Below are positions 1-64,000 of a DNA stretch of 64,000 bases, piece after piece. Source of the stretch: a virus. Numbering within the stretch: position 1 is the first letter of the stretch; every line of letters begins with the position of its first letter. The notes under the pieces were generated by a model. That model did no database searches, was not told the origin of the DNA, and was given only the letters and a program-made list of their open reading frames with translations. Made by a program: the position numbers and the translations under genes. Where the stretch lies: the IMG/VR virus record IMGVR_UViG_3300033998_000198, positions 32,001 through 96,000 of that record, one strand, 5' to 3'.

Positions 1-1
1 A

Positions 2-283
2 AAAGGACAGTATGATTACTCTCAAGTTGGACAAATATACGCTCCTCAGATAACTTTCTACTTTGTCCATAACGAACCACCTAAAGTAAAAGATATAGTT
101 TATATAGTCGGTTGGGATAAAGGAAGACCAGTAAATCTTATCAATATGTATGAGATCACGGGATTCCAAGGACATAGAGGGGAAGACGGAAGAATAGAAT
201 TCTATATGATATCGGCAACAAGCAAGCCAGAACTGATGAGCAGGGGTAAAGAGTATTTAGATAGATTGAGGCGAATGAGATGA
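2..283 (+). CDS. 5'-truncated virion structural protein (possibly neck/head-tail connector)
   Basis: Open frame from position 2 (KGQYDYSQVGQIYAPQITFYF...RLRRMR*) ending in TGA that overlaps the next ATG (ATGA at 280-283). Function inferred only from position upstream of the sheath genes. Confidence 0.6.
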   Translation, partial: KGQYDYSQVGQIYAPQITFYFVHNEPPKVKDIVYIVGWDKGRPVNLINMYEITGFQGHRGEDGRIEFYMISATSKPELMSRGKEYLDRLRRMR

Positions 284-1830
284 ATTATGATATCGTATCT
301 CAGTTAAATACAGTTGAAAATTACGGTAAAGTAATTTACCTTCTTGGTTCCGCAGAAAGCGGGCCTGTCCAAACTCCTGTAAAAGTCAGGACAACGGAAG
401 TGTTAAAAGATGTCTTCGGCAGCCTCGGTACTATTGTTGAAGCATTCAACCAGATTACAGATGTTGCCGGCAGCAATTGTGAAATATACTGTGTAAAGGT
501 AACAGGTACGCATGCAACATTGACGATGGATGTAAACGTAAAAGGCCAGAATGTAATCAACGACGGATTTATTATGAAATCCAAATATGCAAATGAGATA
601 TATAATAACATCTATGTTGCACTTGATAACCAAGGTATGACATTTTATTTTCCAACAGAACTTGGTGGAGGTACAAGACGGTATACTTTCTCCGATTACG
701 AAATACTCGGCTTGCTAATCAGAGCGATCAATGAAGATACAAAGAAAGGTCTTAACCATGTATGGGTACATGCAACAATAGGACACGGCACACCGCTTGA
801 TGGATTGCTATTCTCAGTCAATCCATCAATGATGAATTTCTCGGGAGGAAACAGCGGACTGTATTACAGTAAGGACCAATACTGGTTTTGTCTGTGCGAT
901 ACATATGATTTGCTTGAAAGTGAATATATTGATATAATATTACCATTGGATGCTTTTATGGACGATGTCCATCCGAGATTTTATTACGGTGACCAATTTG
1001 AGTCATCGGTTACATATTCAAGCGACAGAGACTACCTGGATCTTGAGGATTCAGATGGTAGACCGATAACGTTCCATCGGCCGCTTATAGACTTCTGTAA
1101 GAAGCAGATGCGGTTCGGTCTGATTACTCACGGTATCATGGGGTTTAATAAAATTCCAGATATTGAAGAATTGAATAATCAGGCGTATAATTATATTGAT
1201 GTAATAAAAGGAAGTCCGCTCGGAGACCGGATCGGATTCTTGAAAGCACCGGAAACCGACGACGGGTTCTTTATTTCGGTAGTAGCTGGAGAATTGGAAT
1301 ACAGTGATGGTACAATTGCAAACGGCTACACTGGTTATGCTGGCCTTATGGCAAGCACAACAATAGCATCAAGTTTGACAAATAAACCATTGGGAGATAA
1401 GGTCAAGCTGGCAACAACATTCACCAGCGAACAATTAGAGGCTATGGCCAATTTGGGGGTTGTGTCGTTTAGAGACAGTATTTTGAAGGGGTTAGTCGTA
1501 TCGAATGCGGTTACACCTGTAGCTGACATTTCTAATGAACTGCATTACTCATGCAATGTGAGAATGATTCAGTTAACACTATCCTTCATAAAATTACAAC
1601 TCGACAAATTCCTTGGCGAAGATATAAACAAACTCATTGACGACAATGCCATAGACACTACTATCAAAGGTGTGCTTGAGTATTTGAAAGAACAGGATGT
1701 TCTAAAGGATTACACTTACACACAGAATATCGATAGGATAAACGGAGTTCTTCAAATAACTCTCGACCTGAAGACCCTTTACATGGTTGAATCCTGCTCG
1801 GTATCTGCCGAAGCTACATTCAAAGTGTGA
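280..1830 (+). CDS. Tail sheath-like protein (paralog 1, 516 aa)
   Basis: N-terminal YLLGSAESGPVQTPVKV...FG matches the sheath N-terminus of 2652-4961 (LILGTAIDGPVMEPVAV...FG). C-terminal sheath-like region (NVRMIQLTL...FLGE...L..LKEQDVLKDY...ITLDL). Confidence 0.8.
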   Translation: MNYDIVSQLNTVENYGKVIYLLGSAESGPVQTPVKVRTTEVLKDVFGSLGTIVEAFNQITDVAGSNCEIYCVKVTGTHATLTMDVNVKGQNVINDGFIMKSKYANEIYNNIYVALDNQGMTFYFPTELGGGTRRYTFSDYEILGLLIRAINEDTKKGLNHVWVHATIGHGTPLDGLLFSVNPSMMNFSGGNSGLYYSKDQYWFCLCDTYDLLESEYIDIILPLDAFMDDVHPRFYYGDQFESSVTYSSDRDYLDLEDSDGRPITFHRPLIDFCKKQMRFGLITHGIMGFNKIPDIEELNNQAYNYIDVIKGSPLGDRIGFLKAPETDDGFFISVVAGELEYSDGTIANGYTGYAGLMASTTIASSLTNKPLGDKVKLATTFTSEQLEAMANLGVVSFRDSILKGLVVSNAVTPVADISNELHYSCNVRMIQLTLSFIKLQLDKFLGEDINKLIDDNAIDTTIKGVLEYLKEQDVLKDYTYTQNIDRINGVLQITLDLKTLYMVESCSVSAEATFKV

Positions 1831-1840
1831 GGTGCAGACA

Positions 1841-2638
1841 ATGGATATGGGAAACGTCTTCAAGGACGACGAATTGCTTGATAGAGTGTATAATGAATAT
1901 TTCGGAGAGAAGGAAAGCCCTCCGGAAAAAGCTGTACAACAGACTGAAGACCTGAAAGGTTATACATACAGGGAGTACAGCAAACGTAACGGATTAGTTG
2001 AGGGTACCGGCGACATACCTGGTTCAAATAAACAGAGATGGCTTGCGGAAGATAACATAGATGATGTCGATGAACTTGCAGAACACATCAGACTTATACT
2101 GAATGCTGCGTGGGGAGACAATTGGGGAGAGTTTGGTCCTGAGCTGAAAGAGGGTGAAAACCCTGAAGACATTCAGTTACCACAGATAACTTACGACGTT
2201 GTTACGAGGATCATTCCCGACAAGAAACCATTAAAACCTATTCTTATGGATACGGTTCAGGAGATTGTAAACGGGAAGCCCACCGGAGATTATTTTAATC
2301 TCTACCGTCAATGGTTTGACAGCGTAATAGAGTTTAATATCTGTGGAGCGAACAGTCTCGAAACACGACGGCTCATGAAGAAATTCGAGACGATCCTGGC
2401 AACATACACAGGGCATCTCAAGAAAGTCGGAGCAAGCGAAATCCTGTTTCTAAAAGAAGTACACCCAACGCAATCATCAAACTTTCGTGAAGGGATACCG
2501 ATGAAGTGTCTTCTGTACTTAGTCAGGATTGAAAGAATAACAGTAGTCAAGACAAGTACAATCAGGAAGATGGAGTTGGCTCTACAAACAGTTAACAATG
2601 CGGGACAAAATTCCGCACCAAAAACCTATAAACTTTAA
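1841..2638 (+). CDS. Putative tail completion/terminator-like protein (265 aa)
   Basis: Start moved from 1787 to ATG 1841 because of the GAGGTG RBS at ~1829-1834. Lies between the two sheath genes; function inferred from position. Confidence 0.5.
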   Translation: MDMGNVFKDDELLDRVYNEYFGEKESPPEKAVQQTEDLKGYTYREYSKRNGLVEGTGDIPGSNKQRWLAEDNIDDVDELAEHIRLILNAAWGDNWGEFGPELKEGENPEDIQLPQITYDVVTRIIPDKKPLKPILMDTVQEIVNGKPTGDYFNLYRQWFDSVIEFNICGANSLETRRLMKKFETILATYTGHLKKVGASEILFLKEVHPTQSSNFREGIPMKCLLYLVRIERITVVKTSTIRKMELALQTVNNAGQNSAPKTYKL

Positions 2639-2651
2639 GGAGGAAGCGTAA

Positions 2652-4961
2652 ATGATCGCATTTCGCAACTTATACCCAAATCTTCCAGGTCATCTGGTAG
2701 AGTTCAAGGATGGCGGATTGGCTCTCAGAGTTGAAGCAGATCCACCAAAAACCGACAGTATGCTCATTCTCGGAACCGCAATTGACGGTCCTGTTATGGA
2801 GCCTGTAGCTGTAGATGCAACTACTGCTGAATTGCTGTTCGGTAAGGCAGTAAAGGGTAACGGCGTACCCAATGGATCAACACTGATTCCCGCATTTGAA
2901 GAAGCATGGAACGCTGGATGCCGTGATATTCGTCTTATGAGGATATCTGGTGATTACGCCGTAGCGGAAATCAAAGCTGAAGATTTAACATCAACAACCC
3001 AGAAGCTCAAGACAGAACAGTTAGGAGTTGCCCCAGGTAATGATGAAACAGTTATTACACTGGCAAACAAGCATATCGTTCCTAACTCTGCAAAAGTATA
3101 CGTAAAAGGCACTCAGCTTCTGACAGGCTTTACTGTTGATGAAGCAGCAGGTAAGGTAACCATTGCTGCTGGTGTTGACGATGCTGGGGCGTCAGTATCT
3201 GTAAGTTACAAATACTTCGCTATTGAAGATGTCGCTAACGAAGCGGCTACTGTAGAAGGAGGCAAAGTAACACTTACATATGATATTGACTCTATAGTGT
3301 CCATTAAAGTCAATGGAGATCCTGCAACACCCGTTTATACTGTGTCCGGAAAAGACATTACTTTTGAGTCCGGCGTTGCTGAAGGTGACAACGTAGCTGT
3401 TACATACAAAGGTATCACTACTAACGAAATCACCGCTCAGGAGAACGGAACCGGTACTGATCCTTTCCTTACTGCAACATCTTTGATGGTAGTGCCAATC
3501 GGACAGAGCCCTGTTCCCGGAACAATGCATCTGTATGCTAACGGAACTGAAATCCTCACTTCCGGAGCTTTCACAGTTGACGGTACTGCAAAGACCATCA
3601 GTATAAAGAAGGAAATGGTTTCTAAGGGAGCTCTCCTTGAAATCAGCTACATGTATAACGAAACTGCAACTCAGACTCCTAAGATTGAAATAACATCCAT
3701 ATATGGCGGCGAAGTTTACAATCAGGCAAAAGTTGAAGTTGTAGATGTCAAGGACTCCAGCGGTAATGTAATGGGTAAGAAAGTTATTCTTACCAAACCC
3801 GAATCCAAGAAAGCACAGGTCGCAGAAGAACCTTTGAGCTACAGCTCACTGGATTATCCGAACTTCATGCTCTTGGTACAGGCAATCAACAACGACCCGA
3901 TGAATAATGTGTTCAAGGCTTCAACTAAGTTCAACAACGTTGAAACCTCCAAGTTGTTAACCAAAACCCCAACTTTCTTTCTCGGTGGAGCAGATGGAAT
4001 CAACCTCACAAAAGAGGAATTGTTCGAAGCTCTGTCTGGTAAGAGAAATGAAGCCGGCCTGTTGACTAAACAGGGAGCGTATCAGTTGCTCGAAGATTAT
4101 CAGGTTGACTGGGTCGTTCCTGTTGGTGTTTATGCTGACGACGAACTTCCTGGTAAATTCCAGAACTTTGCATATGAGCTGGCTATGTTCTGTGCGGTTC
4201 TCTCCTACAGGAACAAGATGACCTTCGGTGCAATCAATATGAAGCCTGTAGAAGACACCGGTCTGTCTTCAATTCAGGAACACGCTAAGAAACTTGCTGC
4301 ATTCGAGAACCTCTACTACATGAGAGATTCATACGGCAATATAATCAAAGACAGCAACGGAAACTTTATCGATCTCGGAGGATTCATTAACGTTGTTGCC
4401 GGACCTGAAATAGCTGTTAGAGGCACAAGCCTTGGAACATATAACGCAGATCCTGCGGTTTCATATGTTGCATTCAGTACGACACTGAATCCTCAGTCCG
4501 CAGCAGGCAATAAGACAATACCTAATGGTAGGGGGCTTCGTTACAGATTCTCCAATGCACAGCTCGACAGTATCGTCGCAAGACGTTTAACCGTACTGAA
4601 ACTCAAACAGGACGGCAGCGTTTCTGTAGTAGATGATGCAACCTGTGCAGCTCCTGGTTCTGACTACGCAAGAAGAACCACTGGTAAGGTTGTAAGAGAA
4701 GTCGTCGATCAGATCAGAGAAGTCTGTGATCCTTTCATCGGCGAACCTAACACAATCGAACAGAGAAACGCAATGTCTGCCACCATCAGTAAGAGACTTG
4801 GACAGTTGAAAGATGCTGGAGTAATCCAGGACTATGACTTCCAGGTAGTTGCAACATTGCAGGATCAACTGCTTGGTCAGGCAAAGATCGAGTTAACCCT
4901 CGTTCCACCTCAAGAATTGAGGAAGATCACTACAGTTGTAAGCCTCAAGCCTTCTCTGTAA
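2652..4961 (+). CDS. Major tail sheath protein with inserted Ig-like modules (769 aa)
   Basis: Strong AAGGAGG RBS. Sheath N-terminal motif (GTAIDGPV..PV) and C-terminal sheath domain (RVVREVVDQIREVCDPFIGEPN...IELTLVPPQELRKI). Central beta-rich inserts end in VSVSYKY / VAVTYKG / LEISYMY. Confidence 0.9.
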   Translation: MIAFRNLYPNLPGHLVEFKDGGLALRVEADPPKTDSMLILGTAIDGPVMEPVAVDATTAELLFGKAVKGNGVPNGSTLIPAFEEAWNAGCRDIRLMRISGDYAVAEIKAEDLTSTTQKLKTEQLGVAPGNDETVITLANKHIVPNSAKVYVKGTQLLTGFTVDEAAGKVTIAAGVDDAGASVSVSYKYFAIEDVANEAATVEGGKVTLTYDIDSIVSIKVNGDPATPVYTVSGKDITFESGVAEGDNVAVTYKGITTNEITAQENGTGTDPFLTATSLMVVPIGQSPVPGTMHLYANGTEILTSGAFTVDGTAKTISIKKEMVSKGALLEISYMYNETATQTPKIEITSIYGGEVYNQAKVEVVDVKDSSGNVMGKKVILTKPESKKAQVAEEPLSYSSLDYPNFMLLVQAINNDPMNNVFKASTKFNNVETSKLLTKTPTFFLGGADGINLTKEELFEALSGKRNEAGLLTKQGAYQLLEDYQVDWVVPVGVYADDELPGKFQNFAYELAMFCAVLSYRNKMTFGAINMKPVEDTGLSSIQEHAKKLAAFENLYYMRDSYGNIIKDSNGNFIDLGGFINVVAGPEIAVRGTSLGTYNADPAVSYVAFSTTLNPQSAAGNKTIPNGRGLRYRFSNAQLDSIVARRLTVLKLKQDGSVSVVDDATCAAPGSDYARRTTGKVVREVVDQIREVCDPFIGEPNTIEQRNAMSATISKRLGQLKDAGVIQDYDFQVVATLQDQLLGQAKIELTLVPPQELRKITTVVSLKPSL

Positions 4962-4978
4962 GTGATCTGAGCCGTAAA

Positions 4979-4998
4979 GGGGCGGCCAACACCGCCCC
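4979..4998 (+). other. GC-rich stem-loop between sheath and tube genes (no U-tract)
   Basis: GGGGCGG-CCAACA-CCGCCCC, a perfect 7-bp stem followed by AATATTAAAT rather than poly-T. Confidence 0.6.
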
Positions 4999-5031
4999 AA
5001 TATTAAATCCTAACTCAAGGAGGAATATGAC

Positions 5032-5838
5032 ATGGCAAGTCCATTCATTCACACTTTAACTTCATTCAGTGGAGCGGACCTGGTTGTTAACTTTGCTAAT
5101 CAGGTAGTAGGTGAGTTGCAACAGATCTCCTGGGCAATCCAGAGAGAAAAAGCTCCTGTATTCACACTCGGTTCCTCTGACCCACGTTCTTTCAGTCGTG
5201 GTAAGAGAGGTATAGCAGGTTCAATGGTGTTCGCTGTGTTCGATAACGACGCAATCGTAAACGCACTATTAAAAGAGTGGCAGAACATAGCACCAAAAGC
5301 AATGTTCTCTGCTGCCGGAAACGTAGCTGTAAGAGGTTCTGAAGACTTTTCAAAAGCTATGGACCTTACAAACTGGAATAAAGCTGCAACAGATGCTGCT
5401 AATTATACTCAGGGTACTACCGGAATAGGTAATGGTTATGGTTATGCCGGAACCCAATCTTTGAGTCCTGGTCAACAGCCTGGATCAAACAACATCCCAA
5501 CAGTTGATACTGAAGGTAACATTATTGGTTGGACTCCATCAACAGACCAGATTTATGTACCTGCCGGATTCTCTCCTATCAGAGGAGACAATATCCTGTA
5601 TGCAGACATGCTGCCTCCATTCGATGTCACTATGACATTTGCAAACGAATATGGTCAGTGTGCATTCCAGAAGATTTATGACGTTGATATCCTGAACGAA
5701 GGTTCCGGTGTATCCGTTGACACAATCGTAATGGAAAGACAGATGACCTATATAGCAAGAAGGATAAGTCCTTTGATCAAGGGTGTATACTCAAGAGATC
5801 AGGGCGGAGCCGTAAAAGGTTTAAGAAATCCTCGCTAA
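5032..5838 (+). CDS. Major tail tube protein (268 aa)
   Basis: AAGGAGG RBS; directly follows the sheath. TSFSGADL...QREKAPVFTLG..PRSFSRGKRGIAGSMVF and PPFDVTMTFANEYG...YIARRI motifs, recognised as a tube family of large Firmicutes myoviruses. Confidence 0.85.
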   Translation: MASPFIHTLTSFSGADLVVNFANQVVGELQQISWAIQREKAPVFTLGSSDPRSFSRGKRGIAGSMVFAVFDNDAIVNALLKEWQNIAPKAMFSAAGNVAVRGSEDFSKAMDLTNWNKAATDAANYTQGTTGIGNGYGYAGTQSLSPGQQPGSNNIPTVDTEGNIIGWTPSTDQIYVPAGFSPIRGDNILYADMLPPFDVTMTFANEYGQCAFQKIYDVDILNEGSGVSVDTIVMERQMTYIARRISPLIKGVYSRDQGGAVKGLRNPR

Positions 5839-5850
5839 TATGGCTAAAAT

Positions 5851-5885
5851 ATAGAGCCGGGCCGGTGTTATCGGCTCGGCTCTAT
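5851..5885 (+). other. Long stem-loop immediately upstream of the RBS of 5904
   Basis: ATAGAGCCGGGCCGG-TGTTA-TCGGCTCGGCTCTAT, a 15-bp stem with two G-U pairs and no U-tract. The AAGGAG RBS follows within ~5 nt. Confidence 0.65.
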
Positions 5886-5903
5886 TGATAAAGGAGAATA
5901 TCA

Positions 5904-7430
5904 ATGGCTAACGAAAAGTTAACAGATCAAATACATAAATATTTTAAGTCTTTCAGCGGAGTGGATGCTCTTGCTTTCCTTCTGTTCCCTGAATCCTCAC
6001 CGGTTCTTATTGGTACATTGACAACCATTAGCTACTCCATATTCAGAGAAAAAGTTCCAGTAAAACTCATGAGTAGAGTCAGTGTTCCGGTGTATACCAA
6101 GGGACTTCGTTACTGTGCAGGAACCATGATATTCACCATGATTAACAAGCACTGGGTCAATGAACTTATCGCTCAGGTCCCCTGGCTTAAATATTACGGC
6201 AAGATTAAGGCAGATGAACTTCCAAACTTCGATATTATGATTGTCTGTGCGAACGAGTATGGAGCTTCTGCTTCTATGTACATTTATGCTGCTGAAATAT
6301 CTGATGAATCACAGACCCTTTCGATTGAAGATATTTTTACAGAGAATCAGTTTAGCTTTGTAGCAAAAGATATCGACGTAATGGACAGTGATGACACTGG
6401 AAACATCGTTATCCCTGGACGGTCTACGAGTTTTATCCAGCCTATTGAAAGCATCGTGTCGCTTGATATGGTTGCTCCTACAGAAGGTCAAATCAACAGC
6501 CAGAAACAGAGTGCAACCAAAAGAAATGATGAACTTACAATCTATGTAGATAGTGTTAAGGTTGATATTCCAGCGGAAGAAAAGGAACGTCCACGAATTA
6601 ATGAACATGGCAATGCAATTGCACCAATGCGTTTTGTGTTCAATGCAATGGGATGGAATGTTCAATGGATACGGCCTGAAGACAACGGAGGGATAAGTAA
6701 AGGCGTATTCTATCTTATGGCTCAGGACGGCGATCCTCAGTTTACCCTTGAAATCAACCATAACAACCAGACCGGTGTGTTCTATAAAAGAGATCTTAAC
6801 ACTAATAAGACCACAAAGTATAACATACCGTTTTCAACTCCTCCATTTGTTGAATACGGAAGAACTGTGTGTGAGTTAAGACCGCTGTTTGATTTTCTGT
6901 CGAACCATATAGGTGCATACACTGTAACATGGGGGTATGATTCAAACAGTGTATTTATAGATAGCCAGTCGGTAAAAAACAAACCGACACTCGATGAGAA
7001 CTCAAATTCAAAAGACAACATTGATGAGATACAGAATCTGCAATCCCTTTTGAACGACAATGGGTATAGGCCGACACTTAATATCTCAGGTGTATTTGAT
7101 TATACGACCAAATGGGCTTTGATGACGTTTCAGGCAAACGCAGGTCTCGAACCTACCGGTATTTGTGACAAGGCCACATGGGCCGCACTGTTGAAGCACA
7201 CAAAAATCAATAACGATACATGGCCAAAGACAGGGAAATGTATTACTGCAAGCGGAGCTTATATGCGTAAGGAGCCAAAAATAGACGACAAAAATATCCT
7301 TACAACTATTTTATATAAGAGTTCCGTCAAAGTGTATAGTCATGGCTCCGGAGGGTGGGTTCCTGTGATAACTACCGTCAGAGGTGTTGAGCTAAAAGGC
7401 TTTATGGAAGCGAAAGATTTGAAATTCTAA
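5904..7430 (+). CDS. Tube-fold paralog fused to copper-amine-oxidase-N-like, peptidoglycan-binding and SH3-like domains (508 aa)
   Basis: N-terminal SFSGVDA...GLRYCAGTMIF...PNFDIMIVCANEYG...FVAKDI is paralogous to the tube. PG_binding_1 pattern IQNLQSLLNDNGY...GVFDYTTKWALMTFQ..AGLEPTGICDKATW (~7020-7200). C-terminal AYMRKEP...VKVYSHGSGGWVPV (SH3b-like). Confidence 0.75.
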   Translation: MANEKLTDQIHKYFKSFSGVDALAFLLFPESSPVLIGTLTTISYSIFREKVPVKLMSRVSVPVYTKGLRYCAGTMIFTMINKHWVNELIAQVPWLKYYGKIKADELPNFDIMIVCANEYGASASMYIYAAEISDESQTLSIEDIFTENQFSFVAKDIDVMDSDDTGNIVIPGRSTSFIQPIESIVSLDMVAPTEGQINSQKQSATKRNDELTIYVDSVKVDIPAEEKERPRINEHGNAIAPMRFVFNAMGWNVQWIRPEDNGGISKGVFYLMAQDGDPQFTLEINHNNQTGVFYKRDLNTNKTTKYNIPFSTPPFVEYGRTVCELRPLFDFLSNHIGAYTVTWGYDSNSVFIDSQSVKNKPTLDENSNSKDNIDEIQNLQSLLNDNGYRPTLNISGVFDYTTKWALMTFQANAGLEPTGICDKATWAALLKHTKINNDTWPKTGKCITASGAYMRKEPKIDDKNILTTILYKSSVKVYSHGSGGWVPVITTVRGVELKGFMEAKDLKF

Positions 7431-7440
7431 GGAGGCTGTC

Positions 7441-7791
7441 ATGTATAATTTATATCCGTATGATTATGACTATATTACCCCGATTGGGAAGCAAGATGTT
7501 ACTTTTGATAGCCTAAACGCAAAAGACTATGGTATAATATATAGGTGGGCATCCAAAGATTTGAAAGTCAAAGTATACGCCATTGCATATTACCCAGGAG
7601 GTATTTACAAAGAATTTTACGCTGATGTTTTGATACAGCAAAATACAAATGGCGAAATAACAGGAGAATTTGTAGAAGATGCCTTTAAAGAAGCTGAGGA
7701 TTTAATTGTCGGCAAACCGGAGTACATAGAATTTATCATTACACCGTTTAAATGTGCTCCTATGAAATGGATGTTATATATCAAGGGGTGA
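7441..7791 (+). CDS. Hypothetical protein (116 aa)
   Basis: AAGGAGG RBS, ORF in operon; no recognisable motif. Confidence 0.7.
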   Translation: MYNLYPYDYDYITPIGKQDVTFDSLNAKDYGIIYRWASKDLKVKVYAIAYYPGGIYKEFYADVLIQQNTNGEITGEFVEDAFKEAEDLIVGKPEYIEFIITPFKCAPMKWMLYIKG

Positions 7792-7796
7792 GGTAA

Positions 7797-8603
7797 ATGG
7801 GCGAAACAATCAAGCCGTTAGAGCAACGGTATTCACATAATCCTAACAGCAGAGAATATATCCTGTTCCCTGAAGAATATTTTTCAGGAGCAAGCTGCTC
7901 AATCTTCTTTGGACATAGACCTATCGTTGATATATCTGGACTCCAGTTTATGTTGCAGGAACAAATGAAACCGATATATAGTTATGCTTCAAGAACATTC
8001 GATGAAATGGCCATAGGAAACCGTATCATCACCGGCACATTCAAAGTTGCATTCAAAGAGGCCGGCCTTCTTAATGCCATCCTTGATGAAATTGAGAATT
8101 ATAAGGTAGACGCAAATGCGGCCGCTGCACTGTTCACAGAAGGCGAAGACATACCGGCATGGGTCGGCGAAGCAGGATACACTCCGGAAATACTCCTTGG
8201 TATGGCTATGATGAACAATCCTACTGTTGTAGATTCTGATATATCAGAAGTAAAGATATACTTTCTTGGTAACAGAATCTTCTTTCCACCGGATCAACCT
8301 GCAAGGGTTATTCCAATTGACGGACAGAATGCAGTATGGGTTCCACTTCGTTTTATGTTGGATAACATAGGATATTCTTATATATACGATGATGTGAACG
8401 AAATCCACACATGGTACAATCGTGACAAATCCACTGTAATCAATGTAAACCTGAAGACCAATGAGTTTTTTCTAAACGGCAATAAACTCAATATAAAGAT
8501 GCAGATTATAGATGACAGAACATTTATTCCTATATATACATTGTTTGAAAATCTTGGGTATAAAGTTACCTGGGACAATTCGGGATGTAAAGTTACACTG
8601 TAG
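7797..8603 (+). CDS. N-terminal half of a tube-fold paralog plus copper-amine-oxidase-N-like domain (268 aa)
   Basis: EYFSGASCSIFFG...QEQMKPIYSYASRTFDEMAIGNRIITGTFKVAF matches the first half of the tube fold. C-terminal WVPLRFMLDNIGY...DRTFIPIYTLFENLGYKVTWD is copper-amine-oxidase-N-like. Confidence 0.7.
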   Translation: MGETIKPLEQRYSHNPNSREYILFPEEYFSGASCSIFFGHRPIVDISGLQFMLQEQMKPIYSYASRTFDEMAIGNRIITGTFKVAFKEAGLLNAILDEIENYKVDANAAAALFTEGEDIPAWVGEAGYTPEILLGMAMMNNPTVVDSDISEVKIYFLGNRIFFPPDQPARVIPIDGQNAVWVPLRFMLDNIGYSYIYDDVNEIHTWYNRDKSTVINVNLKTNEFFLNGNKLNIKMQIIDDRTFIPIYTLFENLGYKVTWDNSGCKVTL

Positions 8604-8615
8604 GAGGGTGGAGAT

Positions 8616-9746
8616 GTGGCTACTCAGAATTACACAATTAAGTCAGGCGATACATTGAGCGGAATTGCTGCTAAATTTGGCACTTCAGTCAACACTCTCA
8701 TGAGCCTTAACAGTGACAAGATAACAAACCCAAATTACATCCAGGCCGGCTGGGTTATAAAAGTTCCTGTAAGTGGAGGGTCGACGACCAAGGCTTCAGG
8801 AGGAACCAGTCTTAATATAGATACCAGCATAGTTGACTATTGTAAATACATAGGTGTCGATTCAAGTCACAATGCAAGGGCAAAATATGCTGTCGCATAT
8901 GGTATCGTTGCAAGTGCGTCAGCTTATACCGGTTCTTATAACCAGAATGTAAGTCTTCTTTCTGCAATGAAAAAAGACGGAGGAGCGAAAGCAAAAGGTG
9001 AAAGCAGTTCTGGTGGTGGTGGAAGCGATGCAGGAGCAAAACCTCAAGTAGGAGATTATGTTTATGCCACAGGATATGTATACAAAAGTTCTGACGCTCT
9101 TGGCCGCGGAATCCACCTTGATAATCGTCATTGCAAAGTTACGCATACCAATTATGGTCCGTCGTGGTCTGTCAAGCCTGTTCATGTAGCCACACAAGAT
9201 GGTTCGGGCCCTCTTGGGTGGATGGAAGTAGGTGAGGTTAAGATATGTACGCAAAAACATGACGCTCATGGTAATCATATTTCTGATCCGACACCTGCTC
9301 CAAAACCAGAACCTCCTAAGACCAATCCCACGCCAACTCCTGCATCCAACACAAAGGATACCGATGGTATTGACAGGGCAGGAGACAAAAACAGCAAAGC
9401 AGAATTTCAAGACAGCATCAATGATTACACAGCAAAGGTATGGGATGATAACAAGAAAGACACAAGAATGGATAGAAAGTTTGAACCATTCTTCTATGAC
9501 AGTACCAAACCTAATATGAGGGAAAAAGGTTTTGATATAAACATTATATACGGCGGAGCTATTCAGAGCTTGATAGAACTCAATAAGTACGTTAAGACGG
9601 GAAACTCGGCAGCGTTTGAACAATTTAAGCACAATACGATCCGTGCATTGCGTGGTGTATATATAAGATCTGTTGGTCAGGAATTGGATGCCTCTGGCAA
9701 CCCTGTATATGAGATATACGAGTTCGTCGCCAGAGATATCGAATAA
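8616..9746 (+). CDS. LysM + SH3-like protein ending in the C-terminal half of a tube fold (376 aa)
   Basis: GTG start after GGAGGG. Lys[28 protein letters not shown]...[10 protein letters not shown]; SH3-like VGDYVY...GPLGWM. C-terminal GFDINIIYG...[14 protein letters not shown]...YEFVARDIE resembles the tube C-half. Confidence 0.75.
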
Positions 9747-9762
9747 ATAAGGGGGTAATTAA

Positions 9763-10359
9763 ATGTTTGATCCAAAACAAGTAGACACGTTAGTAGCTAC
9801 AGCAAGAGAGACTTTGCGTAGACAACAGGAGGAGATGACACCAGGAGAGCCGGAGAATTTCTATCAGGACTTGATAGATGAGCAAAACGGAGAACAGGAA
9901 AAAGTTAAAGTACCTGAGAACGATTATGAAATAAAGAATGCTCCGGATAGTTACGAAGAAAGACCACATATTGCAAACAAACCAAGTGCAGAAGATTATC
10001 AGGAATATCCTAAAATTGATGAATTCGATAAACCAATATTCCCTGGCGGTCCGCTGCAATCTCAAATCAACTCCTGGAAGAAACAGTTCACAGGATATGA
10101 CATTTACGTTACAGAAGTGGCCGGAGAATACTTTGTATTCAGGACTTTGAACCGTTTTGAATACAAACAGATTGTATCTTTGCAAAATACAGATCCTCTC
10201 ATGCGTGAGGAAATTATCTGTGAAACCGTTACACTGTGGCCGGCAGGTTATAAATGGGATAGCATGGCAACGGGGAAGGCCGGCATTCCATCTACTTATT
10301 CTCAGATTATCATGGAGAAATCAGGATTCACTAAAGATTACGCTATCCAAATACTATAA
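9763..10359 (+). CDS. Putative tail assembly chaperone A (198 aa)
   Basis: Position between tube genes and tape-measure-position gene; acidic disordered N-terminus; FVFRTLNRFEYKQI motif shared with the next ORF. Confidence 0.6.
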   Translation: MFDPKQVDTLVATARETLRRQQEEMTPGEPENFYQDLIDEQNGEQEKVKVPENDYEIKNAPDSYEERPHIANKPSAEDYQEYPKIDEFDKPIFPGGPLQSQINSWKKQFTGYDIYVTEVAGEYFVFRTLNRFEYKQIVSLQNTDPLMREEIICETVTLWPAGYKWDSMATGKAGIPSTYSQIIMEKSGFTKDYAIQIL

Positions 10360-11066
10360 TGGAACAATTACAAGCATTCGATCTTTTGGTATTCAAGGAG
10401 CAGAATGAAGGTCACAGGGTCATGTATATCAATATTTGTAATCGTGAGTTTGTATTTAGGACTCTTGGAAAGAAGGAATACAAGAACATCCTGAATGTTG
10501 CAAATAATGAATTTGATCTCGAAGATATGATATGCCAGATTGCTTTGATATACCCTGAAGACTTTGACTTCAAGGATTGTCCTCTTGGAGGGTTGTCAAA
10601 GACAATTGCTCCTTTGATTACCGAACTTTCCGGATTTACCAATCCTGAGATCGTCCAGGAGACTTACGACCAGTATCGCCTGGAAATGAATAGTTTTGAG
10701 AATAAGGCATATGCCCTCATTAAGATGGCATTCCCCGAATTTACGTTTGAAGAAATGGAAGAATGGACATGGGATAAGGTTCTCAAGGTTGCAACAAAGG
10801 CAGAGTTTATCCTGAATGAAACTCACTTTAGAGATAACCCTATCGAGCTTGTCAAAGTAGACACTACGCCGCAGAAACAAATGGAACGCACTGAGTTTGT
10901 TCAGGAACTGCGGCAACAGGGTATTGACCCGATGAAATATTTCTGGAATGAAATTAATGTCAAGCCTCAATATGTAGACTTTCCGTTAATCGGTGGTGTG
11001 CATTGGCAGAACGAGGGGATATTGAATGAGATCAGACGACAGATGGAGAGAGCATCTAAGAGGTAA
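10359..11066 (+). CDS. Putative tail assembly chaperone B (235 aa)
   Basis: TAATG overlap with the previous gene; FVFRTLGKKEYKNI...IC...L..P motif paralogous to 9763-10359. Confidence 0.6.
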   Translation: MEQLQAFDLLVFKEQNEGHRVMYINICNREFVFRTLGKKEYKNILNVANNEFDLEDMICQIALIYPEDFDFKDCPLGGLSKTIAPLITELSGFTNPEIVQETYDQYRLEMNSFENKAYALIKMAFPEFTFEEMEEWTWDKVLKVATKAEFILNETHFRDNPIELVKVDTTPQKQMERTEFVQELRQQGIDPMKYFWNEINVKPQYVDFPLIGGVHWQNEGILNEIRRQMERASKR

Positions 11067-14000
11067 ATATCCAGAGTATCTGGGCAGACAGAGAAAATGG
11101 GCCGAAGATTATGACAGAGACGATACCGTAAAAGACGACAGCATCTTATCAAAACTGCTTATCGCTGCGGCGATAGGTGCTGCCGGATATGGTTTATATA
11201 AAAGCGGTGCATTAAGAAAGGCCATCAGTAAAGGCATTGATGAATTAGGGGAGTATAAAGGCGTTATCCCTGAAGCATTCAATGCCTTAAAAGCATGGAC
11301 TAAAACTGATGTGGATGTTCCAATCGGAAGCATATTCCGTCAGAATTTTTCCTCCTTAAAGTCTGTATCTAACTTTGTAAAGAACAAGGACATTATAAAT
11401 GACACCCTTGCCGATTTACGTGGTCTTCGTGAAATGGTTCAAAAGAGGATCGCACAGGTTAAAGATGAAGCCGACAGGATTACCAAAATGGCTGTCAAGG
11501 AAACAGACTTATTGTTTGAGATAGGTAATCTCAATGAAATGATGGATTCTGTCAAAGCAGACGATATACTGAAACGCCACCAAATGGAAATCGGAAACAA
11601 GGCACTTCAGACACTGATAGAAAAGAGAAGCGAAGGAGCTATGTCAAAGGCTGCCCAAGCAAAGCTCAAACAAAATGGATACAGGCTTCTTACTATAGGT
11701 GATGTTCTCAAGGTAGACACACAGACAAATAAACCGTTGCTTATTAACAGCACAAGCAGGTTCGAAGTAGAAGAACAGACATTAAAAGAACTGACAGATT
11801 TCTTCTCTACCTTTGAGGTAATAGACAAAAAGACCGGGAAGAAGTCTCTTGCAATCAATAACTTTGACATGATCAAAGACATCACATTCGATAGAGGACT
11901 CATGATCAATGAGTTCGGAAAGATTGCAGACATAAGGCGAGCTGACAGACACTTTGCACAGATGATGGTTTCTGCTTCGCTTGATTTTCATATACCGTTA
12001 ATAAAGATACGTCCGTTTGAAATGGTCGGACTGCATAACAAATTCATGCGTCAGGAAGTAAAATACGGTTATCTGTCTGCAAAAACATTTCAGCCAATAC
12101 TTACAGGTAAGCCCGGTCAGGAGTATCTCGGCAAGAGCATGGTGTTCATGCACGGTAATGTATTTGACATAGATAAAAACGGTAACATGAAATTAGTTGC
12201 CCAGGGAGGTAAACTGCTCCATATTCGTGACGACGCAAACGTTGGATATGGAATCAGCAAACACGCCGATATCATAAGAAAAATGGCAAACCTTCAGAAT
12301 GTACACTTCCAGACGTACACAGCCGAGGACGGACGAATCAAGGCGGCTTACTCTAAAGTGATGGAATGGTTCGGGCTTGGTTTCCAGGACAAGAAGATAT
12401 CAACGGAATTTGAACTCTTTAAGCCTTCAACATGGGATTCTCTACTTAATAAATGGCAGCCGTTCAGGCCATACAAATCCTCATTTGTAACAAGACCGCA
12501 GGATTCTTTCGGACATTCTCCGACAGGTCCTACGTATTTGTTTATGTATCAAGGCAAGACATTTAAAGACGTAATGCAAGGCAGCGTATCTATAGAGGAT
12601 TTCTTCAAGCAGTTTGTTGCAGGAAGAAAGAACTTGAAGAATGTAACTACGGCAACAATGGTTCCGTATCATCTTCTTGACCGTCTCAGCAACTCGCTGA
12701 GAGCTGTTAGTGCAGGTGGTATTAGCCTTGGCTTAAAGACAGAAGACCTTGGATCGGTCCAGGATATCTTCAAGAACTTGATGCTAAAGCGTATACTTCC
12801 GGTTTATCTTGGCATACAGGCTTGGATATACATAAATAACAAAGAAGAAGGCAAACAGCCTGAAGACAAGATTGCAAATACTGTTGTAAACCTCGACCTT
12901 GCATGGCATGGAGTAAAAGACAGGCTCGGCCTTACATCTTGGGCAAAACGTGTATCTCAGCTTATGCCAGGAGGAGAGCAGATAAGTGACATTCCCGGTC
13001 TTGGAGTTCTCGATATGACTTCAACCAGGGAGGAAAAAGAACAATGGTACAAGACTGGTATGGAGCCAATTCGTAAAGGGCGTTACTGGAGTCTTGGCAA
13101 TACTCCATTTACTGGAGGCAAGATAGAATATTATGCACCAAATTGGTACAGAAGGGTAATCAGCGATTACAAGTGGACAGATTCACAGTGGGGAAGTCGG
13201 GATGAATACTTTGCAAATGCTCCATTTCCGACTCCAAAATATCCTTTCGCTCCAATACGGCACTTTATTACTGACCCGTATCATTGGGAGAAAAAGCATT
13301 ATCATGACAGACCATATATGCTGTCGTCTCCGGCATTCAGTAATGTACCAATAGTAGGTCCTGTACTCAGTGCAACTCTTGGCCGGCTGTTAAAACCACA
13401 GATTCGCATGCATCCTGAAGCATGGGCACCAAAACTTGAAGGGTATTCGGTCGTGGATCAAGGAACAGGAGATAACACCGGTACTGTTCTTCCTGACCAA
13501 TTGGTTGCAACAAATAGGTTTCCTGGAACTGAAATCACAGTTGTCCCTGAAGCAGAAATGGGACAGAAGCCGCTTGATTCATTGTTTCATTGGAGCAGGA
13601 AACCGAAGACCAATACAAATGATATTATATATGTTACGCCAAGCGGGCAAACAAGCATTGTCAGCATACCTAACAGCATCTCAATCAAGGATTTGAACGA
13701 CCAATTACGTAAAGAATCAATCAGGAAAGTCCGTGGTGCGTCTGAGAAACGTGATGGTGGTCTGATTAAAGATAACGCTGTTGCAAAACAACTCATCAGC
13801 AATATCGAGAATACGTTAAATGACCAATACGATGTATTCTCTGAAATTGGAGGTATATATGGATTCGGTATCAATGCTCTTATAGGTAATGGTTCTGATG
13901 TTGGTGGTGTGGAAATCGAAACACCCGCCTATGCGACATCCTTAAATAAAGCATTCTGGGATCAGGATCTCGGTGGACTTGGTGGAGAATTCTCTGAAAT

Positions 14001-16617
14001 CTATCGTAGGTTTATACCAAAGAGAAGGCGTGAGATTGAATATTACAATCCAATCAGAAACACCATGCCTACATGGATGCCGGGAACAGATTATTTTACA
14101 GACTTCCAGCATGGTGATCCTTACGCCAAGATTAAACGTGGAGAAGCAAGACTTCCTGGAGAAGGGTATGAGAAGCTATATGGAATCAGAGACCCTATGG
14201 AGCTCGGAATAGGTTCGTCGTTTATAGGTAAATCAGTTGATGATATCGTTAAACATTTCTTACACCAGGACGAAATCATAGACGAAGACCAGCTTGATAT
14301 TGTGCAATCTGGTACAGATTTTCATGAGAAAGTTCAGTCGGCATGGAAAAAGAAAGGCTTGCTTCTTGATGCAGAAGTTGAAGTTAATGACAGGAAACAC
14401 AATGTCATTGGATTCTATGATGCACGTATTCTTGATGAATCTTCACCAACAGGCGACGCTATTGCTGAAATAAAGACAATCAACGATAATGGGTTTAAGG
14501 AACTTGACAAAAAAGGGCCAATGGATTACCACCAGAAACAGCTTAACTTCTATCTGTGGGCAACACATAGGCCAAAAGGTTATATTTATTACATCAACAG
14601 GGATCATCCGGAACAGGAAGCAAAAATATTCCCTATGGCATATGACCAGAAGATGATGGAAGAAACATTCAAGAATCTTGAGCAAGCCAGGAAGATCATC
14701 AAAGACAAAATAGCCTTAAATGAGATCCAAAGAGGAGACTTGTACGATTACTTTGACAGGTTCCGCATACTTGCAGATGTAGCACCATACTCAAAAGAGT
14801 TCAAAGAATACAGGGCTTTGATAAGCAAGATGCAGCTAACCAAGGAACAAGAGGCTGAAGCAAAGGAAATACGTAAGCGTGTAATTGAACAAAACAAACC
14901 GCTTAGGATATATCCTTATAAATTCCAGACTTCAAACATAAAAGTACAGACTGTAACTGTAAAACGCAAGATAGACAACGAGAAGTTCCTTACATATGAG
15001 TTCCCTGACAACCCAATAGAGCTTGCCGGCGTTAATCTTCCTAACAGCAAAACTTCCAAAGAAGGGAGGGCAGCAACTCAGTTTATTGACCGGTTTATCC
15101 ATGAAGGAGCCAGGATACAGGTCGGAGTTGATGCAGACCCGTTGAACCTTATACAGGATAACACTTATAAGACGATCAAAGCTGTCGTATACTCAGGCAA
15201 GACAAACATCAACCGCACGGCAATACAGCAGGGAGTAGGAAAGGAAAATGAAGATGACTTCTCGCCTGCCGGTGTTCATGCTCGTTTTACCGAAGGTGAA
15301 ATCAGATTCGGCAAAGTATGGGAGAAATTCGCTCACTTGAATACTATGTTCCATATAAAGTTCTTGCAGGTAAGGTCTGCACTTGAGAGTTATGAACGCA
15401 GGGATTTATACGGCAAAGACTTTCAAAGATGGGAGCATCCTATCCGGGACTTCCTCCGCCCAGCAATCGACCAGAATATAAACAACAAGTATGGAATACT
15501 GGTTGGCGGTTTGGTCGGCTCATTGTTTGGCCGTACACTTTATGGTAAAATTATAGGAGCAACAGTTGGTGTTGCAGTAATTGGTTCAGGTAAGGCATAC
15601 AAGAAAGCATATGAATTAATTTCAGGTGAGAAATGGATACCTGAACGCAGGGAAAAAGAACGTGATTTAAACGAATACATTGACATCCTGAAATTTATCA
15701 AATACAAGCGATTGTATGTTGAGTATGCACAGAAATCAAAACTCAAGGAGAACTTTGATGTTCAGAAGTTCCTTGACGCTCAGAAAGCTCGTGGTGAAAA
15801 AAATAAAGCAAGAATCAAGGATCTTGAAGAAGCAAAGAGGTTAATAAAAATCAAGGGCGACAGTGCAATACGGTCGATGTATAAACAGTATAGACCAAAA
15901 TACGGCACCCCAGGAATGAACGTGGACGAGATGATATCTGCAATCAACAAAGAAATGACAGAACTCATGAATGAACGAAAGGCCGTTAAAGTTCCAAAGA
16001 TTGCACAAAAGGCCATTGCATACTACAACTTATCAGAGAAGACCATGTACGGATACGATGTCGGAGAGCCTATCCAAAACATCCTGGCCGCAATGCCAAA
16101 GAAGGATAGACAGTATCTCAGTTACTTTATGAAAGCTCCGGAAGAAGAACGCATGAAGATTCTTGAGGTGGCTCCACGGTATGTCCGCAGGGTTCTCGAA
16201 CAAACATGGGGGCTGCCTGTTGAGGGCAAACCAGATCTTATTCAGTATTTCAAGCACCATCAACTTCCAGGACCTGACTGGGAAGGATGGGATGAAAACA
16301 TAAACCTGGATCTGGTTAAAGTTAAAATGGTTCGTAATGAAGCCCTTGATATTTCAGATTTTAATATCTGGGAAGACGACGTGCAGCAGGCAAAAGCAAT
16401 GGGACCTATTCCGCTGCCTAAACTATATATAAGTGACTATGCAGAGAAGGTAAAGGCAAAACTCGAAGATCTACTGCACGGAATAGGACTAAACGACGTA
16501 TCTGTAAGCTATTCTCTATCATCAAAGGATATTGATGTAGATATAGACCTGCAAAGAGACAAAAAGAAAGAGATAGAGAGGTACATTAACGAAAAAGGTG
16601 CATCTCTATTCCAATAG
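11026..16617 (+). CDS. Giant tape-measure-position protein with PD-(D/E)XK nuclease and degenerate thermonuclease-like domain (1863 aa)
   Basis: GAGGG RBS at 11013-11017. Hydrophobic Gly/Ala segments (IAAAIGAAGYGLY; GILVGGLVGSLFG...GATVGVAVIG). Nuclease motifs GTDFH (14311-14325), E, GFYD (D at 14419), EIKT (14467-14478), QLNFY. SNase-like V..KIDNEKF...IELAGVNLP...EGRAATQF...AVVY.GKTNIN (~14941-15250). Confidence 0.75.
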   Translation: MRSDDRWREHLRGKYPEYLGRQRKWAEDYDRDDTVKDDSILSKLLIAAAIGAAGYGLYKSGALRKAISKGIDELGEYKGVIPEAFNALKAWTKTDVDVPIGSIFRQNFSSLKSVSNFVKNKDIINDTLADLRGLREMVQKRIAQVKDEADRITKMAVKETDLLFEIGNLNEMMDSVKADDILKRHQMEIGNKALQTLIEKRSEGAMSKAAQAKLKQNGYRLLTIGDVLKVDTQTNKPLLINSTSRFEVEEQTLKELTDFFSTFEVIDKKTGKKSLAINNFDMIKDITFDRGLMINEFGKIADIRRADRHFAQMMVSASLDFHIPLIKIRPFEMVGLHNKFMRQEVKYGYLSAKTFQPILTGKPGQEYLGKSMVFMHGNVFDIDKNGNMKLVAQGGKLLHIRDDANVGYGISKHADIIRKMANLQNVHFQTYTAEDGRIKAAYSKVMEWFGLGFQDKKISTEFELFKPSTWDSLLNKWQPFRPYKSSFVTRPQDSFGHSPTGPTYLFMYQGKTFKDVMQGSVSIEDFFKQFVAGRKNLKNVTTATMVPYHLLDRLSNSLRAVSAGGISLGLKTEDLGSVQDIFKNLMLKRILPVYLGIQAWIYINNKEEGKQPEDKIANTVVNLDLAWHGVKDRLGLTSWAKRVSQLMPGGEQISDIPGLGVLDMTSTREEKEQWYKTGMEPIRKGRYWSLGNTPFTGGKIEYYAPNWYRRVISDYKWTDSQWGSRDEYFANAPFPTPKYPFAPIRHFITDPYHWEKKHYHDRPYMLSSPAFSNVPIVGPVLSATLGRLLKPQIRMHPEAWAPKLEGYSVVDQGTGDNTGTVLPDQLVATNRFPGTEITVVPEAEMGQKPLDSLFHWSRKPKTNTNDIIYVTPSGQTSIVSIPNSISIKDLNDQLRKESIRKVRGASEKRDGGLIKDNAVAKQLISNIENTLNDQYDVFSEIGGIYGFGINALIGNGSDVGGVEIETPAYATSLNKAFWDQDLGGLGGEFSEIYRRFIPKRRREIEYYNPIRNTMPTWMPGTDYFTDFQHGDPYAKIKRGEARLPGEGYEKLYGIRDPMELGIGSSFIGKSVDDIVKHFLHQDEIIDEDQLDIVQSGTDFHEKVQSAWKKKGLLLDAEVEVNDRKHNVIGFYDARILDESSPTGDAIAEIKTINDNGFKELDKKGPMDYHQKQLNFYLWATHRPKGYIYYINRDHPEQEAKIFPMAYDQKMMEETFKNLEQARKIIKDKIALNEIQRGDLYDYFDRFRILADVAPYSKEFKEYRALISKMQLTKEQEAEAKEIRKRVIEQNKPLRIYPYKFQTSNIKVQTVTVKRKIDNEKFLTYEFPDNPIELAGVNLPNSKTSKEGRAATQFIDRFIHEGARIQVGVDADPLNLIQDNTYKTIKAVVYSGKTNINRTAIQQGVGKENEDDFSPAGVHARFTEGEIRFGKVWEKFAHLNTMFHIKFLQVRSALESYERRDLYGKDFQRWEHPIRDFLRPAIDQNINNKYGILVGGLVGSLFGRTLYGKIIGATVGVAVIGSGKAYKKAYELISGEKWIPERREKERDLNEYIDILKFIKYKRLYVEYAQKSKLKENFDVQKFLDAQKARGEKNKARIKDLEEAKRLIKIKGDSAIRSMYKQYRPKYGTPGMNVDEMISAINKEMTELMNERKAVKVPKIAQKAIAYYNLSEKTMYGYDVGEPIQNILAAMPKKDRQYLSYFMKAPEEERMKILEVAPRYVRRVLEQTWGLPVEGKPDLIQYFKHHQLPGPDWEGWDENINLDLVKVKMVRNEALDISDFNIWEDDVQQAKAMGPIPLPKLYISDYAEKVKAKLEDLLHGIGLNDVSVSYSLSSKDIDVDIDLQRDKKKEIERYINEKGASLFQ

Positions 16618-16628
16618 GGGGTTAAAGC

Positions 16629-19600
16629 ATGGCAATTAGACCGGTAATGAGTGCTAATATGAACAGTAACCTGAAGATGAACAGGTATAGTGATTTCTTC
16701 AATGGCATGGATGAAGAAAAGATTGACGCATATAAAAACGTCCGTGGAATGATAGATGAGTTAAAAGGTACTGAAGCCGACGTATCATTAAAGGACTTTT
16801 ATTTCAAGTCATTCAATGCAGGAGTAATGGATTATAACATTCCTGCACTTGAGCAAGGCATGAATATGTTTAATGATATGCTGGACGCCGGTGCCGGTTC
16901 TGTGTACGCAATGGACCTTGAAACTCTCGGCAACCCTTTTGGTGATGCATCAGAAAAGGGTTTGTTTGCCATTACAGAAATGACTCTTACCAAGAAAGAT
17001 CTCGCAACAGGTACTGTCCTTGACGTACAAAACGTCCTGTTCGGCCTTACTGAAGAACAAAGGCTTGCTTACGAAAATCTGATTGCCAGAGCTGAACTCG
17101 GATACAACTCATTGACCAGTTCAGAAAAGGCAACTATAGAACGTCTTGCAAGGTATGGAGCAAAGGATACTAAGATTATTAACAGAGGAGGCAAAGCAAT
17201 ACTTGCCAACCTCGGTATAGCTAATCCTATGGATCTTACCGCAGCAAAGAAGGGTTTAAATAGACTTGTAGATATAGGTCCCGGGCAGGCATGGGGTAGC
17301 CAGTTTGCCCGTGACCAGCTAATCATTGCATCAAATCACTTAAATCAGATAAAAGGCCCAAACAATATTTTGTTCACACACAACGGCAGCAAGTTTGATA
17401 TGCCTGCTTTTAACGAAGCATTACGTATGCATGGTATTAGCAATACAATTAACGACATAAACCATGTTGACTTTCAAGCTGCCATTCATACAGCATATGG
17501 TGGAGATACACTGAATCTTCACTTAACAGCCCGTGAAACAAACGGTGTAAAAGGTAAGATTAAAGGGGCTCTTGAAACTCTTGATAAACTTGCAGAATCT
17601 TTTGGTATAAGGACTCACGCCCATGTTGCCTCAAACGACAACAGGACGTTGATTAACCTTTTAACTGCTCCGTACAGGAAAACTGAGCATGGTACAATCA
17701 ATCTTGGCCAGGACTTAAAGTCCAGACTGAATGCATATTCAGTTCTGTCAAAACACCAGGACATTGATCCAAGCACTGTTGCTGACAAGGTTATATTCGT
17801 AAAGAATGCCGTATATACAAATGGTCTTGACTACATAAAAACAAGTGAAGGAATCAAACCTTACGGAGACTGGCCATTACAAAGGAATAATTTCTATAGG
17901 ATTGAAAATGTCGGGAAAGTAAATATCAAAGACACCGCTTCTTTGCGGAAGATAGGCATAAATGTGCCTGCCGGAAGCACTGGAAGTGATCTTTATTATA
18001 TGACACTACGCAATGTGGCTACCGGTAAAGAAGAAGAAACAATAAATATAGTACGTAGTTCAAGAGAAGAACTTCAGGCATTGTTCCAGAAAAATCTTGA
18101 GGTGTTCCGGTACACTAAAGACCTTAAAGATATAAGTTCAGACCTTGACGCAAAGATGGCATTGCAAAACCAGATTGTAAGCCAGGCAATGATTGATGAA
18201 ACGACAAGGCTTGCCACAAGGGACAATGCAAGACGTAAGTTTGAAGGTATGTTCCAGACTTCAGGTAAAGGGTTTAATTATGCCAAAGGAATGTACCAAA
18301 CCTATAATAATTTATACCAGAACGGCATTACAACAGCGGAAGAAGCGGCACTCTATATCCAAAACAATCCTACAAGTGAATTGTTAAGAGGTCTTCAGTA
18401 TAAAGGAGATATTATACCCGAACGTCGTAGTGATTTCCTTGAGATGTTCAACCTCATCAGAGATACTTCAGACACGATGACTACTGTAATCAACAGAATT
18501 GAATCCAACATCCCAGTCAAAGGAGAAGCTGGAACCGTCAAAAGGACTGTTGCTCTCGGACGTGCGTATGAGAATCTTCAGAATGCAATTATGCAAGCCT
18601 CCGGTGTTGCTGAGAACATAGCAAAGAACAGGAAGCTGATAACCCCATATCCAATGGATATTGACGTTATTAATATAGGTGTTGATGACATTCATAGAAT
18701 CACTGTAAGGGCTCGTTCTGTTGAAGAAGCAAGGATTAACATATTAAATGGAATAGACAAACTGGTAGGTACAGAGAAGAACAAGAGGGCAAGAGAAAAC
18801 AAACGAATGTTCTATCTAAGACGGCTTGCAGAGAATGTCTATGGAAAAGATTCAGAGAAGCTGGAACGTATGTTTGGTCAGCTTGACAGTGCATACTATA
18901 CTGCCGGAGAAATTGCAGGCGACCTTAACAAACAGTTCCTTGACGGAACATTAAATATCGGCCGTGACGAGATATACGCTACAGATCTTGATAGTTATGT
19001 CATCAATTCATCTACATTTGACCAGTTCATGGTTGATAATAACATTAACGTTCTTGGCTTGACCGACGCTGCAAGTGCCCATATCGGGTCTTTAACCGAG
19101 GCTTCTCTTGGCGATACAGTTGTCATGGAAAAAGGCGTGTTTACCATTAAGGATGAAAACCTTAGAAAACTCTTGATGGAGGATTATCACTATAGTGCAG
19201 ATAACGTGCACGACCTTATGAGAGGATTATATGGTAAAAGTCCGGATGGTACTGAATACGGCCTTGTCAATAAACATGGTTTGGTTGCCGAATTGTTTGT
19301 TGACGAAGAAGGGTATCTTTCTATAGCATTGACAGACAAGAAACATGCAACAGAATTATACGAATCTCTGGCAAAGAACGAGGTTCCAAAGAACGCGGCC
19401 ATATCAAGGCTTCCGCAGGTAAGCTATTATGGCGATGACACTGACCTGTTAAAGAAGGTGTCATTTGGAAGCGTTGAGAAACAGGTAACTACTGAACTTA
19501 ATACATATTATTCTCCTGGTTCGAGCGAAAGCTATTATAATAACATCAGGATAGCTGCAAGGGACACAACCAGCGAATCGCTAAACTCCCTTGTTAAACT

Positions 19601-22600
19601 CCACAGGGTTCTTCCTGACCTGATAGAAGCAGGAGAGTACGACAGAGCTTCAAGGCAGCTTACAAATACAATGGCTGCTCCTATATTTGGAGGTTCTGGT
19701 TTCTCAGGAAATACAACAGTAGCAATTGACGATATTCTTGCTGAAAAAGCTCTGCGTCCGAACGTATCCGATATTATCACGGCATCGACCGTAGATATGA
19801 CCGGACTTGTAAACTTCATCCCTGAGCTCTATAAAAGAGACGAAGAAATAAGAAATGACCTTAACCGCATACTTGTAAACAACAAAGCGATCGACGACAG
19901 ATTTATTGATAACTGGATAAGGGATATCCAGGCAGGAAACCTCAAACAATTCAGTGACATGGACATCGAGTTACGTGAATGGTACACGATGAATATGTTT
20001 GAAGGTCATAAGATACTGCATAAAATCCGCGACCTTAAAGCTGAAGGAGGACGTTTATTCCAGAAGGAAGTCTCATTACTTGACAGCTTGATTGCAAATG
20101 GAGCTTCGTTCTTTAACAAGGCTGAAAAAGTATCTGAGGGTATTGCTGTATTGGAAAATCCATTTGAGTATGTAACATATGGATTCATGAATGAGCTTTC
20201 CCGTCCTGTCGCAAGGCAATCACTTGCATTTCACGCCCTTGACCCAAGAGAACTTACAGGTGCTTCAGTTAAGCTCGAAGCGGCCGGTATGAAACTTGGA
20301 CAGACTGTAGTTACAGACAAAATGTATAACAAGTATCTGAAAAAGTATAGGTTTGAAACAGGAATTACCGGTGACATAAAGAATTTGAATGACACCGAGA
20401 TACTTGATGCAATAGAATCTCTTGACAAAGAAGAATTATACAAGAAGTATGGTAGGTCAAGAGTTGATAAGGTTATAAATGAATATAAGACAATCGGTAG
20501 TACATTCCAGCAGCACTCATTGATTAATCCGATGCTGACTGCTGACATATACAACAAACCTGAGCTTATAAAATTTGATGTGACAGGCAATAGTTTTGAG
20601 TTTGCCGAAGGGCTTGGTGTTGGTAAAAAAATCAAATCCGGTTCTTTACTCGGATACGAAATAGACGGAGAAACAAGAAGGGCTGTTGTATACAATGGTC
20701 AGGATGGAATAATCTCTGGATTTATCAACAGAAAGAACGCACAAAAAGTTGTCATAAAACCATTTAATGCACAGATAGATGAAATAAAGCTCATCATGGG
20801 AGGTGTTGAAAAATCTGTTGCATCTGTTGTAAACCGAGATGCCGAAATGCTTCCTATAGCTCAGGAAATCTGGGATAAACTATTTGGTAAGAGTACAGCG
20901 GTCGTAGGGCGATTTGAAATAGGAAAGCACGAAGCTGCAAGCATCGCATACGGTAGCACTATTACCAGAATGGCTGAAAGAGCTCTTGAGCATGGAGAAG
21001 CTGTACAGAATGAATTCGCCAATCTTTTAAACCAGAACCTTCCCGAATGGAATGGCCGATGGGAAGGAAACAAGTTTGTCATTTCAGGGAATCCGAATGC
21101 TGCCGGAGGACATTTCAGCGGCATACGAAACCTTGTTGATGCAATGAGAGATAAGGGTATTTATGATGATATCATAGCCGACTTTGACAATCCGAACACA
21201 AATACGCTGCGTACTTTGATATCTAAAGGTCAGATGTCCGAAATGTTTTCTGTCATGGAAGACGAAGCGGATATTTACGGAAAAGGTCTCAAAATTACAG
21301 ACCGTGAGTTACAGATTGCAGGTATTAGATCTGGAGAACAACCGACGGATTTCTTTTTCCAGGATGCCAACGGTAAATGGCAAAAGAAATTACAACCTGT
21401 TATTGACGCATGGCGTGAGGAAATCACACGAGAAAATATCGAGCTTGAGAACGGTAAATTACTTGAAACCAATTACAGCAAAGCAAAGAAAGACCTTAGA
21501 AATATAACCAACACATACAGTGCATTGCGTGGCGAAACACCGACAGCAGCTATTAAAGAACTTCATTTTGATGATGTAAAACCGATATTAAAAGGTGTTG
21601 ATGCTGCAACACTCGAAGATGCTTTAAAAGGGACTGTGTTTGAAGATGTTGCCGATGTGTTTAAGATTACCCTTCCAAATAATATGAAGGTCTTAAACAT
21701 GGTTACAGGCGAAATGGATGACCATATTTATATACCGTATCTGCACTCATACGATATTGACGGCAAGGTTATTACACATAACGCCCACAGAAAATCAGCA
21801 GACCTTCTAAGGATGCTTGACAGTATTGCCGAAGGCAAACTTCCTAACGGCGTAAGAAGCATGAGTCAATTACAGAGTGCATTAAATGACGCTTATGCTG
21901 AAGCTATGGCCGCATACGGGCGTGAACTGTCTGATGACAAGAACAGTATATTAAAGAGACATCTGGTGTCCGGAAGATTATCACATTCGGGACAGGGACT
22001 TGCTGGTGCTGTTGTTTCACCTGAATTATTCAAAAACGGCGAAGTAGATTCACGGCTTGCCGGAATTGTGCATAGCGATGTTGTAGAGAAGGTCGGAGAT
22101 AAAATACTCTATAAGGATGTTGCTTATACATCTGCTGAGATGCTCGAAGACATGGGTGTTAACTTTGCAGAGATAGGGCGGCAGGTTCTTGAAGACAAGA
22201 AAATACGTTCTCAGATTGGTGACGTGGACGCATTTATTGCAAGATCCGGATTTAACCGCTATGATCTTACAAAGGCACCTATAGACATTGACATGCTCCA
22301 TGAGATCATCAAGCAGAAGATACTGAAAGACAACAATCCTTATACAATAGATGATGCAAGGGAAGCCCTTGAGAACCTCACTCAGCTTGGTAAATATTAT
22401 GCAAGAGAAAAGGGTATCATGAGTATAATGCTTCGTTATCCGTCATTCTTGCAAACATCTCTTGGAGTAACAAATATCAGATTGTCTCCTTACATGCATG
22501 GTCGTAAATTCAACATCATGAGTTGGACGGCAGCAGGATTAAACGCCGACATTGACGCTGATAGACTTTCTGTATGGCTCAATCTTACAAAAACCGGAGG

Positions 22601-25523
22601 ACTTCAAGCTGATACTGAAGTTAAACAGAAAGCACTGATAGATGTATTTAACGCTCAAGCAAGAAACAATGCCAAGCTATTTAAGAAGGCTCTTGAAGAT
22701 TATGCCGACGTAGAGCCTGACGGACTCAAGGCTTATAGTGCAAAAGGCTTCGATGAATTTCTTGTCAAGAAGATTTCAAAGAAGTTAGGGTACACCGGAA
22801 CAGATCAGGAAATCTTCGACCAGTTTGATGCAAGATCCAACAAACTGATGGACCCTGAAAGAAGAATGACAGCCGTAAAGGCCAACTTTGACAAGGCCGG
22901 TATCGGTTATATATCAAACACTAATGTGATTGTAAGGGATATAGCTTTTGAACAATTCAGAGATTCTGGTGATATATATACACTTTCAAACATCCTTGAG
23001 TTTACAGACAAGACAGAGCAGAAACTGATTGACGTTAAGCATATGAAAACAATGGGCGAGGGAAGCGGTAATATTGATGATATCATTATCAAAGCCGGAC
23101 GATACAGAACTGCAATAAACACCCTCGCAACAGGTGATGCAAGGCAAAAAGATGAAGCAATCAACAAACTTCGTGAAATTTTGTTCAATAGTGATGTTTA
23201 CAAGAGAGAGCAGTCCGTAAGGGTTGATGAAGTTCTCAGTTCGCTCCGTCAATTGTTTGACAGCAAGTATGCAAAACAATGGACAAACCCAATCAGAAGC
23301 AAGATGTCAGGAAAAAATTATGCCGAACAGATTAAGGACGTCAATAACTTCCTGAAGAATCCCACAGCATACGGCGGGACTGAGTTAACAAATCTTTCTG
23401 TCAATGAAGTGATTCATGCAAATGATATAGACACTATAAGCATTGACGATACAGCTCTTGTTCCTCCATCAAAAGGAACAGAATATCCCGTCTTGCTAAA
23501 GGACAGTGCTGGCAAAACATCTCCACCAATAGGTGCATATGTATATAGTGGTTCAGGTGTTGGTGCCAATACCAATATGAAGTATGTTGAGCTTGAAGAA
23601 TTCATCACAGATCCTTCTGTAAACAAAGCAAGAAGCAAACGTTACAGGATATACGGCAATACAATGGCTGATATCCAGCGTCAGATGAGAGATGAGTTCA
23701 GAGTAGCAACTGACATCAATGATGTCCAGAATTTGATTGATGTTGAGAAGGGTAGAATCCTTGACTCGGCGATGTCAAGCGGTTTTGAGTTCGAGAAAGA
23801 GCGTATTACGGCTGAATTCTTAAACGGTGGAAGTATTGATGATATTTTGGCCAAATCAACCATAGGGGTAGAGAACCGTCAGGATATCATCGATCATCTT
23901 ACCAATCTTAACCCTACTCAATATCAAAGCGAAGCATACAGGCAATTGGCTTCAGAGTTCTTTGACAACGAAATGACTGGCCGGCCAATGCGTAGATTCT
24001 CTGCCGCAGTATCAGAACTGGCTGAAAGAAATTACATTGGAAACCAGGCAAGTCTTATACAGGCATTTAATAACTATATACGGCAACGTGGTGCTGAAGG
24101 CCCTTCAGACAAATGGAATCCTGCAATGATTTCAGATGTCCATGATGAATTAATCCGAAAGGCATTGTATCAGGTTCCAGGTCTTCCATCAGCACAGATA
24201 GAAGGAATCCTAAACCAGGTTAACACCGTAGCGGACGATATGATAGCCCGTAAAGGAGAAATACGGTTAAGACCTGCTAAAGTACAGAATGTTGCCGAGA
24301 CTATTGCAAGAATACAGGATACTCCATTGTATGACATGAAAAGTGCCTTCTCTCAACTTGAGAACATGGCAAACGATATGTTAGGCAATATAACAAAAAC
24401 TCAACTGGAAAGTTTTGCTGAAGCAACACGGCTTAGTCCCGAAGATGCTATCGCAAAACTTAGGCATACTGTAAAGAACGAGAATATCCAACTTCCATTC
24501 AAGGCAATCACTCAGGCTGAAAGCGTTAAGATAGCTTCGCTTAACCAAATGTATTCAGAGCTTCTTGCGTCAAAGAACCAAGAAGCAATGGATTTCCTTG
24601 GCTGGAAACCTATAAATGAAGTTGTCAACGCATACAACCCAAGTGCGGCAGCAAGAGCTGTAGGTGAAACTTACGACCCAATTGCGGCCATACGTGAAAT
24701 TGGCCAATCCAAAGTTACTTATGGAAGATATGCCGGCATGGAGTTCTCGTCATTATCAATCGGGGAGCTCAAGGAAATTATGAATCTCCGTCCTGAAACT
24801 GCAAAGACCAGAATTGAAGCGGACAATATTGTAGCTCTCAAACAAAGAGTAAATCAATATTTCTCATTGCTTGACCAGAATACATCAGCAGTAAGAGCTG
24901 AAGGAATTAGTATAAATATTCCTGAAGCTGTACGCAAATCGAGGTATGTTGATGTAGATATAAACGAACTTTTAAAGTCCAATGGTATAAAGTTAAAGAA
25001 CTTGGACGATTTATTGGATACAACCAAAAGGGACTTAAAATTTGATATGGCTCGTGGTACAATAAAAGAAGGGGTAGAAAATGCTGTCAAGCGTTCCGAA
25101 GATTTGTTTGGAAGCAGTAAGTTCGGAAAGATAGCTCTTGCCGGTTTGGCTCTTGGTCTTGCAGGATATATTGTTGGACAGATGAGTGCAAAACCAGGAC
25201 CGCTACAACCGGAGCATAGACCTTCAGGCGAAGGAGCTCCCGCACCAGATGGAACTTACGAACCGAAAGTCAACTATAAAACACCACAACCGCAGATGCC
25301 AAAGAAAGCAGTAATGCAGGAAAACAATTCTGGAATGCGGATAAAGATAAGTGCAAAGAATGGAACCAGCATGTCAAACAGTGATGTTGCTGGAGCAGTA
25401 AACAAAGCCATCGCTGATTCCTTGCCAAATAGAATGAATGTCAACGTGGTTTCAAGAGACGACACCAGTGCAGTCAATGACAGTTGGTTGGAAGAACAGT
25501 TTAAGAGGCTTATAGGAGGGTGA
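16629..25523 (+). CDS. DEDDh exonuclease fused to single-chain two-barrel (double-psi beta-barrel) RNA polymerase, putative virion RNAP (2964 aa)
   Basis: Exo I MDLETLG (D96,E98), Exo II HNGSKFD (D257), Exo III HVASND (H332,D337). Beta-like KLIMGGVEK (K1387/K1395, spacing 8 as in E. coli beta K1065/K1073). Beta-prime-like LRYP (R1936) and NADIDAD (D1974/1976/1978). Downstream GIGYISN and QKLIDVKH. C-terminal hydrophobic helix. Confidence 0.85.
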   Translation: MAIRPVMSANMNSNLKMNRYSDFFNGMDEEKIDAYKNVRGMIDELKGTEADVSLKDFYFKSFNAGVMDYNIPALEQGMNMFNDMLDAGAGSVYAMDLETLGNPFGDASEKGLFAITEMTLTKKDLATGTVLDVQNVLFGLTEEQRLAYENLIARAELGYNSLTSSEKATIERLARYGAKDTKIINRGGKAILANLGIANPMDLTAAKKGLNRLVDIGPGQAWGSQFARDQLIIASNHLNQIKGPNNILFTHNGSKFDMPAFNEALRMHGISNTINDINHVDFQAAIHTAYGGDTLNLHLTARETNGVKGKIKGALETLDKLAESFGIRTHAHVASNDNRTLINLLTAPYRKTEHGTINLGQDLKSRLNAYSVLSKHQDIDPSTVADKVIFVKNAVYTNGLDYIKTSEGIKPYGDWPLQRNNFYRIENVGKVNIKDTASLRKIGINVPAGSTGSDLYYMTLRNVATGKEEETINIVRSSREELQALFQKNLEVFRYTKDLKDISSDLDAKMALQNQIVSQAMIDETTRLATRDNARRKFEGMFQTSGKGFNYAKGMYQTYNNLYQNGITTAEEAALYIQNNPTSELLRGLQYKGDIIPERRSDFLEMFNLIRDTSDTMTTVINRIESNIPVKGEAGTVKRTVALGRAYENLQNAIMQASGVAENIAKNRKLITPYPMDIDVINIGVDDIHRITVRARSVEEARINILNGIDKLVGTEKNKRARENKRMFYLRRLAENVYGKDSEKLERMFGQLDSAYYTAGEIAGDLNKQFLDGTLNIGRDEIYATDLDSYVINSSTFDQFMVDNNINVLGLTDAASAHIGSLTEASLGDTVVMEKGVFTIKDENLRKLLMEDYHYSADNVHDLMRGLYGKSPDGTEYGLVNKHGLVAELFVDEEGYLSIALTDKKHATELYESLAKNEVPKNAAISRLPQVSYYGDDTDLLKKVSFGSVEKQVTTELNTYYSPGSSESYYNNIRIAARDTTSESLNSLVKLHRVLPDLIEAGEYDRASRQLTNTMAAPIFGGSGFSGNTTVAIDDILAEKALRPNVSDIITASTVDMTGLVNFIPELYKRDEEIRNDLNRILVNNKAIDDRFIDNWIRDIQAGNLKQFSDMDIELREWYTMNMFEGHKILHKIRDLKAEGGRLFQKEVSLLDSLIANGASFFNKAEKVSEGIAVLENPFEYVTYGFMNELSRPVARQSLAFHALDPRELTGASVKLEAAGMKLGQTVVTDKMYNKYLKKYRFETGITGDIKNLNDTEILDAIESLDKEELYKKYGRSRVDKVINEYKTIGSTFQQHSLINPMLTADIYNKPELIKFDVTGNSFEFAEGLGVGKKIKSGSLLGYEIDGETRRAVVYNGQDGIISGFINRKNAQKVVIKPFNAQIDEIKLIMGGVEKSVASVVNRDAEMLPIAQEIWDKLFGKSTAVVGRFEIGKHEAASIAYGSTITRMAERALEHGEAVQNEFANLLNQNLPEWNGRWEGNKFVISGNPNAAGGHFSGIRNLVDAMRDKGIYDDIIADFDNPNTNTLRTLISKGQMSEMFSVMEDEADIYGKGLKITDRELQIAGIRSGEQPTDFFFQDANGKWQKKLQPVIDAWREEITRENIELENGKLLETNYSKAKKDLRNITNTYSALRGETPTAAIKELHFDDVKPILKGVDAATLEDALKGTVFEDVADVFKITLPNNMKVLNMVTGEMDDHIYIPYLHSYDIDGKVITHNAHRKSADLLRMLDSIAEGKLPNGVRSMSQLQSALNDAYAEAMAAYGRELSDDKNSILKRHLVSGRLSHSGQGLAGAVVSPELFKNGEVDSRLAGIVHSDVVEKVGDKILYKDVAYTSAEMLEDMGVNFAEIGRQVLEDKKIRSQIGDVDAFIARSGFNRYDLTKAPIDIDMLHEIIKQKILKDNNPYTIDDAREALENLTQLGKYYAREKGIMSIMLRYPSFLQTSLGVTNIRLSPYMHGRKFNIMSWTAAGLNADIDADRLSVWLNLTKTGGLQADTEVKQKALIDVFNAQARNNAKLFKKALEDYADVEPDGLKAYSAKGFDEFLVKKISKKLGYTGTDQEIFDQFDARSNKLMDPERRMTAVKANFDKAGIGYISNTNVIVRDIAFEQFRDSGDIYTLSNILEFTDKTEQKLIDVKHMKTMGEGSGNIDDIIIKAGRYRTAINTLATGDARQKDEAINKLREILFNSDVYKREQSVRVDEVLSSLRQLFDSKYAKQWTNPIRSKMSGKNYAEQIKDVNNFLKNPTAYGGTELTNLSVNEVIHANDIDTISIDDTALVPPSKGTEYPVLLKDSAGKTSPPIGAYVYSGSGVGANTNMKYVELEEFITDPSVNKARSKRYRIYGNTMADIQRQMRDEFRVATDINDVQNLIDVEKGRILDSAMSSGFEFEKERITAEFLNGGSIDDILAKSTIGVENRQDIIDHLTNLNPTQYQSEAYRQLASEFFDNEMTGRPMRRFSAAVSELAERNYIGNQASLIQAFNNYIRQRGAEGPSDKWNPAMISDVHDELIRKALYQVPGLPSAQIEGILNQVNTVADDMIARKGEIRLRPAKVQNVAETIARIQDTPLYDMKSAFSQLENMANDMLGNITKTQLESFAEATRLSPEDAIAKLRHTVKNENIQLPFKAITQAESVKIASLNQMYSELLASKNQEAMDFLGWKPINEVVNAYNPSAAARAVGETYDPIAAIREIGQSKVTYGRYAGMEFSSLSIGELKEIMNLRPETAKTRIEADNIVALKQRVNQYFSLLDQNTSAVRAEGISINIPEAVRKSRYVDVDINELLKSNGIKLKNLDDLLDTTKRDLKFDMARGTIKEGVENAVKRSEDLFGSSKFGKIALAGLALGLAGYIVGQMSAKPGPLQPEHRPSGEGAPAPDGTYEPKVNYKTPQPQMPKKAVMQENNSGMRIKISAKNGTSMSNSDVAGAVNKAIADSLPNRMNVNVVSRDDTSAVNDSWLEEQFKRLIGG

Positions 25524-25530
25524 GGTCATA

Positions 25531-28500
25531 GTGGCAGACTATAGAAAAAGCACTTCCCTGTTCTCTAAATACAGAGATCCGGGAGGTATTAGCACAGGCG
25601 AGCTATTAGACAGATATTACAACATTCCCGAAGGCAGGACTACAGCTCCCCTGTCTTACCTTGATAATGTCGATTTTCCGCATAGGATATTCGATTTCCA
25701 TTATAACTTCAGACTTGGCGATTGTCAGTTCAAGATCCCTCCGGAATTCATACAGGTAAAGACAATTACCGAAACAAATTCCGTTGTAGGAATTAGACAG
25801 TCTACTTCGCTAAAAACCAAATCCGGGTATAGCCGTAAACAGATCGTTATTACTCTGTTTTTCAACGGACTTAACCAGATCAACGGATATAAATGTGAAT
25901 CGCCTTTTTCATATCCTTACTACATGGACGGTCTCCGGAGTCTTCTTGCTCAATTCAAGAGGACCCCGTTCCTTCCTGTTGTAAATGAACTTATTAATGG
26001 AGTACATGGAATATACAATGTAGCATTATCAAACATTACAATCAACACCGTACAGGGGTTTCCTGAATGTCTCCAGGCGGAACTCACGTTGCTTGACTTT
26101 AACGTCGTACCGTTGATTGAAGCTCCTCCTTTTATGTATCATAACATGATAGACTGGGATATGTTCAGATGGTACTATCAGCAATTACTTCGCCCTGATG
26201 ACAGGGTATACGACAGGAACGAACATGCTACAACAAGACTTCAGCCGATACAGAATACAAACCTTACAGGTAAGTTCGGATTGTATATATTAAGCGAAGA
26301 AGCTCTTGCTGCAATGAACGACGGAAAGTACAAGCCAGACCTAAGCGACAGCAGTAACTATATACTGTGTGTTGACGACGAAACCGGTATACGCCTGACA
26401 GATATATTCTGCGGTTACTCAAACGTGCTTCCTGCAATACAGTTAAGCAAAGAAGGGACGCCTACGTATCAGTATCTTGGAGGTACAGATGCGACGTTTA
26501 CCTTTATATTTGAAACTCAGGACAGAGATGTCGTTACGGCTCTGGTTGACTTAAATGAACGATGCCAGAGGATGGTAAGGGAGTACCGCAAACTTCACGG
26601 CCTCGGCTTCATCAAAATAGAGAACGAATTAGTGCAAATGCTCGGTGCACAGTATGTCATGTTCAATACAATGGACATCACTACTGTGCCCGACTTCCCA
26701 GATTTGTTTAGAATACAGATAGAGGCTGTAAGTTACGATATTGACCAGAGTAAGAAAGAAACATTGACTGGCATGAAGCCTTTCGATGGCGATGGCACAT
26801 TGCTTGCCAGAAAAGTAGGTACAACCTATGATTGGACTGAAGTCGCAGAACCAAACACAACCATCACTAACACTTATATGGGTCTTATCACAAAGATCCG
26901 GCAGGACAATTACATAGAACACAAGATGAAGCTCATGGACCTTTATCCGGACCTTCAGCTACCTACGTTTGAAGAATTGGATGATTTTATCACAACCATA
27001 AGAGAATGGAGAAGGAGTAAGGGGCTTCAGGCATATCCTTTGTCTGGACCGTACCCGAAAGACGACGGTAGAATTAAATTCTCAGATCCTGATTTCTACG
27101 TTTTCTACCCTATTAAATACGGAGACGCACAGAATATTATAACAGGAACCGGAGGAAATGTAGGAGGAGAAACTTACGATCCTGATGACGGTGCAATTTC
27201 AGTTGCCGGTATATTCAAGTCTGGATTGTATGGTGCAACAGAAACTACGCCCGGACAGCACCCAAAGACACAAGAATTGCTTAAACTTCTTGAGAGCAAA
27301 ATAGGATGCGGATATGTATGGGGTGCTGAAGGAGAGATTCTTACTCAGGAAGGTCTTGCTGCCTTAAAGAAGCAATTTGGAGCAAGTCATTATGATTTTG
27401 TTGATGATGATGGCACTCGTGTTCTTGCAAGTAAATGGATAGGTAAACAGGTGTTCGACTGCTCTGGATTTATTAACTGGGGGCTTATCCAGGTTGGAAT
27501 TGCTCCAAAAGGATACAGAACCACACATTCAACTACTTTTAATGACTGGTGTATCGAAATCAAAAAGAGCGAAATACTCCCTGGCGATATAGCCATGAAT
27601 TCAACCCATATCGCAATGATATCTGATCCTGACAAAGATCAAACAATCGAGGCTATGGGTACACGGTACGGTGTTGTTCACGGAAAGATAGGGAATAGAT
27701 TCACAAAGTTTGGAAGACTAAAAGGCGGAAAGACAAAGAGCTCAACAACTCCAACACCGAATGCCGCAACTCAACAGGTTAGCAAGGCACAGACTACAGA
27801 TTACAATGCAAAGCGTGATGCTTATAACCCGACATACCAGGCAATTTACGATTATGCAAACATACAGTGCACAAAGCTCGGCGTTCCAATTCGTCTAATG
27901 TGTGCAATGATGGAGATAGAAAGTAATTGGACACAATGGTGGACGACAGCAGGGAAGAAAGCGGATGGCAAGTACCATAACGCAGGAGATGTTGTAAGGT
28001 CTTACGCAAATGCTGTTGGTATCTGCCAAATTGTGCACCATAGTCCTAACGGTACTCCTGTCAATAATCAATACGATTATGACAAACTGCAAAATGACTG
28101 GAGATATAATATAGAGTGCGGGGCCAAAGAACTTTATGAATGCTATAAGGGGGCATCACAAAGATTTACAAATGAAGAAGACCGAGCAAGAGCTGCATGG
28201 TGTGCATATAACATGGGGCGTTATGCAAGTCAGAGCTATACAAGATGGAGAGATAACCCTAACAGGGATGATATAAAGTTTAAGGAATATTATGAGAAGC
28301 AACCCTGGTTATCGAGAATTGACACCGCAAAGATTCCGACTTCCAATGGGACAGATTACACTGGAAGCGTAGAAGTTCCAGAAACCGACCTTAGTGTTAC
28401 AAACAACTTTGCAAGTCTTAACTTCAACAGGGAGGAATTCGGCAAAGATATACGCAGACTGTCCGACATCCACGGCGGTGTAAAAGAAACCAAGAACTTT

Positions 28501-31161
28501 AACGGCCATAAACAAGACAAATATCCTATTGAGCATATGTGTCATGATATGACCCAGTACAATAAACGTGGAAGACTCCTTAGAGCATTCCCGACATTTA
28601 TATTTATGATGCTTGATGAAAACGGGGATTGGCTTGATGGAAAGAAATTGTGGACTAACTATTATTTCTATAGATCCATTATGGATATCCAGATTCATCA
28701 GGACAGGAAACAGCCCGTACATACTGCTATAATTAAGATCAGCAATGTGTACAACAACCTGGGAAAATCACCACCAAGGGAGTACGACTGGGTAAAAGAA
28801 CAGATGGGTGGAGGTATACAGGGATGGTTGTATGAAACCTTTGGTATTCAGGTTGGAACACCAAAGGCAACACAATCAATGGTTGAGAACAAGAACAAGG
28901 TTTTAAAACATGTTTACCTTGATGCAGGATGTAGAATTCATTTGAGAATTGGATACGGAAATGATGCCGAGATGCTGCCAATAACATTTACCGGCCAAAT
29001 AACCGAAATGGATACTGCTGAAATCATTACATTTGTAGCCCAGAGTGACGGTGTCGAACTTATTAATAGAGCTGTAGGGACAAACAACAAGAGTCAAACC
29101 AACACGCTGTTTAACATAGGCACAGAGCCTTCAAATATCATTAAGTCCTTGCTGTGTGACCGTGAGAGCGATTTCATATCATGGTGTAACCACAAATGGT
29201 ACGAGAACAGCAAGTATGGTATTCAGCATTTTGGAACTCCTACATTGGTTGATGACACCGGTTTTGTCAAGTTTAACATTGACAGGTTTGTTGATGTTAG
29301 TATGAACATGGCTTTTGATACTGAAACAATGAAAATGGTTCAGGCAATTAAGGCCGAGAAAAATCCTATGGCGGCTATAGGAGAATACTTTGAACAGACA
29401 TTTAAAGACTGGAAATGGACAGATCCTTCTACATGGTGGGAATCGTTCAAGAACATGTTCAAAGTTTTAGCCGCACTCACTCTTGAAGCCGGTATGAAGT
29501 TGGAGCTCAGTGTCGGACAGGCGATAGTTGATTTTGTTGCCGGTAACTACAAAAACATGTCGTGGCCTGAGTATTATGACATCATCAAGAACATTTATCT
29601 TGGAGGCATCAAGGGTGATGAAGAAAGGATGGAGGACTATGCCGCTATCCATATGAACCTTAATGGTAAATTGGCGATTGATCCGTTTGACGGCGAGGAA
29701 AATTTACGTGTGTTTATTTATAACAAATGTGTATGGGATATCATGCAGGTTGTAACACAGTCAATTCCTGAATTTGTATGCCAACCAATGTATCATCAGT
29801 TTGAAACAAGAGTATTCTTTGGTCATCCTTTTTGGCTCGCAAAATACAAATACTATTACGATGCCAAAGATAGGAAGATATACGAACATGAGAAACCTTT
29901 TACTCAGTTTCATCTGTATGATTCGTTGAGTGACATTATAGATAACCAAATCAAGGCTGATGGCAGGGGGCTTGCTACTAACATTATTGGTATGTATACA
30001 CTTGGCCATAGCTTAAAGACAACACCCACTATATTCGCAGACAAGACGATTGCGTGGGACTATCAGAAAACAAGGGTTATTGATACATCGTTTGTTCAGA
30101 ACTGGTTTGGGCCGGATATGTTGTACGAGTTTTTTGACGACTATAAGGCAGAGCGTACAGCAATCAGGATATGCACATCAAACCTGATAGACGGCTTCCA
30201 GTGTATTTACAAAGGCCCACTGATAGTAATAGGTGATTCCAGTGTAAAACCGTGCGATATCATAGGAATAACCGATAGCTACACTGGTATGTACGGATTA
30301 GCAGAGGTAAGGGAGGTATCACACTCGTTTAGTGTGGATACAGGATTTGTAACATCCATAACTCCAGACCTATATACAACCGGTGCTGGGTTTATGATGA
30401 AGCAGGATGCTCAGAGCGTATTCTTATCTCTTGCGATGGGATTTGGTGGTATTGTAGCACAACGTTCAGCAGGTATATTTGCTGCAAATACAGCCGTAAG
30501 ATATGCGGCTGCCGGTACTGGAGTTGCTATAGGGCTTGTTGCAATACGGGTTGGTGGACTGATAATCGATGGGTTCAGGACTGGGCGAATACTCCTTAAT
30601 GTCAAGGATTTTGCAGACACATTAAAGACAGCCAAAGAGATAAAGAACCTTACGAAAACGATTAAAGAAGTCAAGAACATAAAAACAGCCGTCAATGTTG
30701 CAAAACAGGCTGGCATGGCAGCAAAGTCAATACAGGCTGAAGCTGCATTGCTCGGCACTGAGATACTCCCAGGTATAGGTACTATCGTCCTGTGGCTTGC
30801 AGCTACGATCGCAACCGAATGTCTATTAAAGGCAGTAGTTGACTTCTTTAGCTATCAGAACTGCATTAAGTGTTTCCCGCTCTTATATAATGGCAAACCA
30901 TTTATAGCAGGAGTTAAAGGACACACACAACTCATACCTGGATACAACGACATGGGTATGCTGGCTGACGACACAAGCAAGCCAATAGAAGAAGGTATTG
31001 AGATTGAAGGCGAATATGCAAACAGCTCTGCCGGCACAGCATCTGGTGGTTATGACGATGGACTTGGTTATACTGAAGGTCCTAAGATGAGCGGCGGCCC
31101 AATTGATGGTGCAAAGCCTGGAGAAGATGGCTATATGCCTGGTGCAGGATTATACGCATAG
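25531..31161 (+). CDS. Baseplate hub / tail-associated lysin with NlpC/P60 and lytic transglycosylase domains (1876 aa)
   Basis: GTG start after GAGGT. NlpC/P60 GCGYVWGA...FDCSGF (C at 27460)...PGDI...THIAM. SLT-like MMEIESN (E at 27919)...AVGICQI...NIECGAKEL...AYNMG. Hub-like C-terminal half (RIHLRIGYG...FTGQITEM...GDSSVKPCDII..D...G..EVREVSHSF..DTGFVTSITPD). Confidence 0.85.
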   Translation: MADYRKSTSLFSKYRDPGGISTGELLDRYYNIPEGRTTAPLSYLDNVDFPHRIFDFHYNFRLGDCQFKIPPEFIQVKTITETNSVVGIRQSTSLKTKSGYSRKQIVITLFFNGLNQINGYKCESPFSYPYYMDGLRSLLAQFKRTPFLPVVNELINGVHGIYNVALSNITINTVQGFPECLQAELTLLDFNVVPLIEAPPFMYHNMIDWDMFRWYYQQLLRPDDRVYDRNEHATTRLQPIQNTNLTGKFGLYILSEEALAAMNDGKYKPDLSDSSNYILCVDDETGIRLTDIFCGYSNVLPAIQLSKEGTPTYQYLGGTDATFTFIFETQDRDVVTALVDLNERCQRMVREYRKLHGLGFIKIENELVQMLGAQYVMFNTMDITTVPDFPDLFRIQIEAVSYDIDQSKKETLTGMKPFDGDGTLLARKVGTTYDWTEVAEPNTTITNTYMGLITKIRQDNYIEHKMKLMDLYPDLQLPTFEELDDFITTIREWRRSKGLQAYPLSGPYPKDDGRIKFSDPDFYVFYPIKYGDAQNIITGTGGNVGGETYDPDDGAISVAGIFKSGLYGATETTPGQHPKTQELLKLLESKIGCGYVWGAEGEILTQEGLAALKKQFGASHYDFVDDDGTRVLASKWIGKQVFDCSGFINWGLIQVGIAPKGYRTTHSTTFNDWCIEIKKSEILPGDIAMNSTHIAMISDPDKDQTIEAMGTRYGVVHGKIGNRFTKFGRLKGGKTKSSTTPTPNAATQQVSKAQTTDYNAKRDAYNPTYQAIYDYANIQCTKLGVPIRLMCAMMEIESNWTQWWTTAGKKADGKYHNAGDVVRSYANAVGICQIVHHSPNGTPVNNQYDYDKLQNDWRYNIECGAKELYECYKGASQRFTNEEDRARAAWCAYNMGRYASQSYTRWRDNPNRDDIKFKEYYEKQPWLSRIDTAKIPTSNGTDYTGSVEVPETDLSVTNNFASLNFNREEFGKDIRRLSDIHGGVKETKNFNGHKQDKYPIEHMCHDMTQYNKRGRLLRAFPTFIFMMLDENGDWLDGKKLWTNYYFYRSIMDIQIHQDRKQPVHTAIIKISNVYNNLGKSPPREYDWVKEQMGGGIQGWLYETFGIQVGTPKATQSMVENKNKVLKHVYLDAGCRIHLRIGYGNDAEMLPITFTGQITEMDTAEIITFVAQSDGVELINRAVGTNNKSQTNTLFNIGTEPSNIIKSLLCDRESDFISWCNHKWYENSKYGIQHFGTPTLVDDTGFVKFNIDRFVDVSMNMAFDTETMKMVQAIKAEKNPMAAIGEYFEQTFKDWKWTDPSTWWESFKNMFKVLAALTLEAGMKLELSVGQAIVDFVAGNYKNMSWPEYYDIIKNIYLGGIKGDEERMEDYAAIHMNLNGKLAIDPFDGEENLRVFIYNKCVWDIMQVVTQSIPEFVCQPMYHQFETRVFFGHPFWLAKYKYYYDAKDRKIYEHEKPFTQFHLYDSLSDIIDNQIKADGRGLATNIIGMYTLGHSLKTTPTIFADKTIAWDYQKTRVIDTSFVQNWFGPDMLYEFFDDYKAERTAIRICTSNLIDGFQCIYKGPLIVIGDSSVKPCDIIGITDSYTGMYGLAEVREVSHSFSVDTGFVTSITPDLYTTGAGFMMKQDAQSVFLSLAMGFGGIVAQRSAGIFAANTAVRYAAAGTGVAIGLVAIRVGGLIIDGFRTGRILLNVKDFADTLKTAKEIKNLTKTIKEVKNIKTAVNVAKQAGMAAKSIQAEAALLGTEILPGIGTIVLWLAATIATECLLKAVVDFFSYQNCIKCFPLLYNGKPFIAGVKGHTQLIPGYNDMGMLADDTSKPIEEGIEIEGEYANSSAGTASGGYDDGLGYTEGPKMSGGPIDGAKPGEDGYMPGAGLYA

Positions 31162-31178
31162 CATAACTATAAAATTTA

Positions 31179-31187
31179 TGGTATGAT
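31179..31187 (+). promoter_or_regulatory. Possible extended -10 promoter element (TG-N-TATGAT) ahead of the spike genes
   Basis: TGGTATGAT in a 44-bp intergenic gap; no convincing -35 hexamer. Confidence 0.25.
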
Positions 31188-31205
31188 GATTACGGGGGTG
31201 TAATT

Positions 31206-31586
31206 GTGAGTTTAAAAGAATTCATTCAAAAAGAGATTGTTCAACCACAACTCGATAATTACCATCAACCTGTCAAAGCTAAAGTATTAGGCTACAATGA
31301 AGTCATGAACCGTGCGACGATCCAGTACAAGGATTCATTTCAGCCGAACGGTTATACAGTATTAAGTGATGTGCCAGTCCAGTTAGGTTCCGGCGGGGTT
31401 CATTCCGCCGGACCATTCTACGGGGACGAGGTATGGGTAACTTTCCTTGGAGGAGATGTTAAGCGACCAACAATTGTTGCTCTTGTTGATGAAGGTTATG
31501 CACAAAGAACAAGAGCTCAAAGATATAAACATTCACGAAAGGGATCTTATATTGCAGATTCCATATGTGGCAGGGAGGATTGGTGA
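31206..31586 (+). CDS. Central spike N-terminal OB-fold protein (gpV/gp5-like; 126 aa)
   Basis: GTG start after GGGGGTG; AKVLGYN...RATIQY...LSDVPV...GDEVWVTFLGGD..RPTIV pattern of gpV/gp5 OB folds; follows the hub gene. Confidence 0.75.
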   Translation: MSLKEFIQKEIVQPQLDNYHQPVKAKVLGYNEVMNRATIQYKDSFQPNGYTVLSDVPVQLGSGGVHSAGPFYGDEVWVTFLGGDVKRPTIVALVDEGYAQRTRAQRYKHSRKGSYIADSICGREDW

Positions 31587-31587
31587 T

Positions 31588-32142
31588 ATGGGTGTGTACA
31601 AGTCAAGTAATACAATTCCAGGAACAAGTGACTGGTTGCAACCATCCAGCAACTTAATTCGTGGAAAGGACGATAATCCTTTAGCCGATCTTGACGCAAA
31701 GACTTCCTGGATTGGCCACCATTCACAATCAGAACCCGGTCTTGTCCATCCTTTTACAACATCTGTTGTAAAAATGAGGGATAATGGAATGATTGATATA
31801 TTTGTATCAACAAACCAAGGAATCAGGGTAGATCCAAACACACGTTCTATTACAATTATGGTTGACAACACAAAGATTAGAACACATGATTACAGAGCGT
31901 GGGTTGAGAATCACAGCATCACAAACGTAAGAAAGAACTTTGAAGCCAATGCTGATGTTAATATTAACCTTAATGCAAAGAAGGATATTAACATGAAGGC
32001 CAATGGTAAATGGAATGTAAACATTGTTGGTGATGTCAATATCCATACAGACAGCAACTTGAATGTAAGTGCTAACGGAAAGATGACATTCAAGGCCGGA
32101 GGGGATATAGACTTTAGCGGATCAAGGTATATCTGGAGGTAA
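31588..32142 (+). CDS. Central spike beta-helix protein (184 aa)
   Basis: Start moved from 31447 to ATG 31588 (GGAGG RBS at 31574-31578). Periodic beta-helix repeats NINLNAKKDINMKANGKWNVNIVGDVNIHTDSNLNVSANGKMTFKAGGDIDFSG. Confidence 0.75.
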   Translation: MGVYKSSNTIPGTSDWLQPSSNLIRGKDDNPLADLDAKTSWIGHHSQSEPGLVHPFTTSVVKMRDNGMIDIFVSTNQGIRVDPNTRSITIMVDNTKIRTHDYRAWVENHSITNVRKNFEANADVNINLNAKKDINMKANGKWNVNIVGDVNIHTDSNLNVSANGKMTFKAGGDIDFSGSRYIWR

Positions 32143-32144
32143 CC

Positions 32145-32513
32145 ATGAGTTATGCGTGTGTAATTGGTGCCGGCATGAGTGGTTCTGTTCCTCATCATGC
32201 CGAGCACATTATAGGATGGACCGGAGGAAAATATCCAAGTCCCATATATTGCAACGGACATAGTGTTACAGGAAACAACGACACAGCAGGACAAAACAAA
32301 ATGACTATTGAAGGTAAACTTGCAATTGTCGTTGGAGGATCTGGCCCGTCAACAGATCAGTGTGACGGAAGTCGATTCAGTAATACCGAAGGGTGCCCGT
32401 TCATGTTTATTCAAGGCAAACCTCTTGTGCTTACCGGGAATAAGGTAGACCTATACCCTGGCACAGGCAAGATGGTGTCCGCAAATCAAAGTAAATTCAT
32501 TGTATTGAGGTGA
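32145..32513 (+). CDS. PAAR-like spike tip protein (122 aa)
   Basis: Small Gly/His/Cys-rich protein after the spike with repeated (M/F)xIxGK(L/P)xxxxG units. Confidence 0.7.
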   Translation: MSYACVIGAGMSGSVPHHAEHIIGWTGGKYPSPIYCNGHSVTGNNDTAGQNKMTIEGKLAIVVGGSGPSTDQCDGSRFSNTEGCPFMFIQGKPLVLTGNKVDLYPGTGKMVSANQSKFIVLR

Positions 32514-32517
32514 TATT

Positions 32518-32916
32518 ATGTCAAGAGATGCTGTAGACTTATTCCTTTCTCCAGACGGTGACCTTGTAATATCAGGATCTGATTTCAAACTGGCTGAAGG
32601 CGACGAGTTCCTTTTACAGTCTGCACGGAATAGAATAAAATCGATTAAGAAAGATTGGTTCTATGACAATATTGGTGCCGATATGGAGGAAATCCTCGGC
32701 GAACCGAATACAAGAGAAGTTTCAGAAGTCGGAAAAGGTAAGATTATAGAAGCCCTTACATGCGACGGATTGTTCAGTTCGGATGAGATATACATTAAAG
32801 CTGCACCGACAAGCAGGAATGCAATTTTATACATTGTAGTCCTAAAGACAAAATCAGGTTCGCCAATAGTGTTAAACGTAACTCTTGACCTTGCAAAAGG
32901 TGTAACCTTATTATAG
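32518..32916 (+). CDS. gp25/gpW-like baseplate wedge protein (132 aa)
   Basis: DLFLSPDGDLVI...LQSARNRI...WFYDNIGADMEEILG pattern; canonical position before the J-like gene. Confidence 0.75.
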   Translation: MSRDAVDLFLSPDGDLVISGSDFKLAEGDEFLLQSARNRIKSIKKDWFYDNIGADMEEILGEPNTREVSEVGKGKIIEALTCDGLFSSDEIYIKAAPTSRNAILYIVVLKTKSGSPIVLNVTLDLAKGVTLL

Positions 32917-32927
32917 GGGGTTAAAAT

Positions 32928-33749
32928 ATGCAACTGTTAATGAAAAAGTCAATGGAGGACTTAATGGCTATATCGATGGAACGATTGGCCAAAACTCCAA
33001 TTAACGAAGTCAGCAAGGGTGGAGTAGCAAGACTGTTTCTTGCCGTTATCAATGAAAATACGGCAGGATTTTACGAAGCCCTTGAAGTAAATCATCTTAG
33101 GGCATTTCTGTCTACAGCAGATGATGAAGGACTTGACGCTATTGGTTACACGCTTTCATGCCCAAGAAACAGCGGCGAAGATACAGAAGCGTACAGATTT
33201 AGAATAAGCCAGCAATGCTTATCGCTTGCTTCCTCAAATGAAACTGCTGTTCGTCTTGCTGTCCTCTCCGTTCCTGATGTACAAGATGTTGTAATGAAAC
33301 GGTACACGATGGGGACTGGCTCATTTAGCATCTTTGTAGTTACAGCGACCGCAATTACTCCGCCTGAAACCATTAAGGCAATTGAAGCTGCTGTAGATAA
33401 AGCAGTAGGATATGGAATTAAATTCAACGTATCTGCTGCCGGCTATGTGCCTGTAGAAATAAAGGTTAAATTGATGTTTTCAAGTTCAACAGACCTTGCT
33501 ACCCAGCAAGCAGCAAAAACCCAGGTAACTACAGCATTAAGGGACTATTTAAACTCCAGAAGTATAGGTGAACCTCTCATAATCAACGAGATCACCCAGA
33601 GAATTATGGATGTTTCTGAGGACATTATCAATTACCAATTATACGAGCTGTACGTAAACGGCAAGAGAGTATTGAACAAAGACCAGAACTGCAAATGGAA
33701 TGAGAGATTCTGCGAAAGTCCTAAACCTAACGCCATAGTAGTGTCGTAG
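32928..33749 (+). CDS. Baseplate J-like protein (273 aa)
   Basis: LSTADDEGLDAIG...R..GEDTEAYRFRI and C-terminal VPDVQDV...GTGSFSIFV...IKAIEAAVDK..GYGI pattern. Confidence 0.8.
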   Translation: MQLLMKKSMEDLMAISMERLAKTPINEVSKGGVARLFLAVINENTAGFYEALEVNHLRAFLSTADDEGLDAIGYTLSCPRNSGEDTEAYRFRISQQCLSLASSNETAVRLAVLSVPDVQDVVMKRYTMGTGSFSIFVVTATAITPPETIKAIEAAVDKAVGYGIKFNVSAAGYVPVEIKVKLMFSSSTDLATQQAAKTQVTTALRDYLNSRSIGEPLIINEITQRIMDVSEDIINYQLYELYVNGKRVLNKDQNCKWNERFCESPKPNAIVVS

Positions 33750-33761
33750 GAGGGATGCAAG

Positions 33762-34850
33762 ATGGATACTAAATTTGCAAAGTACACAAAGAAGATCATC
33801 AATGCTTTGCCTTTCTGGTTTTCAATAAAGAAGAAACCACAAGAGGCTATAGGATCTTACTTTCTTGAAGTTACAGGTCTTGAAATGGATGAAATGGAAT
33901 ACATATTAAACTATGCATATCAGCAGACAAACCTACGCACTATTGATGAGAAATTTCTTGATATTATTTATAAAGGAGTTCTACCTAAATACATAACTGC
34001 TGATAATGAGCTTGAAGTTTATACAGAATCCAGCGTCGTATTAAAATACGCACCGACTGTTACCGATTTTTATTTATCAGCCAATTCAAGCACAATGATC
34101 AATCCAGAACTGTACTGGGACGACCTATACTACATAGATTATGAACATCAGTTTATCTATAGCAAGAAACAGTATAACGGCACGTTGCTGATGAAAATTG
34201 ACGGCGGTGAGGAGTACGAAATACAGCTACAACTTCATAATGTATGGAATTTCTTTGATGAGTTTGGCATGCTGTTATGTACGCCAAGGCTGTATGGTGA
34301 GAACAACTCCGAATATAAACAAAGGCTTCTCGATGTATTCAAGAATAAAGCCAATGCCTCAAAGGACGGACTGCTAAACGGTATCGCAAGAGAGCTTGGT
34401 TTAAGACGTGAGATTATGATAGAAGATGCGTCGCAGCCTACATTGATTACAGATCCAATGATTGTCCTGAATGAAATCAAGTTAAATGGCCAGTTCATTG
34501 ACCTTGATAGCGTGTACATCACAGAAGACAACTTTGTCTATATAGAAGGCAATCCGTTGTGGATTGGAACCCCGGCAACGATATCCTATGTAAGCGGCAT
34601 AGAAATGCATACGCTTCATAATCATGACGACCACAAGCTCCGACAAAGGCTGTTCAACGTTGACAATACAGGTACAAATTTGTTAAAATATTATGCAGGA
34701 AGAATCAGATCTGAAGTTCCTATCATGTGGGGGCAATGGAGATGGAACGAAGGATATTGGGATATAGCCGACGAGGATATGAGCGGCTATGGATATATAC
34801 CGAACATTATAGACTCAAAAATAACAGGGTTTAAAGCATACAGCAAATGA
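33762..34850 (+). CDS. Baseplate wedge protein (362 aa)
   Basis: WNFFDEFGMLL...RLYGENNSEYKQRLLDVF...GL.NGIARELG pattern; follows the J-like gene. Confidence 0.6.
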   Translation: MDTKFAKYTKKIINALPFWFSIKKKPQEAIGSYFLEVTGLEMDEMEYILNYAYQQTNLRTIDEKFLDIIYKGVLPKYITADNELEVYTESSVVLKYAPTVTDFYLSANSSTMINPELYWDDLYYIDYEHQFIYSKKQYNGTLLMKIDGGEEYEIQLQLHNVWNFFDEFGMLLCTPRLYGENNSEYKQRLLDVFKNKANASKDGLLNGIARELGLRREIMIEDASQPTLITDPMIVLNEIKLNGQFIDLDSVYITEDNFVYIEGNPLWIGTPATISYVSGIEMHTLHNHDDHKLRQRLFNVDNTGTNLLKYYAGRIRSEVPIMWGQWRWNEGYWDIADEDMSGYGYIPNIIDSKITGFKAYSK

Positions 34851-34907
34851 TGTCTAAACGACATCGCACAAGACTGTCGTTACCACATGACAGTCTTAAA
34901 TTTTATT
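34849..34907 (+). terminator. Tandem hairpins, possible weak intrinsic terminator
   Basis: GATGTC-TAAAC-GACATC (34849-34865), then AAGACTGTCGT-TACCAC-ATGACAGTCTT (34870-34897), followed by AAATTTTATT. Confidence 0.45.
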
Positions 34908-34923
34908 AGGGGGTTAAAAAGGT

Positions 34924-36003
34924 ATGTTTGTTATAGAATACACTCTTAAACTAACCACCTTTGTGAAGGCAACCCTTGAAATGCATTACTTCACAAGGAC
35001 TGAGCAATTCGAGGTTAATAAAAATATCGAGGAAGCATACAATAACGAAATCCTCTTAAAAGCCGGAAACATTCTTAATTACTTCGAAAACGAGATAAAA
35101 CAATACCTGGAAGAAAACTGGCTTACAATAGAGCAAATTGAAGTTGAAACTTATGAAGTAATATCAAACACTCCTGGTGTCGAAGTTTACTTTAAAAATC
35201 CAGAAGGCGACAACCTATTTACTTTGTCCCCTAACCTTATAGGATTCGTAGTAAAACCCCCTGTCGTAATTCCTGTACCAACAAACTTCAAAGGTACGCT
35301 TATTGACGACACAACTATACAATGGACATGGGATGCAGATAGCGAAGCTAAATACGGACATTTCTTGCTTAACGACAAAGGAGAAATCATAGCTCAGATA
35401 CCGGTAAGTATCCATTCGTATATCGAAAGTCTTTTGGAATACGACACAAATTATACAAGGATGCTTGTTAAGTACAACGACGAAGGAACGTCCGAGCCAG
35501 CCGGCCCCATAACCGTAAAAACAAACGAAAAAAAGACTGTACCAAGCAACCTGAAAAGGTATATAATAAAACCAAGGGACGAATATAGCGAGGAGATATT
35601 GGAAAAGGTAACGGAAAACATTGAAGCATTTCAGTCCGGAATTGGTCATGGACTTGATTTAATGGTTGACAAGACAAAAGATGATACCTTTCACACTGTC
35701 TTCACATTGAGTTCGTATTTGTACGGAACAAGAACTTATCAAGAACCAGTATACGGTCCGATCCCCTTTAATTATTCCATAACGGCAAAAGGAGAAAAAC
35801 CTGAACTTCACAAAGAAGGTAGCGTAAGATTTGTGTTATCTGCATATAAATTCTGTGATATTGACATCTCCTCCGTTGGAAAGATCTATGAACCGATAGA
35901 TGTCAAATGGAGAGCTGGAGTAGATATATCATACGAATATGTAGATCCTGCCAAACTCCAGGCATTACAGTCACAAGTCGACGAATACTACGAAATAAGC
36001 TAA
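34924..36003 (+). CDS. Structural protein with fibronectin type III-like domain (359 aa)
   Basis: PTNFKGTLIDDTTIQWTWD...SYIESLLEYDTNYTRMLVKYNDEGTSEP FN3 pattern. Confidence 0.65.
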   Translation: MFVIEYTLKLTTFVKATLEMHYFTRTEQFEVNKNIEEAYNNEILLKAGNILNYFENEIKQYLEENWLTIEQIEVETYEVISNTPGVEVYFKNPEGDNLFTLSPNLIGFVVKPPVVIPVPTNFKGTLIDDTTIQWTWDADSEAKYGHFLLNDKGEIIAQIPVSIHSYIESLLEYDTNYTRMLVKYNDEGTSEPAGPITVKTNEKKTVPSNLKRYIIKPRDEYSEEILEKVTENIEAFQSGIGHGLDLMVDKTKDDTFHTVFTLSSYLYGTRTYQEPVYGPIPFNYSITAKGEKPELHKEGSVRFVLSAYKFCDIDISSVGKIYEPIDVKWRAGVDISYEYVDPAKLQALQSQVDEYYEIS

Positions 36004-36018
36004 TGGAGGTATAGATAG

Positions 36019-39000
36019 ATGTATTTTGGCGAGAACTCAAGAATTGTTCCGGAAAGGAAATTAGAAATCATCCAGCAGCTTCATAACAATCTTATTGACA
36101 GATCAAAGGCAAAATACATAACCGTCGAAGCTGTTGAAGGAACAACACAATTCTATCCTGAAAAGATAAGCACTGTTTCCAGTCAGATTCATAGATTATA
36201 TGAATCTGAATTTTACGCAGGTTGGAAAGCAGACCCAGATACATTTATACACAAAGACTTATATAAGACTTATATTCTCGGCAAGAAGTATGCAACAATA
36301 CCTTACCTGTCAGACAAAGACCGTGGAGAAGATAGTGGCATTGTGTCTTGTGTTTTGGACTGTGTATGGCTATGGTATGACAACGACATTTACAATAGCA
36401 CTTCATGGGCAGACATACAGGCATTCATAAACCGGCACAAATCCGATAATCCATCGTTAAAAGTGCATGTAGATAACGGACCAAATGGCATATATATTGC
36501 CTGGGACGGATATATTACCTATAACCGGGCAACCGGACATACAGTTGTCAATCCTGATATCCTAAAGACAAACAAGATCATTTATAAGCTCGGTTTAAGG
36601 AATGATGCTGAAAGTGTCGTTATTGACATGAACATGCACTCCACATATTATAAAATACCTGACTGTATATACTTTGACAGAGGTAATTCCGTTGTCAAGA
36701 CTTTAGACCCAGGACTTGAATATATTGGAATGACTGCCGGAACTCAGTGTTGCTATGAGATGTCAGGAAACTACTATATCGATATATATTGCGGCGAGAA
36801 TGTTTCAACTATTACTCTCCCTCATGGCGGAGATTTTAGGTTGGTTCTCCATAATACCGGTATTGTTGATGTAATCTATAGCGATGACGAGCAATATATA
36901 GGTTATACTGTAGTTACGTTACCTTCTGCAAAAGACGATGCCATTGATATCGTGTTTTCAGTATACAGTGATGCCATTAAAACTGATATATATAGCATTA
37001 CACCTACACTTGTTGAGGAAGGTGTTATCAAAGAATATATTAAGAAAGATCATTATGCTACATATTACAAGACTACAACAATGATCCATTACATAAAAGA
37101 CATTAAGGCATTTGATGCTTCTGGACACGAAGATACGAGCCTTTTAATTCCTCATATCGCATATAGGCAGAAAATATCACCTATATGGAATAAATCATTG
37201 ATGTATACCAACTACTCTTGGAGGACAGGAAATGACGCATTAGCTATTGCTTCAGAGCCTTATGTGGCCAATAACGATCTAATTATTTGTGGTAACAGGA
37301 TATTTACATCAGGCGTGTCTGTCCATAATATCTTATATGACAAACTGCAAGTAAATTTTACAGCATTACAGAATGGTACTTTTAATTTATACGAGAATGC
37401 CGGGTTCTACTTTAAAGGGGTTCCTACTTGTCTTATAGACAATGAACTGTTTAAGAAAGTTGAACTGCAATTTGACGCATCCACAAAGGTTGACGTTGTA
37501 AAGAGTACAGACTACAGGCTCTGCTTAATTAATGAGTTTGAGCTTTCTCAGAATGCTGCAAAAGTATCATACCGTTTTAGTGTAAAAGGCGGAATGCTTG
37601 CTGAAGACGTAACAGTACCATGTACAGTAACACAGCACGTAAACTGCATCAATGAATCACAACTGCTGGACTGGTCTGGACATCCTGCAAACAGCTACTA
37701 TTGTATAAAGATTGCCAACGCATATCTGCCTGTTAAAACTGCATACACCAAGAACGGTTGTGGTGTATTTGAAATTAAATGGGCAAGTAAAAGATATATC
37801 GTATTTGGCAAAATAACAGGATGCAGTAATGGTATACTGGAACTTGAAGAAGAAGGATACAGAATTTGTGACATATCGACACACTCATTGCCAATCACAT
37901 TCCAGGCGTTAACTGTCGATACTGACGGTAATCCTCATATTATCTTCGGAGAGACCGATGATGTTCCTGTAACATATACCGATGTATCTTACATTGATGC
38001 TAACACTAACTTTTACCAGAATGTAAGGTATAGAGTTGGTGACGGTACAGGTATGCCTTCAGGCAGCATGCAGACATATGACAAACTGTACTATCTTGGA
38101 GTTAACAATGAAAACAGGTTTGCTCCAGTTGCATTGCCTGACAACAAGAAAACTGAAGATTATACATACTGTAAGTTGCCAAGAAGAAAAAACCCTGAGT
38201 ATATACCTCCTTATATTCCTAACCCTGGATATGATCCTACAGCATCAAGGTTTTATTATCTTCCGAAGCCAGAATCGTACAAATTTAAATGGGGAACAGG
38301 CGATGGAACAAGCCCGTATACCGGAAAAGATGGCGGTGGTGAATATCTGTCATTTGAATCGAGTGTAAACATAGAACATTATATCATTTTCAAATGCACA
38401 AATCCGAATGCTGTATTGAAAGTAAATAGTTCATGTTATTCGAGAAATTATCTGTCTGGCGGGTCAAGCTATGAATCTGTGTTCCTGCATAGCCATAGCT
38501 ATACACTTAATCCTGACGGATATGTTGAGATTGACGAACATGGTTATGATGTACGCATATCTTTTAGCGTTGAAGGATTAAACGCAGGAGATAAGTTCAC
38601 TGTCTTTCATGCAACTTACAACAAAAAAACATACACATGGTCCGGAAGCATAAATCCAAACGATTATGTTGAGGATACCGAAAATGTTCCAGTACATCCC
38701 AACCCAGCATATCCGCCTTCTCCAATTATGCCGAATCCGGACTACGATCCAAATGCTCCAGCAATGATTGACGACCCGAATTTTGTACCTACAATGGAGC
38801 CTATAACAGTGTATCTGGAAGATATTTATTATGCTAATAGCCTACACGGAGACGACGGAAAACCTGCAACGTATGAATATGCTATCGATCCGTCATACAG
38901 TAAGTTATACTTTGATTTTAAAGTATACGATAATAAAATTACATCTGCAATCCGCACAAAGATACTCATAACTCTTAAACGTGATGACGGATCAGGAATC

Positions 39001-42000
39001 ACGGTGTTTAACAAGGAAGCATTTTCAATAGGTGACAATAATCCATACAGGGTGGTAATAAACAACGACGGAACATACACTAAAGTACGTGTAGAGTTAA
39101 CATGCTTAAGTTCGTCGTTTGACGGTATCTCTGTTCTAAACGGTTCCTCTACTATAACCGGAACAATTAAACAGGCCCCAAGCCAGATTCCAAATCCTGA
39201 TCCTGCATCACAGGAGTATATACCAAATCCGAATTATGAATCTCAGTGTACCGAGTGGCTCGAACCGGTATTTGAAACTGTAAAGATACCTTCAATTAAC
39301 ACACAGACACTGTTTGTCAACGGGCCGTTGTATAAAACAATTGACAAAGCCAGCGTTCCTGTATATATGAAAGGCACTTATACATTCAGAAACATGGACT
39401 TTGACAACTGTGCTGTAGAGTTTATAAACGGGAAGGTAAGGGTTTCTGGAACCGGTGTTTGGTATTATAACAGCAGCACCCCAGGAAGTGTAGACACAAG
39501 AAGTCTTGTATTTGCAAAGGCTATAATATACTATGACCCGGCTACAGGCAAATGGTCATGGGATTCCGACTCCGTAAACGGGACAGAGAAGCCTTATGAA
39601 ACAACGGACACAGTCTATAATCTCGAAGCTGTTACTAATTTTGACAGCTTGGTAAATCCAACAAATATCGTAACAAGGGATGTCAACGCTGTATTCAAAG
39701 CATCAAATGGCCCTGCTTACCTTGAGGTCCATGCTTTCGGTAATTTAAAAATCATGGATATATCCACTGATATTACAGCGGACACCAACATCGTAATAGA
39801 GGCTACGAAATCAACCATTAATATTAACGTGAACGGAACTTCGTATCCTTTCTCTCTTGGTGAGAATCCCGAGTCTGCAATCAACAACTCATTCAAGGTA
39901 ATATACTGGAACAGAAATATCGAGTTTATAGCAGAGCCGATAGAAGGAGCAAAGGTTTCTTTCAAAGGTTATACCGAAGAAACATTGACAGGATTTGATC
40001 TACAGGTGTTTGACGTTTCCGGCAACAGAATCAACAACCCGGTTGTTGATATAAGGCCGCTGAAAAACTACGAATTGGAGGATTTTGATTCAAACTTCCT
40101 TGACGGATGTTTTGATACAGATGTATCCTATGCATTAGTGCCAAGAATGGAGAAAATCTCTCCATATGGATTAAGTGCACAAGGAGCAGTTGAAGCTATT
40201 CAAAATGCACCTTCGATTGCAGCTCCAATTGATTGTACCCCAAAGAGCACAATCGTTGTAGAGTTTGATATCAAGGCAAAAGCAAATATTGCCGGCAACA
40301 GTTTAATATTCTCTACAACTCCTGGTGTAGGTAGTGTCCCTGCTGATATAAACCTGCACATCAACGGATATAACTGCCCTCAGTTGTCAATGAACGTGCT
40401 GATGAACGATAATTACACACATGTTGTTGTAAAGTATGACTTTGACGCTATGACAGGTTATATAAAGGCATATGGGCAGGCATCGCAGTATCCGTTAACA
40501 AAATATACACGGATATCGTCAGGAGAGGACTGCTTTGGGTCGCTTGTTGCAACTTTCTTTGCTGGAACGAGATTTTCTGGTATTCCTGCTTCACATGTGT
40601 TTAACTCCATCCATGTGAAGAACATTGATATCTATGAAGAAGTTGCAGGCGTAAGGCGTGAAATTGTTGTTAGAAAGAAACCTAACGACACAGGAAAATG
40701 CCTTATAAATGACTTTACAACATTGCTCGATGGTGCAACGACACCATATCCTGCTTATGGTTTCTACAAAGGTAACGACAAGTTGAGTAATTACAAAGGT
40801 AATTATCATAGTACCTCAAGAACTATGATAGATGAACTCAGAATGTTTAAAGACAAATATATAATCAACAACGATGAGTTCGGGTATAGCAATATATCAT
40901 CAGAGTTCTATCCGAAGATAGGAAGAACAAGTATGGTAACCAACTCTCCGGATGTAAATGCGTTTGCATACATCGATGCAAGGTATAAAGAAAGCGAATA
41001 CAGAACACCCTGGTGTGCAATGTTCTTTACAGAACAGAAAACGTCCAGAAGCTATGGCTTCAAGATAGCGGATGATCACGAAGTCACATTAAACTACAAG
41101 TTGAAGAACCTGTTTACTGATTCTTCAGAATATACAAAGACTTACTTGTATGATGGCGACAAATGCTACGAAATTACAAGCGACGAAAGCGACATGTGCA
41201 TTACTGTAAAAACCGGTTCTAAAAGAATTGAAGTATCCAAGGACGGAATTGTGTCAGAGATTTTCCTTGACACACCTGTACATGTAGGTCGTGAGTTTAC
41301 ATTTGTAATCGAAGCGACGTCAAAGAATATTGAGAGACGTGTGTCGATGCTGTATTTCTACTTTACAGGAACAGTAAAGCCTGCCGACACGGTAAGTGAC
41401 TTAATGATTACGCCATTCATTGCCGACGAAAGAGATATCGTTCCTGAAGTTGAAGTATTGCCTTTTAGACGAGTAGATTGCAGTATAGATGACTACAACC
41501 TTACTTCAACTGTAAGCAGTTTTGATGGCGGTTACACTCGCCATATCTATAATGACGGAGACATGGCTATCGTTGCTGGAAGTGTTTCTGGAGAAAAGAA
41601 CACACTTGTTCTTGGCAACAAAAAGATCTTTGAGGACAATGGTGTATTTGGAGGTCATATATTCAACTATGAATTCATAGTTGACGCAAAAGGCCCTGGT
41701 GCGACATTGAAGTTCGCACATATAACCATACCTTTACAGGAAGGTAAACATTCATACAAGTTAAAATTCTATAACATACCCGACAAGGAAATGTTGATGG
41801 GAAGAACCAAACAGTATGGAGAGTTATGGTATGCCGTTTCTGTGGATGGCGGAGATTTTGTTCACAACCTGTTTACTGATTTTACCGAAAGCACAATGCT
41901 TCATGATGGAATCATAATGCCTGGTTGGAATGAAAGTGGGTGGAACACAGCTCCAATGTACACCAACTTCATATTTGAGGTTGAAGACGGAAATGAAATT

Positions 42001-45000
42001 GTCCTCTACAAAGGACGTATCATTGAGAATGAGTTCAATCAATCATGGAGAATGCGTTCGCAAAATCCCGTATTGAACGCCATCGTAAAAGATACAAGGA
42101 ATCTTGACCTCTATCTTGTGATAGACAATGACAAGCTACTGTATGGGGAAATAGCCAACACTATCTTAAAAGAACTTCCAGTTCTTCTTGAGAACGCAGA
42201 TAGGTACGATATAGACCTCAGAGTCTGTGTGTACACTTACTGCGATACATTAAACTCAATAGATAGTTCTGGTGTTCCCAAATCAAGCCCGCAATGGTAT
42301 ACAGGATACGAAGACATCATGAACGTACTGAAGAAGATGCCTCTGCGTGATGGTGGAGTAAGTCCGGAAGCCAATGTGTTTGGTGTATTGCAGACTATGC
42401 CTGATATTATAAACGCAGAATCGGCAGGAAGAAACAAAGTAATGTTCCTGTATAATTCCAGCCGGATGGTTGATTATCCGTTAACAGCTCCTGAGATGAA
42501 CGCTGCTGGCGACGAGATACGGAAACTTGATCTTGACACTATAGATGCAGTAACCACCAAGTATATTGAATATGGTATATACCTGCACATGGCTTATAAC
42601 CAGAACTATCACCCAAAGGATTACATGTACGGCGTGTTCTACAGGATGGTTATGAAACGGGATCTTGTCGACGACAAGTTAAGTACGGTTTACCATTATT
42701 ACAATGACAAGATTGTGATAAGCGGAAGCGAAGGTAATATGGATATAGACGGTCCTGTTAATACAGACGGATATCCTGTGTATATCGACTATATGAAGTT
42801 GACAGGAAGACCGAATTATAATCTGATTTCAGATTTTGATGATGTTGACAGCTTTGTTACGGTCAACAATAGTATTTCGGCCGCCAATATTTTTAGACAC
42901 TTTATAAAGGACTCTACAATATTGGCAATGCCTGTCACCTATTATGAAGACAAAGCGTACTATATCGCTTCCCGTGGTGGAATGTATAAAATCTCTGAGC
43001 ATACTCCGGTTCTTGAATCTGTGAGGTTCACAACTCAGACACAGGTCATCAATCCAACACCTGGTTTTTACCAACAACGGTATGATGAAATAATCTACAG
43101 AGCCTTCGGAACCGATGTTCCATATGCTCCGTTTGACACCATTGGCAGATGGAATGCTGACAACCTTGTGAGAAAAGGTGAGAACTTCAAGGCATTCTAT
43201 AGAACGACAAGAAGGGTAGACAAGAACATAAAGAATTACTACCATGTGCTGCTTGCCGTAGCACCAAGCGATATTATGCTTTTTGGTAAAAGCGAAAAGC
43301 AGATATTAAAGGATATAATAAACAAGGCACAATACGGAGATATCATCTCTGTAAGTTGTATTACAAGACAGAATAATGCATACGACACATGGTTCTCAAT
43401 CAGGCCGACGCTTATATATAACCAGACAAAGAAAGAGCGGCTGCTTAAAGACATCGACGATATGCAAATTTACCCTGATTATCAAGAAAAGACGAATGCC
43501 TTGATGTCGATGTACTTTAACAAACTCAAGAATTATTATGCTGCAAATAAAGGCATATTCTCTGTTGAAGATATATCGTATTCATCGGAGGATTATAACG
43601 TCAATGTACTGAACCTGGTAATGGGTAGGTTCGACAATGAAACAACGCACTTTGACATAAAGACTATACCGAGTTATTTCCCTATCAATACAAGGGTACA
43701 AACTGTTGTTCTTGAAATATCAGATAATGACAGTAAAGCCTATAAGGATATGAAAGGCTATTTCCCATACGGTGTTGCAAAGACCAAACATCCGGAAGAA
43801 GCCCGTGCAGTTATAGAACGTGAGCTCGAAGTGTTCAACAGGAAACGTTGTTCGTTCGGTCACATAGCTATGGAGCTTATCGGTACTTCCGATAAAATGT
43901 CTGAGGTCAATATCATAAGGGACGTAAAGAATGCATCAAACGTACAGGGGGCTGTGTATACGTTTGTTGGATATACAAAGATCAATAATCCCGATCAATT
44001 GTATGATGTTGGGTTTATAATCTTCGGAAGACTATACGGACTGAAACTGACAACAGAACCTATGCAGTATACTCTGTACTTTAGAAATGATAAGACTTCA
44101 CGCACATTCAGCGACAGTCAATGCTACGGAAGACAGGATGTTGTGTTTGAGGCGTTTTACGAACCTGAAGACAACTACGATCCTACAAAGATTCAGCCTT
44201 GTGAAATGCTGATTGTCGACAAGTTCGTATATTGTGAGGAAAAGTATTCTCCTCATATGATTTACTTCTACGCCGATGGAGAGAACTATGTGATAGACCG
44301 GTTGAACATATCAGCCATGAACGCTACGCCAAACATGAGGTATGTAAGGCCGCCTATCAACATGATCATTGACATCGACAAAGGATACGAAAAGGATGCT
44401 GAAGGAAAGTATACCGACTACATCGGTTCGACTGGAATGTTCATTGGTGTTCCTTCAAGCGGGGGCAACACAAGCCACTGGTGGGATAGACCAAGTGACG
44501 ACAAGGAACCAGTCACTGGTATTGGTACAAGTTCACCATTTGATGGAACTCCAGGCGGCAGCAATACAACAGGAGACCATGAATATAATCCTCCGGACAG
44601 GTTCTATACAGATTCGATTCCGGAATGGCCAACCCCAACACCGAATTGGCCATCTACTCCTGATTTACCTCAGCTTCCACCTAAAACACATCCTCCGGTG
44701 TCACCGCAGGTGTGCGTAAGAGACTGGATAAAGAACCTTGTTCTTGCGTCAGCAATGAAACAGTTTACGCAGGAAAAATGGGACGAAATCATTGCAAACT
44801 ACGGCAGCATACAGTCATGGTTGTCGTTCTACTGTAATGACATAACCAAGTGGACGGTAGTTGATGAGAATGGAACTGTAGTAAATTACGTAATTGATGA
44901 AACGCTCGGATGTCCGACCCTTGGAATAACCTATAGCAGCATAAAAGAGGTAAGACATAAAACGTTGTATAGTGACGTTTATGAATATACGCTGAAGAAA

Positions 45001-48000
45001 CCTACAACCCGTGAGTTCATACAGCCTGAAAATGCACAGATGATGTTAAAAGACCAGATAGATAGCGATGCAGACCTGATTAACTGCAAGCTGAACGGAC
45101 TGCATTACAGTTTCGACAGATACTTTATTGAAGATGACTATGCATTTGTCGACAGCACATCTGACCCTGACTATAATCCTTATGACAGGAATGCAGCAAG
45201 GACTCTTGATGCGGCGGAAAAAGGCGACATTGAGGTGTATAATGCTGCTGACGGTATTTGGATCAGAGGTGGATGGGTTGGACAGGAATACTCCGGGACT
45301 GTAAGCAAGTCTGTAAGGATAAGCCACAAGACATCCTGGACTCCGGTTCTGTTCCGTGACGATTTGGCTTATGTATTAAAGAACTGTTATGACGAGCTCT
45401 ATACTGGTCTAATGGATACATTGACAAATTACATCACGGTCGACAATATGGATTCAGGTGTGTTGCTTGACTGGACAGTCCGTGATAATGTACTTCTTAC
45501 AGCTAAAGCAACGGATATATCAGATTCGATTGTAGTACATCAGACATTCAATGACGCAGAACCATCTAAGACTTTTGCCATTGCTGATTTGGTAACTCTG
45601 CTTCCTGATGAATCTTATGATTTCAGGCTGTTCATTGTTGACTTCACTGGCAACATCAGTATCAACGGAACAGAATATCATGACGGTGACAGTATTTACT
45701 TTAATTCAGACAGCGATACAGAATTCACCATTGAAGCGAACGATATTGTGATATACAAACCTTGGGAAGAAACAAAGACCGGATTTAGCGGTATCGTAAA
45801 TGGCAAAGAACCTTACCGTAAGGCTTACGACGGCAAACAAGACTATATTGTCAACCTTGAACCGTTTGACCTCCCGGATGGACTCATCAATCTCCGTCAG
45901 ACCGTTGAGATTGAGAATACGCCTGAAATCATAATCGTAAGGTTCGAACACGAGGTAGAGCCAGGAGTAAGTAATGTAAACGGAGATCTTGCGTACTTTA
46001 CATGCGGGTCATTGATGCCTTGGACATTCGTTACGGACTGGGTAAGTACGTCAGTTGAGAGTGATTTGTTTACACTGGATTCAGTTCTTCCTTCTGTAGT
46101 AAACATAAAGGTATACAATCCGAAGTACGAAGACTATAAAGATAGTGTAATATCAAACATTCACGCAGTAATAACCTCAAATGACCCGAATGTAAAAGTC
46201 ATCAGCTATGACAAGAGTGAACTCACATTTGAACCTGAAGAAGACTACAGGGAGATACCGGTAACCGTCAAAGCGTTGCCAAGTGCAATGAGTCAATGGT
46301 ATCCGGTAATCCACAATGGTTACTACTACATCAATAACCATGAATACTTCCTGTACTCAAAGAATACGCCGGATGGTGAATATAGCGAAGAAGACCAGAT
46401 CGTCACAAAAGATTTGGTATACGCTATCGACATAATTATGAAATCATCTTCTCCGGAAGGTGTTATGGCATTTAATGATTCAACCGCACCAGACTTCACG
46501 AAGGGGACTAAAGACGGGGTTGTATTCAGGAATGCCGGGCTTGAATGTGCATACATTTCAGACACTCAGTATTACAAAGAGTTTGCAAACGGCACTTATA
46601 CATCTGAAGAAATACTGTTAGACAAGGAGACTCCGGTAGAGTACCTAAATACAACTTACCGCAGTAACACTCCTGACGGTACAGAAATAAGGCTGTATAT
46701 GTCAGCATATGATTATACCGCAAAGACTTGGACTGACTGGGTGTATGTACAAAACAATACCGTTCCTCAGATGCTGGTTTCAAAGAGGATAAAGTACAAG
46801 GTTACATTAAAACCTCTTAATGAAATCGCAGAAATGCAGGTAACGGAAGTAGATGACGATTTGTATGATTTCTTTGGAATAGACGGAACCTTGGCACGTA
46901 ACGTCACAGCAACATCAGGCTGTCTTGAGAACCTTGACAAGAGCACAACAGGCGAATACTACTCTGTAATTAAAGATTACAACACAGCGGTTCTTAGGTA
47001 TACTCTCGAAGTCGAAGGCACCGGCAATTACACAGTAGAGTTCGCAACTTCCGACAATAAGACGGACCTTACTGAAACTGCAACCTGGATACCGGCTGCC
47101 GATGCAGCTACTACTGAGATGAAGCAGTTTGTTAGATACAAGGTTACATTAAATGGAGATGCCACTGTAACCAAGATTACAAGGACCGCCAGCATAAGGT
47201 CTACGCACAATGTAACGCCAAATTTCGGAGAGCTTACAATTAGATACGTAATAGGTGGAGACAGAGGTGTTGGTGAAACCATAACACAAACCGTTATAGG
47301 TAAACTTCCAAGAGACGGAGAATGGCATGACCTGATTGATACTACACTTCAGGCAAAACTGTATCCTTCCATCGTTAGCAATGGATTTAAGATTACAGAT
47401 TTGTTGAGACTGTCTGTAAAGACGAATGATAGTACGGTAGAGTTTGATTACCAGCCTGATGGAAAGAGCGGACTTAAAGCAAGGAGTTCTAAGATAGAAA
47501 CCGCTGTAGGACCAACACCGTACATTAAGTTTACAGATAATACATGTGTGGTAACGCCGATTCCACAGCAATTCGATCCGGTTATTGTGTTTGACGAAGC
47601 AAATGGCAAATACTTCACAAGGGTGAATTTTACTGACAGCGAAGGCAGACTTACCCTGACGAACGTCGAAACGTTTACCGGAGAAGGCCGAAGCGGAATA
47701 GCACTTAGTTACACCGATATCGACCCTGCATCGCTAAAGATAACAATTGACGAAACAGAGGTTGATGCTGAAGACTATGATATATTAAACAACATTATCC
47801 GGTTCAAGTATGCAATCCCTGAAGGTGCAAAAATTACAGCAGAGTACAGCATCAAAGACTCCTTCATTGTAGATTACAACTATAAGCCGGAAGAAGACAA
47901 GGCACAGATAACAGTGCACAGCGACAGTGATTTGAAGAAGATCAAGATATACTACGAAACGAACAAATCTTCCGCAAACCTGATTGCTGATGTAATCAAC

Positions 48001-48351
48001 CTCAATACATTATACTGCCCTGAGAACCACGGTTTCATCTATATCACAGACGACATCAATGAGTGTGAATCTGTAGAGATAATGATGAATCCGACAACAC
48101 TCTGGGGGAACGGATTGGACAGCACTACAGTGTACGTCAGGGCTCTCGACAGTAATCTCAATCCAGTAGCTGGAGAAAAGATGATTATTGATGCGATTTA
48201 TGGTAAGATAGTATTGACGGACAATGTATCGGATCAGTTTGGCGTAGTCTCATTCAAATATATAGCACCTAACGCCAAAGGAACTGACACGATTACAGTA
48301 AACGTGTACGGAAAAGATATTACAAATACCGTAAATGTTACTTTGAGATAG
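36019..48351 (+). CDS. Giant baseplate/adhesin-like protein with Pro-rich linkers, vWA-like folds and C-terminal Ig-like domain (4110 aa)
   Basis: GGAGGT RBS; 12.3-kb uninterrupted beta-rich ORF. PNPxY linkers at 38190-39245; vWA-like segments (~42100-42620 and ~43240-43900); Pro-rich linker 44620-44710; Big_1-like C-terminus (GNGLDSTTVYVRALDSNLNPVAG...GVVSFKY.AP...GTDTITV). Confidence 0.7.
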   Translation: MYFGENSRIVPERKLEIIQQLHNNLIDRSKAKYITVEAVEGTTQFYPEKISTVSSQIHRLYESEFYAGWKADPDTFIHKDLYKTYILGKKYATIPYLSDKDRGEDSGIVSCVLDCVWLWYDNDIYNSTSWADIQAFINRHKSDNPSLKVHVDNGPNGIYIAWDGYITYNRATGHTVVNPDILKTNKIIYKLGLRNDAESVVIDMNMHSTYYKIPDCIYFDRGNSVVKTLDPGLEYIGMTAGTQCCYEMSGNYYIDIYCGENVSTITLPHGGDFRLVLHNTGIVDVIYSDDEQYIGYTVVTLPSAKDDAIDIVFSVYSDAIKTDIYSITPTLVEEGVIKEYIKKDHYATYYKTTTMIHYIKDIKAFDASGHEDTSLLIPHIAYRQKISPIWNKSLMYTNYSWRTGNDALAIASEPYVANNDLIICGNRIFTSGVSVHNILYDKLQVNFTALQNGTFNLYENAGFYFKGVPTCLIDNELFKKVELQFDASTKVDVVKSTDYRLCLINEFELSQNAAKVSYRFSVKGGMLAEDVTVPCTVTQHVNCINESQLLDWSGHPANSYYCIKIANAYLPVKTAYTKNGCGVFEIKWASKRYIVFGKITGCSNGILELEEEGYRICDISTHSLPITFQALTVDTDGNPHIIFGETDDVPVTYTDVSYIDANTNFYQNVRYRVGDGTGMPSGSMQTYDKLYYLGVNNENRFAPVALPDNKKTEDYTYCKLPRRKNPEYIPPYIPNPGYDPTASRFYYLPKPESYKFKWGTGDGTSPYTGKDGGGEYLSFESSVNIEHYIIFKCTNPNAVLKVNSSCYSRNYLSGGSSYESVFLHSHSYTLNPDGYVEIDEHGYDVRISFSVEGLNAGDKFTVFHATYNKKTYTWSGSINPNDYVEDTENVPVHPNPAYPPSPIMPNPDYDPNAPAMIDDPNFVPTMEPITVYLEDIYYANSLHGDDGKPATYEYAIDPSYSKLYFDFKVYDNKITSAIRTKILITLKRDDGSGITVFNKEAFSIGDNNPYRVVINNDGTYTKVRVELTCLSSSFDGISVLNGSSTITGTIKQAPSQIPNPDPASQEYIPNPNYESQCTEWLEPVFETVKIPSINTQTLFVNGPLYKTIDKASVPVYMKGTYTFRNMDFDNCAVEFINGKVRVSGTGVWYYNSSTPGSVDTRSLVFAKAIIYYDPATGKWSWDSDSVNGTEKPYETTDTVYNLEAVTNFDSLVNPTNIVTRDVNAVFKASNGPAYLEVHAFGNLKIMDISTDITADTNIVIEATKSTININVNGTSYPFSLGENPESAINNSFKVIYWNRNIEFIAEPIEGAKVSFKGYTEETLTGFDLQVFDVSGNRINNPVVDIRPLKNYELEDFDSNFLDGCFDTDVSYALVPRMEKISPYGLSAQGAVEAIQNAPSIAAPIDCTPKSTIVVEFDIKAKANIAGNSLIFSTTPGVGSVPADINLHINGYNCPQLSMNVLMNDNYTHVVVKYDFDAMTGYIKAYGQASQYPLTKYTRISSGEDCFGSLVATFFAGTRFSGIPASHVFNSIHVKNIDIYEEVAGVRREIVVRKKPNDTGKCLINDFTTLLDGATTPYPAYGFYKGNDKLSNYKGNYHSTSRTMIDELRMFKDKYIINNDEFGYSNISSEFYPKIGRTSMVTNSPDVNAFAYIDARYKESEYRTPWCAMFFTEQKTSRSYGFKIADDHEVTLNYKLKNLFTDSSEYTKTYLYDGDKCYEITSDESDMCITVKTGSKRIEVSKDGIVSEIFLDTPVHVGREFTFVIEATSKNIERRVSMLYFYFTGTVKPADTVSDLMITPFIADERDIVPEVEVLPFRRVDCSIDDYNLTSTVSSFDGGYTRHIYNDGDMAIVAGSVSGEKNTLVLGNKKIFEDNGVFGGHIFNYEFIVDAKGPGATLKFAHITIPLQEGKHSYKLKFYNIPDKEMLMGRTKQYGELWYAVSVDGGDFVHNLFTDFTESTMLHDGIIMPGWNESGWNTAPMYTNFIFEVEDGNEIVLYKGRIIENEFNQSWRMRSQNPVLNAIVKDTRNLDLYLVIDNDKLLYGEIANTILKELPVLLENADRYDIDLRVCVYTYCDTLNSIDSSGVPKSSPQWYTGYEDIMNVLKKMPLRDGGVSPEANVFGVLQTMPDIINAESAGRNKVMFLYNSSRMVDYPLTAPEMNAAGDEIRKLDLDTIDAVTTKYIEYGIYLHMAYNQNYHPKDYMYGVFYRMVMKRDLVDDKLSTVYHYYNDKIVISGSEGNMDIDGPVNTDGYPVYIDYMKLTGRPNYNLISDFDDVDSFVTVNNSISAANIFRHFIKDSTILAMPVTYYEDKAYYIASRGGMYKISEHTPVLESVRFTTQTQVINPTPGFYQQRYDEIIYRAFGTDVPYAPFDTIGRWNADNLVRKGENFKAFYRTTRRVDKNIKNYYHVLLAVAPSDIMLFGKSEKQILKDIINKAQYGDIISVSCITRQNNAYDTWFSIRPTLIYNQTKKERLLKDIDDMQIYPDYQEKTNALMSMYFNKLKNYYAANKGIFSVEDISYSSEDYNVNVLNLVMGRFDNETTHFDIKTIPSYFPINTRVQTVVLEISDNDSKAYKDMKGYFPYGVAKTKHPEEARAVIERELEVFNRKRCSFGHIAMELIGTSDKMSEVNIIRDVKNASNVQGAVYTFVGYTKINNPDQLYDVGFIIFGRLYGLKLTTEPMQYTLYFRNDKTSRTFSDSQCYGRQDVVFEAFYEPEDNYDPTKIQPCEMLIVDKFVYCEEKYSPHMIYFYADGENYVIDRLNISAMNATPNMRYVRPPINMIIDIDKGYEKDAEGKYTDYIGSTGMFIGVPSSGGNTSHWWDRPSDDKEPVTGIGTSSPFDGTPGGSNTTGDHEYNPPDRFYTDSIPEWPTPTPNWPSTPDLPQLPPKTHPPVSPQVCVRDWIKNLVLASAMKQFTQEKWDEIIANYGSIQSWLSFYCNDITKWTVVDENGTVVNYVIDETLGCPTLGITYSSIKEVRHKTLYSDVYEYTLKKPTTREFIQPENAQMMLKDQIDSDADLINCKLNGLHYSFDRYFIEDDYAFVDSTSDPDYNPYDRNAARTLDAAEKGDIEVYNAADGIWIRGGWVGQEYSGTVSKSVRISHKTSWTPVLFRDDLAYVLKNCYDELYTGLMDTLTNYITVDNMDSGVLLDWTVRDNVLLTAKATDISDSIVVHQTFNDAEPSKTFAIADLVTLLPDESYDFRLFIVDFTGNISINGTEYHDGDSIYFNSDSDTEFTIEANDIVIYKPWEETKTGFSGIVNGKEPYRKAYDGKQDYIVNLEPFDLPDGLINLRQTVEIENTPEIIIVRFEHEVEPGVSNVNGDLAYFTCGSLMPWTFVTDWVSTSVESDLFTLDSVLPSVVNIKVYNPKYEDYKDSVISNIHAVITSNDPNVKVISYDKSELTFEPEEDYREIPVTVKALPSAMSQWYPVIHNGYYYINNHEYFLYSKNTPDGEYSEEDQIVTKDLVYAIDIIMKSSSPEGVMAFNDSTAPDFTKGTKDGVVFRNAGLECAYISDTQYYKEFANGTYTSEEILLDKETPVEYLNTTYRSNTPDGTEIRLYMSAYDYTAKTWTDWVYVQNNTVPQMLVSKRIKYKVTLKPLNEIAEMQVTEVDDDLYDFFGIDGTLARNVTATSGCLENLDKSTTGEYYSVIKDYNTAVLRYTLEVEGTGNYTVEFATSDNKTDLTETATWIPAADAATTEMKQFVRYKVTLNGDATVTKITRTASIRSTHNVTPNFGELTIRYVIGGDRGVGETITQTVIGKLPRDGEWHDLIDTTLQAKLYPSIVSNGFKITDLLRLSVKTNDSTVEFDYQPDGKSGLKARSSKIETAVGPTPYIKFTDNTCVVTPIPQQFDPVIVFDEANGKYFTRVNFTDSEGRLTLTNVETFTGEGRSGIALSYTDIDPASLKITIDETEVDAEDYDILNNIIRFKYAIPEGAKITAEYSIKDSFIVDYNYKPEEDKAQITVHSDSDLKKIKIYYETNKSSANLIADVINLNTLYCPENHGFIYITDDINECESVEIMMNPTTLWGNGLDSTTVYVRALDSNLNPVAGEKMIIDAIYGKIVLTDNVSDQFGVVSFKYIAPNAKGTDTITVNVYGKDITNTVNVTLR
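38190..39245 (+). repeat. Protein-level Pro-rich (I/M/H)PNPx(Y/D) repeats inside the 4110-aa protein
   Basis: NPEYIPPYIPNPGYDP (38191-38237), HPNPAYPPSPIMPNPDYDPNAPAMIDDPNF (~38695-38785), IPNPDPASQEYIPNPNY (~39187-39237). Confidence 0.7.
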
Positions 48352-48363
48352 TGGGGTGCCAAA

Positions 48364-50889
48364 ATGTTCTTAAATACCAGACCGCACAGCAATATACTCA
48401 ATGGATACCAGTACAGCATACGTACTGGTATCCGTTTACCTTCAAACGCCGTCAATTTGGCGTATTATTATAACAAGCCACTGTCACCTGCGGACAACGT
48501 GGTTATTTCAGACACCTCTAAATTTGTTCTGGAGAACGTAAACCAGGAATACGACAATGAACTTATCATGTATCCTGACACAAACGGGATTCTTTCTGTT
48601 GACGGGATTTCTGATCTCGATAGTGAACTGTTTGAAGTAACAGATAAGTTTTGCGACGGAGTTCCGTTATATTATGGGTACAGACTGTACTACAGGCATT
48701 ATGATAAGGTTGGCCCAAACAGCCTTGGTGAATACACAGGCGACAGTATATATTTGATAGGTCTTAACAATAAGCCTATCAGCAAGAACCGGTATAAATA
48801 TTCTATATACCTAAAACCGGACCCTGCAAATCCAGGAATGTATTATGTCTACATATACACCGCATTCCTTCTGAAGAATGAGAATATTATGCGGTGCGTT
48901 TACAATGCAATTGTCGAGAAGACAGTCGGAGGGGTGACAGAGTATGACGTTATACCGGCATACGAGGAACGTATAAATCCGCAGCCGTTTTTTAATTCTT
49001 ACCAGGTGCTTCCCGGAAGTGTCACAGGAAACATACAGACCAACGTAATTAAGATAGACAGCCCTTTAAGGATTCAAGATACAAGGCAGAAGATTAACTT
49101 TAGCTATATTGTCAGAACAAGCGACGGTTCATTCTCATCCAGTCCTGTAACTGCATCTGTCGTTAAAGTAAACTACGCACTTCCGCACGAAAAGGAATTA
49201 TTTATTGGCAAGAGCATGATTGTCTCACCAAGAAACAGCGAAGGGAAACTCATGACTGCAAAGGAAATCATATTACGTGACAATCCAGGAGCGGACCTGA
49301 GCGATAAACTGTTCGTTGTATCATTTGATACTGATATAGATACGGCTGCAAATAAGAACTATATAAACCTGTCAACCGACCCTGATGGAAATTCCGGAAT
49401 CATTGCTGAAACAACAAAAGATACCGGTATAGGATCTGATGGCACAGGAAAGATCGATGTCCCAAATATGTACAAGATAGAAGGTTCTGATATTGTTGCA
49501 GCTTACGGGGTAAAGAAAAAAGACCATAGACAGATCTTGGTTAAACTCCCAACCCAGGAAGGAGTGTTCGAGAACTGGTATCCGAGAATCCAGTATGGTA
49601 GGTTCAGCGTAATTACCACTGAAAATGGAAACCGTGTAAAATACTATTACACACTCCCTGAATACAACCGTGAACTGTATAGTGCAAAATACGGGAAGCC
49701 TTACGTTGATATAGTCGACGAGAAACCTAAAGTTCTTAATTCAAGGGTAATCAAGACGAAATTCTATCCGCTATATGTTGAACTCGAAGATATGAAGTTC
49801 CCAAAGAACCTTACAGTAAACAAGAAGGATGCTTATGGCAACGTTATATCTCTGTCTATTGCTTCATGGAACTGTACAGATGGCATCATCGAACTTGACA
49901 GTATAATCAAGGAGAACGACGAACTTACTGTTTCCTATACCTACGAGGAACAAACATTTACATATCGTGGGTTCATAGACGAAACAATCAACGACTTTGT
50001 AAACCTTGATTTAAACCCTATGCAATATCACATGGTAAAAGTAAAGACCGCAGGTATCTATAAAGACATCCCTGCATACTACCTATTTAATTTTGTCATC
50101 AATATCTGGATGAGACCTGTTGCAATGGCCTATCTTGACAATGATGACAATGAAACTCTGAATACATCTTTCCCGAATGTTACTAACGCCATCTATCATC
50201 GGTTTGATAACGACGATCCGATAGGACCAAATGACATTCTACTTGGGAAGATATATGTAAGGCATAACACAACAGTAAACAGTATTCAGCTTACAGATAC
50301 ACGGGTGCGTGGCGGTGGCGTTATCGAAAGCATGTATGAACCTTTAAGAAAACAGCTTGAACCGGAATCTGACTACTACTGGGACATTGGATACTGGGAT
50401 GGCGAGCCTTACTCAGAGAATGCGGTTGTAATTATTCGCCTTGACAGAAGAATTCTGAAGGATTACGGAGGAAGGTTTACTCCGCAGGAAGTCGAGAAGG
50501 CTGTTAACAAGTTCATAGCATATGGGGTACTGCCGATTATAGAATACGTTGCAACATATAGTTCAGACAATGCTGTCAACAGAGACATCAAGGTTGAAAG
50601 CACTTATAAAAACAAGCTCAACTTCAGACCTATATTCTCAGTTGACTTGTTTAACCAGGTTGTTGTTCCAGATATATCGATAGATTCTGTATATAAATCC
50701 GCACCAGCATGTGGTATAATTAAACTGATTGAAGAAGACATGAGGGAAAACATTATCTGCGGAGAACAATACGAGACAAGCCACAGGCTTGATACTGCCG
50801 ACATTATCGGCATTCACGTTGAGAGAAAATTAATGAAACAGCCAGTGGGAATTCTCAAGATTGTTGACACATCAGAATATATGTATTAG
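48364..50889 (+). CDS. Virion structural protein (841 aa)
   Basis: Long ORF in the baseplate region; beta-rich; ENDELTVSYTY module similar to those in neighbouring genes. Confidence 0.6.
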   Translation: MFLNTRPHSNILNGYQYSIRTGIRLPSNAVNLAYYYNKPLSPADNVVISDTSKFVLENVNQEYDNELIMYPDTNGILSVDGISDLDSELFEVTDKFCDGVPLYYGYRLYYRHYDKVGPNSLGEYTGDSIYLIGLNNKPISKNRYKYSIYLKPDPANPGMYYVYIYTAFLLKNENIMRCVYNAIVEKTVGGVTEYDVIPAYEERINPQPFFNSYQVLPGSVTGNIQTNVIKIDSPLRIQDTRQKINFSYIVRTSDGSFSSSPVTASVVKVNYALPHEKELFIGKSMIVSPRNSEGKLMTAKEIILRDNPGADLSDKLFVVSFDTDIDTAANKNYINLSTDPDGNSGIIAETTKDTGIGSDGTGKIDVPNMYKIEGSDIVAAYGVKKKDHRQILVKLPTQEGVFENWYPRIQYGRFSVITTENGNRVKYYYTLPEYNRELYSAKYGKPYVDIVDEKPKVLNSRVIKTKFYPLYVELEDMKFPKNLTVNKKDAYGNVISLSIASWNCTDGIIELDSIIKENDELTVSYTYEEQTFTYRGFIDETINDFVNLDLNPMQYHMVKVKTAGIYKDIPAYYLFNFVINIWMRPVAMAYLDNDDNETLNTSFPNVTNAIYHRFDNDDPIGPNDILLGKIYVRHNTTVNSIQLTDTRVRGGGVIESMYEPLRKQLEPESDYYWDIGYWDGEPYSENAVVIIRLDRRILKDYGGRFTPQEVEKAVNKFIAYGVLPIIEYVATYSSDNAVNRDIKVESTYKNKLNFRPIFSVDLFNQVVVPDISIDSVYKSAPACGIIKLIEEDMRENIICGEQYETSHRLDTADIIGIHVERKLMKQPVGILKIVDTSEYMY

Positions 50890-51035
50890 ACAACTCCAAA
50901 AGCTATTGGCGAAGTCAGTACCGGTACGTCAACGGAAGTGCATGCAAGTATTGGTGTGGAAGAAAATGATGCATGAACAGCTCCTACTGTATTTATATCT
51001 GTCGATGATAATTAAGACGTAAAGGAGATGGCGAA

Positions 51036-52520
51036 ATGAAACGAATCAAGTTGGGGATTAAAACAAGTGAGAATATGAATTACACCTACAATGTCTACAG
51101 GTCAACATCTCAGCAGGACCTGCCTGACAGTCTTGAGGTTCTTTCTCAGTTAAATCCTTTAATGGTAGTGCAAGAGTCACTACTTCAGAAGGAAGCTACA
51201 AACGTACAGGAGGATATAACCCCTGATAAGTCAAAAGCACCAAGGGCTTTGAAGACTCCATACAAACTAAGTTACGACCCTTTGTGCAGTTCTATACATA
51301 ACTTTGTGCTTAGCATAAAGGACATTGACACACAGGTCCTTGCTCAGTACAATATTAAGTTTAACAACTCAGGAGTAATCCAGAGTGTTACCGAAACCAT
51401 TACAGATGGGTCAACTGTAACAACAAATCTGCATATAAACGGAGACTTTGAGATACTCGGGTCTAACATATTTATTGCAGAAACACTGTTGAACGGTCAT
51501 AAAGCTGTATCTGCAAGCTATTACATCAAGGTCATAAATGTATATGACGACAATGAAAAGCTCTATGACGGAATTGACTACAATGGACCGGTAGCCACCG
51601 GGCTCAGTAAACCTTCTGTGGTAAGAGATATACAAGAATACCAGGTCGCAATGAACACAAAACTGCCTACATTCAAGATTGTATGTAGTGGCAGCGATCA
51701 GGGAGTTGTTTATTACTATAGGATTGTAGCAGAAGATACAATAGGCAATGTATCAGAACCGTCACCGCTTTTCTCCATGCTGCTAAAACAGAACCCTGCC
51801 AATATTATATATAAGCTGGAAGGTTCGTTTGATGTAGGTGTAAAACCCGATGATGAAGTAGTATGGAAGACGCTGCTGCAAGACGCTCACCACAATATAG
51901 AGTACATATTCGGACAGCCTGGTACTGCTGAGTTCGATTCTGTTGGACCAATAGTTCCAGAAACCGTCCCTGCGTTTAATGCAGCACAGGTAAATCTTGA
52001 TACATCCCATGTTGTGTCTGACAATACATTGCAGATTACCATACCTAATGTATGGATGGAGAATACGCCGGTATACAATTCCAGGAAGACTCTTGCGTTA
52101 AGAGCTATTGCTACCGACATGTTTGGTAATATCTCTGATATCAGCGACATCGTTCCGTCCGTTGATGTTGATGTTCCTATTGAAAGAATGGTCATCGTCA
52201 AGAAGGATGTGTCCATGCTGGTAGAAAATCAGGCTGCTCCTGTTGCACTGGATGACGCAAACGCCACAATAATTAAGGATTGGGTAAAAGTTGACGGAAG
52301 ATATTATGACGCTTCAGTTCATACCGGATTCCCCACAAATTTGCAGCTTACAAACTCCCCAATATGTCTGATGACTACAGAATCAACATTTAATACGTTA
52401 ATTACTGTTGATGATTCTGTTGCAGCCGGTCAGATACTCAACTACACAATCCATATCTTCGATGCATATGGAAAAGTTGCTACGGTGTCAAAAGTTGTTG
52501 ATACAACGGTGACTCCATAA
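51036..52520 (+). CDS. Structural protein with FN3-like segments (494 aa)
   Basis: AAGGAG RBS; DQGVVYYYRIVAEDTIGNVSEPS and LRAIATDMFGNISD FN3-like strands. Confidence 0.6.
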   Translation: MKRIKLGIKTSENMNYTYNVYRSTSQQDLPDSLEVLSQLNPLMVVQESLLQKEATNVQEDITPDKSKAPRALKTPYKLSYDPLCSSIHNFVLSIKDIDTQVLAQYNIKFNNSGVIQSVTETITDGSTVTTNLHINGDFEILGSNIFIAETLLNGHKAVSASYYIKVINVYDDNEKLYDGIDYNGPVATGLSKPSVVRDIQEYQVAMNTKLPTFKIVCSGSDQGVVYYYRIVAEDTIGNVSEPSPLFSMLLKQNPANIIYKLEGSFDVGVKPDDEVVWKTLLQDAHHNIEYIFGQPGTAEFDSVGPIVPETVPAFNAAQVNLDTSHVVSDNTLQITIPNVWMENTPVYNSRKTLALRAIATDMFGNISDISDIVPSVDVDVPIERMVIVKKDVSMLVENQAAPVALDDANATIIKDWVKVDGRYYDASVHTGFPTNLQLTNSPICLMTTESTFNTLITVDDSVAAGQILNYTIHIFDAYGKVATVSKVVDTTVTP

Positions 52521-52531
52521 AGGAGGTTGCC

Positions 52532-53002
52532 ATGAATATAGTCAAGGAGAACAGGATTGTATTCAAGCGGCTGGCTGACATTAACGTGACGGCATATAAG
52601 ATATTAGGGAAACAGACTATAAATGGCGAGAGTGTTACAACCACTCTCGCAACCATCCCAAATCCTTCTTCGCCGACACCTGTTAAAATCAGAAAGAAAT
52701 TTGATTACAACCCGAAACTGGAGTTTGAAATAAAAGATGAAGTGTTCTACAACGACGAACACGATGTCGCAGCATACATCAATGGACGCAAACTCATAGA
52801 TGTAGTTACCTTGTACAACCCAAGCAAAAGAACTGTTACATTATTATACCAAGGAATTACAGAGTTTGATATAATAGAAATTGAGTATTACTACGACGGT
52901 ATTGAGTTCATCCACGACACAGACAAGCCGACAGAGTATATCGTGGAATTGGTTGTAGACTATACCTCAAATAACGTGGGGGATCATAATATCTTAATTT
53001 AG
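52532..53002 (+). CDS. Hypothetical structural protein (156 aa)
   Basis: AAGGAGG RBS; ORF in operon. Confidence 0.6.
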   Translation: MNIVKENRIVFKRLADINVTAYKILGKQTINGESVTTTLATIPNPSSPTPVKIRKKFDYNPKLEFEIKDEVFYNDEHDVAAYINGRKLIDVVTLYNPSKRTVTLLYQGITEFDIIEIEYYYDGIEFIHDTDKPTEYIVELVVDYTSNNVGDHNILI

Positions 53003-53017
53003 GTGGTGAGTGGGTTC

Positions 53018-53959
53018 ATGGCCGATCAATTCAGGACATATACAAAGTTCACAAGACATGTCGACAACGCAAAAGAAGTTATAAGTGCCTCTGATATAAA
53101 CAAGATTCAGAGTGCTGTAAATACAGGTGAAACGCACATTATAAAGCTAAACGCCAACGATTTTTTGCAAAGGGCGTTATTTGCGTTTGATAACAACTTT
53201 TACGTCAACAGCATGTTTGCCGATACGCTTGAGAACTTACAGTATATTGACATGTCTCGTTCCACCAATATACTGTACAATGAAAAAGAGAAGTCACTTT
53301 ATCTGGGAGACATGTCGGACAAGGGAAGCGTTATTACAGTACCTATGAGCTCTACAAACGAAACCCCAATGAACGACTTTGTTCTTCTGGTTGATGAATA
53401 TATACCTGTCGGGGCAAGTATTAAGTATTTCCTGTCTGTCAACAACATAGACTTCTATCCTATCAAGGCAAACGATGTCAATAACCCAAACCACTTTAAT
53501 GTTGAATATGACCCTGGTTCAATTCTGAACCTCATATTAAGGATAGAGCTTACCAAGAACTTTGCCGGCGAATCACCGAGAGTATCAGGATATGTTGTGA
53601 TGTACAACGACCCTGTCGTTGAAAGATCTTATGGTCTCATAAATCCGGATCTTGAACGATTCCAACAGGAAAACCTTGGTGATATTATCTTGATCAGAGA
53701 TAGAATGCAGGGTGACAAACTGGTCAAGGTTATTGAGCCAAACATGGTAACAACGCTTGAATACAATGAAGATGGTTCGTTAAAGAATGTTATCACAAAC
53801 GACGGCTCTACAAAAGTTATTGAAACATTGATATACGGCAACTACATAAACAGCCAGGGACAGATTGAAACAGTGTTGTTACAGGTTAGTAGAAAGCAGG
53901 AAACACTTGCCTCCCAGTTGAGCGAAACCTCAGTTTTTGAAGGAGGTAGCAGCTCATGA
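53018..53959 (+). CDS. Appendage-family structural protein (~313 aa; start could be GTG 53003/53006)
   Basis: ISASDINKIQSAV fiber-type N-terminal motif; LILRIELTKN..GESPRVSGYVVMY motif shared with 54543, 56707, 58461 and 62641. Confidence 0.6.
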   Translation: MADQFRTYTKFTRHVDNAKEVISASDINKIQSAVNTGETHIIKLNANDFLQRALFAFDNNFYVNSMFADTLENLQYIDMSRSTNILYNEKEKSLYLGDMSDKGSVITVPMSSTNETPMNDFVLLVDEYIPVGASIKYFLSVNNIDFYPIKANDVNNPNHFNVEYDPGSILNLILRIELTKNFAGESPRVSGYVVMYNDPVVERSYGLINPDLERFQQENLGDIILIRDRMQGDKLVKVIEPNMVTTLEYNEDGSLKNVITNDGSTKVIETLIYGNYINSQGQIETVLLQVSRKQETLASQLSETSVFEGGSSS

Positions 53960-54546
53960 GAATAGAACAACAGTCAAAGAACGTTTACACCAAGAAGCCC
54001 GATAAAATTGAGGCTCACATACTCAGGATTATCGAGCGTTTCTTTGAAACCAATAAAGAAGCGATAGAAGGCACGAGAGAGGAGATTATACAGGAGACTA
54101 TAAGAAGAATCCGCCAAGATACAATCAACTCTTTACGTCAGATTATCATTGAAGAAATCCGGTCTTCAGTAAACGATGAGTTTGGTGTGCTGATTGACAA
54201 ACGTATCAACGACATCATCCTTTCAATATATCAGGGTGTATATACCGTTCCTGTAATTAAGACTCACGAGTACATGGTTACCGTGGACGAATACACTCAT
54301 GAAATACCGATTGAAGGTCAGGAAATAGCCGCTCTTAAAGACAATGACGTATGTGATGTATTTATCAATGGCCTTCTTCATAAAGATTTTACAATAGAGC
54401 AGGATGATCTTGGGTTTGTCAATAAGATTGTCATGGCTGATACCGACCAATTGGTTCCAGGAGATCAGGTATGGATTAGGTTTATGTCACTGTACAATCC
54501 TAAGAGCAATCAGACCAGCACAACGACCGAAGGAGGTACGCCATGA
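53956..54546 (+). CDS. Hypothetical structural protein (196 aa)
   Basis: ATGA overlaps at both ends; N-terminal helical heptad-like region and C-terminal beta module (PGDQVWIRF). Confidence 0.6.
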   Translation: MRIEQQSKNVYTKKPDKIEAHILRIIERFFETNKEAIEGTREEIIQETIRRIRQDTINSLRQIIIEEIRSSVNDEFGVLIDKRINDIILSIYQGVYTVPVIKTHEYMVTVDEYTHEIPIEGQEIAALKDNDVCDVFINGLLHKDFTIEQDDLGFVNKIVMADTDQLVPGDQVWIRFMSLYNPKSNQTSTTTEGGTP

Positions 54547-56696
54547 ACCAAAAGACAATATCTCTTGATGAAGTAAAAATTGCTGTTATAAAGAAGATCT
54601 TGGATGACAAAGTTGCTGCCGGAGAGATACAATCACAGGAGCAGTATGATGCAGAATATAAGATCTTATATAACAAAGTACAGAGTACAAAGACAATCAC
54701 TACTTTGAAAGAACAGTCCGGGTTAACAGACGCAAAATCATTCAACGAGAATATCGTTGATTTGTATATAGATTTGCTTACCGCCTTCGGAGCTATGAAT
54801 GAACTTGACCAGGCAGTAAACAGGCATAAGAAATTAAACGAATCCATTATTAACTCCTTGAAGACACAAGTTGCCAAGATGAACGACGAGGTTAGTAACT
54901 ACGAACAAATCATCAAGGAGCAATGGAACTCTGACAATTATACTGAAGGATTTAGGGATGTAGGATGCTTCGAGGAGAATAACAATCTCTATACAGAAAG
55001 GGACGGGACATTGATGTCATCGTCCTATAAGGCTGTTTTGGACAAATTCAATGAGAGCATTAACTTGCCGTACATAACAAAAACCAATGTTCTCATTCAT
55101 CAGAACGGAACTCCGCTTGCTACAGCGTCGCTTCCAAAACAACTTGGAAGCGGACTTATTACAATAAAGAATGAGAGAAATTCTCTTGACAAGGCAATTG
55201 ATACATCTACAGATACATACTGGGCTGAGTGTATACTGTGCGACACACCGATGCGTGTCGAACTCAGTGACTATTACTATAACACGAATTTTGGAGCGGT
55301 ATGCGAGATTGAGATTTCACTACAGACACCTACTGTAGTGAATGAAATATCTTTGCTTCCATACGGACCATATCCTATGGAGATTATCGCTATAAGGTAT
55401 TTTGAAACTGATGAACCAAGTGAGCCTATAAAAGAAATTGTATTCCCAGGGAATACAGATAAAACACTTGACTATCAGCATATCACAGGGTCAATTAGTT
55501 TTAAATTTACAGACCGGCTTTGCAAGAGGATTAGAATACTGATAAACCAGATTCATTACATAAAGAATAACTTTATTGTAGATAAGGAAGAACAGTCTAA
55601 AAATGAGTTGTGGTTTAATTCAACCGGTACAGTGATTCCGAAACTGGAAGGCCATGAAGTATTTAAGCCGGTATATTATGACAAGGCTCTAAAAGACAGG
55701 GCATGGGTAATATTTAACAACAGTATCGGCGACGTTGCCAATATTGATGTTACAAAACTAATGGAAACAAAGAAGTCTATGAAACCGGTAAGTAAATACC
55801 AATATGTATACGGATTCTATAATATCGGGGTATACTATAATGACTTTCAGGATACAGGAATTTTTGTTAGCAAGACGATAAAGTCCAGGGGAAACATCAA
55901 GACGGTTACATTGGAGTCAAAAGAAATACATCCCGGGAACCAGAACTGTTGTGATATAGAATATTACATCAGTTACGCTGACAACCCGCAAGCTGAGGAT
56001 TGGATTCCGCTGCTTCCAATGGATAAGGAGGTTATCCACAACGAGCTGTTGACAGTGTGGGTAAATGAGGGTCTTCCATACTATTTACTCAGGTTCCCGG
56101 CAAAAGGTAATATCATAGTGAAAGCAAACGGAATTGTTCTTAGTCCTATGTATTACAACACAAGAACCGACAGCAACGGCAATATAAACAGGGTGGCTAT
56201 ATTACCCTACAAGAAGCCTAATGTCAAATACACTGTTGAGTATACTCCAGTTGATAAAGCAAAACGCATTGACTTTATTGACTCCAATGTAAACCCTATC
56301 GTGTCTGCTGATGTTATCCCTGGAACAAACACTAATTATTATTCTCTCTCGAATATTCCGTTTTTATACGAAGGTATGGTGATGAATGTTCAAATCACAA
56401 CCAAGGACGGAAACCTTATCACGCAACAACGTGGAGATATACAGAATGTGACTGACATCTACAGTCCAAGTGAAAGTTATAAGAATTTTACAACCGGTAA
56501 ATTACAATATTACGTTGACAAGGATAAATTATACTTCAATCAGGATATAGCTGCTGGGAATACTATAAAGATAGAATATAGTCATTTTGTAACCCAGATT
56601 AGAGTCAAAGCTATCCTTAGAAGGAATTGCCAAGGTAACAATTGGATTACGCCATCAATTGACGAATTCAGAGTAAAATTCCAGGTTATAGAATAG
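54543..56696 (+). CDS. Appendage-family paralog (coiled coil + discoidin-like module; 717 aa)
   Basis: FNENIVDLYIDL, AIDTSTDTYW and IRVKAILRRN...TPSIDEF motifs shared with neighbours. Confidence 0.6.
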   Translation: MNQKTISLDEVKIAVIKKILDDKVAAGEIQSQEQYDAEYKILYNKVQSTKTITTLKEQSGLTDAKSFNENIVDLYIDLLTAFGAMNELDQAVNRHKKLNESIINSLKTQVAKMNDEVSNYEQIIKEQWNSDNYTEGFRDVGCFEENNNLYTERDGTLMSSSYKAVLDKFNESINLPYITKTNVLIHQNGTPLATASLPKQLGSGLITIKNERNSLDKAIDTSTDTYWAECILCDTPMRVELSDYYYNTNFGAVCEIEISLQTPTVVNEISLLPYGPYPMEIIAIRYFETDEPSEPIKEIVFPGNTDKTLDYQHITGSISFKFTDRLCKRIRILINQIHYIKNNFIVDKEEQSKNELWFNSTGTVIPKLEGHEVFKPVYYDKALKDRAWVIFNNSIGDVANIDVTKLMETKKSMKPVSKYQYVYGFYNIGVYYNDFQDTGIFVSKTIKSRGNIKTVTLESKEIHPGNQNCCDIEYYISYADNPQAEDWIPLLPMDKEVIHNELLTVWVNEGLPYYLLRFPAKGNIIVKANGIVLSPMYYNTRTDSNGNINRVAILPYKKPNVKYTVEYTPVDKAKRIDFIDSNVNPIVSADVIPGTNTNYYSLSNIPFLYEGMVMNVQITTKDGNLITQQRGDIQNVTDIYSPSESYKNFTTGKLQYYVDKDKLYFNQDIAAGNTIKIEYSHFVTQIRVKAILRRNCQGNNWITPSIDEFRVKFQVIE

Positions 56697-56706
56697 GAGG
56701 TCGGAC

Positions 56707-58464
56707 ATGTCGAACTTGATGCAATTATTGAATAAATCAAAGACCATAGATGAAAAGGCTTCAGCTATATTCAGCGAACTTATCGGCCAATACAATCATG
56801 GCGAGATAAAGACTGAAACCGAGCTTTTATACAAAGTCTTCAATGCTTTGAATGATTTCTATGCGTCTATCGGCAAGCCAACATACAAGTTTCGTCCAGC
56901 AAAAGGAACACCTGTGTCCGAACACTACAACTCAATGATAAAAGAAGCTGTTGCTGATATATCGTCAATATTGGCTGAAAGTGACAATCTATCCGATATT
57001 CTTGACCAGTCATTCACCGAAATAGAGGTTGACAGAAAGATGCTCCAGAACAAAATCAAGTATATCGGAAAACTCCTTGACAAAGTAAAGATTGCAGCAC
57101 AGGACTCCAGGAACAGATTGGTTTTTGGAGATTCGTTTGTAAACACGAAACAGATGGATACAGACATGATTAAAGGCATTCCGGCATCTATCAACATCAC
57201 CGAAGGTGTGTTGACATTAAACAAACTTCAGGCAGAAGACTACTCCAGCACATGTGATGTTGAGATACTTTCGGACTCCAATGGGTTTCCTGGTAATACC
57301 CATGTTGCAGACATTCTTGATGGTTCATTGCATTTTAGCGGAGAAGACAATCTTCATATAAACTTAAAGGACATCATCGACGGGAACAATGACACATGGT
57401 TTGAGTATGAAATCTTCTCAGTTACCAACGAAGTTTACGAACAAACTGTTGGTCTTGGATTTAATTATAAGGAAAATGTAAGCTGGATAACCGAAGAAGG
57501 ACCATTAAGGCTTGTTATCAGACTGACACTTAAACAACCAAAAACATGCAATTGGTTGTCGCTGTCTCCGTTTATCCCTGAACATAAAGGCGTTAAAGCA
57601 CCACAGATAAGCAGTATCATAATATCTGACGGTAAAGGTACAGTCCAGAATATAACCTCTGGCAAACGTAGCTTTGACAGTGATATCATATATATCTTCC
57701 AGACTCAGGTATGCAAGACTGTTACAGTTGTGTTTGAGCAGCCTTTATCCTATGATATTAACATAGGCCACTTCTTTTTTACAGAGGTATCGTCATCTAA
57801 TGAGAACTATTTTGATACCACTGAATCAAAAGGCGGCCGTGTAGATGGACCAAGCCCATCTATTGAACTGCTCGGATTAAAATACGACAGCAAGGCGAAG
57901 AAAGTCGTTAATCCTTCCTATACCGAAGGTTCTAACTTTATTGACGACGCAAAAGTTAAGAAGGAACTATTTACATTTCCTTCAGATACAGCCAATATAA
58001 AGGCCGGAAAAGAGATACTGCCTGCATCAAGATATCACATAGGCATCAAGGGGATCAATATATCCTGTTACACCTTTGACCAGTCAAGTGAGTATATATC
58101 CACAGCATATGAGTCTGATGAATCTATAGCTACGGTTTCCCTGGATGTAACTGAAATGATACCACGAAGTTATGGTGAAGGCGAATGGATCAAATATAGT
58201 ATCTCAGTTGATGACGGACAAAACTGGTATCCGATTGTTCCTACATTCAAATCATATGCCGGCAAATCCGTTTATTATATCAACAGTAATACTCCGGTAG
58301 AGCTAAGGCACCCCGCAAATGGCTATATTGAAACCGGGAGCGACGTATATTCGTTAAGGCTCAAAATAGAACTATCAAGACCTACAGGTGTAAATGATGT
58401 ATACACTACTCCTATTGTTTCGGGATATAATATCAAAGTAACCACTGGAGGGAAGAAAAAATGA
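56707..58464 (+). CDS. Appendage-family paralog (585 aa)
   Basis: YNSMIKEAVADI, IIDGNNDTWF and LRLKIELSRP...TPIVSGY motifs. Confidence 0.6.
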   Translation: MSNLMQLLNKSKTIDEKASAIFSELIGQYNHGEIKTETELLYKVFNALNDFYASIGKPTYKFRPAKGTPVSEHYNSMIKEAVADISSILAESDNLSDILDQSFTEIEVDRKMLQNKIKYIGKLLDKVKIAAQDSRNRLVFGDSFVNTKQMDTDMIKGIPASINITEGVLTLNKLQAEDYSSTCDVEILSDSNGFPGNTHVADILDGSLHFSGEDNLHINLKDIIDGNNDTWFEYEIFSVTNEVYEQTVGLGFNYKENVSWITEEGPLRLVIRLTLKQPKTCNWLSLSPFIPEHKGVKAPQISSIIISDGKGTVQNITSGKRSFDSDIIYIFQTQVCKTVTVVFEQPLSYDINIGHFFFTEVSSSNENYFDTTESKGGRVDGPSPSIELLGLKYDSKAKKVVNPSYTEGSNFIDDAKVKKELFTFPSDTANIKAGKEILPASRYHIGIKGINISCYTFDQSSEYISTAYESDESIATVSLDVTEMIPRSYGEGEWIKYSISVDDGQNWYPIVPTFKSYAGKSVYYINSNTPVELRHPANGYIETGSDVYSLRLKIELSRPTGVNDVYTTPIVSGYNIKVTTGGKKK

Positions 58465-60458
58465 GTATTAGTCAAAGACAAATCCAAACGGTAACCGATA
58501 AGGCGGTGGAAACTTTGCTAAAGGCCGGACAACTGCCTAATACTGCTGATATTAACAAGTATGTCGATACATTCTTTGCCGGTAAAACTCCCGGGCTGCC
58601 TTATTACAGACCAACAGAAGTTGCAGAAGGAGAAGTTTCAGATCCTGATAGCTACAACAGAATGTTTCAGGATCTCAAAACAGACCTTGATACAATTTTT
58701 TCTGAGAACATATACCAGAATAATAGAATTGTATCAATGTTTGATTACTATGCAACTGAGAAGGAACGCCTGGATGCAGCGGTTGAAAAACTGCAACTGA
58801 GAGTTGACGGTCTGCTCGATTCCCTAAAGTCCAGTAAAGCAACTGAAGGATTCATTGAATCATTTAATAATTTCTATGGAGTTGAGCTATACGGCGATAA
58901 GGCCCGAAATATTCCGAAGACTTCTGCTTTTGTCGACCTTGTGCAGAGAAAAGTATATAATGAGAAGCTGACACGACCGCAAGATAAGATTGATATTTCA
59001 TCAGCCTCAATAACTATAACTCCTGTAACAACCATTAACGGCTCAACTGTCCTTGGTGCTGCCGAGAATATATTAAAAGATTCAACCAATGAAACCTGTA
59101 CGTGGATATTCACCAAAAACGGAGACGGAGAATGTATTATAGAGCTGCTTGTAAAGATGAAAGATGCTGCAACGGCAAGTTCTGTTGTAATTAACACCAA
59201 GTCAACAAAGGCTGCCAATATTAGCCTTCAGATATCTGAAGATGATGTTAATTATAAAGACTTAATGGATATTGATACAGCTTCGTTTGCTGAATGGAAT
59301 TTTAACAGAACGCCTGTGAAATTTATGAAGTTCAGAATTAAGAAATATGAGCCTGATGGCGATACCGGTTCTTCAAGTGAATATTACTTTACAATCTGCA
59401 ATATATCGCTTGTAAACGACAATTTCATGAACAAGAATGTATTTGTCAGTAAACCGATAACCATAAACAAAATCCCCGACAAGGCTACATTGATAACGGA
59501 AGACGTAATCTATCCAAATACCGATATCAAATATTATCTTGGGATAGACAACGGGATCGACAAAGTTGACTGGAGATTAGTTCAAAGCGGAGTGCCATAT
59601 GACTTTGGCCTTCTTACTCCAAGACGTGAGATTGTTACCAACAATGTAAGTCCTTACAACTATGACGGCAAAGTGTCGAGGATATGCAAACTTCATGAGA
59701 ATACGGACAAAAATACAATTAACCTTATGCTTGGATACCAGATGTGGTTTCATGAAAGGTTCAGTTTGCCTGACTCTGTAGTAAATGAAACCGACGCTTC
59801 TGGGAGAAATATCTTCGAACCAGGAATTGGCCAAATGATTTACCCAAAGATCGGCAATTCATTCTATGATTGCGAGATATACGATCTCAATGTTAAGGCT
59901 GGAGAGCTGAACGTATATACACAGTATGTAATATGCGGTCAGGATGTTTCTATCAGTCATAGAAAAATCATTGGCAGCGTGAAGCATTCGATTTATGTCA
60001 ATAATATCGTAGTGCAGCCAATAGACGGGAAGTATACGATCAATCTGGTAAAGGGTATAAATAAAGTCCAAATGTGCATTTATTCATATTCAGACACAAC
60101 AGTGTCCCACAATATCAATATGAAGAACGCTTCATTTGATATTTATTGTAGGCTTGCACTCAGGCAGGTTACAGAACACAACCTTATATCCAACACTAAG
60201 GACGAGGATCTGAATTTCTTCGCTGTAGATTCAGAAGGGTATATTATTGTGAAGTACGACCCGAAAAAAGCCGGGTTGTGTTACAATATAAATAATGATG
60301 ATTTGATTCGTTATGTAGTTGAGTATAAATATATACCGAACGATGTATTAACTGCCTACCCGGATAATACTCTGAAGATCAGGGTAATGGCGACGCTGAC
60401 AAGTTCGTATGACGACATTTCGCCTCAAATCATGAACTACAGGATTATATCTGAATAG
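58461..60458 (+). CDS. Appendage-family paralog (665 aa)
   Basis: YNRMFQDLKTDL, ILKDSTNETCTW and IRVMATLTSS...SPQIMNY motifs. Confidence 0.6.
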   Translation: MSISQRQIQTVTDKAVETLLKAGQLPNTADINKYVDTFFAGKTPGLPYYRPTEVAEGEVSDPDSYNRMFQDLKTDLDTIFSENIYQNNRIVSMFDYYATEKERLDAAVEKLQLRVDGLLDSLKSSKATEGFIESFNNFYGVELYGDKARNIPKTSAFVDLVQRKVYNEKLTRPQDKIDISSASITITPVTTINGSTVLGAAENILKDSTNETCTWIFTKNGDGECIIELLVKMKDAATASSVVINTKSTKAANISLQISEDDVNYKDLMDIDTASFAEWNFNRTPVKFMKFRIKKYEPDGDTGSSSEYYFTICNISLVNDNFMNKNVFVSKPITINKIPDKATLITEDVIYPNTDIKYYLGIDNGIDKVDWRLVQSGVPYDFGLLTPRREIVTNNVSPYNYDGKVSRICKLHENTDKNTINLMLGYQMWFHERFSLPDSVVNETDASGRNIFEPGIGQMIYPKIGNSFYDCEIYDLNVKAGELNVYTQYVICGQDVSISHRKIIGSVKHSIYVNNIVVQPIDGKYTINLVKGINKVQMCIYSYSDTTVSHNINMKNASFDIYCRLALRQVTEHNLISNTKDEDLNFFAVDSEGYIIVKYDPKKAGLCYNINNDDLIRYVVEYKYIPNDVLTAYPDNTLKIRVMATLTSSYDDISPQIMNYRIISE

Positions 60459-60469
60459 GAGTGAGGTCA

Positions 60470-60721
60470 GTGATATATCCGATTGGGGTAAAAGAAAACA
60501 GTAGATACCGTGGTCCGATAGAAAGCATTAAAACACTTAGAACCAACGGTGATATTGAACAGAACATCAAACTGCTGTATAATAAATTTATGGAGCTTGA
60601 GGAATTAAATACCTATATTAAAACAGTCCTTGATGATAACAACATATACAAGTCTCACAGGGATATCAAGGTAATAGACGGCAATACGAGCTCATTTATA
60701 AAGGAGGCTGACAACAGTTAA
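60470..60721 (+). CDS. Small structural protein whose last codons are supplied by the inserted element (83 aa)
   Basis: GTG 60470 with GGAG RBS (alternative GTG 60461). Ends KEADNS* using element sequence; the reconstructed empty allele ends KEAMVNG*, overlapping the ATG of 62641. Confidence 0.55.
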   Translation: MIYPIGVKENSRYRGPIESIKTLRTNGDIEQNIKLLYNKFMELEELNTYIKTVLDDNNIYKSHRDIKVIDGNTSSFIKEADNS

Positions 60722-60775
60722 GAAAAATTTATAAAATTTTATAAAAATCTATACACAATTTATAAAAAATCCCAC

Positions 60776-60943
60776 CTATTTGGTAGGATTGGTATATTTG
60801 ATAATTAAATCTTGTAATGCTTCATCAAGCAATTTAGACTTAGGAATTTTAGTGTCTTTGCTTAACTTTTCAAATGCTTCATAGATTTTTATATCTACTG
60901 CGTTTGAGATGGGTTTTCTGTTTTTAAGACCTCGATTATTCAT
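60776..60943 (-). CDS. Ribbon-helix-helix DNA-binding protein (55 aa)
   Basis: ATG at 60943 preceded by AGGAGGTG (60949-60956, minus strand); MNNRGLKNRKPISNAVDIKIYEAFEKLSKDTKIPKSKLLDEALQDLIIKY is a typical clostridial RHH pattern. Confidence 0.8.
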   Translation of the reverse strand: MNNRGLKNRKPISNAVDIKIYEAFEKLSKDTKIPKSKLLDEALQDLIIKYTNPTK

Positions 60944-60969
60944 AAAATCACCTCCTAAAAAATATTGTA

Positions 60970-61015
60970 CAACTACTTTTAAATACTTGCAACTACTTGT
61001 AGTTTGTAGTAAAAT
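60970..61015 (+). promoter_or_regulatory. Sigma-A-like promoter for tnpB overlapped by AACTAC/GTAGTT operator-like repeats
   Basis: TTGCAA (60987-60992) - 17 bp - TAAAAT (61010-61015). CAACTACTT direct repeats at 60970 and 60990; inverted GTAGTT at 60999 and GTAGT at 61006. Confidence 0.6.
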
Positions 61016-61028
61016 AATAATTAGGAGG

Positions 61029-61258
61029 TTCACTATAGTTAATAAAAAGTTATAAAAAGTCATAAATTAATGAAATATGAAAAATCAGCATAATTCACTT
61101 AACGAATTATGTTGGTATGTACGGTGTCGTTACATCGGAATTTAAGCCTTTGGAGAGTCATACCAAACGCAAGTAGGATTCCGAAAGCGGACTCTATGAA
61201 TAAGGAAAAGAACATAAAAGTTATAATTTTATAACTTTTTATAAGTTTCTTATAACGG
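61029..61258 (+). mobile_element. Nested 230-bp MITE-like mini-element (left end + tnpB 3' remnant + omegaRNA/right end)
   Basis: GG at both junctions (TTAGGAGG|TTCACTATAGTTAATAAAAAG...TATAACGG|TGAAACGAATG). Left end aligns with the outer left end (GG + 10 nt + TTAA). Contains remnant KYEKSA* versus tnpB end NYGKSIA*. Removal restores AGGAGGTG-AAACGA-ATG. Confidence 0.8.
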
Positions 61259-61278
61259 TGAAACGAATGATTAGAACC
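61090..61278 (+). ncRNA. Second omegaRNA-like scaffold (inner element) with predicted guide TGAAACGAATGATTAGAACC
   Basis: Homologous to 62455-62631: identical GGAATTTAAGCCTTTGGAG (61137-61155 vs 62495-62513), shared CCGAAAG hairpin, covarying stems (CGGTGT-CGTT-ACATCG vs CCGATT-CGTT-AGTCGG). The 5' boundary is approximate. Confidence 0.7.
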
Positions 61279-62454
61279 TACAAAGTAATGCTTTTACCTA
61301 ATAACAAACAAAGAATAAAGCTGTTTGAATGTGCTGGAGTTGCAAGATGGGCATACAACTGGGCATTAGAACAGCAACAGATTAACTATAAAAATGGTGG
61401 TAAATTTTTAGATGATAAAACTTTAAGAAAAAGGCTAACAGAACTTAAACAGACAGAAGAATACAAGTGGCTTAATGACTATTCAAATAACATTACAAAA
61501 CAAGCAATAAAAGATGCCTGTATTTCTTATAAGAACTTCTTTGAAGGTAGAGCCAAATTACCAAAGTTTAAATCTAAGAAAAGAAGTAAACAAAGTTTTT
61601 ATCAAGATACTGATAAAATTGTTGTAACAGATACTCATGTTAAATTAGAGAAACTAACTACTTCTAAAAAGAAAAACAAACAAAAATTAAATTGGATTAA
61701 ATTATCTGAAATAGGCAGAATGCCGATAGGTGAAAACATAAAATACTCTAATCCACGCATAACATTTGATGGTCTAAATTGGTGGTTATCAATAGGAGTA
61801 GAAGAAGATATAAAGCAAGATAGTTCTAAGTATTCAGAAGGGATTGGTGTAGATTTAGGAGTAAAGGATTTAGCAGTAGTTAGCACAGGGCAAAAGTTTA
61901 AGAATATAAACAAGTCAAACAAAGTAAAGAAACTTGAAAAGATGCTTAGAAAACTACAAAGAAAACTATCTAAAAAATATGAGTTGAATAAAATTGAAAC
62001 AGAAGGAGGTGAATACCGTTACAGAAAGACTAAAAATATTAAAAAGTTAGAATTCCTTGTTCTAAAGGTGCGAAGAAGGCTTAAAAACATAAGGCACAAT
62101 TATATTCATCAGACAACTACATCTTTGGTGAGAAGCAAGCCTGAATATGTAGTAATGGAAAGTTTAAATACTTGCGGGATGTTGAAGAATAGAAAACTGT
62201 CAAAGGCAATACAAGAACAAGTTTTTCATGAGTTTAAAAGACAGATGGAATATAAGTGTGCATGGAATGGAATTAAGTTTATACTTGCAGATAGATTTTA
62301 TCCTTCAAGCAAAACTTGCAGTAGATGTGGCAATGTAAAGGATACCCTATCCTTATCAGAAAGAACCTTTATATGTGATAGATGTGGATATGAAATAGAT
62401 AGGGACTTAAATGCAAGTATAAATCTTAAAAACTATGGTAAATCAATAGCATAG
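61267..62454 (+). CDS. tnpB: RNA-guided endonuclease TnpB (IS607-associated; 395 aa)
   Basis: MIRTYKVMLLPNNKQ start (ATG 61267 preferred to GTG 61258). RuvC triad GVDLG, VVMESL and DRDLNAS(IN) intact; CSRCG/CDRCG zinc finger; FYPSSKTC motif. Confidence 0.95.
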   Translation: MIRTYKVMLLPNNKQRIKLFECAGVARWAYNWALEQQQINYKNGGKFLDDKTLRKRLTELKQTEEYKWLNDYSNNITKQAIKDACISYKNFFEGRAKLPKFKSKKRSKQSFYQDTDKIVVTDTHVKLEKLTTSKKKNKQKLNWIKLSEIGRMPIGENIKYSNPRITFDGLNWWLSIGVEEDIKQDSSKYSEGIGVDLGVKDLAVVSTGQKFKNINKSNKVKKLEKMLRKLQRKLSKKYELNKIETEGGEYRYRKTKNIKKLEFLVLKVRRRLKNIRHNYIHQTTTSLVRSKPEYVVMESLNTCGMLKNRKLSKAIQEQVFHEFKRQMEYKCAWNGIKFILADRFYPSSKTCSRCGNVKDTLSLSERTFICDRCGYEIDRDLNASINLKNYGKSIA

Positions 62455-62651
62455 CACCAGACGCAACTATTGATATGTACCGATTCGTTAGTCGGGAATT
62501 TAAGCCTTTGGAGTGTCAAGCAAACATGAGTAGGTTTATCCGAAAGAGGACATGATGAACAAGGAAGGAAACATAAACTTTTATAAGGTTTAAGGAAAAT
62601 CTTATAGAATTTTATAAGTTTTCTGTAACGGCAATGGTCAATGGATAACGT
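62455..62651 (+). ncRNA. Cognate omegaRNA of tnpB with predicted guide CAATGGTCAATGGATAACGT from the right flank
   Basis: Structured region between the tnpB stop and the right end (TAACGG at 62626-62631); hairpins covary with the inner copy. The guide position follows the established TnpB rule. Confidence 0.75.
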
Positions 62652-63873
62652 ACCATCCTTTAGAAAACAAGAAGTAAAGTTCAGATCAACTGCATCCAGC
62701 GAACAATACAATCAGATGCAGGACAGTGCACTTTATGATATCCTGAATCTTTTCAACAAAGCAAACAAGCTGGAAAGCGATCTTTTAGACACAAAAGACA
62801 TCGTCTTTACTGAGAATAAGTATATGCAGTTGAAGATCCAATCCCTTGAAGCAAAGTTGGCCACGATGGCACAGCTATATAAAGATCTGACTACTGCCGG
62901 GAATAAATTAATGACGCTCAACGTATATCCGAACCAGATGTATATAAACAGCTCATCCAGCGTTCCTGCATTTGTAGATACTGCCTGCATGGATGTAACG
63001 CTTCCGTTTGCCTCAAAAACAAGCAAGGTTCATGTATATGACGACGTATCCGACACTGTGTTTATTCCTGATTCATTGGTTGCTGAGAACAGTATAATAA
63101 CACCGACCAAAGGAATCATCGAAATTACAGAGAATGATATCATGAATGCGTTCAACGGAAACAACAGTTCTTACTGGAGAAAAAAAGTAATTACCGACAA
63201 TACTGTAAACGAAGTAAACATGCAGATTGTCATAGGGCTTCCTGAAGACATTATATCAAACAGGGAAATCAATGCAGTTATCTTCTCTCCATTCCCATAT
63301 GGCTCACTTGATCTGGTAAATATCGAATACAAATTGTTCGGCGACTGGACCCAGATTCCTTCATTTAGCGAGCACTCCGAAGGAACGCTCGAATCATATT
63401 CCGATGTTTTCGGTAATATAAGTTATAAACCGATTATTCCAGGAGTAGGTAACATTAAGTTCTGTTTCAATGACATCAGTGCATCTGAACTCAGAATCAC
63501 TGTAAGACAAAGAAACTACACACAGGAGAATGGTAACCGGGTATTTTATCTTGGTGCCCGTGAAATTGAAATAGTCAATTATAAGTACAATAAAGATGTA
63601 GCTACATTCTATACAAAAGTTATATTCCCAGGCAATCCTGTTAAGGTTGTGTGTGATATACAATCTATATTGAATAACCAGGGAGAAATCGGGAAGAATG
63701 TTGTACAGTATGAAATGTTCACACTGGACGACTATGATCGGCCATCAAAGATAACAAAGGGATTTCCCTTTGAAATATCTAACGGTAAAATGCTTGTCAA
63801 GTGTGACATTTACAAAAATAATACTTCGCCGGCATTAAATAAGATAAAAGTTATTTATAAAGAAAAAATATAG
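62641..63873 (+). CDS. Appendage-family paralog (410 aa), separated from its native RBS by the insertion
   Basis: YNQMQDSALYDI, AFNGNNSSYW and MLVKCDIYKN..SPALNKI motifs; only ACGG remains upstream as an SD. Confidence 0.65.
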   Translation: MDNVPSFRKQEVKFRSTASSEQYNQMQDSALYDILNLFNKANKLESDLLDTKDIVFTENKYMQLKIQSLEAKLATMAQLYKDLTTAGNKLMTLNVYPNQMYINSSSSVPAFVDTACMDVTLPFASKTSKVHVYDDVSDTVFIPDSLVAENSIITPTKGIIEITENDIMNAFNGNNSSYWRKKVITDNTVNEVNMQIVIGLPEDIISNREINAVIFSPFPYGSLDLVNIEYKLFGDWTQIPSFSEHSEGTLESYSDVFGNISYKPIIPGVGNIKFCFNDISASELRITVRQRNYTQENGNRVFYLGAREIEIVNYKYNKDVATFYTKVIFPGNPVKVVCDIQSILNNQGEIGKNVVQYEMFTLDDYDRPSKITKGFPFEISNGKMLVKCDIYKNNTSPALNKIKVIYKEKI

Positions 63874-63884
63874 GAGGTGCTCTT

Positions 63885-64000
63885 ATGAAAAAGACGCTAT
63901 GTTTGCTGCTTGTTCTTGTTATTGCTTTTGTTTCAATACCTGTTTTTGCTGTGTATGACAATTCTAAAGTTTACACTGTGATTGGCAATGACAAGTATTA
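63885..64000 (+). CDS. 3'-truncated protein with Sec signal peptide
   Basis: TAGGAGGTG RBS; MKKTLCLLLVLVIAFVSIPVFA|VYDNSK (basic N-region, hydrophobic core, V-F-A cleavage site). Confidence 0.7.
   Translation, partial: MKKTLCLLLVLVIAFVSIPVFAVYDNSKVYTVIGNDKY

Follow-up and report, generated by a model that had tools for sequence, protein, structure and literature searches.

The tail gene block

The window analysed is a stretch of 64,000 nucleotides (IMGVR_UViG_3300033998_000198:32001-96000), and the gene described here, P0001, comes from the tail gene block of an uncultured contractile-tailed phage of ~200 kb. The gene and its neighbors are:

9763-11066, plus strand: two small genes, by position in the place of the 0305phi8-36 "tail chaperonins" gp143 and gp144
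11026-16617, plus strand: 1863-aa gene, positional counterpart of the 0305phi8-36 virion protein gp145
16629-25523, plus strand: the whole P0001 gene, an open reading frame of 2964 aa
25531-31161, plus strand: baseplate hub of 1876 aa carrying SLT and NlpC/P60 domains for cell-wall degradation (counterpart of gp147)

The gene order is that of Bacillus phage 0305phi8-36, i.e. sheath, tube, two chaperonin-like genes, a gene of ~1.9 kaa, a gene of ~3 kaa and the hub. The order of chaperonin-like genes, ~1.9-kaa gene and ~3-kaa gene is kept around the homologues P0003 and P0011, and for P0003 the hub as well. An earlier note on this DNA had placed the gene beside a tape-measure-like gene and ahead of the hub. 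The location in the tail module before the hub stands, but the tape-measure slot, that of gp146, is occupied by P0001 itself and not by an adjoining gene. The ruler might instead be encoded by the ~1.9-kaa gene upstream, gp146 itself being only a hypothetical tape measure. From the N-terminus, P0001 consists of an exonuclease domain, a region of ~800 residues, a beta-like module, a beta-prime-like module and a gp146-like C-terminal module.

Homologues and database searches

Thirty-four homologue representatives were gathered, mostly 2800-3170 aa in length. Conservation was read from an alignment of 28 homologues with 19-41% identity (n = 28 throughout), in which about 70 of the 2964 positions show at least 85% conservation. 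No database annotation of this type of gene was found. Searches with the single protein against Pfam, PHROGs and PDB sequences give no significant match, in agreement with the earlier expectation that routine annotation would overlook a polymerase here. The whole P0001 sequence yields no tblastn match at 1e-5 among 50,697 deposited phage genomes. A pattern-based locus search using a 10-row family alignment recovered two viral contigs; the same search found none in 185,579 species genomes, although a pattern search cannot prove absence. A related-locus search with a 221-aa piece returned nothing. One distant member, reached only with the local family HMM, is gp034 of the cultured Bacillus phage vB_BauM_KLEB27-3, where it is annotated "structural protein", a label only. 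This gp034 has DYDGD at position 1933.

A predicted exonuclease at the N-terminal end

16881-17753, plus strand: DEDDh (DnaQ-like) 3'-5' exonuclease domain, aa ~85-375, predicted from fold model, profile and motifs
17754-20141, plus strand: conserved region, aa ~376-1171

Amino acid positions 85-375, which the earlier note had passed over, are predicted to form a DEDDh exonuclease. Fold matches of the model range from Z 11 to 13.4, with the DinG exonuclease domain at Z 13.4, Pol III epsilon at 12.9 and Exo I at 12.6. The family profile matches TREX1-like and Exo I sequences in the PDB at E 2e-5 to 4e-4, and its matches including DnaQ proteins reach E 1e-2. The motifs D96-x-E98, N252...D257 and H332...D337 are near-invariant in the family and correspond to Exo I DxE, Exo II NxxxxD and Exo III HxxxxD of the RNase-H-like DEDDh fold. 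The following ~800 residues are modeled with pLDDT mostly 70-90; D401, D532 and R535 are invariant and R536 and D1048 near-invariant, while the fold-search matches listed are taken up by the exonuclease.

Predicted fold of the polymerase core

20142-21284, plus strand: beta-like module with the first predicted double-psi beta-barrel, aa ~1172-1552 (VIA-align Z 10.3-11.9)
20559-20765, plus strand: barrel-sandwich-hybrid (flap-like) insert, aa ~1311-1379 (VIA-align)
21528-23408, plus strand: beta-prime/Rpb1-like module with the second predicted double-psi beta-barrel, aa ~1634-2260 (Foldseek, VIA-align)
21924-21998, plus strand: switch-2-like motif, aa 1766-1790, E-x4-K-x-[GS]-[IL]...G-R-x3-S-G (family HMM)
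22854-22967, plus strand: putative bridge-helix-like long helices, aa ~2076-2113, with K2089, G2093 and S2096 (model, conservation)
22974-23132, plus strand: putative trigger-loop-like helix-loop-helix, aa ~2116-2168, with E2130, Q2131, K2137 and H2138

The AlphaFold model of positions 1161-2260 has a pLDDT of 83.5 and a pTM of 0.84. Foldseek gives 189 PDB matches at E<=1e-3, and the 50 listed of these 189 are almost all labeled beta-prime. With VIA-align the beta-like module matches plastid PEP beta (Z 11.9), the beta-like chains of the phiKZ and AR9 non-virion RNA polymerases (Z 11.7), and Pol IV, Pol I and Xanthomonas beta (Z 10.3-10.9). The beta-prime-like module matches Rpb1 (Z 9.6), human Pol I A (Z 9.4) and M. 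tuberculosis beta-prime (Z 8.9). When the whole chain is compared, QDE-1 gives Z 10.1 over 428 residues, RDR2 9.8, P74 gp62 8.4 and crAss gp66 6.5 over 448 residues; isolated DPBB domains match the model at Z 6.5-7, and crAss giant proteins are also among the BFVD matches of P0001. A structure comparison had been proposed as the check on the two-barrel reading, and its outcome is that the halves match beta and beta-prime and the whole chain matches QDE-1 and gp66.

The segment containing GKKIKSGSLLG had been guessed to be a sandwich-barrel hybrid. Positions 1311-1379 do resemble the beta flap (E. coli 3tbi_B Z 7.3, T. thermophilus 3woe_A Z 6.9), with scores tied with those of biotinyl/lipoyl domains, which have the same fold (Z ~7). 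This insert directly precedes the strand bearing K1387.

In the second half, the family HMM aligns positions ~1760-1797 with E. coli beta-prime 319-356 and, among PDB sequences, the switch-2-like motif with plastid beta-prime 350-384 (E 0.0033); E1766, K1771 and R1783 of the motif are conserved in the family. These alignment scores are weak, and thus are support and not proof. The HMM also aligns with E. coli beta-prime at 442-473, which includes NADFDGD. The putative bridge-helix part comprises two helices (916-930 and 932-953, model numbering), and the putative trigger loop a helix at 956-978, a loop at 980-992 with pLDDT<50 and a helix at 995-1008. The spacing Q2131-x6-H2138 equals that of beta-prime Q929/H936. 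The proposal that GIGYISN and QKLIDVKH belong to these two elements is plausible from the model helices and from conservation, while the identities themselves are tentative.

Catalytic residues

Position aa 1332-1342, plus strand: GKKIKSGSLLG (translation)
20787-20813, plus strand: K1387-x7-K1395 in KLIMGGVEK, aa 1387-1395 (conservation, E. coli beta spacing)
21285-21308, plus strand: GLKITDRE, aa 1553-1560 (translation)
22434-22442, plus strand: R1936-Y-P1938 in LRYP, aa 1935-1938, counterpart of beta-prime R425-x-P427
22542-22562, plus strand: NADIDAD, aa 1972-1978, putative metal-binding Asp triad (aligned by HMMER to E. coli beta-prime NADFDGD 458-464)
Position aa 2091-2097, plus strand: GIGYISN (translation)
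Position aa 2131-2138, plus strand: QKLIDVKH (translation)

All motifs quoted in the earlier note are found in the open reading frame 16629-25523 where it had put them. The beta-like barrel of two-barrel polymerases carries two invariant basic residues, Rpb2 K979/K987 or E. coli K1065/K1073. In the E. coli K-12 genes the two lysines are eight residues apart, and the P0001 pair has this spacing, as had been proposed, lies inside the part of the model that matches beta, and is conserved (K1387 96%, E1394 and K1395 100%). An invariant R-x-P is situated ~35 residues ahead of the Asp triad in beta-prime-type chains and is R446/P448 in Rpb1 (PMC2919709). E. coli beta-prime has R425/P427 followed by D460/462/464, and P0001 mirrors this arrangement as claimed, with 38 residues from R1936 to D1974, 96% conservation of R1936 and P1938, and 96% for each of D1974, D1976 and D1978; the triad is intact in 27 of 28 homologues. 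K2089, S2096, E2130, K2137 (100%) and H2138 (89%) are conserved as well. GLKITDRE has conserved K1555 and R1559; its proposed correspondence to GQRFGEME of beta is backed by no alignment.

In about 3000 residues, the length of this protein, chance alone would yield about one DxDxD, so that the motif by itself proves nothing and conservation is the real test. A chance origin of the motifs in so long a protein is hardly credible and already refuted by their conservation, by the fold matches and by the HMM alignments to beta-prime. The earlier claim of a single-chain two-barrel RNA polymerase inside a giant tail-module gene is upheld by fold matches and conserved residues together. The model supports P0001 positions ~1172-2260 as the catalytic core of a cell-type RNA polymerase in single-chain form. 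That the Asp triad and the lysines would face a common cleft has indirect support from the high pTM and from the whole-chain matches to QDE-1 and gp66.

Two positions in P0001 depart from the familiar pattern. The triad reads DIDAD, so that the Gly of DFDGD is missing; the triad of crAss gp66, an active enzyme, is DFDID. The beta-like barrel also has a fourth invariant acidic residue, Rpb2 D837 or QDE-1 D709. The best candidate for this position is a T-x-E-Q column at aa 1292-1295, where E1294 is found in most homologues and Q in P0001 and its three nearest relatives. In addition, the homologue P0026 has lost the triad, K1387, R1936/P1938 and the exonuclease residues and is still full length. 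P0026 is degenerate in both enzymes, hence a purely structural role can suffice. These observations, together with a 0305phi8-36 tail whose gp146 lacks the polymerase part, would fit a structural tail or ejection protein in which the polymerase-like and exonuclease-like domains are inactive relics serving only as scaffold. This is unlikely, as 27 of the 28 homologues at 19-41% identity keep all catalytic residues of both enzymes, and these are among the best-conserved positions, which indicates selection on catalysis. P0001 probably has polymerase activity.

Relation to other two-barrel polymerases

The earlier note had grouped the enzyme with YonO, gp66 and QDE-1. The whole chain does match QDE-1 and gp66 in fold; the features of the core look closer to beta/beta-prime. 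The barrel-sandwich (flap) insert marks the DNA-templated beta/beta-prime branch and is not present in YonO-type enzymes (PMC7824862), and the switch-2 motif is a beta-prime/Rpb1 feature of DNA-templated RNA polymerases (PMC2919709). The best Pfam similarity, under the cut-off, is to Rpb1 domain 2 (PF00623), with E 0.09 for P0001 and 0.0027 for the family best; PF00562 gives nothing at E<=1 in the P0001 contig. The RdRP family PF05183 has no match at E<=1 in positions 1161-2260. Because of the flap insert, the switch-2-like motif, the Rpb1 domain 2 similarity and the lack of an RdRP match, the enzyme looks nearer to the beta/beta-prime type than to YonO/QDE-1. Membership of the YonO/RdRP family was rejected on the missing PF05183 match and the presence of the flap insert.

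A two-barrel polymerase may have another job, as a PolD-like DNA polymerase, a primase or an RNA-templated enzyme. A DEDDh exonuclease N-terminal to the polymerase is the usual layout in proofreading DNA polymerases, and QDE-1 and RDR2 are among the whole-chain fold matches. Such a role is very unlikely here, since no PolD chain appears among the 50 best fold matches, where beta and beta-prime dominate, and since R1936 and N1972 are the equivalents of beta-prime R425 and N458, two residues that interact with the ribose hydroxyl groups of the incoming NTP. A switch-2-like motif and a flap insert are, moreover, typical of DNA-templated RNA polymerases (PMC2919709, PMC7824862), and the core has no Pfam RdRP match, unlike the YonO-like proteins encoded alongside its homologues.

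These YonO-like proteins are found in two relatives, which carry a P0001 homologue and also encode a separate Pfam-RdRP (YonO-like) polymerase. One is complete, with 199.8 kb and terminal repeats, and the other has 185 kb. Proteins of the 0305phi8-36 gp99 type match PF05183 at 1e-18 to 3e-32. A search of the P0001 contig, which is 61% complete, with gp99 gave no match.

The C-terminal module and the virion

23616-25520, plus strand: C-terminal module in common with 0305phi8-36 gp146, aa ~2330-2964 (BLASTP, family HMM)
25122-25178, plus strand: single Gly/Ala-rich hydrophobic segment, aa 2832-2850 (segment scan)

The last ~650 aa of P0001, also passed over before, are homologous by sequence comparison to the C-terminus of 0305phi8-36 gp146. 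BLASTP gives E 7e-7 over the last ~150 aa of P0001, and the family HMM matches gp146 with its positions 2320-2496 (3e-10) and 2731-2892 (1e-15). In four of five other homologues scanned the hydrophobic segment is equally far from the C-terminus. An ESM Atlas search with the C-terminal 705 aa was uninformative, all scores being below 0.8. In GenBank gp146 is a "hypothetical tape measure", and according to that record it was detected in the virion by mass spectrometry. It contains no exonuclease motifs and no DxDxD, and does not match the first ~2300 profile positions; therefore the virion evidence for gp146 strictly covers the shared C-terminal module only. From synteny and this C-terminal homology we infer that P0001 is carried in the virion and injected.

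Alternatively, P0001 may be an active RNA polymerase that is not packaged: expressed together with the late tail genes, it would act in the cell that makes it and nowhere else. The difficulty of accommodating folded enzyme domains in a tail tube speaks for this. It is an improbable reading all the same: the place between chaperonin-like genes and hub is fixed in divergent relatives, the C-terminal module is homologous to a virion protein detected by mass spectrometry, the distant KLEB27-3 gp034 carries a structural-protein annotation (though a label only), and a polymerase made only late would have no obvious task.

Comparison with known systems

In Thermus phage P23-45, gp96 is a tape-measure-fused virion RNA polymerase and gp64 a non-virion polymerase (Chaban et al. 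2024, PMC10770324), and the two act as a relay, gp96 and then gp64 (PMC10770324). Like gp96, P0001 has a single-chain two-barrel polymerase in a giant tape-measure-slot protein with a hydrophobic segment. Both P23-45 and two relatives with a P0001 homologue have another phage polymerase gene at a different place in the genome, and in each group there are phages that lack the fusion and keep the other polymerase (G18 and phiFa in the P23-45 group, 0305phi8-36 in the P0001 group). However, P23-45 is a siphovirus and the P0001 phage has a contractile tail. The gp96 polymerase is at the extreme N-terminal end (aa 327-1124), flat and without a clamp, whereas that of P0001 is central (aa ~1170-2260), follows the exonuclease and ~800 residues, and displays a flap-like insert and switch-2-like motif, unlike gp96. 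The partner polymerase of the P0001 relatives is of the Pfam-RdRP/YonO type and not an evident duplicate, again unlike P23-45. Among the 50 best fold matches gp96 is absent, while the paralogue-type P74 gp62 scores Z 8.4; no sequence match was seen. The supplement of two-polymerase viruses in PMC10770324 includes none of 0305phi8-36, ME3, MaMV, LMM01, WH1 and KLEB27.

The crAss-like phi14:2 gp66 (PDB 6VR4) is, like P0001, a giant single-chain two-barrel protein with a non-Gly triad (DFDID against DIDAD), and is virion-carried. It comes from a podovirus-like phage, where it is cargo and not a protein of the tail slot, and QDE-1 is the enzyme nearest to it; the available part of its description reports no flap insert and no exonuclease domain. 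Sequence homology between gp66 and P0001 is not detectable.

Bacterial beta/beta-prime and the multisubunit polymerases of phiKZ/AR9 give the best fold match for each half (Z 10-12 and 9-9.6). Common to beta/beta-prime and P0001 are the K-x7-K, R-x-P, NADxDxD, switch-2-like motif, flap-like insert and Q-x6-H. P0001 differs in combining the two halves in a single chain and in lacking, or not recognizably having, most of the accessory domains; sequence similarity is sub-threshold. YonO (SPbeta) and 0305phi8-36 gp99 are likewise single-chain two-barrel enzymes of Firmicutes phages but, unlike P0001, are about 800-1400 aa long and encoded outside the tail module. With gp146 P0001 has in common the genomic slot and homology over the C-terminal ~650-800 residues.

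Proposed role in infection

With an RNA polymerase core and an exonuclease in a tail-block protein, the phage probably brings a transcription enzyme of its own into the host. The explanation we favor, and consider likely, is that P0001 is an RNA polymerase carried in the virion and encoded in the tape-measure slot of a 0305phi8-36-like myovirus, and that it transcribes the first genes after infection, resembling P23-45 gp96 in function. The gp146-like C-terminal module would build P0001 into the tail. On infection P0001 would exit the tail before the DNA or together with it, and the polymerase core would transcribe the first phage genes independently of the host RNA polymerase. In the complete relatives these first genes may include the separate YonO/RdRP-type polymerase, giving a relay like that of P23-45. 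For the exonuclease, trimming or resection of the DNA end as it enters is one possible task, and an attack on nucleic acids of the host or of its defences another. Counted against this explanation is that a polymerase core of ~120 kDa cannot fit folded inside the tail tube.

A further reading joins exonuclease and polymerase as one injected machine. The C-terminal tail module would anchor P0001 at the entry pore, the DEDDh domain would resect the 3' strand at the entering end of the linear genome, and the two-barrel core would transcribe the single strand so exposed, needing neither a duplex promoter nor a sigma factor, with transcription pulling in the ~200-kb genome. Alternatively, the pair may constitute a proofreading two-barrel polymerase, for which we know of no precedent. 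These joint roles are doubtful.

Significance

Virion-delivered RNA polymerases let phages start their program without the host enzyme, and have been demonstrated in N4, crAss-like phages, phiKZ-like jumbo phages and the Thermus P23-45 group. If P0001 is, as favored here, such an enzyme, its family would extend tape-measure-slot polymerases to large contractile-tailed phages of the Firmicutes type. The YonO-type polymerase encoded beside the P0001 homologue in relatives suggests a two-polymerase relay. The cultured phage KLEB27-3 with its gp034 would make the idea directly testable, and 0305phi8-36, without the fusion, is a natural comparison. Compared with the minimal YonO/QDE-1 enzymes, the predicted enzyme has retained more of the beta/beta-prime features, and an exonuclease is joined to it; this bears on the relation of single-chain to multisubunit two-barrel polymerases.

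Gene neighborhood of the giant protein

The source contig, an IMG/VR viral record, is 131,934 bp long (estimated 61% complete) and the window corresponds to its bases 32001-96000. Throughout the first 64 kb, every gene lies on the + strand. The + strand genes of the window form a contractile-tail module, which includes:

280-1830 and 2652-4961 (+), sheath paralogue and sheath
(+), tube-like proteins
9763-11066 (+), two small chaperonin-slot genes
(+), three giant genes of 1863, 2964 and 1876 aa
(+), baseplate genes

Gene order and several proteins match gp137 to gp151 of Bacillus phage 0305phi8-36; Bacillus phages Edson, WH1 and KLEB27-3 and Moorella phage MTATph1 are more weakly related. The gene of the 2964-aa giant protein (16629-25523) occupies the slot of 0305phi8-36 gp146, a virion protein annotated as a hypothetical tape measure. 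Next downstream is the hub gene (25531-31161), whose product has SLT and NlpC/P60 domains. A tube-paralogue-like protein and its neighbor (5904-7430 and 8616-9746, +) display peptidoglycan-binding or endolysin-like segments. Because of these segments and the hub SLT and NlpC/P60 domains, the tail carries several cell-wall-directed domains.

The 1863-aa gene (11026-16617, +) is the counterpart of gp145, also a virion protein. At aa ~1117-1225 it shows a Cas4-like PD-(D/E)XK nuclease signature (PHROG 1990, E = 1.2e-5; PDB 4ic1, a Cas4 structure, E = 0.1) and could represent a second particle-borne enzyme. A 4110-aa open reading frame (36019-48351, +) matches PHROGs 32678 and 21285 (virion structural) in its last ~270 residues only, and is probably a giant fiber or baseplate-attached protein. 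G+C falls to 0.31 at 60001-62000, around an intergenic gap (60459-61257), vs about 0.40 elsewhere.

The polymerase core

The earlier note proposed that the giant protein contains a single-chain two-barrel RNA polymerase, and the open reading frame and all the motifs quoted were found in place. As a lone sequence it has no significant match in Pfam, PHROGs or the PDB sequences; therefore routine annotation would call it hypothetical, as had been anticipated. Searching 1.84 billion representatives exhaustively with HMMER yielded 34 relatives, most of 2800-3170 aa. In an alignment of 28 full-length relatives (19-41% identical), about 70 of the 2964 positions reach at least 85% conservation. These include the residues singled out beforehand, K1387, E1394, K1395, R1936, P1938, D1974, D1976 and D1978, as well as K2089, G2093, S2096, E2130, Q2131, K2137 and H2138. 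One lone DxDxD is expected by chance in a protein of this length; judged from the alignment, conservation of the residues picked is far above chance. The best candidate column for the superfamily's fourth acidic residue has E in most homologues and Q in the giant protein.

The family profile finds beta-prime chains in PDB, weakly but consistently (E = 0.003-0.2), with the hits falling on the NADFDGD stretch and on one region upstream of it. Against E. coli K-12 genes the family HMM aligns the Asp triad to beta-prime NADFDGD 458-464, and aa ~1760-1797 to beta-prime 319-356, the switch-2 segment. The switch-2-like motif is kept across the family. Switch 2 is among the elements missing in RNA-dependent enzymes (Ruprich-Robert and Thuriaux, PMC2919709).

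An AlphaFold model of aa 1161-2260, built with a 35-row family alignment, has a pLDDT of 83.5 and a pTM of 0.84. Foldseek gives 189 PDB matches at E ≤ 1e-3, and the best 50 of the 189 are almost all labelled RNA polymerase beta-prime. VIA-align, a search independent of Foldseek, splits the model cleanly into a second-largest-subunit part followed by a largest-subunit part. The first (aa ~1172-1552) matches plastid beta (Z = 11.9), the beta-like chains of the phiKZ and AR9 non-virion polymerases (Z = 11.7), and Pol IV, Pol I and Xanthomonas beta (Z = 10.3-10.9). The second (aa ~1634-2260) matches Rpb1 (Z = 9.6), human Pol I A (9.4), archaeal A' (9.1) and M. tuberculosis beta-prime (8.9). Likeness to single-chain enzymes is also borne out, with whole-chain alignments to QDE-1 (Z = 10.1, 428 residues), maize RDR2 (9.8), P74 gp62 (8.4) and crAss gp66 (6.5, 448 residues).

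The segment flagged as sandwich-barrel-hybrid-like is a barrel-sandwich-hybrid domain in the model (aa ~1311-1379), directly preceding the K1387-bearing strand. Its fold matches are the E. coli and Thermus beta flap (VIA-align Z = 7.3 and 6.9) and also biotinyl domains. Such an insert is common to cellular-type beta barrels and absent from RdRP, YonO and NCgl1702-type enzymes (Iyer et al., PMC7824862). Beyond the second barrel, long helices are modelled around K2089-G-I-G-Y-I-S, then a helix ending E-Q-x5-K-H, a disordered loop and a further helix. The Q2131-to-H2138 spacing equals that of beta-prime Q929 to H936. A bridge helix and trigger loop would be a reasonable reading of these helices.

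The best viral (BFVD) fold matches to the core are un-annotated pieces of giant proteins: A0A7R7G2L5 (E = 7e-16), an uncultured siphovirus 'minor tail protein' (1e-13), Acinetobacter phage ME3 (2e-9) and Microcystis phage MaMV-DC (9e-5). From predicted folds, hidden tail-associated two-barrel polymerases seem widespread.

Exonuclease and tail module

Two regions were missed in the earlier note. A DEDDh exonuclease occupies positions ~85-375. All three of its Exo motifs are near-invariant in the family alignment, and the family profile finds TREX1-like and Exo I chains at E = 2e-5 to 4e-4. Fold matches of a model of aa 1-1180 (pLDDT 80) reach Z = 11.8-13.4 with the DinG exonuclease domain, Pol III epsilon, Exo I and TREX1.

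The C-terminus is a predicted tail module. The last ~150 aa find gp146 by BLASTP. With the family HMM, gp146 is hit in two blocks, which correspond to about aa 2340-2540 (3e-10) and 2830-2964 (1e-15) of the giant protein, and nowhere in the first ~2300 profile positions. DxDxD was not found in gp146. The giant protein and four of the five other homologues scanned each have one hydrophobic segment rich in Gly and Ala, about 115-130 residues from the C-terminus. With enzyme domains in front and the gp146-shared module behind, the giant protein is therefore a fusion. Fused and unfused versions both occur in the lineage.

The full-length homologue P0026 (3008 aa) has lost the Asp triad, K1387 and R1936/P1938, and exonuclease residues D96, N252 and H332 as well. 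Both enzymes look dead, and the protein is nevertheless kept. With its degenerate catalytic residues, P0026 shows that the giant protein can persist without catalysis.

Relatives and a second polymerase

0305phi8-36 gp99 has been noted in the literature as a YonO-like enzyme. In two IMG/VR relatives with a giant-protein homologue (199.8 kb, complete with terminal repeats; 185 kb), gp99-type proteins are encoded as well (E = 8e-93 and 1e-38), and these match Pfam RdRP at 3e-32 and 5e-22. None was found in the incomplete source contig. The cultured Bacillus phage vB_BauM_KLEB27-3 encodes a distant family member, gp034 (7463-14767, 2434 aa; local HMM E = 3e-48), whose sole annotation is "structural protein". 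Exonuclease motifs, NRYP...KADYDGD and the C-terminal module are all present in gp034. A tblastn search at 1e-5 found no gp99-type polymerase in this phage.

In Moorella phage MTATph1 (7739-15095) a 1309-aa open reading frame sits in the slot preceding the hub. About 130 N-terminal profile positions match it weakly (E = 1.6e-8), in an unexpected place, aa 837-959. Behind it come a transposase gene and then a 313-aa open reading frame that matches the family C-terminus. An insertion element may have split the counterpart gene.

Comparison with P23-45

The single-chain two-barrel polymerase reading is supported, corrected by the addition of the exonuclease and tail module. We infer the activity, packaging, injection and template of the giant protein and the role of its exonuclease. 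Folded enzyme domains of ~120 kDa and ~35 kDa would have to travel in or through the tail.

The nearest published system is Thermus phage P23-45 gp96, with the non-virion polymerase gp64 (PMC10770324). There the virion polymerase, fused to the tape measure, transcribes pre-early genes, among them that of the second polymerase, and relatives without the fusion exist (PMC10770324). The giant-protein family is not a member of the gp96 family, since sequence homology to gp96 was not found, the polymerase is central rather than N-terminal, a flap-like insert and the switch-2-like motif are kept, an exonuclease is attached and the tail is contractile. Also, gp96 is absent from the best 50 VIA-align fold matches. 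By analogy, and on the evidence available, the giant-protein family would work like P23-45 gp96/gp64.

Follow-up and report, generated by a model that had tools for sequence, protein, structure and literature searches.

Phages that inject their own RNA polymerase (RNAP) are known from a few lineages only, namely the N4-like, crAss-like and phiKZ-like phages and P23-45. In Thermus phage P23-45, gp96 is a tape-measure-fused virion RNAP of the two-barrel type whose proposed task is transcription of the pre-early genes while the DNA enters the cell (Chaban et al. 2024, PMC10770324), and the same gp96-type virion RNAP is found in the Thermus phages P74-26, G20c and TSP4 (PMC10770324). Among other phage polymerases, gp66 of the crAss-like phage phi14:2 groups with a phage/plasmid single-subunit clade (PMC10770324), and relatives of the YonO/QDE-1 type lack the beta hybrid-barrel insert (PMC7824862). 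No report of an exonuclease-fused two-barrel or tape-measure RNAP was found in the literature searched, which agrees with the preliminary description of the locus presented here, whose author knew of no characterized precedent.

The window analysed, a stretch of 64,000 nucleotides of viral DNA, contains a gene whose product (P0001) is predicted, from its sequence and from structural modelling, to combine on one chain a catalytically competent DEDDh exonuclease, a two-barrel RNAP core and a C-terminal membrane/anchor module, and which resembles an enzyme package injected into the host with the phage DNA. The gene starts 11 nt past the stop of an upstream gene for another giant protein and has a Shine-Dalgarno-like GGGGG run 8 nt 5' of its ATG; a promoter scan around it gave a count equal to chance expectation. 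The gene and its surroundings are laid out as follows.

9763–11066, plus strand: tail-assembly chaperone-like gene pair, by synteny with 0305phi8-36 gp143/144 and WH1 gp097/098
11026–16617, plus strand: upstream giant of 1863 aa, homologue of the 0305phi8-36 virion protein gp145
16629–25523, plus strand: whole gene for P0001, a single open frame of 2964 aa by translation
16629–16835, plus strand: N-terminal leader of P0001 (aa 1–69), with 17% pairwise identity and low pLDDT
25531–31161, plus strand: downstream giant of 1876 aa with an SLT transglycosylase domain, homologue of the 0305phi8-36 baseplate hub gp147

Four metagenomic relatives, as well as 0305phi8-36, Edson, WH1 and KLEB27-3, have an identical order of chaperones, giant, slot protein, hub and baseplate. 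This order puts P0001 after the tail chaperones and before the baseplate hub, in the tape-measure slot; two giants share this slot, and either may be the tape measure. For the protein in the same slot of 0305phi8-36, gp146 (between gp145 and gp147), the record gives the annotation "hypothetical tape measure" and states mass-spectrometric detection in virions, and the annotation of both WH1 gp095 and KLEB27-3 gp034 is that of a structural protein. By analogy with these proteins, P0001 is probably carried in the virion. The source phage is an uncultured, 0305phi8-36-like jumbo myovirus.

While the giants flanking P0001 match their 0305phi8-36 counterparts with a coverage of 97% (gp145) and 63% (gp147), gp146 is homologous to P0001 only over the C-terminal third (E=1.4e-9, 2e-12), with aa ~2300–2500 of P0001 corresponding to gp146 aa 1735–1961 (hmmsearch E=1.4e-9). 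The C-terminal region comprises three parts.

23229–25121, plus strand: C-terminal body (aa ~2201–2831), part of it homologous to gp146
25122–25184, plus strand: the sole strongly hydrophobic, transmembrane-like segment (aa ~2832–2852), from the sequence
25185–25520, plus strand: conserved C-terminal module (P2888, W2953), by profile homology

The last of these is common to 0305phi8-36 gp146, Edson 0920, WH1 gp095, KLEB27-3 gp034 and MTATph1 CDS0031. For gp146, neither motifs nor profile matches of an exonuclease or an RNAP were found, and 0305phi8-36 has a separate YonO-like RNAP, orf99 (PMC2147016); Edson, WH1 and KLEB27-3 encode no such enzyme. The slot protein of 0305phi8-36-like phages is thus modular, with a common C-terminal anchor and exchangeable enzymatic heads.

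Relatives of P0001 are remote. In a word-indexed search of 5.8 billion proteins P0001 was the sole hit, and an exhaustive search yielded 15 representatives; a related-locus search of IMG/VR with P0001 alone as query gave no relative, tblastn with aa 1–450 and aa 1400–2300 against 50,697 phage records gave no match, and the family members in the isolated Bacillus phages Edson, vB_BceM_WH1 and vB_BauM_KLEB27-3 were detected only by profiles. Pairwise identity within the family is 25% for the exonuclease and 24–26% for the two barrel modules, and 17–22% elsewhere in the protein, but 24% for both the C-terminal module and one linker. The preliminary description had read the gene as coding for an intact DEDDh/DnaQ-fold exonuclease at the N-terminus of a two-barrel RNAP-like chain, and fold, catalytic residues and homologue conservation all bear this out: the homologue search found the fusion in every complete family member, the three Bacillus phages included, with the exonuclease N-terminal to the RNAP in 14 of 14 intact full-length members. 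Nor do the homologous RNAPs carry only a decayed exonuclease, an outcome that had been named as contrary evidence, for the catalytic residues are retained in 18 of 19 complete relatives. The exception, P0014, is full-length and has a normal gene context, and its exonuclease site and RNAP site are both decayed. This decayed lineage, the tape-measure position in a 0305phi8-36-like tail module and the members in isolated Bacillus phages are additions to the preliminary description. The slot protein of Moorella phage MTATph1 has a family-type exonuclease and no detectable RNAP, which argues that the exonuclease is useful alone. Three of the four short matches were looked up for split forms (P0003, P0008 and P0017, with the 261-aa P0013 left out); all three run into contig ends, and they gave no evidence of standalone exonuclease genes or of a split form of the exonuclease-RNAP protein.

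Functionally, the N-terminal part of P0001 has the features that define DEDDh exonucleases, with D-x-E in Exo I, a third acidic residue in Exo II, H-x(4)-D in Exo III and an RNase H-like alpha/beta fold. Translation of 16629–25523 gives the motif positions and leaves the residue numbers first reported (D96, E98, D257, H332 and D337) exact, and the interval originally assigned to the exonuclease, 16900–17660, spans all three Exo motifs, the folded domain being slightly larger.

16836–17738, plus strand: DEDDh (DnaQ-fold) 3'-5' exonuclease domain (aa ~70–370), predicted fold
16911–16931, plus strand: Exo I, MDLETLG (D96, E98; aa 95–101), with D-x-E in all complete relatives except P0014
16971–16985, plus strand: ITEMT, second strand, with E117 invariant in the alignment
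17112–17300, plus strand: family-specific insertion (aa ~162–224) separating Exo I from Exo II, formed by helix, beta-hairpin and helix
17376–17399, plus strand: Exo II, THNGSKFD (N252, D257; aa 250–257), with D257 invariant in full-length members
17463–17471, plus strand: H-V-D (D281), invariant in full-length members
17616–17639, plus strand: Exo III, HAHVASND (H332, D337; aa 330–337), H-x-A-x-x-D, the "h" subclass

The histidine of Exo III serves as the general base and separates DEDDh from DEDDy enzymes; the motif reads H-x-A-x-x-D in 15 of 16 relatives complete over it and H-x-G-x-x-D in P0004 and KLEB27-3. We take ITEMT to be the counterpart of the I-I-E-I strand in Pol III epsilon, and D281 sits on the strand that, in DnaQ-like exonucleases, comes after Exo II and carries x-D(T). 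Unlike canonical DEDDh enzymes, the domain has a conserved insertion of ~60 residues (with E166, R172, L173, Y176 and G209 conserved in the family) and stands at the N-terminus of a tail-operon protein of ~3000 residues. Its identity to TREX1/TREX2, Pol III epsilon, RNase T, the Cas2-DEDDh DnaQ domain and the N-terminal exonuclease of Staphylococcus aureus DinG is only 14–21%, and structural alignments to canonical exonucleases cover ~170–185 of its ~300 residues.

Neither full-length P0001 nor its aa 1–450 reached the threshold of any family in Pfam, PHROGs and NCBIfam, the sole sub-threshold matches being a weak RNase_H_2 and the unrelated DUF7605, and phmmer with the whole protein against PDB sequences gave no match. 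For RNase_T (PF00929) or related Pfam families, the only match of P0001 is RNase_H_2 at E=0.021 (15.2 bits, cut-off 22), and weak RNase_T matches appear in three relatives and RNase_H_2 matches in four; a family profile matches PDB sequences at E=5e-5. The predicted exonuclease is, by these comparisons, a divergent DEDDh branch missed by current sequence models, and we are highly confident in the predicted fold with its intact active site. That the DnaQ fold is kept purely as a structural or nucleic-acid-end-binding module, without catalysis, strikes us as very improbable: P0014 persists full-length in its normal context with the active site destroyed, so a non-enzymatic scaffold role exists, but the five catalytic residues together with N252, E117 and D281 are kept at only about 25% identity, and without selection for catalysis such retention would be difficult to account for.

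The exonuclease is separated from the first barrel by ~870 residues, and an ESM Atlas look-up of aa 380–1240 led to unnamed clusters only. The RNAP core then follows in two segments.

20346–21254, plus strand: beta/Rpb2-like double-psi barrel with sandwich-barrel-hybrid insert (aa 1240–1542), from a weak structural match and motifs
22434–22562, plus strand: beta'-like barrel catalytic segment, from R1936-x-P1938 to N-A-D1974-I-D1976-A-D1978, by alignment

In the beta-type barrel, K1387 and K1395 (nt 20787–20813) are accompanied by E1394 and H1434; the two lysines are 8 residues apart and lie within the segment structurally aligned to Rpb2 770–1058, and the beta-type barrel of Rpb2 has invariant lysines at the same spacing, K979 and K987 (PMC2919709). 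No residue could be assigned with confidence as the counterpart of the invariant acidic residue Rpb2 D837 in this low-resolution structural alignment. The predicted metal-binding aspartate motif (D-x-D-x-D) of the beta'-like barrel, NADIDAD (aa 1972–1978), for which the family consensus is N-x-D-x-D-G-D, has D1974 invariant and D1976 and D1978 conserved at 90% or more, and R1936-Y-P1938, likewise conserved at 90% or more, sits 36 residues ahead of D1974. Such an R-x-P upstream of the catalytic aspartates is invariant and corresponds to R446/P448 in Rpb1 (PMC2919709). Hhalign pairs the family motif weakly (E=0.04) with NADFDGD of Escherichia coli beta', whereas a comparison with E. coli beta yielded nothing meaningful. 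For aa 1240–2200 the AF2 model is poor (pLDDT 60); its structural match to beta/Rpb2, though weak, is specific, and all matches are transcription enzymes. P23-45 gp96, crAss gp66, QDE-1 and YonO are absent among the matches listed, which carries little weight with so poor a model as query. The early statement that the exonuclease shares a chain with the RNAP barrels therefore holds at the level of motifs and more weakly at that of fold. On this evidence, the centre of P0001 is very likely an RNA polymerase. Searches of the phage's own record for a second RNAP or a sigma factor (PF05183, PF04542) gave no match, a result that is uninformative because the record is ~61% complete.

Could the polymerase make DNA instead? 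If the injected two-barrel enzyme were a DNA polymerase, or resembled a primase whose primers are then edited, the DEDDh domain would be its proofreader; a polymerase and a 3'-5' exonuclease on one chain are a hallmark of replicative DNA polymerases, and the sugar selectivity of the enzyme cannot be read from the family's sequences. However, no virion DNA polymerase is known in tailed phages, and the place of the gene in the tail operon is that of an ejected protein. Archaeal PolD offers a two-barrel core that makes DNA (PMC7708050; 10.1101/2023.08.09.552591), but the beta-type hybrid-barrel insert, the purely transcriptional set of structural matches and the complementary distribution with the YonO-type RNAP all point to transcription, and we give a DNA-synthesizing enzyme very little credence.

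The preliminary description offered as candidate roles of the exonuclease proofreading or trimming of transcripts, processing of the genome end and action against host defense, and considered that it may be released by proteolysis. Mechanistically, an RNA polymerase in this slot would ride in the tail lumen and be ejected before the DNA, by comparison with P23-45 gp96. The C-terminus would form the distal, membrane-engaging end, and the N-terminal exonuclease would therefore lie nearest the leading genome end, where, acting together with the fused polymerase, it might trim 3' ends, of DNA most likely; a possible outcome is that the first-entering DNA end is prepared or cleared and that the injected polymerase starts early transcription. 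We tentatively favor such a functional coupling, in which the exonuclease trims 3' ends of the entering phage DNA, though with less than even confidence. In support of it, the N-terminal fusion is constant in all 14 intact members, the sole exonuclease-decayed member is also the sole RNAP-decayed one (P0014, a single lineage), and 0305phi8-36, whose gp146 lacks the module, has the YonO-like RNAP that Edson, WH1 and KLEB27-3 lack. Geometry, however, makes template preparation awkward, since a 3'-5' exonuclease at a duplex end exposes the strand with the terminal 5' end, and an RNAP reads that strand endwards. Also counting against coupling are the MTATph1 exonuclease without detectable RNAP and the upstream virion protein, which has a Cas4/RecB-like nuclease segment (aa ~1093–1228) even in phages without the RNAP and fits a general "nuclease cargo".

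The last two observations speak at the same time for an independent cargo domain, one of several enzymatic ones brought in on giants of the tail lumen, that degrades host, plasmid, competitor-phage or defense nucleic acids from their 3' ends, with the fusion to the RNAP serving co-delivery only. We regard an anti-host nuclease of this kind as nearly as likely as coupled end-trimming, and thus as a plausible but doubtful alternative. The upstream virion protein that carries the Cas4/RecB-like domain is conserved over its full length in 0305phi8-36, where the slot protein has no RNAP; cell-wall hydrolases are found on the hub protein; a common C-terminal module is joined to exchangeable N-terminal parts in the slot protein; and polyvalent proteins fuse RNAP modules to unrelated effectors (PMC5512222). 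Against an independent nuclease, no intact member departs from the architecture and both active sites decayed together in P0014, a lone non-processive DEDDh enzyme present in few copies per virion seems weak against a chromosome, and no search indicated a defense-related target.

The constant fusion and the joint decay would equally suit an exonuclease that acts on RNA, removing misincorporated or backtracked nucleotides or trimming early RNAs for a polymerase without a Gre/TFIIS-type factor. Coronavirus nsp14 ExoN, which works with the viral RNA polymerase, provides an analogue, and the RNA-active DEDDh members RNase T and 3'hExo are among the tied structural matches. We nevertheless consider transcript editing unlikely, given that two-barrel RNAPs already cleave RNA in their own active site, that fidelity is of little importance for short-lived early mRNAs, that MTATph1 has the exonuclease without the RNAP, and that about 870 residues lie between exonuclease and first barrel. 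Moreover, enzymes that act on DNA hold the top ranks among the structural neighbors (Cas2-DEDDh, DinG, TREX, epsilon and a DNA polymerase entry), although the RNA enzymes differ from them by no more than about 1 Z unit. Bolder, and similarly improbable in our estimate, is that exonuclease and two-barrel polymerase form one machine, threaded through the contractile tail and working at DNA entry, which would proofread RNA or primers or resect the genome end to make its own start site. If true, it would be without precedent among two-barrel nucleotide polymerases in having a 3'-end editor of the DnaQ type built in, and the joint decay in P0014 would be the evolutionary trace of the coupling.

Whichever role the exonuclease has, the family would add a clade to the known injected polymerases, that of large contractile-tailed phages of Firmicutes, with a cellular beta/beta'-type polymerase in the tape-measure slot and a proofreading-type exonuclease always ahead of it. 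This pairing is uncharacterized for any two-barrel RNAP and bears on how an injected polymerase engages the first-entering DNA. The members in Edson, WH1 and KLEB27-3 are annotated only as structural or hypothetical proteins; with these three isolated Bacillus phages, biochemistry and genetics are therefore possible in culturable systems.

Compared with known systems, P0001 comes closest to P23-45 gp96, which is also a giant tail-gene product with a single-chain two-barrel RNAP and a C-terminal membrane segment. P23-45 is a siphovirus, however, whereas the P0001 phage is contractile-tailed and 0305phi8-36-like; the RNAP of gp96 occupies the first ~1200 of 5002 residues, whereas that of P0001 lies at aa ~1240–2200, behind the exonuclease and ~870 uncharacterized residues; gp96 has a metallopeptidase and no exonuclease (the word "exonuclease" occurs 0 times in PMC10770324); and the P0001 barrel, with its cell-type hybrid-barrel insert, has no sequence similarity to gp96 detectable by tblastn in the phage collection. 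Like P0001 as predicted, phi14:2 gp66 of the crAss-like phages and gp50 of the N4-like phages are injected polymerases within multi-domain giants that serve early transcription (10.1101/2020.03.07.982082; PMC5512222), but in these podoviruses the proteins are packaged in the capsid, gp50 belongs to the T7-type polymerases, and a DnaQ-fold exonuclease is reported for neither protein. In two further systems, a polymerase with no exonuclease of its own cooperates with a 3'-5' exonuclease. PolD shares the two-barrel core, in its subunit DP2, with P0001, but its exonuclease, DP1, is a separate Mre11-like subunit of a different fold and its product is DNA, and the coronavirus pair of nsp12 and nsp14 ExoN shares the DEDDh chemistry but has a right-handed polymerase. 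Finally, polyvalent proteins resemble P0001 in being very large and in delivering several effector domains, RNAP modules included, with the invading DNA (Iyer et al. 2017, PMC5512222), but their RNAP modules are of the N4/T7 type, and no architecture found in PMC5512222 pairs a two-barrel RNAP and an exonuclease of the DnaQ type in a tape-measure slot.

The exonuclease-RNA polymerase (RNAP) fusion of the window is encoded by a single unbroken ORF (16629-25523, +), whose translation gives a protein of 2964 aa. The three motif strings quoted in the preliminary description lie exactly where it had placed them, and D96, E98, D257, H332 and D337 follow one another as Exo I, II and III do in a canonical DEDDh exonuclease:

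16911-16931 (+): Exo I, MDLETLG, aa 95-101, with D96 and E98
17376-17399 (+): Exo II, THNGSKFD, aa 250-257, with D257
17616-17639 (+): Exo III, HAHVASND, aa 330-337, with H332 and D337

Two further DnaQ-like hallmarks are invariant across the family of database homologues, namely E117, in an I-T-E strand that follows Exo I, and D281, in an x-D motif that follows the Exo II helix. Modelling recovered the DnaQ fold: when AlphaFold2 was given aa 1-411 and an alignment of 16 family sequences, pLDDT exceeded 90 across almost the whole of aa 70-370, and Foldseek matched the model in the PDB to RNase T, TREX1, TREX2, exonuclease I and polymerase exonuclease domains. A family profile searched against the PDB sequence set matched TREX1-type chains (E=5e-5, spanning Exo II to Exo III), and several relatives gave weak Pfam RNase_T and RNase_H_2 matches; against curated family models, the window protein itself fell below every threshold. 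The domain belongs to the DEDDh class as a divergent yet complete member and, as modelled, appears by fold and chemistry to be an ordinary DEDDh exonuclease. An insertion of ~60 residues (aa ~162-224) with conserved E166, R172, L173, Y176 and G209 separates Exo I from Exo II. The sole hint of proteolytic release is the disorder predicted past aa ~370.

Evolutionarily, an exhaustive HMMER search with aa 1-450 against 1.84 billion cluster representatives recovered 15 proteins, 11 of them 2512-3120 aa long with the exonuclease domain N-terminal, and four short (three of 402-421 aa, one of 261 aa); the three of 402-421 aa run into contig ends and are therefore truncated, not standalone genes. Slices of the family alignment, used as profiles, picked up members in isolated Bacillus jumbo phages that BLAST had not seen:

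Edson: GAKEdson_0920, 2515 aa
vB_BceM_WH1 (WH1): gp095, 2515 aa, annotated virion structural protein
vB_BauM_KLEB27-3 (KLEB27-3): gp034, 2434 aa, annotated structural protein

These three carry only structural or hypothetical annotations, and each contains the exonuclease, a beta'-type barrel motif (ADHDGD or ADYDGD) and the C-terminal module; the fusion is conserved in homologues, and exonuclease function is directly testable in culturable Bacillus phages. All catalytic residues are retained in 18 of the 19 sequences complete over the exonuclease domain, so the homologues do not carry merely the decayed versions that the preliminary description had contemplated. Mean pairwise identity is 25% for the exonuclease domain, 24-26% for the two polymerase barrel modules, 24% for the C-terminal module and one linker, and 17-22% for the remaining parts.

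The centre of the window protein is very probably an RNA polymerase, its beta'-type barrel being recognized by motifs. Invariant or nearly so in the full-length alignment are K1387 and K1395, spaced 8 residues apart as are Rpb2 K979/K987, together with E1394, H1434, R1936-x-P1938, and D1974, D1976 and D1978 within N-A-D-I-D-A-D (family consensus N-x-D-x-D-G-D). Eight residues are universal in two-barrel polymerases according to Ruprich-Robert and Thuriaux (PMC2919709), and the family covers seven of them, the eighth (equivalent to Rpb2 D837) being without an assignable counterpart. An AlphaFold2 model of aa 1240-2200 was poor overall (pLDDT 60) and reasonably confident over its first 300 residues; its best 50 Foldseek matches were all beta/Rpb2 chains. 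Isolated hybrid-barrel domains also matched, at aa ~1312-1380; on this model, they would mark the sandwich-barrel-hybrid insert that beta subunits of the cellular type typically have, an insert absent from YonO-type and RdRP-type enzymes (PMC7824862). With hhalign, NADIDAD aligned weakly onto NADFDGD of E. coli beta' (E=0.04). A conserved, intact DEDDh domain and a conserved two-barrel signature share one chain, and both the observation and the core interpretation of the preliminary description are correct. Between exonuclease and first barrel lie ~860 conserved residues (aa 380-1239, window 17766-20345), with D401, R419, Y423, D532 and R535 among the invariant ones; Edson and WH1 conserve part of the region (E about 1e-10), and family and Atlas look-ups gave it no assignment.

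The source record is a linear viral contig of 131.9 kb, estimated to be 61% complete, in which the gene lies within a tail operon:

280-4961: tail sheath genes
5032-7430: tail tube genes
9763-11066: chaperone-like pair
11026-16617: upstream giant, 1863 aa
16629-25523 (+): exonuclease-RNAP gene
25531-31161: downstream giant, 1876 aa, with an SLT domain
after the downstream giant: baseplate-like genes

Gene order and flanking proteins agree with Bacillus phage 0305phi8-36: the sheaths share 36% identity, the upstream giant is homologous along its full length to virion protein gp145 (34% identity, 97% coverage), and the downstream giant matches the gp147 hub (30% identity over 63% of the giant). 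The order chaperones, giant, family member, hub, baseplate recurs in four metagenomic relatives and in Edson, WH1 and KLEB27-3. In 0305phi8-36, the slot between chaperones and hub holds gp146, a "hypothetical tape measure protein" located between gp145 and gp147 and detected by virion mass spectrometry according to its record. Its homology to the window protein is confined to the C-terminal third (hmmsearch: aa ~2300-2500, E=1.4e-9, and terminal module, E=2e-12; hhalign: E=3.9e-5), and neither exonuclease nor RNAP motifs were present when looked for in gp146. Because gp146 matches this third only, the slot protein is modular, with a common C-terminal anchor, shared with a known virion protein, and exchangeable heads. 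The only hydrophobic segment of the window protein (aa ~2832-2852) lies inside this anchor.

Further along the structural module, window 36019-48351 is occupied by the fourth giant ORF (4110 aa). PHROGs matching the tail tube and its paralogue (5032-7430) bear the label "major head protein", which the 0305phi8-36 RefSeq record also uses although its own notes say tail tube; a mislabel seems to have been propagated. At its C-terminus, the paralogue has a segment (aa ~357-438) of endolysin-like, peptidoglycan-binding type. Within the upstream giant, aa ~1093-1228 (nt ~14300-14710) form a Cas4/RecB-like PD-(D/E)xK nuclease segment (PHROG 1990, E=1.2e-5; TIGR00372 cas4, E=3e-7, below cut-off; tblastn matches to phage RecB/Cas4 exonucleases). 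With this gp145 homologue, a second nuclease is thus borne by a virion protein of the tail slot, whose full-length conservation extends to 0305phi8-36, a relative without the slot RNAP.

Functionally, 0305phi8-36, which lacks the exonuclease-RNAP module, encodes a YonO-like RNAP (PF05183, E=1e-20), the orf99 discussed by Hardies et al. (PMC2147016), and PF05183 had no match in Edson, WH1 or KLEB27-3, all of which have the module; slot RNAP and YonO/RdRP-like RNAP are thus complementary in distribution among these four phages. A full-length metagenomic homologue in normal gene context (P0014, 3008 aa) is the sole member with a destroyed exonuclease site (D96->H, N252->D, H332 and D337 lost) and the sole member with a destroyed polymerase site (K1387->N, R1936->K, P1938->S, aspartate triad down to one), both catalytic centres having been lost together while the scaffold was kept. 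Together, complementarity and co-decay suggest, from very few lineages, that the phage uses the module as a transcription enzyme of its own and that the two activities are linked.

The slot gene of Moorella phage MTATph1 (L005 6513-13869) is apparently split by a transposase gene (CDS0028) and an adjacent 252-aa ORF (CDS0029). In the first part, of 1309 aa, aa ~846-1067 form a family-type exonuclease with all motifs, RNAP barrels were not detected in the slot protein, and the C-terminal module lies beyond the insertion in a separate ORF, CDS0031. This exonuclease without polymerase suggests, again from very few lineages, that the exonuclease is also useful alone. It favours, as do the Cas4-like nuclease of the neighbouring virion protein and the polyvalent-protein paradigm (PMC5512222), an autonomous injected nuclease directed against host or defence nucleic acids, which we consider possible and only a little less likely than the reading preferred below.

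We tentatively prefer that the exonuclease acts on the 3' ends of entering DNA, jointly with the fused polymerase. Tape-measure protein behaviour guides the orientation and ejection order proposed here, alongside an analogy with gp96 of P23-45. By that analogy (PMC10770324), the window protein would sit inside the tail lumen, its C-terminus towards the baseplate, and be ejected first; its hydrophobic C-terminal part would engage the membrane, and its N-terminal part would emerge last, beside the leading DNA end. The preferred reading has a directional weakness, in that 3'-5' resection of a duplex end exposes the strand that the polymerase would read outwards. Editing of transcript 3' ends by the exonuclease is unlikely; proofreading for a DNA-synthesising two-barrel enzyme is very improbable, and equally so a silent, structural role of the exonuclease domain.

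In the searchable literature, we found no two-barrel RNAP fused to a DnaQ-fold exonuclease, in keeping with the preliminary description, which knew of no characterised example, and no description of an RNAP in 0305phi8-36-like slot proteins. Of known systems, the virion RNAP that P23-45 carries fused to its tape measure comes closest: the strategy is common to both, whereas sequence, order of parts and tail type differ, and the exonuclease is present in the window protein only.

Follow-up and report, generated by a model that had tools for sequence, protein, structure and literature searches.

Introduction

The window analysed here is a stretch of phage DNA of 64,000 nucleotides (positions 32,001 to 96,000 of IMG/VR record IMGVR_UViG_3300033998_000198). 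It carries two insertions, one nested in the other, each lying between an AGGAGG Shine–Dalgarno (SD) sequence and a start codon. What has brought both elements to such a position? The original prediction, made from the sequence alone, was that the two are IS607-type elements and that their target, and with it the TAM of their TnpB nuclease, may be (G)GAGG, that is to say ribosome-binding sites. The placement is mostly explained already, as both the family and its SD-like TAM have been published. Within the IS607 family the two insertions fall into the RAGATH-18 (reRNA) clade, and sequence comparisons indicate that the SD-like, purine-rich target motif of this clade very probably accounts for their GGAGG/SD placement. 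What is new is a quantified rule for natural insertions, together with population evidence for continuing turnover of transposase-less TnpB elements in a phage.

Organisation of the nested elements

The features of the locus are collected in Table 1. The left end (LE) of the outer element begins with CTGACAACAGTTAAG and its right end (RE) finishes with TCTGTAACGG, closing GTAACGG; these limits were placed by end alignments, by nhmmer models of LE and RE, and by contigs that skip exactly the length of the element. Beyond the RE come CAATGGTCA and then the ATG of the virion structural gene, which the element has cut off from its own SD. The inner mini-element runs from TTCACTATAGTTAAT to CTTATAACGG and is followed by TGAAACGA and the tnpB start codon. 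Inner and outer elements can be aligned at both ends, the similarity on the right side ending at the GG.

Table 1. Features of the nested insertions and their surroundings (window coordinates).
Feature	Position	Strand	Basis or remark
Upstream 86-aa ORF, last codons replaced by insertion	60461..60721	+	ORF list, sequence, orthologs
AGGAGG, native SD of virion structural gene	60702..60707	+	now 5' flank (TAM side) of outer element
Outer IS607-family element, 1924 bp, without tnpA	60708..62631	+	LE, Arc-like RHH gene, tnpB, omega/reRNA, RE
55-aa Arc-like ribbon-helix-helix (RHH) gene	60776..60943	-	Pfam RHH_3, E 1e-12; PHROG 3180 'Arc-like repressor', E 1.8e-13
AGGAGG, tnpB's own SD	61023..61028	+	5' flank of inner mini-element
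Inner 230-bp mini-element (LE, omega-RNA scaffold, RE, no gene)	61029..61258	+	nested in outer element
RAGATH-18 core, mini-element guide-RNA scaffold	61147..61207	+	Rfam RF03064, 69.3 bits vs gathering score 44.9 (L001:1947-2007)
tnpB, 395 aa	61267..62454	+	Pfam HTH_OrfB_IS605, OrfB_IS605, Cas12f1-like_TNB
RAGATH-18 core, outer omega/reRNA	62505..62566	+	Rfam RF03064, 53.5 bits vs gathering score 44.9 (L001:3305-3366)
Predicted guide-matching target, 9-nt spacer and first codons of downstream gene	62632..62651	+	position directly 3' of RE
410-aa virion structural protein gene	62641..63873	+	PHROG 19670 'virion structural protein', E 1.9e-76

Several observations place the insertions in the RAGATH-18 clade. 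Matches to RF03064 were obtained in all four complete copies in the phage genome (53.5–69.3 bits; gathering score 44.9), and the motif lies directly 3' of tnpB, extending to the right end. TnpB has the length characteristic of the ISFba1-related proteins (about 390 aa) and retains the RuvC triad, D196/E298/D380 aligning with D194/E290/D371 of ISFba1, whose TnpB is the closest solved structure (PDB 8IAZ; E 1e-68 over residues 2–389). Both junctions and the empty target have GG and the target site is not duplicated, the contig joints being placed within the ambiguity of this GG. Some 60 loci share short subterminal TTATAA(A/G) repeats in LE and RE, as opposed to long perfect terminal inverted repeats. 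The assignment to IS607-type elements is thus upheld by GG at both junctions, scarless empty sites and related ends.

A serine-recombinase TnpA was sought as a Resolvase match and none was obtained in the 132-kb phage contig, which is estimated to be 61% complete. The slot in which relatives have tnpA is occupied by the Arc-like RHH gene, divergent from tnpB, whilst two loci with the same LE and RE (L086 and L044) encode a MerR-HTH and Resolvase TnpA. The copies in the window are therefore read as non-autonomous IS607 derivatives. Homologs of the RHH protein occur in the second TnpB copy of the phage genome (45% identical) and in another viral locus, L024.

Other phage contigs encode orthologs of the virion protein at 54–65% identity, drawn from a protein database. 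No relatives emerged when viral contigs were scanned by peptide pattern for the 410-aa protein, and megablast of window positions 58400–64000 against the GenBank phage collection returned no match.

Occupied and empty sites in a phage population

Both insertion sites had been reconstructed by removal of the elements, the outer as AAGGAGG+CAATGGTCA-ATG, with 9-nt spacing and an upstream ORF restored to ...KEAMVNG*, and the inner as TAGGAGG+TGAAACGA-ATG. These reconstructions are matched by natural DNA. In two subsurface metagenome DNA runs (X1 and X4), contigs join 60705 to 62630 and so skip exactly 1924 bp, and in a third (X3) a contig passes from 61026 straight to 61257, leaving out exactly 230 bp, the shorter side of this joint being 90 nt. 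At the outer joint the shorter side measures only 27–30 nt, and joints with sides below 30 nt can stem from other organisms or repeats; here the short side is read as an overlap between unitigs where the assembly graph branches. At element-free orthologous loci in related phages, GGAGG is followed by 8–9 nt and ATGGATAA, and the orthologous upstream ORFs (84 aa) end in ...VNG*, overlapping the next ATG. For the inner site, a Caloramator relative (L041; TnpB 88% identical) has an uninterrupted ...GAGGTGAAACGA-ATG, that is GAGG+TGAAACGA+ATG.

In nature the phage population remains polymorphic for both insertions, three haplotypes having been found: empty, outer element only, and outer with inner. 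The population evidence consists of assembled contigs from one study. In run X3 there was no contig across the empty outer site, and the depth of the element's contigs was about that of the flanks, although depths are only suggestive. In five RNA runs, only 5–7% of sampled words were present.

Identical AGGAGG sequences stand just 5' of both aligned left ends, and a further six bases could be removed with the upstream ORF still in frame; the hexamer might on these grounds belong to the terminus of the element rather than to its target. The empty sites refute this: the empty-site contigs keep one AGGAGG, the orthologous element-free phage loci have GGAGG at the place of 60702–60707, and L041 has GAGG at the inner site. 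Flanks also vary across the family. AGGAGG is thus target sequence.

The target motif

The caveat attached to the original prediction was that two events in SD-rich DNA might coincide with the motif by chance. All four complete copies in the 132-kb phage genome follow GGAGG, with (A/G)GGAGG flanks and an ATG 8–9 nt past the RE, whereas GGAGG makes up 185 of the 10,933 GG sites of that genome (1.7%), giving P ~1e-7 for this outcome by chance. At least three further mini-element flanks in metagenomes, seen as loose ends at 61023 and 61024, end in (A)GGAGG. Across the family, junctions differ from random GG sites, about 1.5% of which are GGAGG, with P = 3e-34. Coincidence therefore retains practically no weight as an explanation.

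The refuting outcome fixed in advance was that other insertions show GG only. It was looked for among 112 related loci, which gave 63 non-redundant junctions at the left end. The logo extends beyond GG: G occurs at -5 in 83%, G at -4 in 79% and A at -3 in 78%, which supports the reading of (G)GAGG, or ribosome-binding sites, as the target. Positions -1 and -2 are set to G by the junction rule, leaving only -3 to -5 informative. Exact GGAGG was present in 34 of 67 family junctions, nearly all others being purine-rich followed by GG (GGGGG, GAAGG, AGAGG and AAAGG among them), and GAGGG in only five of the 67. Insertions inherited in common by related genomes may inflate these counts.

The insertions favour functional SDs. 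Of insertions at GGAGG, 23/26 are at SD-like sites, compared with 34% of background GGAGG (P = 1e-8). Across the family, the start codon of a long ORF lies 1–13 nt past the RE in 46 instances of 56. Roughly 80% of independent insertions are found 1–13 nt upstream of an ORF start, a rule stated in no paper retrieved by full-text searches for TnpB or IS607 with Shine–Dalgarno or ribosome-binding site. It had also been suggested that such targets spare coding sequence. This is true only approximately. The outer insertion itself does not leave coding sequence untouched: the SD it occupies is part of the 3' end of the 86-aa ORF upstream, whose tail is altered from ...KEAMVNG* to ...KEADNS*.

The predicted TAM fares less simply. 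A TAM of 5'-AGGAG in 18/22 strains of the RAGATH-18 clade, and of 5'-GAGGG for ISWco, ISCco and ISFba2, has been reported (Ren et al., Cell Res 2024, PMC11061315), which supports a motif of the (G)GAGG kind, but the natural GGAGG is one register off GAGGG. No guide-start register reconciles this offset, and the loci nearest ISCco in the family set still show GGAGG. For ISFba1, mutating a single TAM position is enough to abolish cleavage (PMC11061315). Its TAM contacts K83 and Y117 align with K78 and Y112 of the phage TnpB, whilst the N121/N122 region aligns with gaps, making the TAM unreadable from the TnpB protein sequence. For genome editing, natural flanks can serve as a cross-check on TAM register.

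The logo may stem from TnpA or from TnpB-driven retention, and, as all analysed loci are surviving elements, selection may also have shaped it. It is possible, if doubtful, that TnpA needs only GG and that the GGAGG/SD-ATG pattern reflects survivorship, with genic insertions purged and TAM-adjacent copies kept by homing. SDs hold much of the GG available in AT-rich intergenic DNA, the IS607 of H. pylori shows a preference only for (G)GG (Chen et al., eLife 2018, PMC6188088), and the enrichment for functional SDs is more than the pentamer itself would give. However, insertions follow the second GG of GGAGG and not the first, and there is precedent for a co-evolved TnpA specificity in the C. botulinum IS607 IStron, whose TnpA itself prefers TGGG, identical to the TnpB TAM (Zedaveinyte et al., bioRxiv 10.1101/2023.11.20.567912). 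Moreover, loss of the SD through insertion should carry a cost of its own, the mean predicted anti-SD pairing being -10.9 kcal/mol at empty sites and only -4.3 kcal/mol at occupied ones. The purging of genic insertions alone thus explains the bias poorly.

A model for insertion and retention

The preferred reading, a clade with an SD-like target motif, runs as follows. IS607 elements transpose as circles, the serine-recombinase TnpA exchanging strands at GG, and so have GG at both junctions and no target duplication. For the phage copies the recombinase was presumably supplied in trans by a host IS607 copy; alternatively, the elements may spread among phage genomes by TnpB cutting and recombinational repair. 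In this family TnpB, guided by RNA transcribed across the right end, cuts the empty site, which consists of the TAM and the sequence formerly 3' of the element. The motif of the clade is a pentamer, rich in purines and closed by GG, whose natural consensus is GGAGG; GGAGG being also the Firmicute SD core, elements come to lie between SD and start codon. The outer element entered the SD of the virion gene first, and the mini-element the SD of the outer tnpB later. The RE terminus TAACGG is unlike GGAGG at -3 to -5, a mismatch which we infer would allow TnpB to spare the occupied site.

From its position between SD and ATG, the element is predicted to direct its guide to the spacer and first codons of the downstream gene. 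This target was assigned by analogy with reRNA constructs that carry a 20-nt guide after ...AACGG (PMC11061315 Table S2). The predicted outer-guide target begins directly 3' of the TAM position with CAATGGTCAATGGATAACGT.

A guide that spans the point where translation of the following gene begins, with an Arc-like repressor aboard, could also suggest a domesticated, TldR-like RNA-guided regulator of the downstream gene in place of a selfish transposon. Such domestication is highly improbable, given that the RuvC triad and the transposon ends are intact, that the element is both present and absent in the population and that diverged copies lie at unrelated genes.

Predicted cost to the downstream gene

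The outer insertion strips the virion gene of its SD. Some occupied sites retain pairing potential: the tnpB site keeps GGTGA, and at certain others GGAG is regenerated from the GG of the RE and an AG-starting flank. A replacement SD supplied by the RE was rejected as a general rescue, only 10 of 46 occupied sites keeping a pairing energy of -6 kcal/mol or stronger. When the mini-element is folded together with its flanks, LE pairs with RE in the minimum-energy structure (z = -4.3). A split ribosome-binding site brought together by this pairing was likewise discarded, as part of the SD is sequestered and about 20 unpaired nt separate SD from AUG. Inspection by eye found no short ORF that uses the conserved TAA of GTAACGG as its stop codon and might permit reinitiation. 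No group I intron was detected in loci L001–L004 (Intron_gpI, Rfam, E<=1), so that the intron-like mitigation of IStrons is undetected and nothing known offsets the cost of splitting SD from ATG.

Use of the SD as TAM may even be adaptive. It precedes nearly every gene, and a target losing the motif would lose translation, constraining escape from homing; downstream expression might be kept by a mechanism still to be described, or the insertion might act as a reversible off-switch of translation. We consider this proposal rather unlikely. A hint in its direction is that a conserved virion gene lacks its SD, yet run X3 has no contig across the empty outer site and roughly equal depths, which are only suggestive.

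Comparison with known systems

The phage elements resemble ISFba1, ISCco, ISFba2 and ISWco in TnpB fold, RuvC triad, RAGATH-18 scaffold and purine-rich, SD-like TAM. The reRNAs of the last three end in ...AACGG (PMC11061315), as do the elements here, and the phage right end, ...TTTTATAAGTTTTC(A/T)GTAACGG, closely matches the reRNA ends of ISCco and ISFba2. 'AG-rich' motifs beside the putative LE were noted in the same paper, from which terms for SD, ribosome-binding site and start-codon position are absent. The natural flank consensus differs, GGAGG here versus GAGGG in the published relatives, and unlike the elements of Ren et al. the phage copies lack tnpA, carry an Arc-like RHH gene and include one nested in another.

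With the C. botulinum IStron they share serine-recombinase transposition at GG and scarless excision. The TnpB of that IStron cuts the donor joint, so that the element is retained (10.1101/2023.11.20.567912). It differs in its TGGG target and TAM, and in a group I intron which splices the element out of host transcripts; IStron identity was rejected for the phage elements on the intron search above (Rfam, E<=1). As in the IS607 of H. pylori (Kersulyte 2000; PMC6188088), GG is found at the termini and in the target, duplication is absent and subterminal repeats are short, whereas the G/G/A at -5/-4/-3 sets the RAGATH-18 clade apart. Finally, a small RHH gene divergent from tnpB recalls the Arc repressors of IS605-family transposons, among which elements with arc and tnpB only exist (bioRxiv 10.64898/2026.09.24.754181). 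Arc RHH proteins were described there for IS605-family (Y1 transposase) elements, whilst here one is found within an IS607-type element in phages.

Anatomy and family of the elements

The virus record, of which the window takes up bases 32001-96000, comprises 131,934 bp in IMG/VR, with an estimated completeness of 61%, and genes for virion structural proteins (PHROGs 20243, 21108 and 19683) surround the nested insertions. The TnpB of the outer element aligns with that of ISFba1 (PDB 8IAZ) at E 1e-68, D196, E298 and D380 occupying the RuvC positions. Relatives with the same ends, whose left end (LE) precedes tnpB by about 700 nt, code for a protein with MerR-HTH and Resolvase domains (226 aa at locus L086; also at L044), which is the architecture of IS607 transposases. 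No resolvase match was found on the phage contig, hence the phage copies are non-autonomous; nor was a group I intron detected in the copies of the phage record, so that the elements are not IStrons. They belong to an already known kind of TnpB element.

Features of the elements and their surroundings (window positions unless marked)
Feature	Position	Strand	Remarks
86-aa ORF	60461-60721		upstream of outer insert
Outer insert, 1924 bp	60708-62631		between 86-aa ORF and 410-aa gene
55-aa ribbon-helix-helix (RHH) gene	60776-60943	minus	in outer insert; Pfam RHH_3 E 1e-12; PHROG 'Arc-like repressor'
Inner insert (mini-element), 230 bp	61029-61258		no gene; between RHH gene and tnpB; LE and right end (RE) align with those of outer element
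RAGATH-18 core of mini-element	61147-61207		69.3 bits
tnpB, 395 aa	61267-62454		HTH_OrfB_IS605, OrfB_IS605, Cas12f1-like_TNB
RAGATH-18 RNA motif	62505-62566		downstream of tnpB; 53.5 bits (gathering score 44.9)
410-aa virion structural gene	62641-63873		PHROG 19670, E 1.9e-76
547-bp mini-element (L003)	G000:C1:111460-112006 (whole record)	minus	outside window
Solo LE	L004:~1499-1527 = G000:C1:98827-98855	minus	outside window; after ATATGGGGG

An Arc-like RHH gene of 55-56 aa is carried by both TnpB-bearing copies of the phage (the second at L002:2884-3054, plus strand) and by one other viral contig (L024:~2258-2407, minus strand). It is divergent from tnpB and occupies the position of tnpA in bacterial relatives; the two genes of this genome are 45% identical to each other. 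Arc repressors are known from IS605-family elements (2026 preprint, 10.64898/2026.09.24.754181), whereas the gene described here lies within an IS607-type element.

Insertion sites and their empty counterparts

The outer junctions read ...TTTATAAAGGAGG / CTGACAACAGTTAAG ... TCTGTAACGG / CAATGGTCA ATG and the inner ones ...AATAATTAGGAGG / TTCACTATAGTTAAT ... CTTATAACGG / TGAAACGA ATG, the latter being the tnpB start, and both match their description in the original prediction. That AGGAGG is part of the host sequence, and that the inserts measure exactly 1924 and 230 bp, is borne out by three independent lines of evidence. The region is present in four subsurface-metagenome DNA runs, all from one study, whose contigs were aligned to it. 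Contigs in runs X1 and X4 join 60705 to 62630, giving the empty outer site, whilst X3 contigs join 61026 to 61257, a 919-nt contig spanning the inner site with the mini-element absent. Other phage contigs encode orthologs of this 410-aa virion protein, 54-65% identical to it, downstream of an 84-aa ORF that ends ...VNG* and whose stop overlaps ATGGATAA; GGAGG there stands 8-9 nt ahead of the ATG and no element is present. Likewise, ...GAGGTGAAACGA-ATG is uninterrupted in an element of Caloramator quimbayensis whose TnpB is 88% identical. Junctions and empty sites together thus confirm the proposal that both elements are inserted at AGGAGG Shine-Dalgarno (SD) sequences.

The bridging contigs are fact and the contig depths only suggestive: in X4 flanking contigs stand at ~208-223 versus 6-7.5 for the element, in X1 the empty joint at 13 versus 33-35 for the element, and in X3 element contigs equal the flanks at ~50. 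From the bridging contigs it follows that empty, outer-only and outer-plus-inner forms coexist; X3 seems to hold mainly the occupied form, and we infer that the outer insertion preceded the inner one. X3 and X4 also have C>T variants in common at 60565, 62331 and 62802, in flanks and element, and therefore at least two phage strain backgrounds exist with or without insertions.

Summed contig depth over the mini-element (61028-61300) reaches 10^3-10^5 in the four subsurface metagenomes, versus 50-220 for the phage flanks, which means that mini-elements of this family are massively repeated in the community sampled. Loose ends of the mini-element there reveal three or more additional 5' flanks that terminate in (A)GGAGG.

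A whole-record search revealed two further complete copies outside the window. One, of 1.6 kb, encodes a TnpB of 373 aa, has an Arc-like gene of its own and is 66% identical in DNA to the outer element, with junctions AATAGGGAGG / ... GTAACGG / GTAATCTA ATG. The other is the 547-bp mini-element, with junctions AACAAGGAGG / ... GTAACGG / TTACAAAC ATG. All four complete copies in the genome lie 3' of GGAGG and 8-9 nt ahead of an ATG; GGAGG makes up 185 of the 10,933 GG sites of the genome. The 547-bp element has one RAGATH-18 match, a second, degenerate scaffold-like core ~170 nt upstream, and a further ~250 unassigned nt which may be structured. The solo LE has one mismatch to that of the inner element and is followed by unrelated sequence upstream of a putative deaminase gene; its matching RE is absent, and it is probably the remnant of a deleted copy.

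Junctions across the family

Loci encoding kin of this TnpB (32 viral and 80 bacterial) were gathered from Caloramator, Anoxybacillus, Lachnospiraceae, Selenomonadaceae and others. The RE, ...TTTTATAAGTTTTC(A/T)GTAACGG, is nearly invariant among them, and LEs were found with an nhmmer model. After removal of duplicates, 63 junctions with GG gave the 5'-flank logo for which the original prediction had called: G at -5 (83%), G at -4 (79%) and A at -3 (78%), then A at -6 (52%) and A/T-rich sequence farther upstream, positions -1 and -2 being uninformative since the junction rule makes them G. GGAGG is the commonest 5-mer (34), followed by GGGGG (7), GAAGG, AGAGG and GAGGG (5 each). GGAGG accounts for 1.5% of GG sites in the reconstructed flanks (junction enrichment P = 3e-34). 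An SD-like GGAGG was hit in 23 of 26 GGAGG insertions, versus 34% of background GGAGG sites (P = 1e-8), and the start codon of a long ORF lies 1-13 nt 3' of the RE in 46 of 56 two-ended elements, most commonly at 7-8 nt. All these counts may be inflated where insertions share ancestry.

In another viral contig (L015:2416-2492), a 77-bp LE-RE fusion (...TTTTCAGTAACGG) stands after AAAGGGGG and directly before the TGAAAATA-ATG of tnpB. Possibly this is a second instance of a micro-element nesting in the SD of tnpB itself, but the sequence upstream yielded no outer LE. At relatives' loci L019 and L033 the gene with the SD hit, in the 3' flank past position 3847, is a 377-aa ORF starting MLVEKVIKIP..., at a guess another TnpB-like protein.

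Cost to the downstream gene

Insertion takes the SD away from the downstream gene, the predicted mean anti-SD pairing falling from -10.9 to -4.3 kcal/mol over 46 sites. The downstream genes nevertheless remain intact, here a conserved virion protein gene. Pairing of LE with RE in RNA, restoring a ribosome-binding site, was considered and is not plausible.

Mechanism and comparison with known systems

To the observed element architecture, scarless GG junctions, polymorphic empty sites, GGAGG logo and placement relative to start codons, the literature on relatives adds TnpB cleavage dependent on an SD-like target-adjacent motif (TAM; PMC11061315) and TnpA recombination at GG (PMC6188088). By extension, the TAM of this TnpB would be (A)GGAG(G), with the 20 nt past the RE as guide, and TnpA would be supplied in trans by a host. 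The mini-element would borrow TnpB, its guide targeting uninterrupted tnpB leaders. The motif itself could be set by TnpA, by TnpB-driven retention or by selection.

IS607 is described as recombining at GG with no target duplication and no further preference (PMC6188088), and the C. botulinum IStron has TGGG both as TnpA target and as TnpB TAM (10.1101/2023.11.20.567912). For the RAGATH-18 clade, Ren et al. measured the TAM as 5'-AGGAG for 18 of 22 strains; with ISWco, ISCco and ISFba2 it was 5'-GAGGG (4 of 22 strains in their tally). They found ISFba1 cleavage abolished by single TAM mutations, and remarked on 'AG-rich cognate TAMs adjacent to the putative LE' (PMC11061315). The predicted TAM, (G)GAGG, had thus essentially been published already, and its reading as ribosome-binding-site targeting is supported by the family logo and these TAMs. 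SD or ribosome-binding sites are never mentioned in that paper, and full-text searches turned up nothing relevant that pairs TnpB or IS607 with either. In its Table S2 the guide RNAs (reRNAs) of the GAGGG group end ...AACGG and those listed for the AGGAG group ...GCAG (PMC11061315). The ISCco and ISFba2 reRNAs end ...CAGTAACGG, closely matching the elements here, whilst that of ISWco ends ...GGCAACGG. The register nevertheless differs: natural flanks are mostly GGAGG, even at the loci nearest ISCco, versus the GAGGG published for the ...AACGG group, which occurs in only 5 of 67 natural flanks.

Follow-up and report, generated by a model that had tools for sequence, protein, structure and literature searches.

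A gene-less, guide-RNA-bearing mini-element nested in the tnpB ribosome site of another IS607-family element in phage populations, with a probable homing mechanism

Introduction

A clade of IS607-family TnpB nucleases is guided by reRNAs derived from RAGATH-18 (PMC11061315). Among 22 strains, the TAM of these RAGATH-18 IS607 TnpBs was reported to be AGGAG in 18 and GAGGG in 4, and every single mutation of the TAM abolished cleavage by the ISFba1 TnpB (PMC11061315). According to the same study, the reRNA begins 13 nt past the tnpB stop codon, the guide comes after a conserved 3' flank, and non-autonomous derivatives lacking tnpA are common in this IS607 group. The serine recombinases of IS607 elements cross over at GG without duplicating the target, and their excision is scarless; the TAM is at the same time the integration site, and homing proceeds by cleavage of the empty site (10.1101/2023.11.20.567912).

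The window analyzed here is the whole stretch of 64,000 nt that covers positions 32,001 to 96,000 of the virus record IMGVR_UViG_3300033998_000198. Coordinates are those of the window unless another source is given, and features lie on the + strand unless stated otherwise. The window contains an IS607-family element of 1924 bp (hereafter the outer element) and, in its tnpB ribosome site, a second element of 230 bp (hereafter the mini-element). We are fairly confident in reading the locus as a 230-bp IS607-family element nested in the tnpB ribosome site of the 1924-bp element, with the homing mechanism set out in the Discussion.

The closest described system is the ISFba1-type IS607 TnpB (PMC11061315), with which the locus shares the homology of TnpB, the RAGATH-18 core with its flanks, the 13-nt start of the reRNA, the order of right end and then guide, and AGGAG on the 5' side of the target. 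It differs from the ISFba1 type in that an Arc-like RHH gene stands in the outer element where the MerR-resolvase tnpA would be, in that the outer element lies in a phage at the ribosome site of a virion gene, and in that the inner element is gene-less. The IS607 homing model (10.1101/2023.11.20.567912) shares with the locus the GG junctions, the absence of a duplication, the use of the TAM as integration site and Arc-like ORFs (fig. S2 of that work). In both, the sequence just inside the right end does not match the TAM, being TAACG here and TCGG in CboIStron, which protects the occupied site. In contrast to that model, the locus has no group I intron, its TAM is AGGAG and not TGGG, and the target of the guide is the tnpB start of another element.

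Two further systems resemble the mini-element. Like the PATEs (10.1101/2023.03.14.532601), it is protein-less, retains both ends and a guide scaffold, and takes TnpA and TnpB from elsewhere; unlike them, it belongs to the serine-recombinase IS607 elements and not to the Y1/HUH IS605 elements, and it is polymorphic within the ribosome site of another element. With homing endonuclease genes and introns in phage genes it shares a selfish and polymorphic nature and a nuclease specificity that matches the empty allele, whereas here an RNA that copies the flank sets the specificity and the innermost element carries the RNA alone. The parts are all precedented, namely IS607 TnpB, RAGATH-18 guide RNA, the AGGAG TAM, Arc-like genes and gene-less derivatives. 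In the titles and abstracts of the literature, we found no paper that reports the nesting of a guide-only element within the ribosome site of tnpB, and none that links the AGGAG TAM to the Shine-Dalgarno sequence.

Results

Outer element and its phage setting

The outer element occupies 60708-62631 (1924 bp, the mini-element not being counted separately). It consists, in this order, of a left end, an RHH gene, divergent promoters, tnpB, the reRNA and a right end that reads GTAACGG, and the left-end profile of the family matches at its left end. The sequence before it is AGGAGG (60702-60707), which is both the ribosome site of a phage gene and the target of the outer element, with the TAM AGGAG at 60702-60706 followed by G. 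Phage virion-region ORFs flank the element at 60461-60721 and 62641-63873, with AT-rich foreign DNA between them. The outer element thereby separates the ribosome site of a phage virion gene from its start codon.

The tnpB gene (61267-62454) encodes a 395-aa protein that has a zinc ribbon and the D-E-D motifs of RuvC. The Pfam domains of the protein are Cas12f1-like_TNB, OrfB_IS605 and HTH_OrfB_IS605. Its best solved relative is ISFba1 TnpB (PDB 8IAZ, E 1e-68), and the segments GVDLGVKD, VMESLN and DRDLNAS align with the catalytic motifs of 8IAZ. A TldR-type repressor was rejected because the catalytic D, E and D of RuvC are all present. The scaffold of the outer reRNA (62468-62631) begins 13 nt past the tnpB stop codon and terminates in GTAACGG. 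Its RAGATH-18 core (62505-62566) scored 53.5 bits in Rfam, the gathering score of RAGATH-18 being 44.9.

No match to a Resolvase or Y1 tnpA was obtained in the 132-kb record (61% complete), and the RHH gene takes the tnpA position. Since the outer element has no tnpA inside while its relatives carry one, it is a non-autonomous derivative. Since the record as a whole has no tnpA, every copy in it depends on a helper. An assignment to IS200/IS605 (Y1) was rejected on the basis of the GG junctions, the relatives with MerR-resolvase tnpA and the lack of a Y1_Tnp match. An IStron was rejected as well: the Rfam search of 60000-64000 (E up to 1) returned RAGATH-18 and a weak chance match but no group I intron, and the 5' flank ends in G, not in U.

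The accessory RHH (Arc-like) gene is located on the - strand at 60776-60943 (55 aa; Pfam RHH_3, E 9e-13). It lies within the 1924-bp mobile unit, and homologues are found at the equivalent position in a related locus (L023) and in a second copy in this genome. This second copy (copy 2) is an element with RHH and tnpB genes at L002:1501-3097 on the - strand, corresponding to genome positions 125163-126759. It contains no mini-element, and its TnpB is 62% identical. GGGAGG precedes the insertion, and the ATG of a phage gene encoding 107 aa follows it at a distance of 8 nt; the tnpB start of copy 2 reads AAGGTGGTGATAGAATG.

A consensus scan placed a putative tnpB promoter, TTGCAA-17-TAAAAT, at 60987-61015. 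As promoter-like sites are no more frequent in the region than in shuffled sequence, the assignment is a guess from sequence. The predicted divergent promoters of the RHH gene and tnpB (60944-61022) share the palindromic -35 element TTGCAA at 60987-60992. Direct repeats CAACTACTT at 60970 and 60990 are candidate operators for the Arc-like protein.

The insertion alters both neighboring phage genes. The left end supplies the upstream phage ORF with an in-frame ..AAC AGT TAA (NS-stop) that replaces the natural C-terminus (60708-60721), and the same NS-stop is contributed by the left end of copy 2 (L002 near 3083-3097, - strand). In the empty phage the upstream ORF would end in ..FIKEAMVNG-stop and overlap the start of the next gene. 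After the insertion the downstream gene keeps TAACGG, not AGGAGG, before its start (62620-62643), as is also seen in the right-end flanks of L008-L038. Despite TAACGG before the start of the virion gene, the occupied phage is common (in the sequencing runs X1 and X3).

Target preference of the family

For comparison, 32 relatives were taken from IMG/VR. Nearly all of them terminate in TTTTCAGTAACGG, and many have MerR-HTH plus resolvase tnpA directly before tnpB. In the homologous tnpB genes, no insert interrupts GGAGGTGAAA..ATG. GG at both junctions is a signature of the IS607 family, since the serine recombinase crosses over at GG. Left flanks were gathered with the left-end profile from the copies of this genome and from related loci. 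All 21 distinct flanks end in GG; 11 of them end in GGAGG, and the rest in GGGGG, GAAGG, AGAGG, TGAGG or AAAGG. On the other side, an ORF of at least 60 aa starts 3-14 nt downstream of 18 of the 35 distinct right ends, compared with 6% of random positions. Removal of copies 1, 2 and 3 restores in each case the AGGAGG or GGGAGG of a phage gene followed by 8-9 nt and ATG. The TAM of this family is in effect a Shine-Dalgarno sequence. As the family targets ribosome-site-like AGGAGG in general, the ribosome site of tnpB is an ordinary target.

Several related layouts were observed. Copy 3 (L003:1501-2047, - strand; genome 111460-112006) has no tnpB, and a phage gene has its ATG 8 nt downstream. 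It gives two RAGATH-18 matches, a good one of 64 bits and a weak one of 26 bits, and has an internal AGGAGG/TTCACT junction; mini-elements may have piled up here too, nested or in tandem. In L014 (2916-3000), an 85-nt unit made of a left end and the right-end tail TTTTCAGTAACGG, with no scaffold, is located 8 nt before the ATG of tnpB. In L017 (2889-2911) and also in L033, 22 nt of a right end, located upstream of tnpB, are fused to a 3' remnant of tnpA. The layouts of L014 and L017 suggest recurrent rearrangements made by the recombinase, or a composite of a nested left end with an outer right end. A loose search pattern of a right end followed by a tnpB start hit 65 loci, all of them chance matches except L097, which is the contig of L014.

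Anatomy and boundaries of the mini-element

The mini-element is a non-autonomous IS607-family element of 230 bp (61029-61258), which is gene-less and carries a guide RNA only. It begins with TTCACTATAG and ends with TTATAACGG. On its 5' side is AGGAGG (61023-61028), the original ribosome site of tnpB, of which AGGAG (61023-61027) is the TAM of the mini-element and is followed by G. On its 3' side TGAAACGAATG follows directly, and the ATG of tnpB is at 61267. The original ribosome site is now 230 nt further from this ATG, while in a contig of run X3 it is contiguous with TGAAACGAATG.

The left end (61029-61072, 44 nt) matches the left-end profile of the family with an E-value of 2.6e-7. It is followed by a tnpB stub at 61074-61094, KYEKSA*, which comprises the last seven codons of a tnpB gene with the stop codon at 61092-61094; this stub is the only coding remnant, and an intact protein-coding gene is absent. 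The reRNA scaffold extends from about 61108 to 61257 or 61258, where the right end terminates in ATAACGG. Its RAGATH-18 core is at 61147-61207 (Rfam RF03064, 69.3 bits, E 5.6e-13). A sequence-only reading of this DNA had described a 230-bp insert that splits AGGAGG from TGAAACGAATG, with GG at both junctions, and had divided it into a left end similar to that of the outer element, the KYEKSA* stub and a second scaffold. The insert and all of these parts are present at 61029-61258, and GG stands before each junction.

The boundaries were further analyzed with Logan contigs. Loose ends of contigs begin at 61258/61259 or stop just before 61023-61027. Since these loose ends have differing flanks at both boundaries, the boundaries of the mini-element are valid at other insertion sites, too. 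A scan of IMG/VR with the 27-nt left end of the mini-element gave no match beyond this genome. Within the genome, 27 nt at L004:1501-1527 (- strand; genome 98829-98855) are 100% identical to the left end. This left-end copy is preceded by GGGGG, lies upstream of a dCMP-deaminase-like gene and has no right end. A loose end after 61259 in run X4 resembles the L004 site, where the full mini-element may be present in other variants.

Three alleles in natural populations

The locus is present in four runs of a single subsurface-metagenome study, whose contigs were placed on 60400-62900. The allele data come from Logan contigs, not from reads, so that missing mixed alleles within one run are no evidence of fixation.

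In run X3, a 919-nt contig with a depth of about 50 represents the outer element without the mini-element. It covers 60400-61026 and then 61257-61346, skipping exactly 230 nt with a 3-nt ambiguity (GGT) at the joint, where it reads AGGAGGTGAAACGAATG. This is the junction that had been predicted for a copy lacking the mini-element; when looked for, it was found in X3 with the sequence of the TAM plus the guide, and with no differences across the guide-matching part. The X3 empty allele could be ancestral, or it could be a product of precise excision. Searches for the empty junction as GGAGGTGAAACGAATGATTAGAAC in the IMG/VR scan and as GGTGAAACGAATGATTAGAAC in JGI metagenome contigs found no match.

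The phage without the outer element was found as a skip of 1924 nt, at a depth of 223 on a 67.6-kb contig of X4 and at a depth of 13 in X1. The joint runs from 60705 to 62630, has the ends GG..AC with a 3-nt ambiguity (GGC), and reads AAAGGAGG joined to CAATGGTCAATGG. This skip of 1924 nt defines the outer element as 60708-62631, including the RHH gene. The doubly occupied state was found in the same runs: X1 contigs with a depth of about 34 cross all four of its junctions, and X4 contigs with a depth of about 6-7 cross both junctions of the mini-element and the right junction of the outer element. The outer element is thus polymorphic, with depths of about 223 (empty) and 6-7 (element) in X4 and of about 13 (empty) and 34 (occupied) in X1. 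Both insertions are scarless presence/absence polymorphisms with a GG core and no target duplication. Runs X5-X20, among them six RNA runs, contain small shares of the stretch (0.05-0.13), and X5 contains a diverged relative of tnpB.

The summed contig depth over the mini-element region is 16,000-112,000 in X1 and X4, compared with 6-220 for the phage, an excess of hundreds- to thousands-fold, and one 84-nt unitig, which matches 61132-61215 without differences, reaches a depth of 19,843. From these depths and the differing flanks, the mini-element or its parent is highly multi-copy or abundant in these samples, at other sites as well. One or more abundant genomes in the X1 and X4 samples carry very many copies of the mini-element or its parent.

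Two similar scaffolds at one locus, together with a core that is extremely abundant in the same samples, might be joined by an assembly chimera or by the collapse of a tandem repeat. We regard such an artifact as highly improbable. Independent contigs from X1 (388 nt and 1429 nt) and from X4 bridge the junctions of the mini-element into unique sequence of the outer element, and the separate run X3 shows an empty allele of exactly 230 nt less with the GG ambiguity typical of IS607 recombination. The site reconstructed by removing the insert also matches the GGAGGTGAAA..ATG of the homologues.

Parentage of the mini-element

A 35-nt word of the inner scaffold matched seven metagenome contigs, of which six contain full elements and the seventh (L110) another deletion derivative. 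Over positions 34-230, the mini-element shares 96.5-98% identity with the 3' end of the full elements (L104-L109), which come from other metagenomes. The parental layout consists of a left end, a promoter TTGACATTTATAAT..TATAAT, tnpA (MerR plus Resolvase), a tnpB gene of 404 aa and the reRNA. The parental left ends closely resemble that of the mini-element and are preceded by AGGAGG, TGGAGG or AGAGG. At 61068-61072 the mini-element contains TAATG, the microhomology of its internal deletion joint. Loose ends of contigs show the 3' end of tnpB before 61068 and the parental promoter TTGACATTTATAAT... after 61072, in agreement with L104-L110. These data show that the mini-element arose by internal deletion at TAATG from a full-length element.

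The parental TnpB and the outer TnpB are 52-55% identical. As the parent belongs to another IS607 lineage, the outer element was not the source of the mini-element. The earlier description of the insertion as lying in the "cognate" tnpB, the element's own, was in this respect inaccurate: the mini-element is 96.5-98% identical to L104-L109, and the TnpB of that lineage is the one that is 52-55% identical.

Scaffolds and predicted guides

A consensus fold of the reRNA was computed with RNAalifold from 27 aligned reRNA regions and comprises 32 pairs. Compensatory changes are present at 19 of the 32 consensus pairs among the 27 sequences. The inner RNA makes all 32 pairs. Between the inner and outer RNAs, which are about 77% identical in the core, both sides differ at 4 pairs and one side at 5 pairs. 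The compensatory stem changes noticed in the sequence-only reading are accordingly real. The flanks of the inner scaffold are equal in length to those of the parents with an intact tnpB. With all of its structure preserved and about 98% identity to the scaffold of intact-tnpB elements, the inner scaffold was at least recently functional.

The predicted guide of the inner reRNA is located at 61258-61278, 3' of the right end as in the published layout (PMC11061315), and consists of G plus TGAAACGAATGATTAGAACC, the guide being taken as the 20 nt that follow the scaffold. It spans GGTGA (the residual ribosome site), the ATG of tnpB and the first four codons, the start codon included. No second match to it was found within the 132-kb record. 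In the empty allele the target is AGGAG followed by GTGAAACGAATGATTAGAAC; the guide matches this allele by construction, since it is copied from the 3' flank. The tnpB start of copy 2 (AAGGTGGTGATAGAATG) provides no target for the inner guide. The predicted guide of the outer reRNA (62631-62651) spans the start of a 410-aa phage gene (ATG at 62641), and AGGAG directly precedes the match to it in the empty phage allele in the X4 and X1 contigs.

It is worth considering another explanation, in which the mini-element is a bystander with no selected role: the tnpB ribosome site would merely be one of many AGGAGG sites, the insertion would do no more than damage a dispensable gene, and the inner RNA would be used by no TnpB present in the infection. 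The record holds 81 AGGAGG and 185 GGAGG sites, and the family lands at such ribosome-site-like sequences in general. The mini-element is of a different lineage from the outer element. Moreover, tnpB is dispensable to the phage, since genomes without the whole element dominate X4. Against this explanation, the scaffold is fully intact and has retained its near identity (about 98%) to those of intact-tnpB elements, and a terminus like the right end directly before a tnpB start is also seen in the independent relative L014. In addition, a hit on the ribosome site of tnpB is mildly unlikely, with a post hoc chance of roughly 1-4% for one to three mini-type insertions and 81-185 sites. We consider the bystander explanation possible but somewhat doubtful.

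Discussion

Our preferred reading is that of a nested element that spreads by homing. By analogy with the described IS607 systems, a serine recombinase TnpA acting in trans would have carried out the integration, with the crossover at GG in the target AGGAG+G. A compatible TnpB loaded with the inner RNA would then cut only those copies of this outer element that are un-invaded, beside the AGGAG TAM. By the same analogy, the parental type would certainly be compatible and the outer TnpB possibly so. Recombination with an invaded genome would subsequently copy the mini-element in, and invaded copies would be spared because TAACG replaces AGGAG. The loss of the TAM in the invaded copy, as claimed from sequence at the outset, was borne out: TAACG stands where the empty allele has AGGAG, and the TAM is strict (PMC11061315). 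The parental TnpB occurs in the same communities and should accept the inner scaffold. Use of the heterologous scaffold by the outer TnpB, which is only about 54% identical to the parental TnpB, is no more than possible.

The insertion may also affect the expression of tnpB. It would exchange a strong ribosome site for GGTGA and put a TnpB-binding RNA into the tnpB leader, so that the output of tnpB probably falls. In sequence, the predicted weakening of the Shine-Dalgarno region is indeed found, AGGAGGTGA being reduced to ACGGTGA. The predicted promoter would place the whole mini-element in the tnpB leader, and TnpB bound to the leader RNA could repress or cut its own mRNA. In silico, the left and right ends pair with each other in folds of the leader, and about half of the start region is accessible whether the leader is invaded or empty, so that the folds do not tell the two forms apart.

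The arrangement could instead be a self-limiting leader, with the inserted reRNA regulating mainly in cis, in which TnpB binds the scaffold in the 5' UTR and either holds the tnpB start as a "guide" or trims the mRNA, resulting in negative feedback. GGTGA, the ATG and codons 2-4 all fall within the guide, the predicted promoter is upstream of the insert, and a published study reported that TnpB makes guide RNA by processing its own mRNA (PMC10278001). On the other hand, the outer TnpB and the parental TnpB of the mini-element share only about 54% identity. Rather than being conserved, the arrangement is recent and polymorphic, and among relatives it has one counterpart (L014), which lacks the scaffold. 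We therefore regard a self-limiting leader as quite unlikely.

The sequence-only reading had gone as far as proposing a homing and expression-tuning circuit. The term "circuit" is overstated, since AGGAGG ribosome-site-like targets are general in this family and the lineage of the mini-element differs from that of its carrier; the standard logic of TnpB homing is what applies. A stronger version of the homing reading can still be formulated. The mini-element would act as a guide-only "drive" on another TnpB element: in co-infection or replication, TnpB with the inner RNA would cut all un-invaded tnpB starts, recombination would turn these copies into invaded ones, and the RNA in the leader would allow TnpB to throttle its own translation. 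Its nested left end could in addition pair with the outer right end to give a new, shorter tnpB element, of which L014 may be a hint. We think this version unlikely.

As for the meaning of the locus, a guide-only element has been caught within the ribosome site of the nuclease gene of another element, which is new. Also new is the presence of all three allelic states in natural phage populations of one study. With three natural alleles, the TnpB homing model becomes testable on uncultured material, and the empty and invaded alleles give ready-made target and non-target sequences. A further new point is that about half of the collected sites have an element between the ribosome site of a gene and its start codon. 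If the "drive" version were true, a gene-less parasite would both spread through and throttle its carrier.
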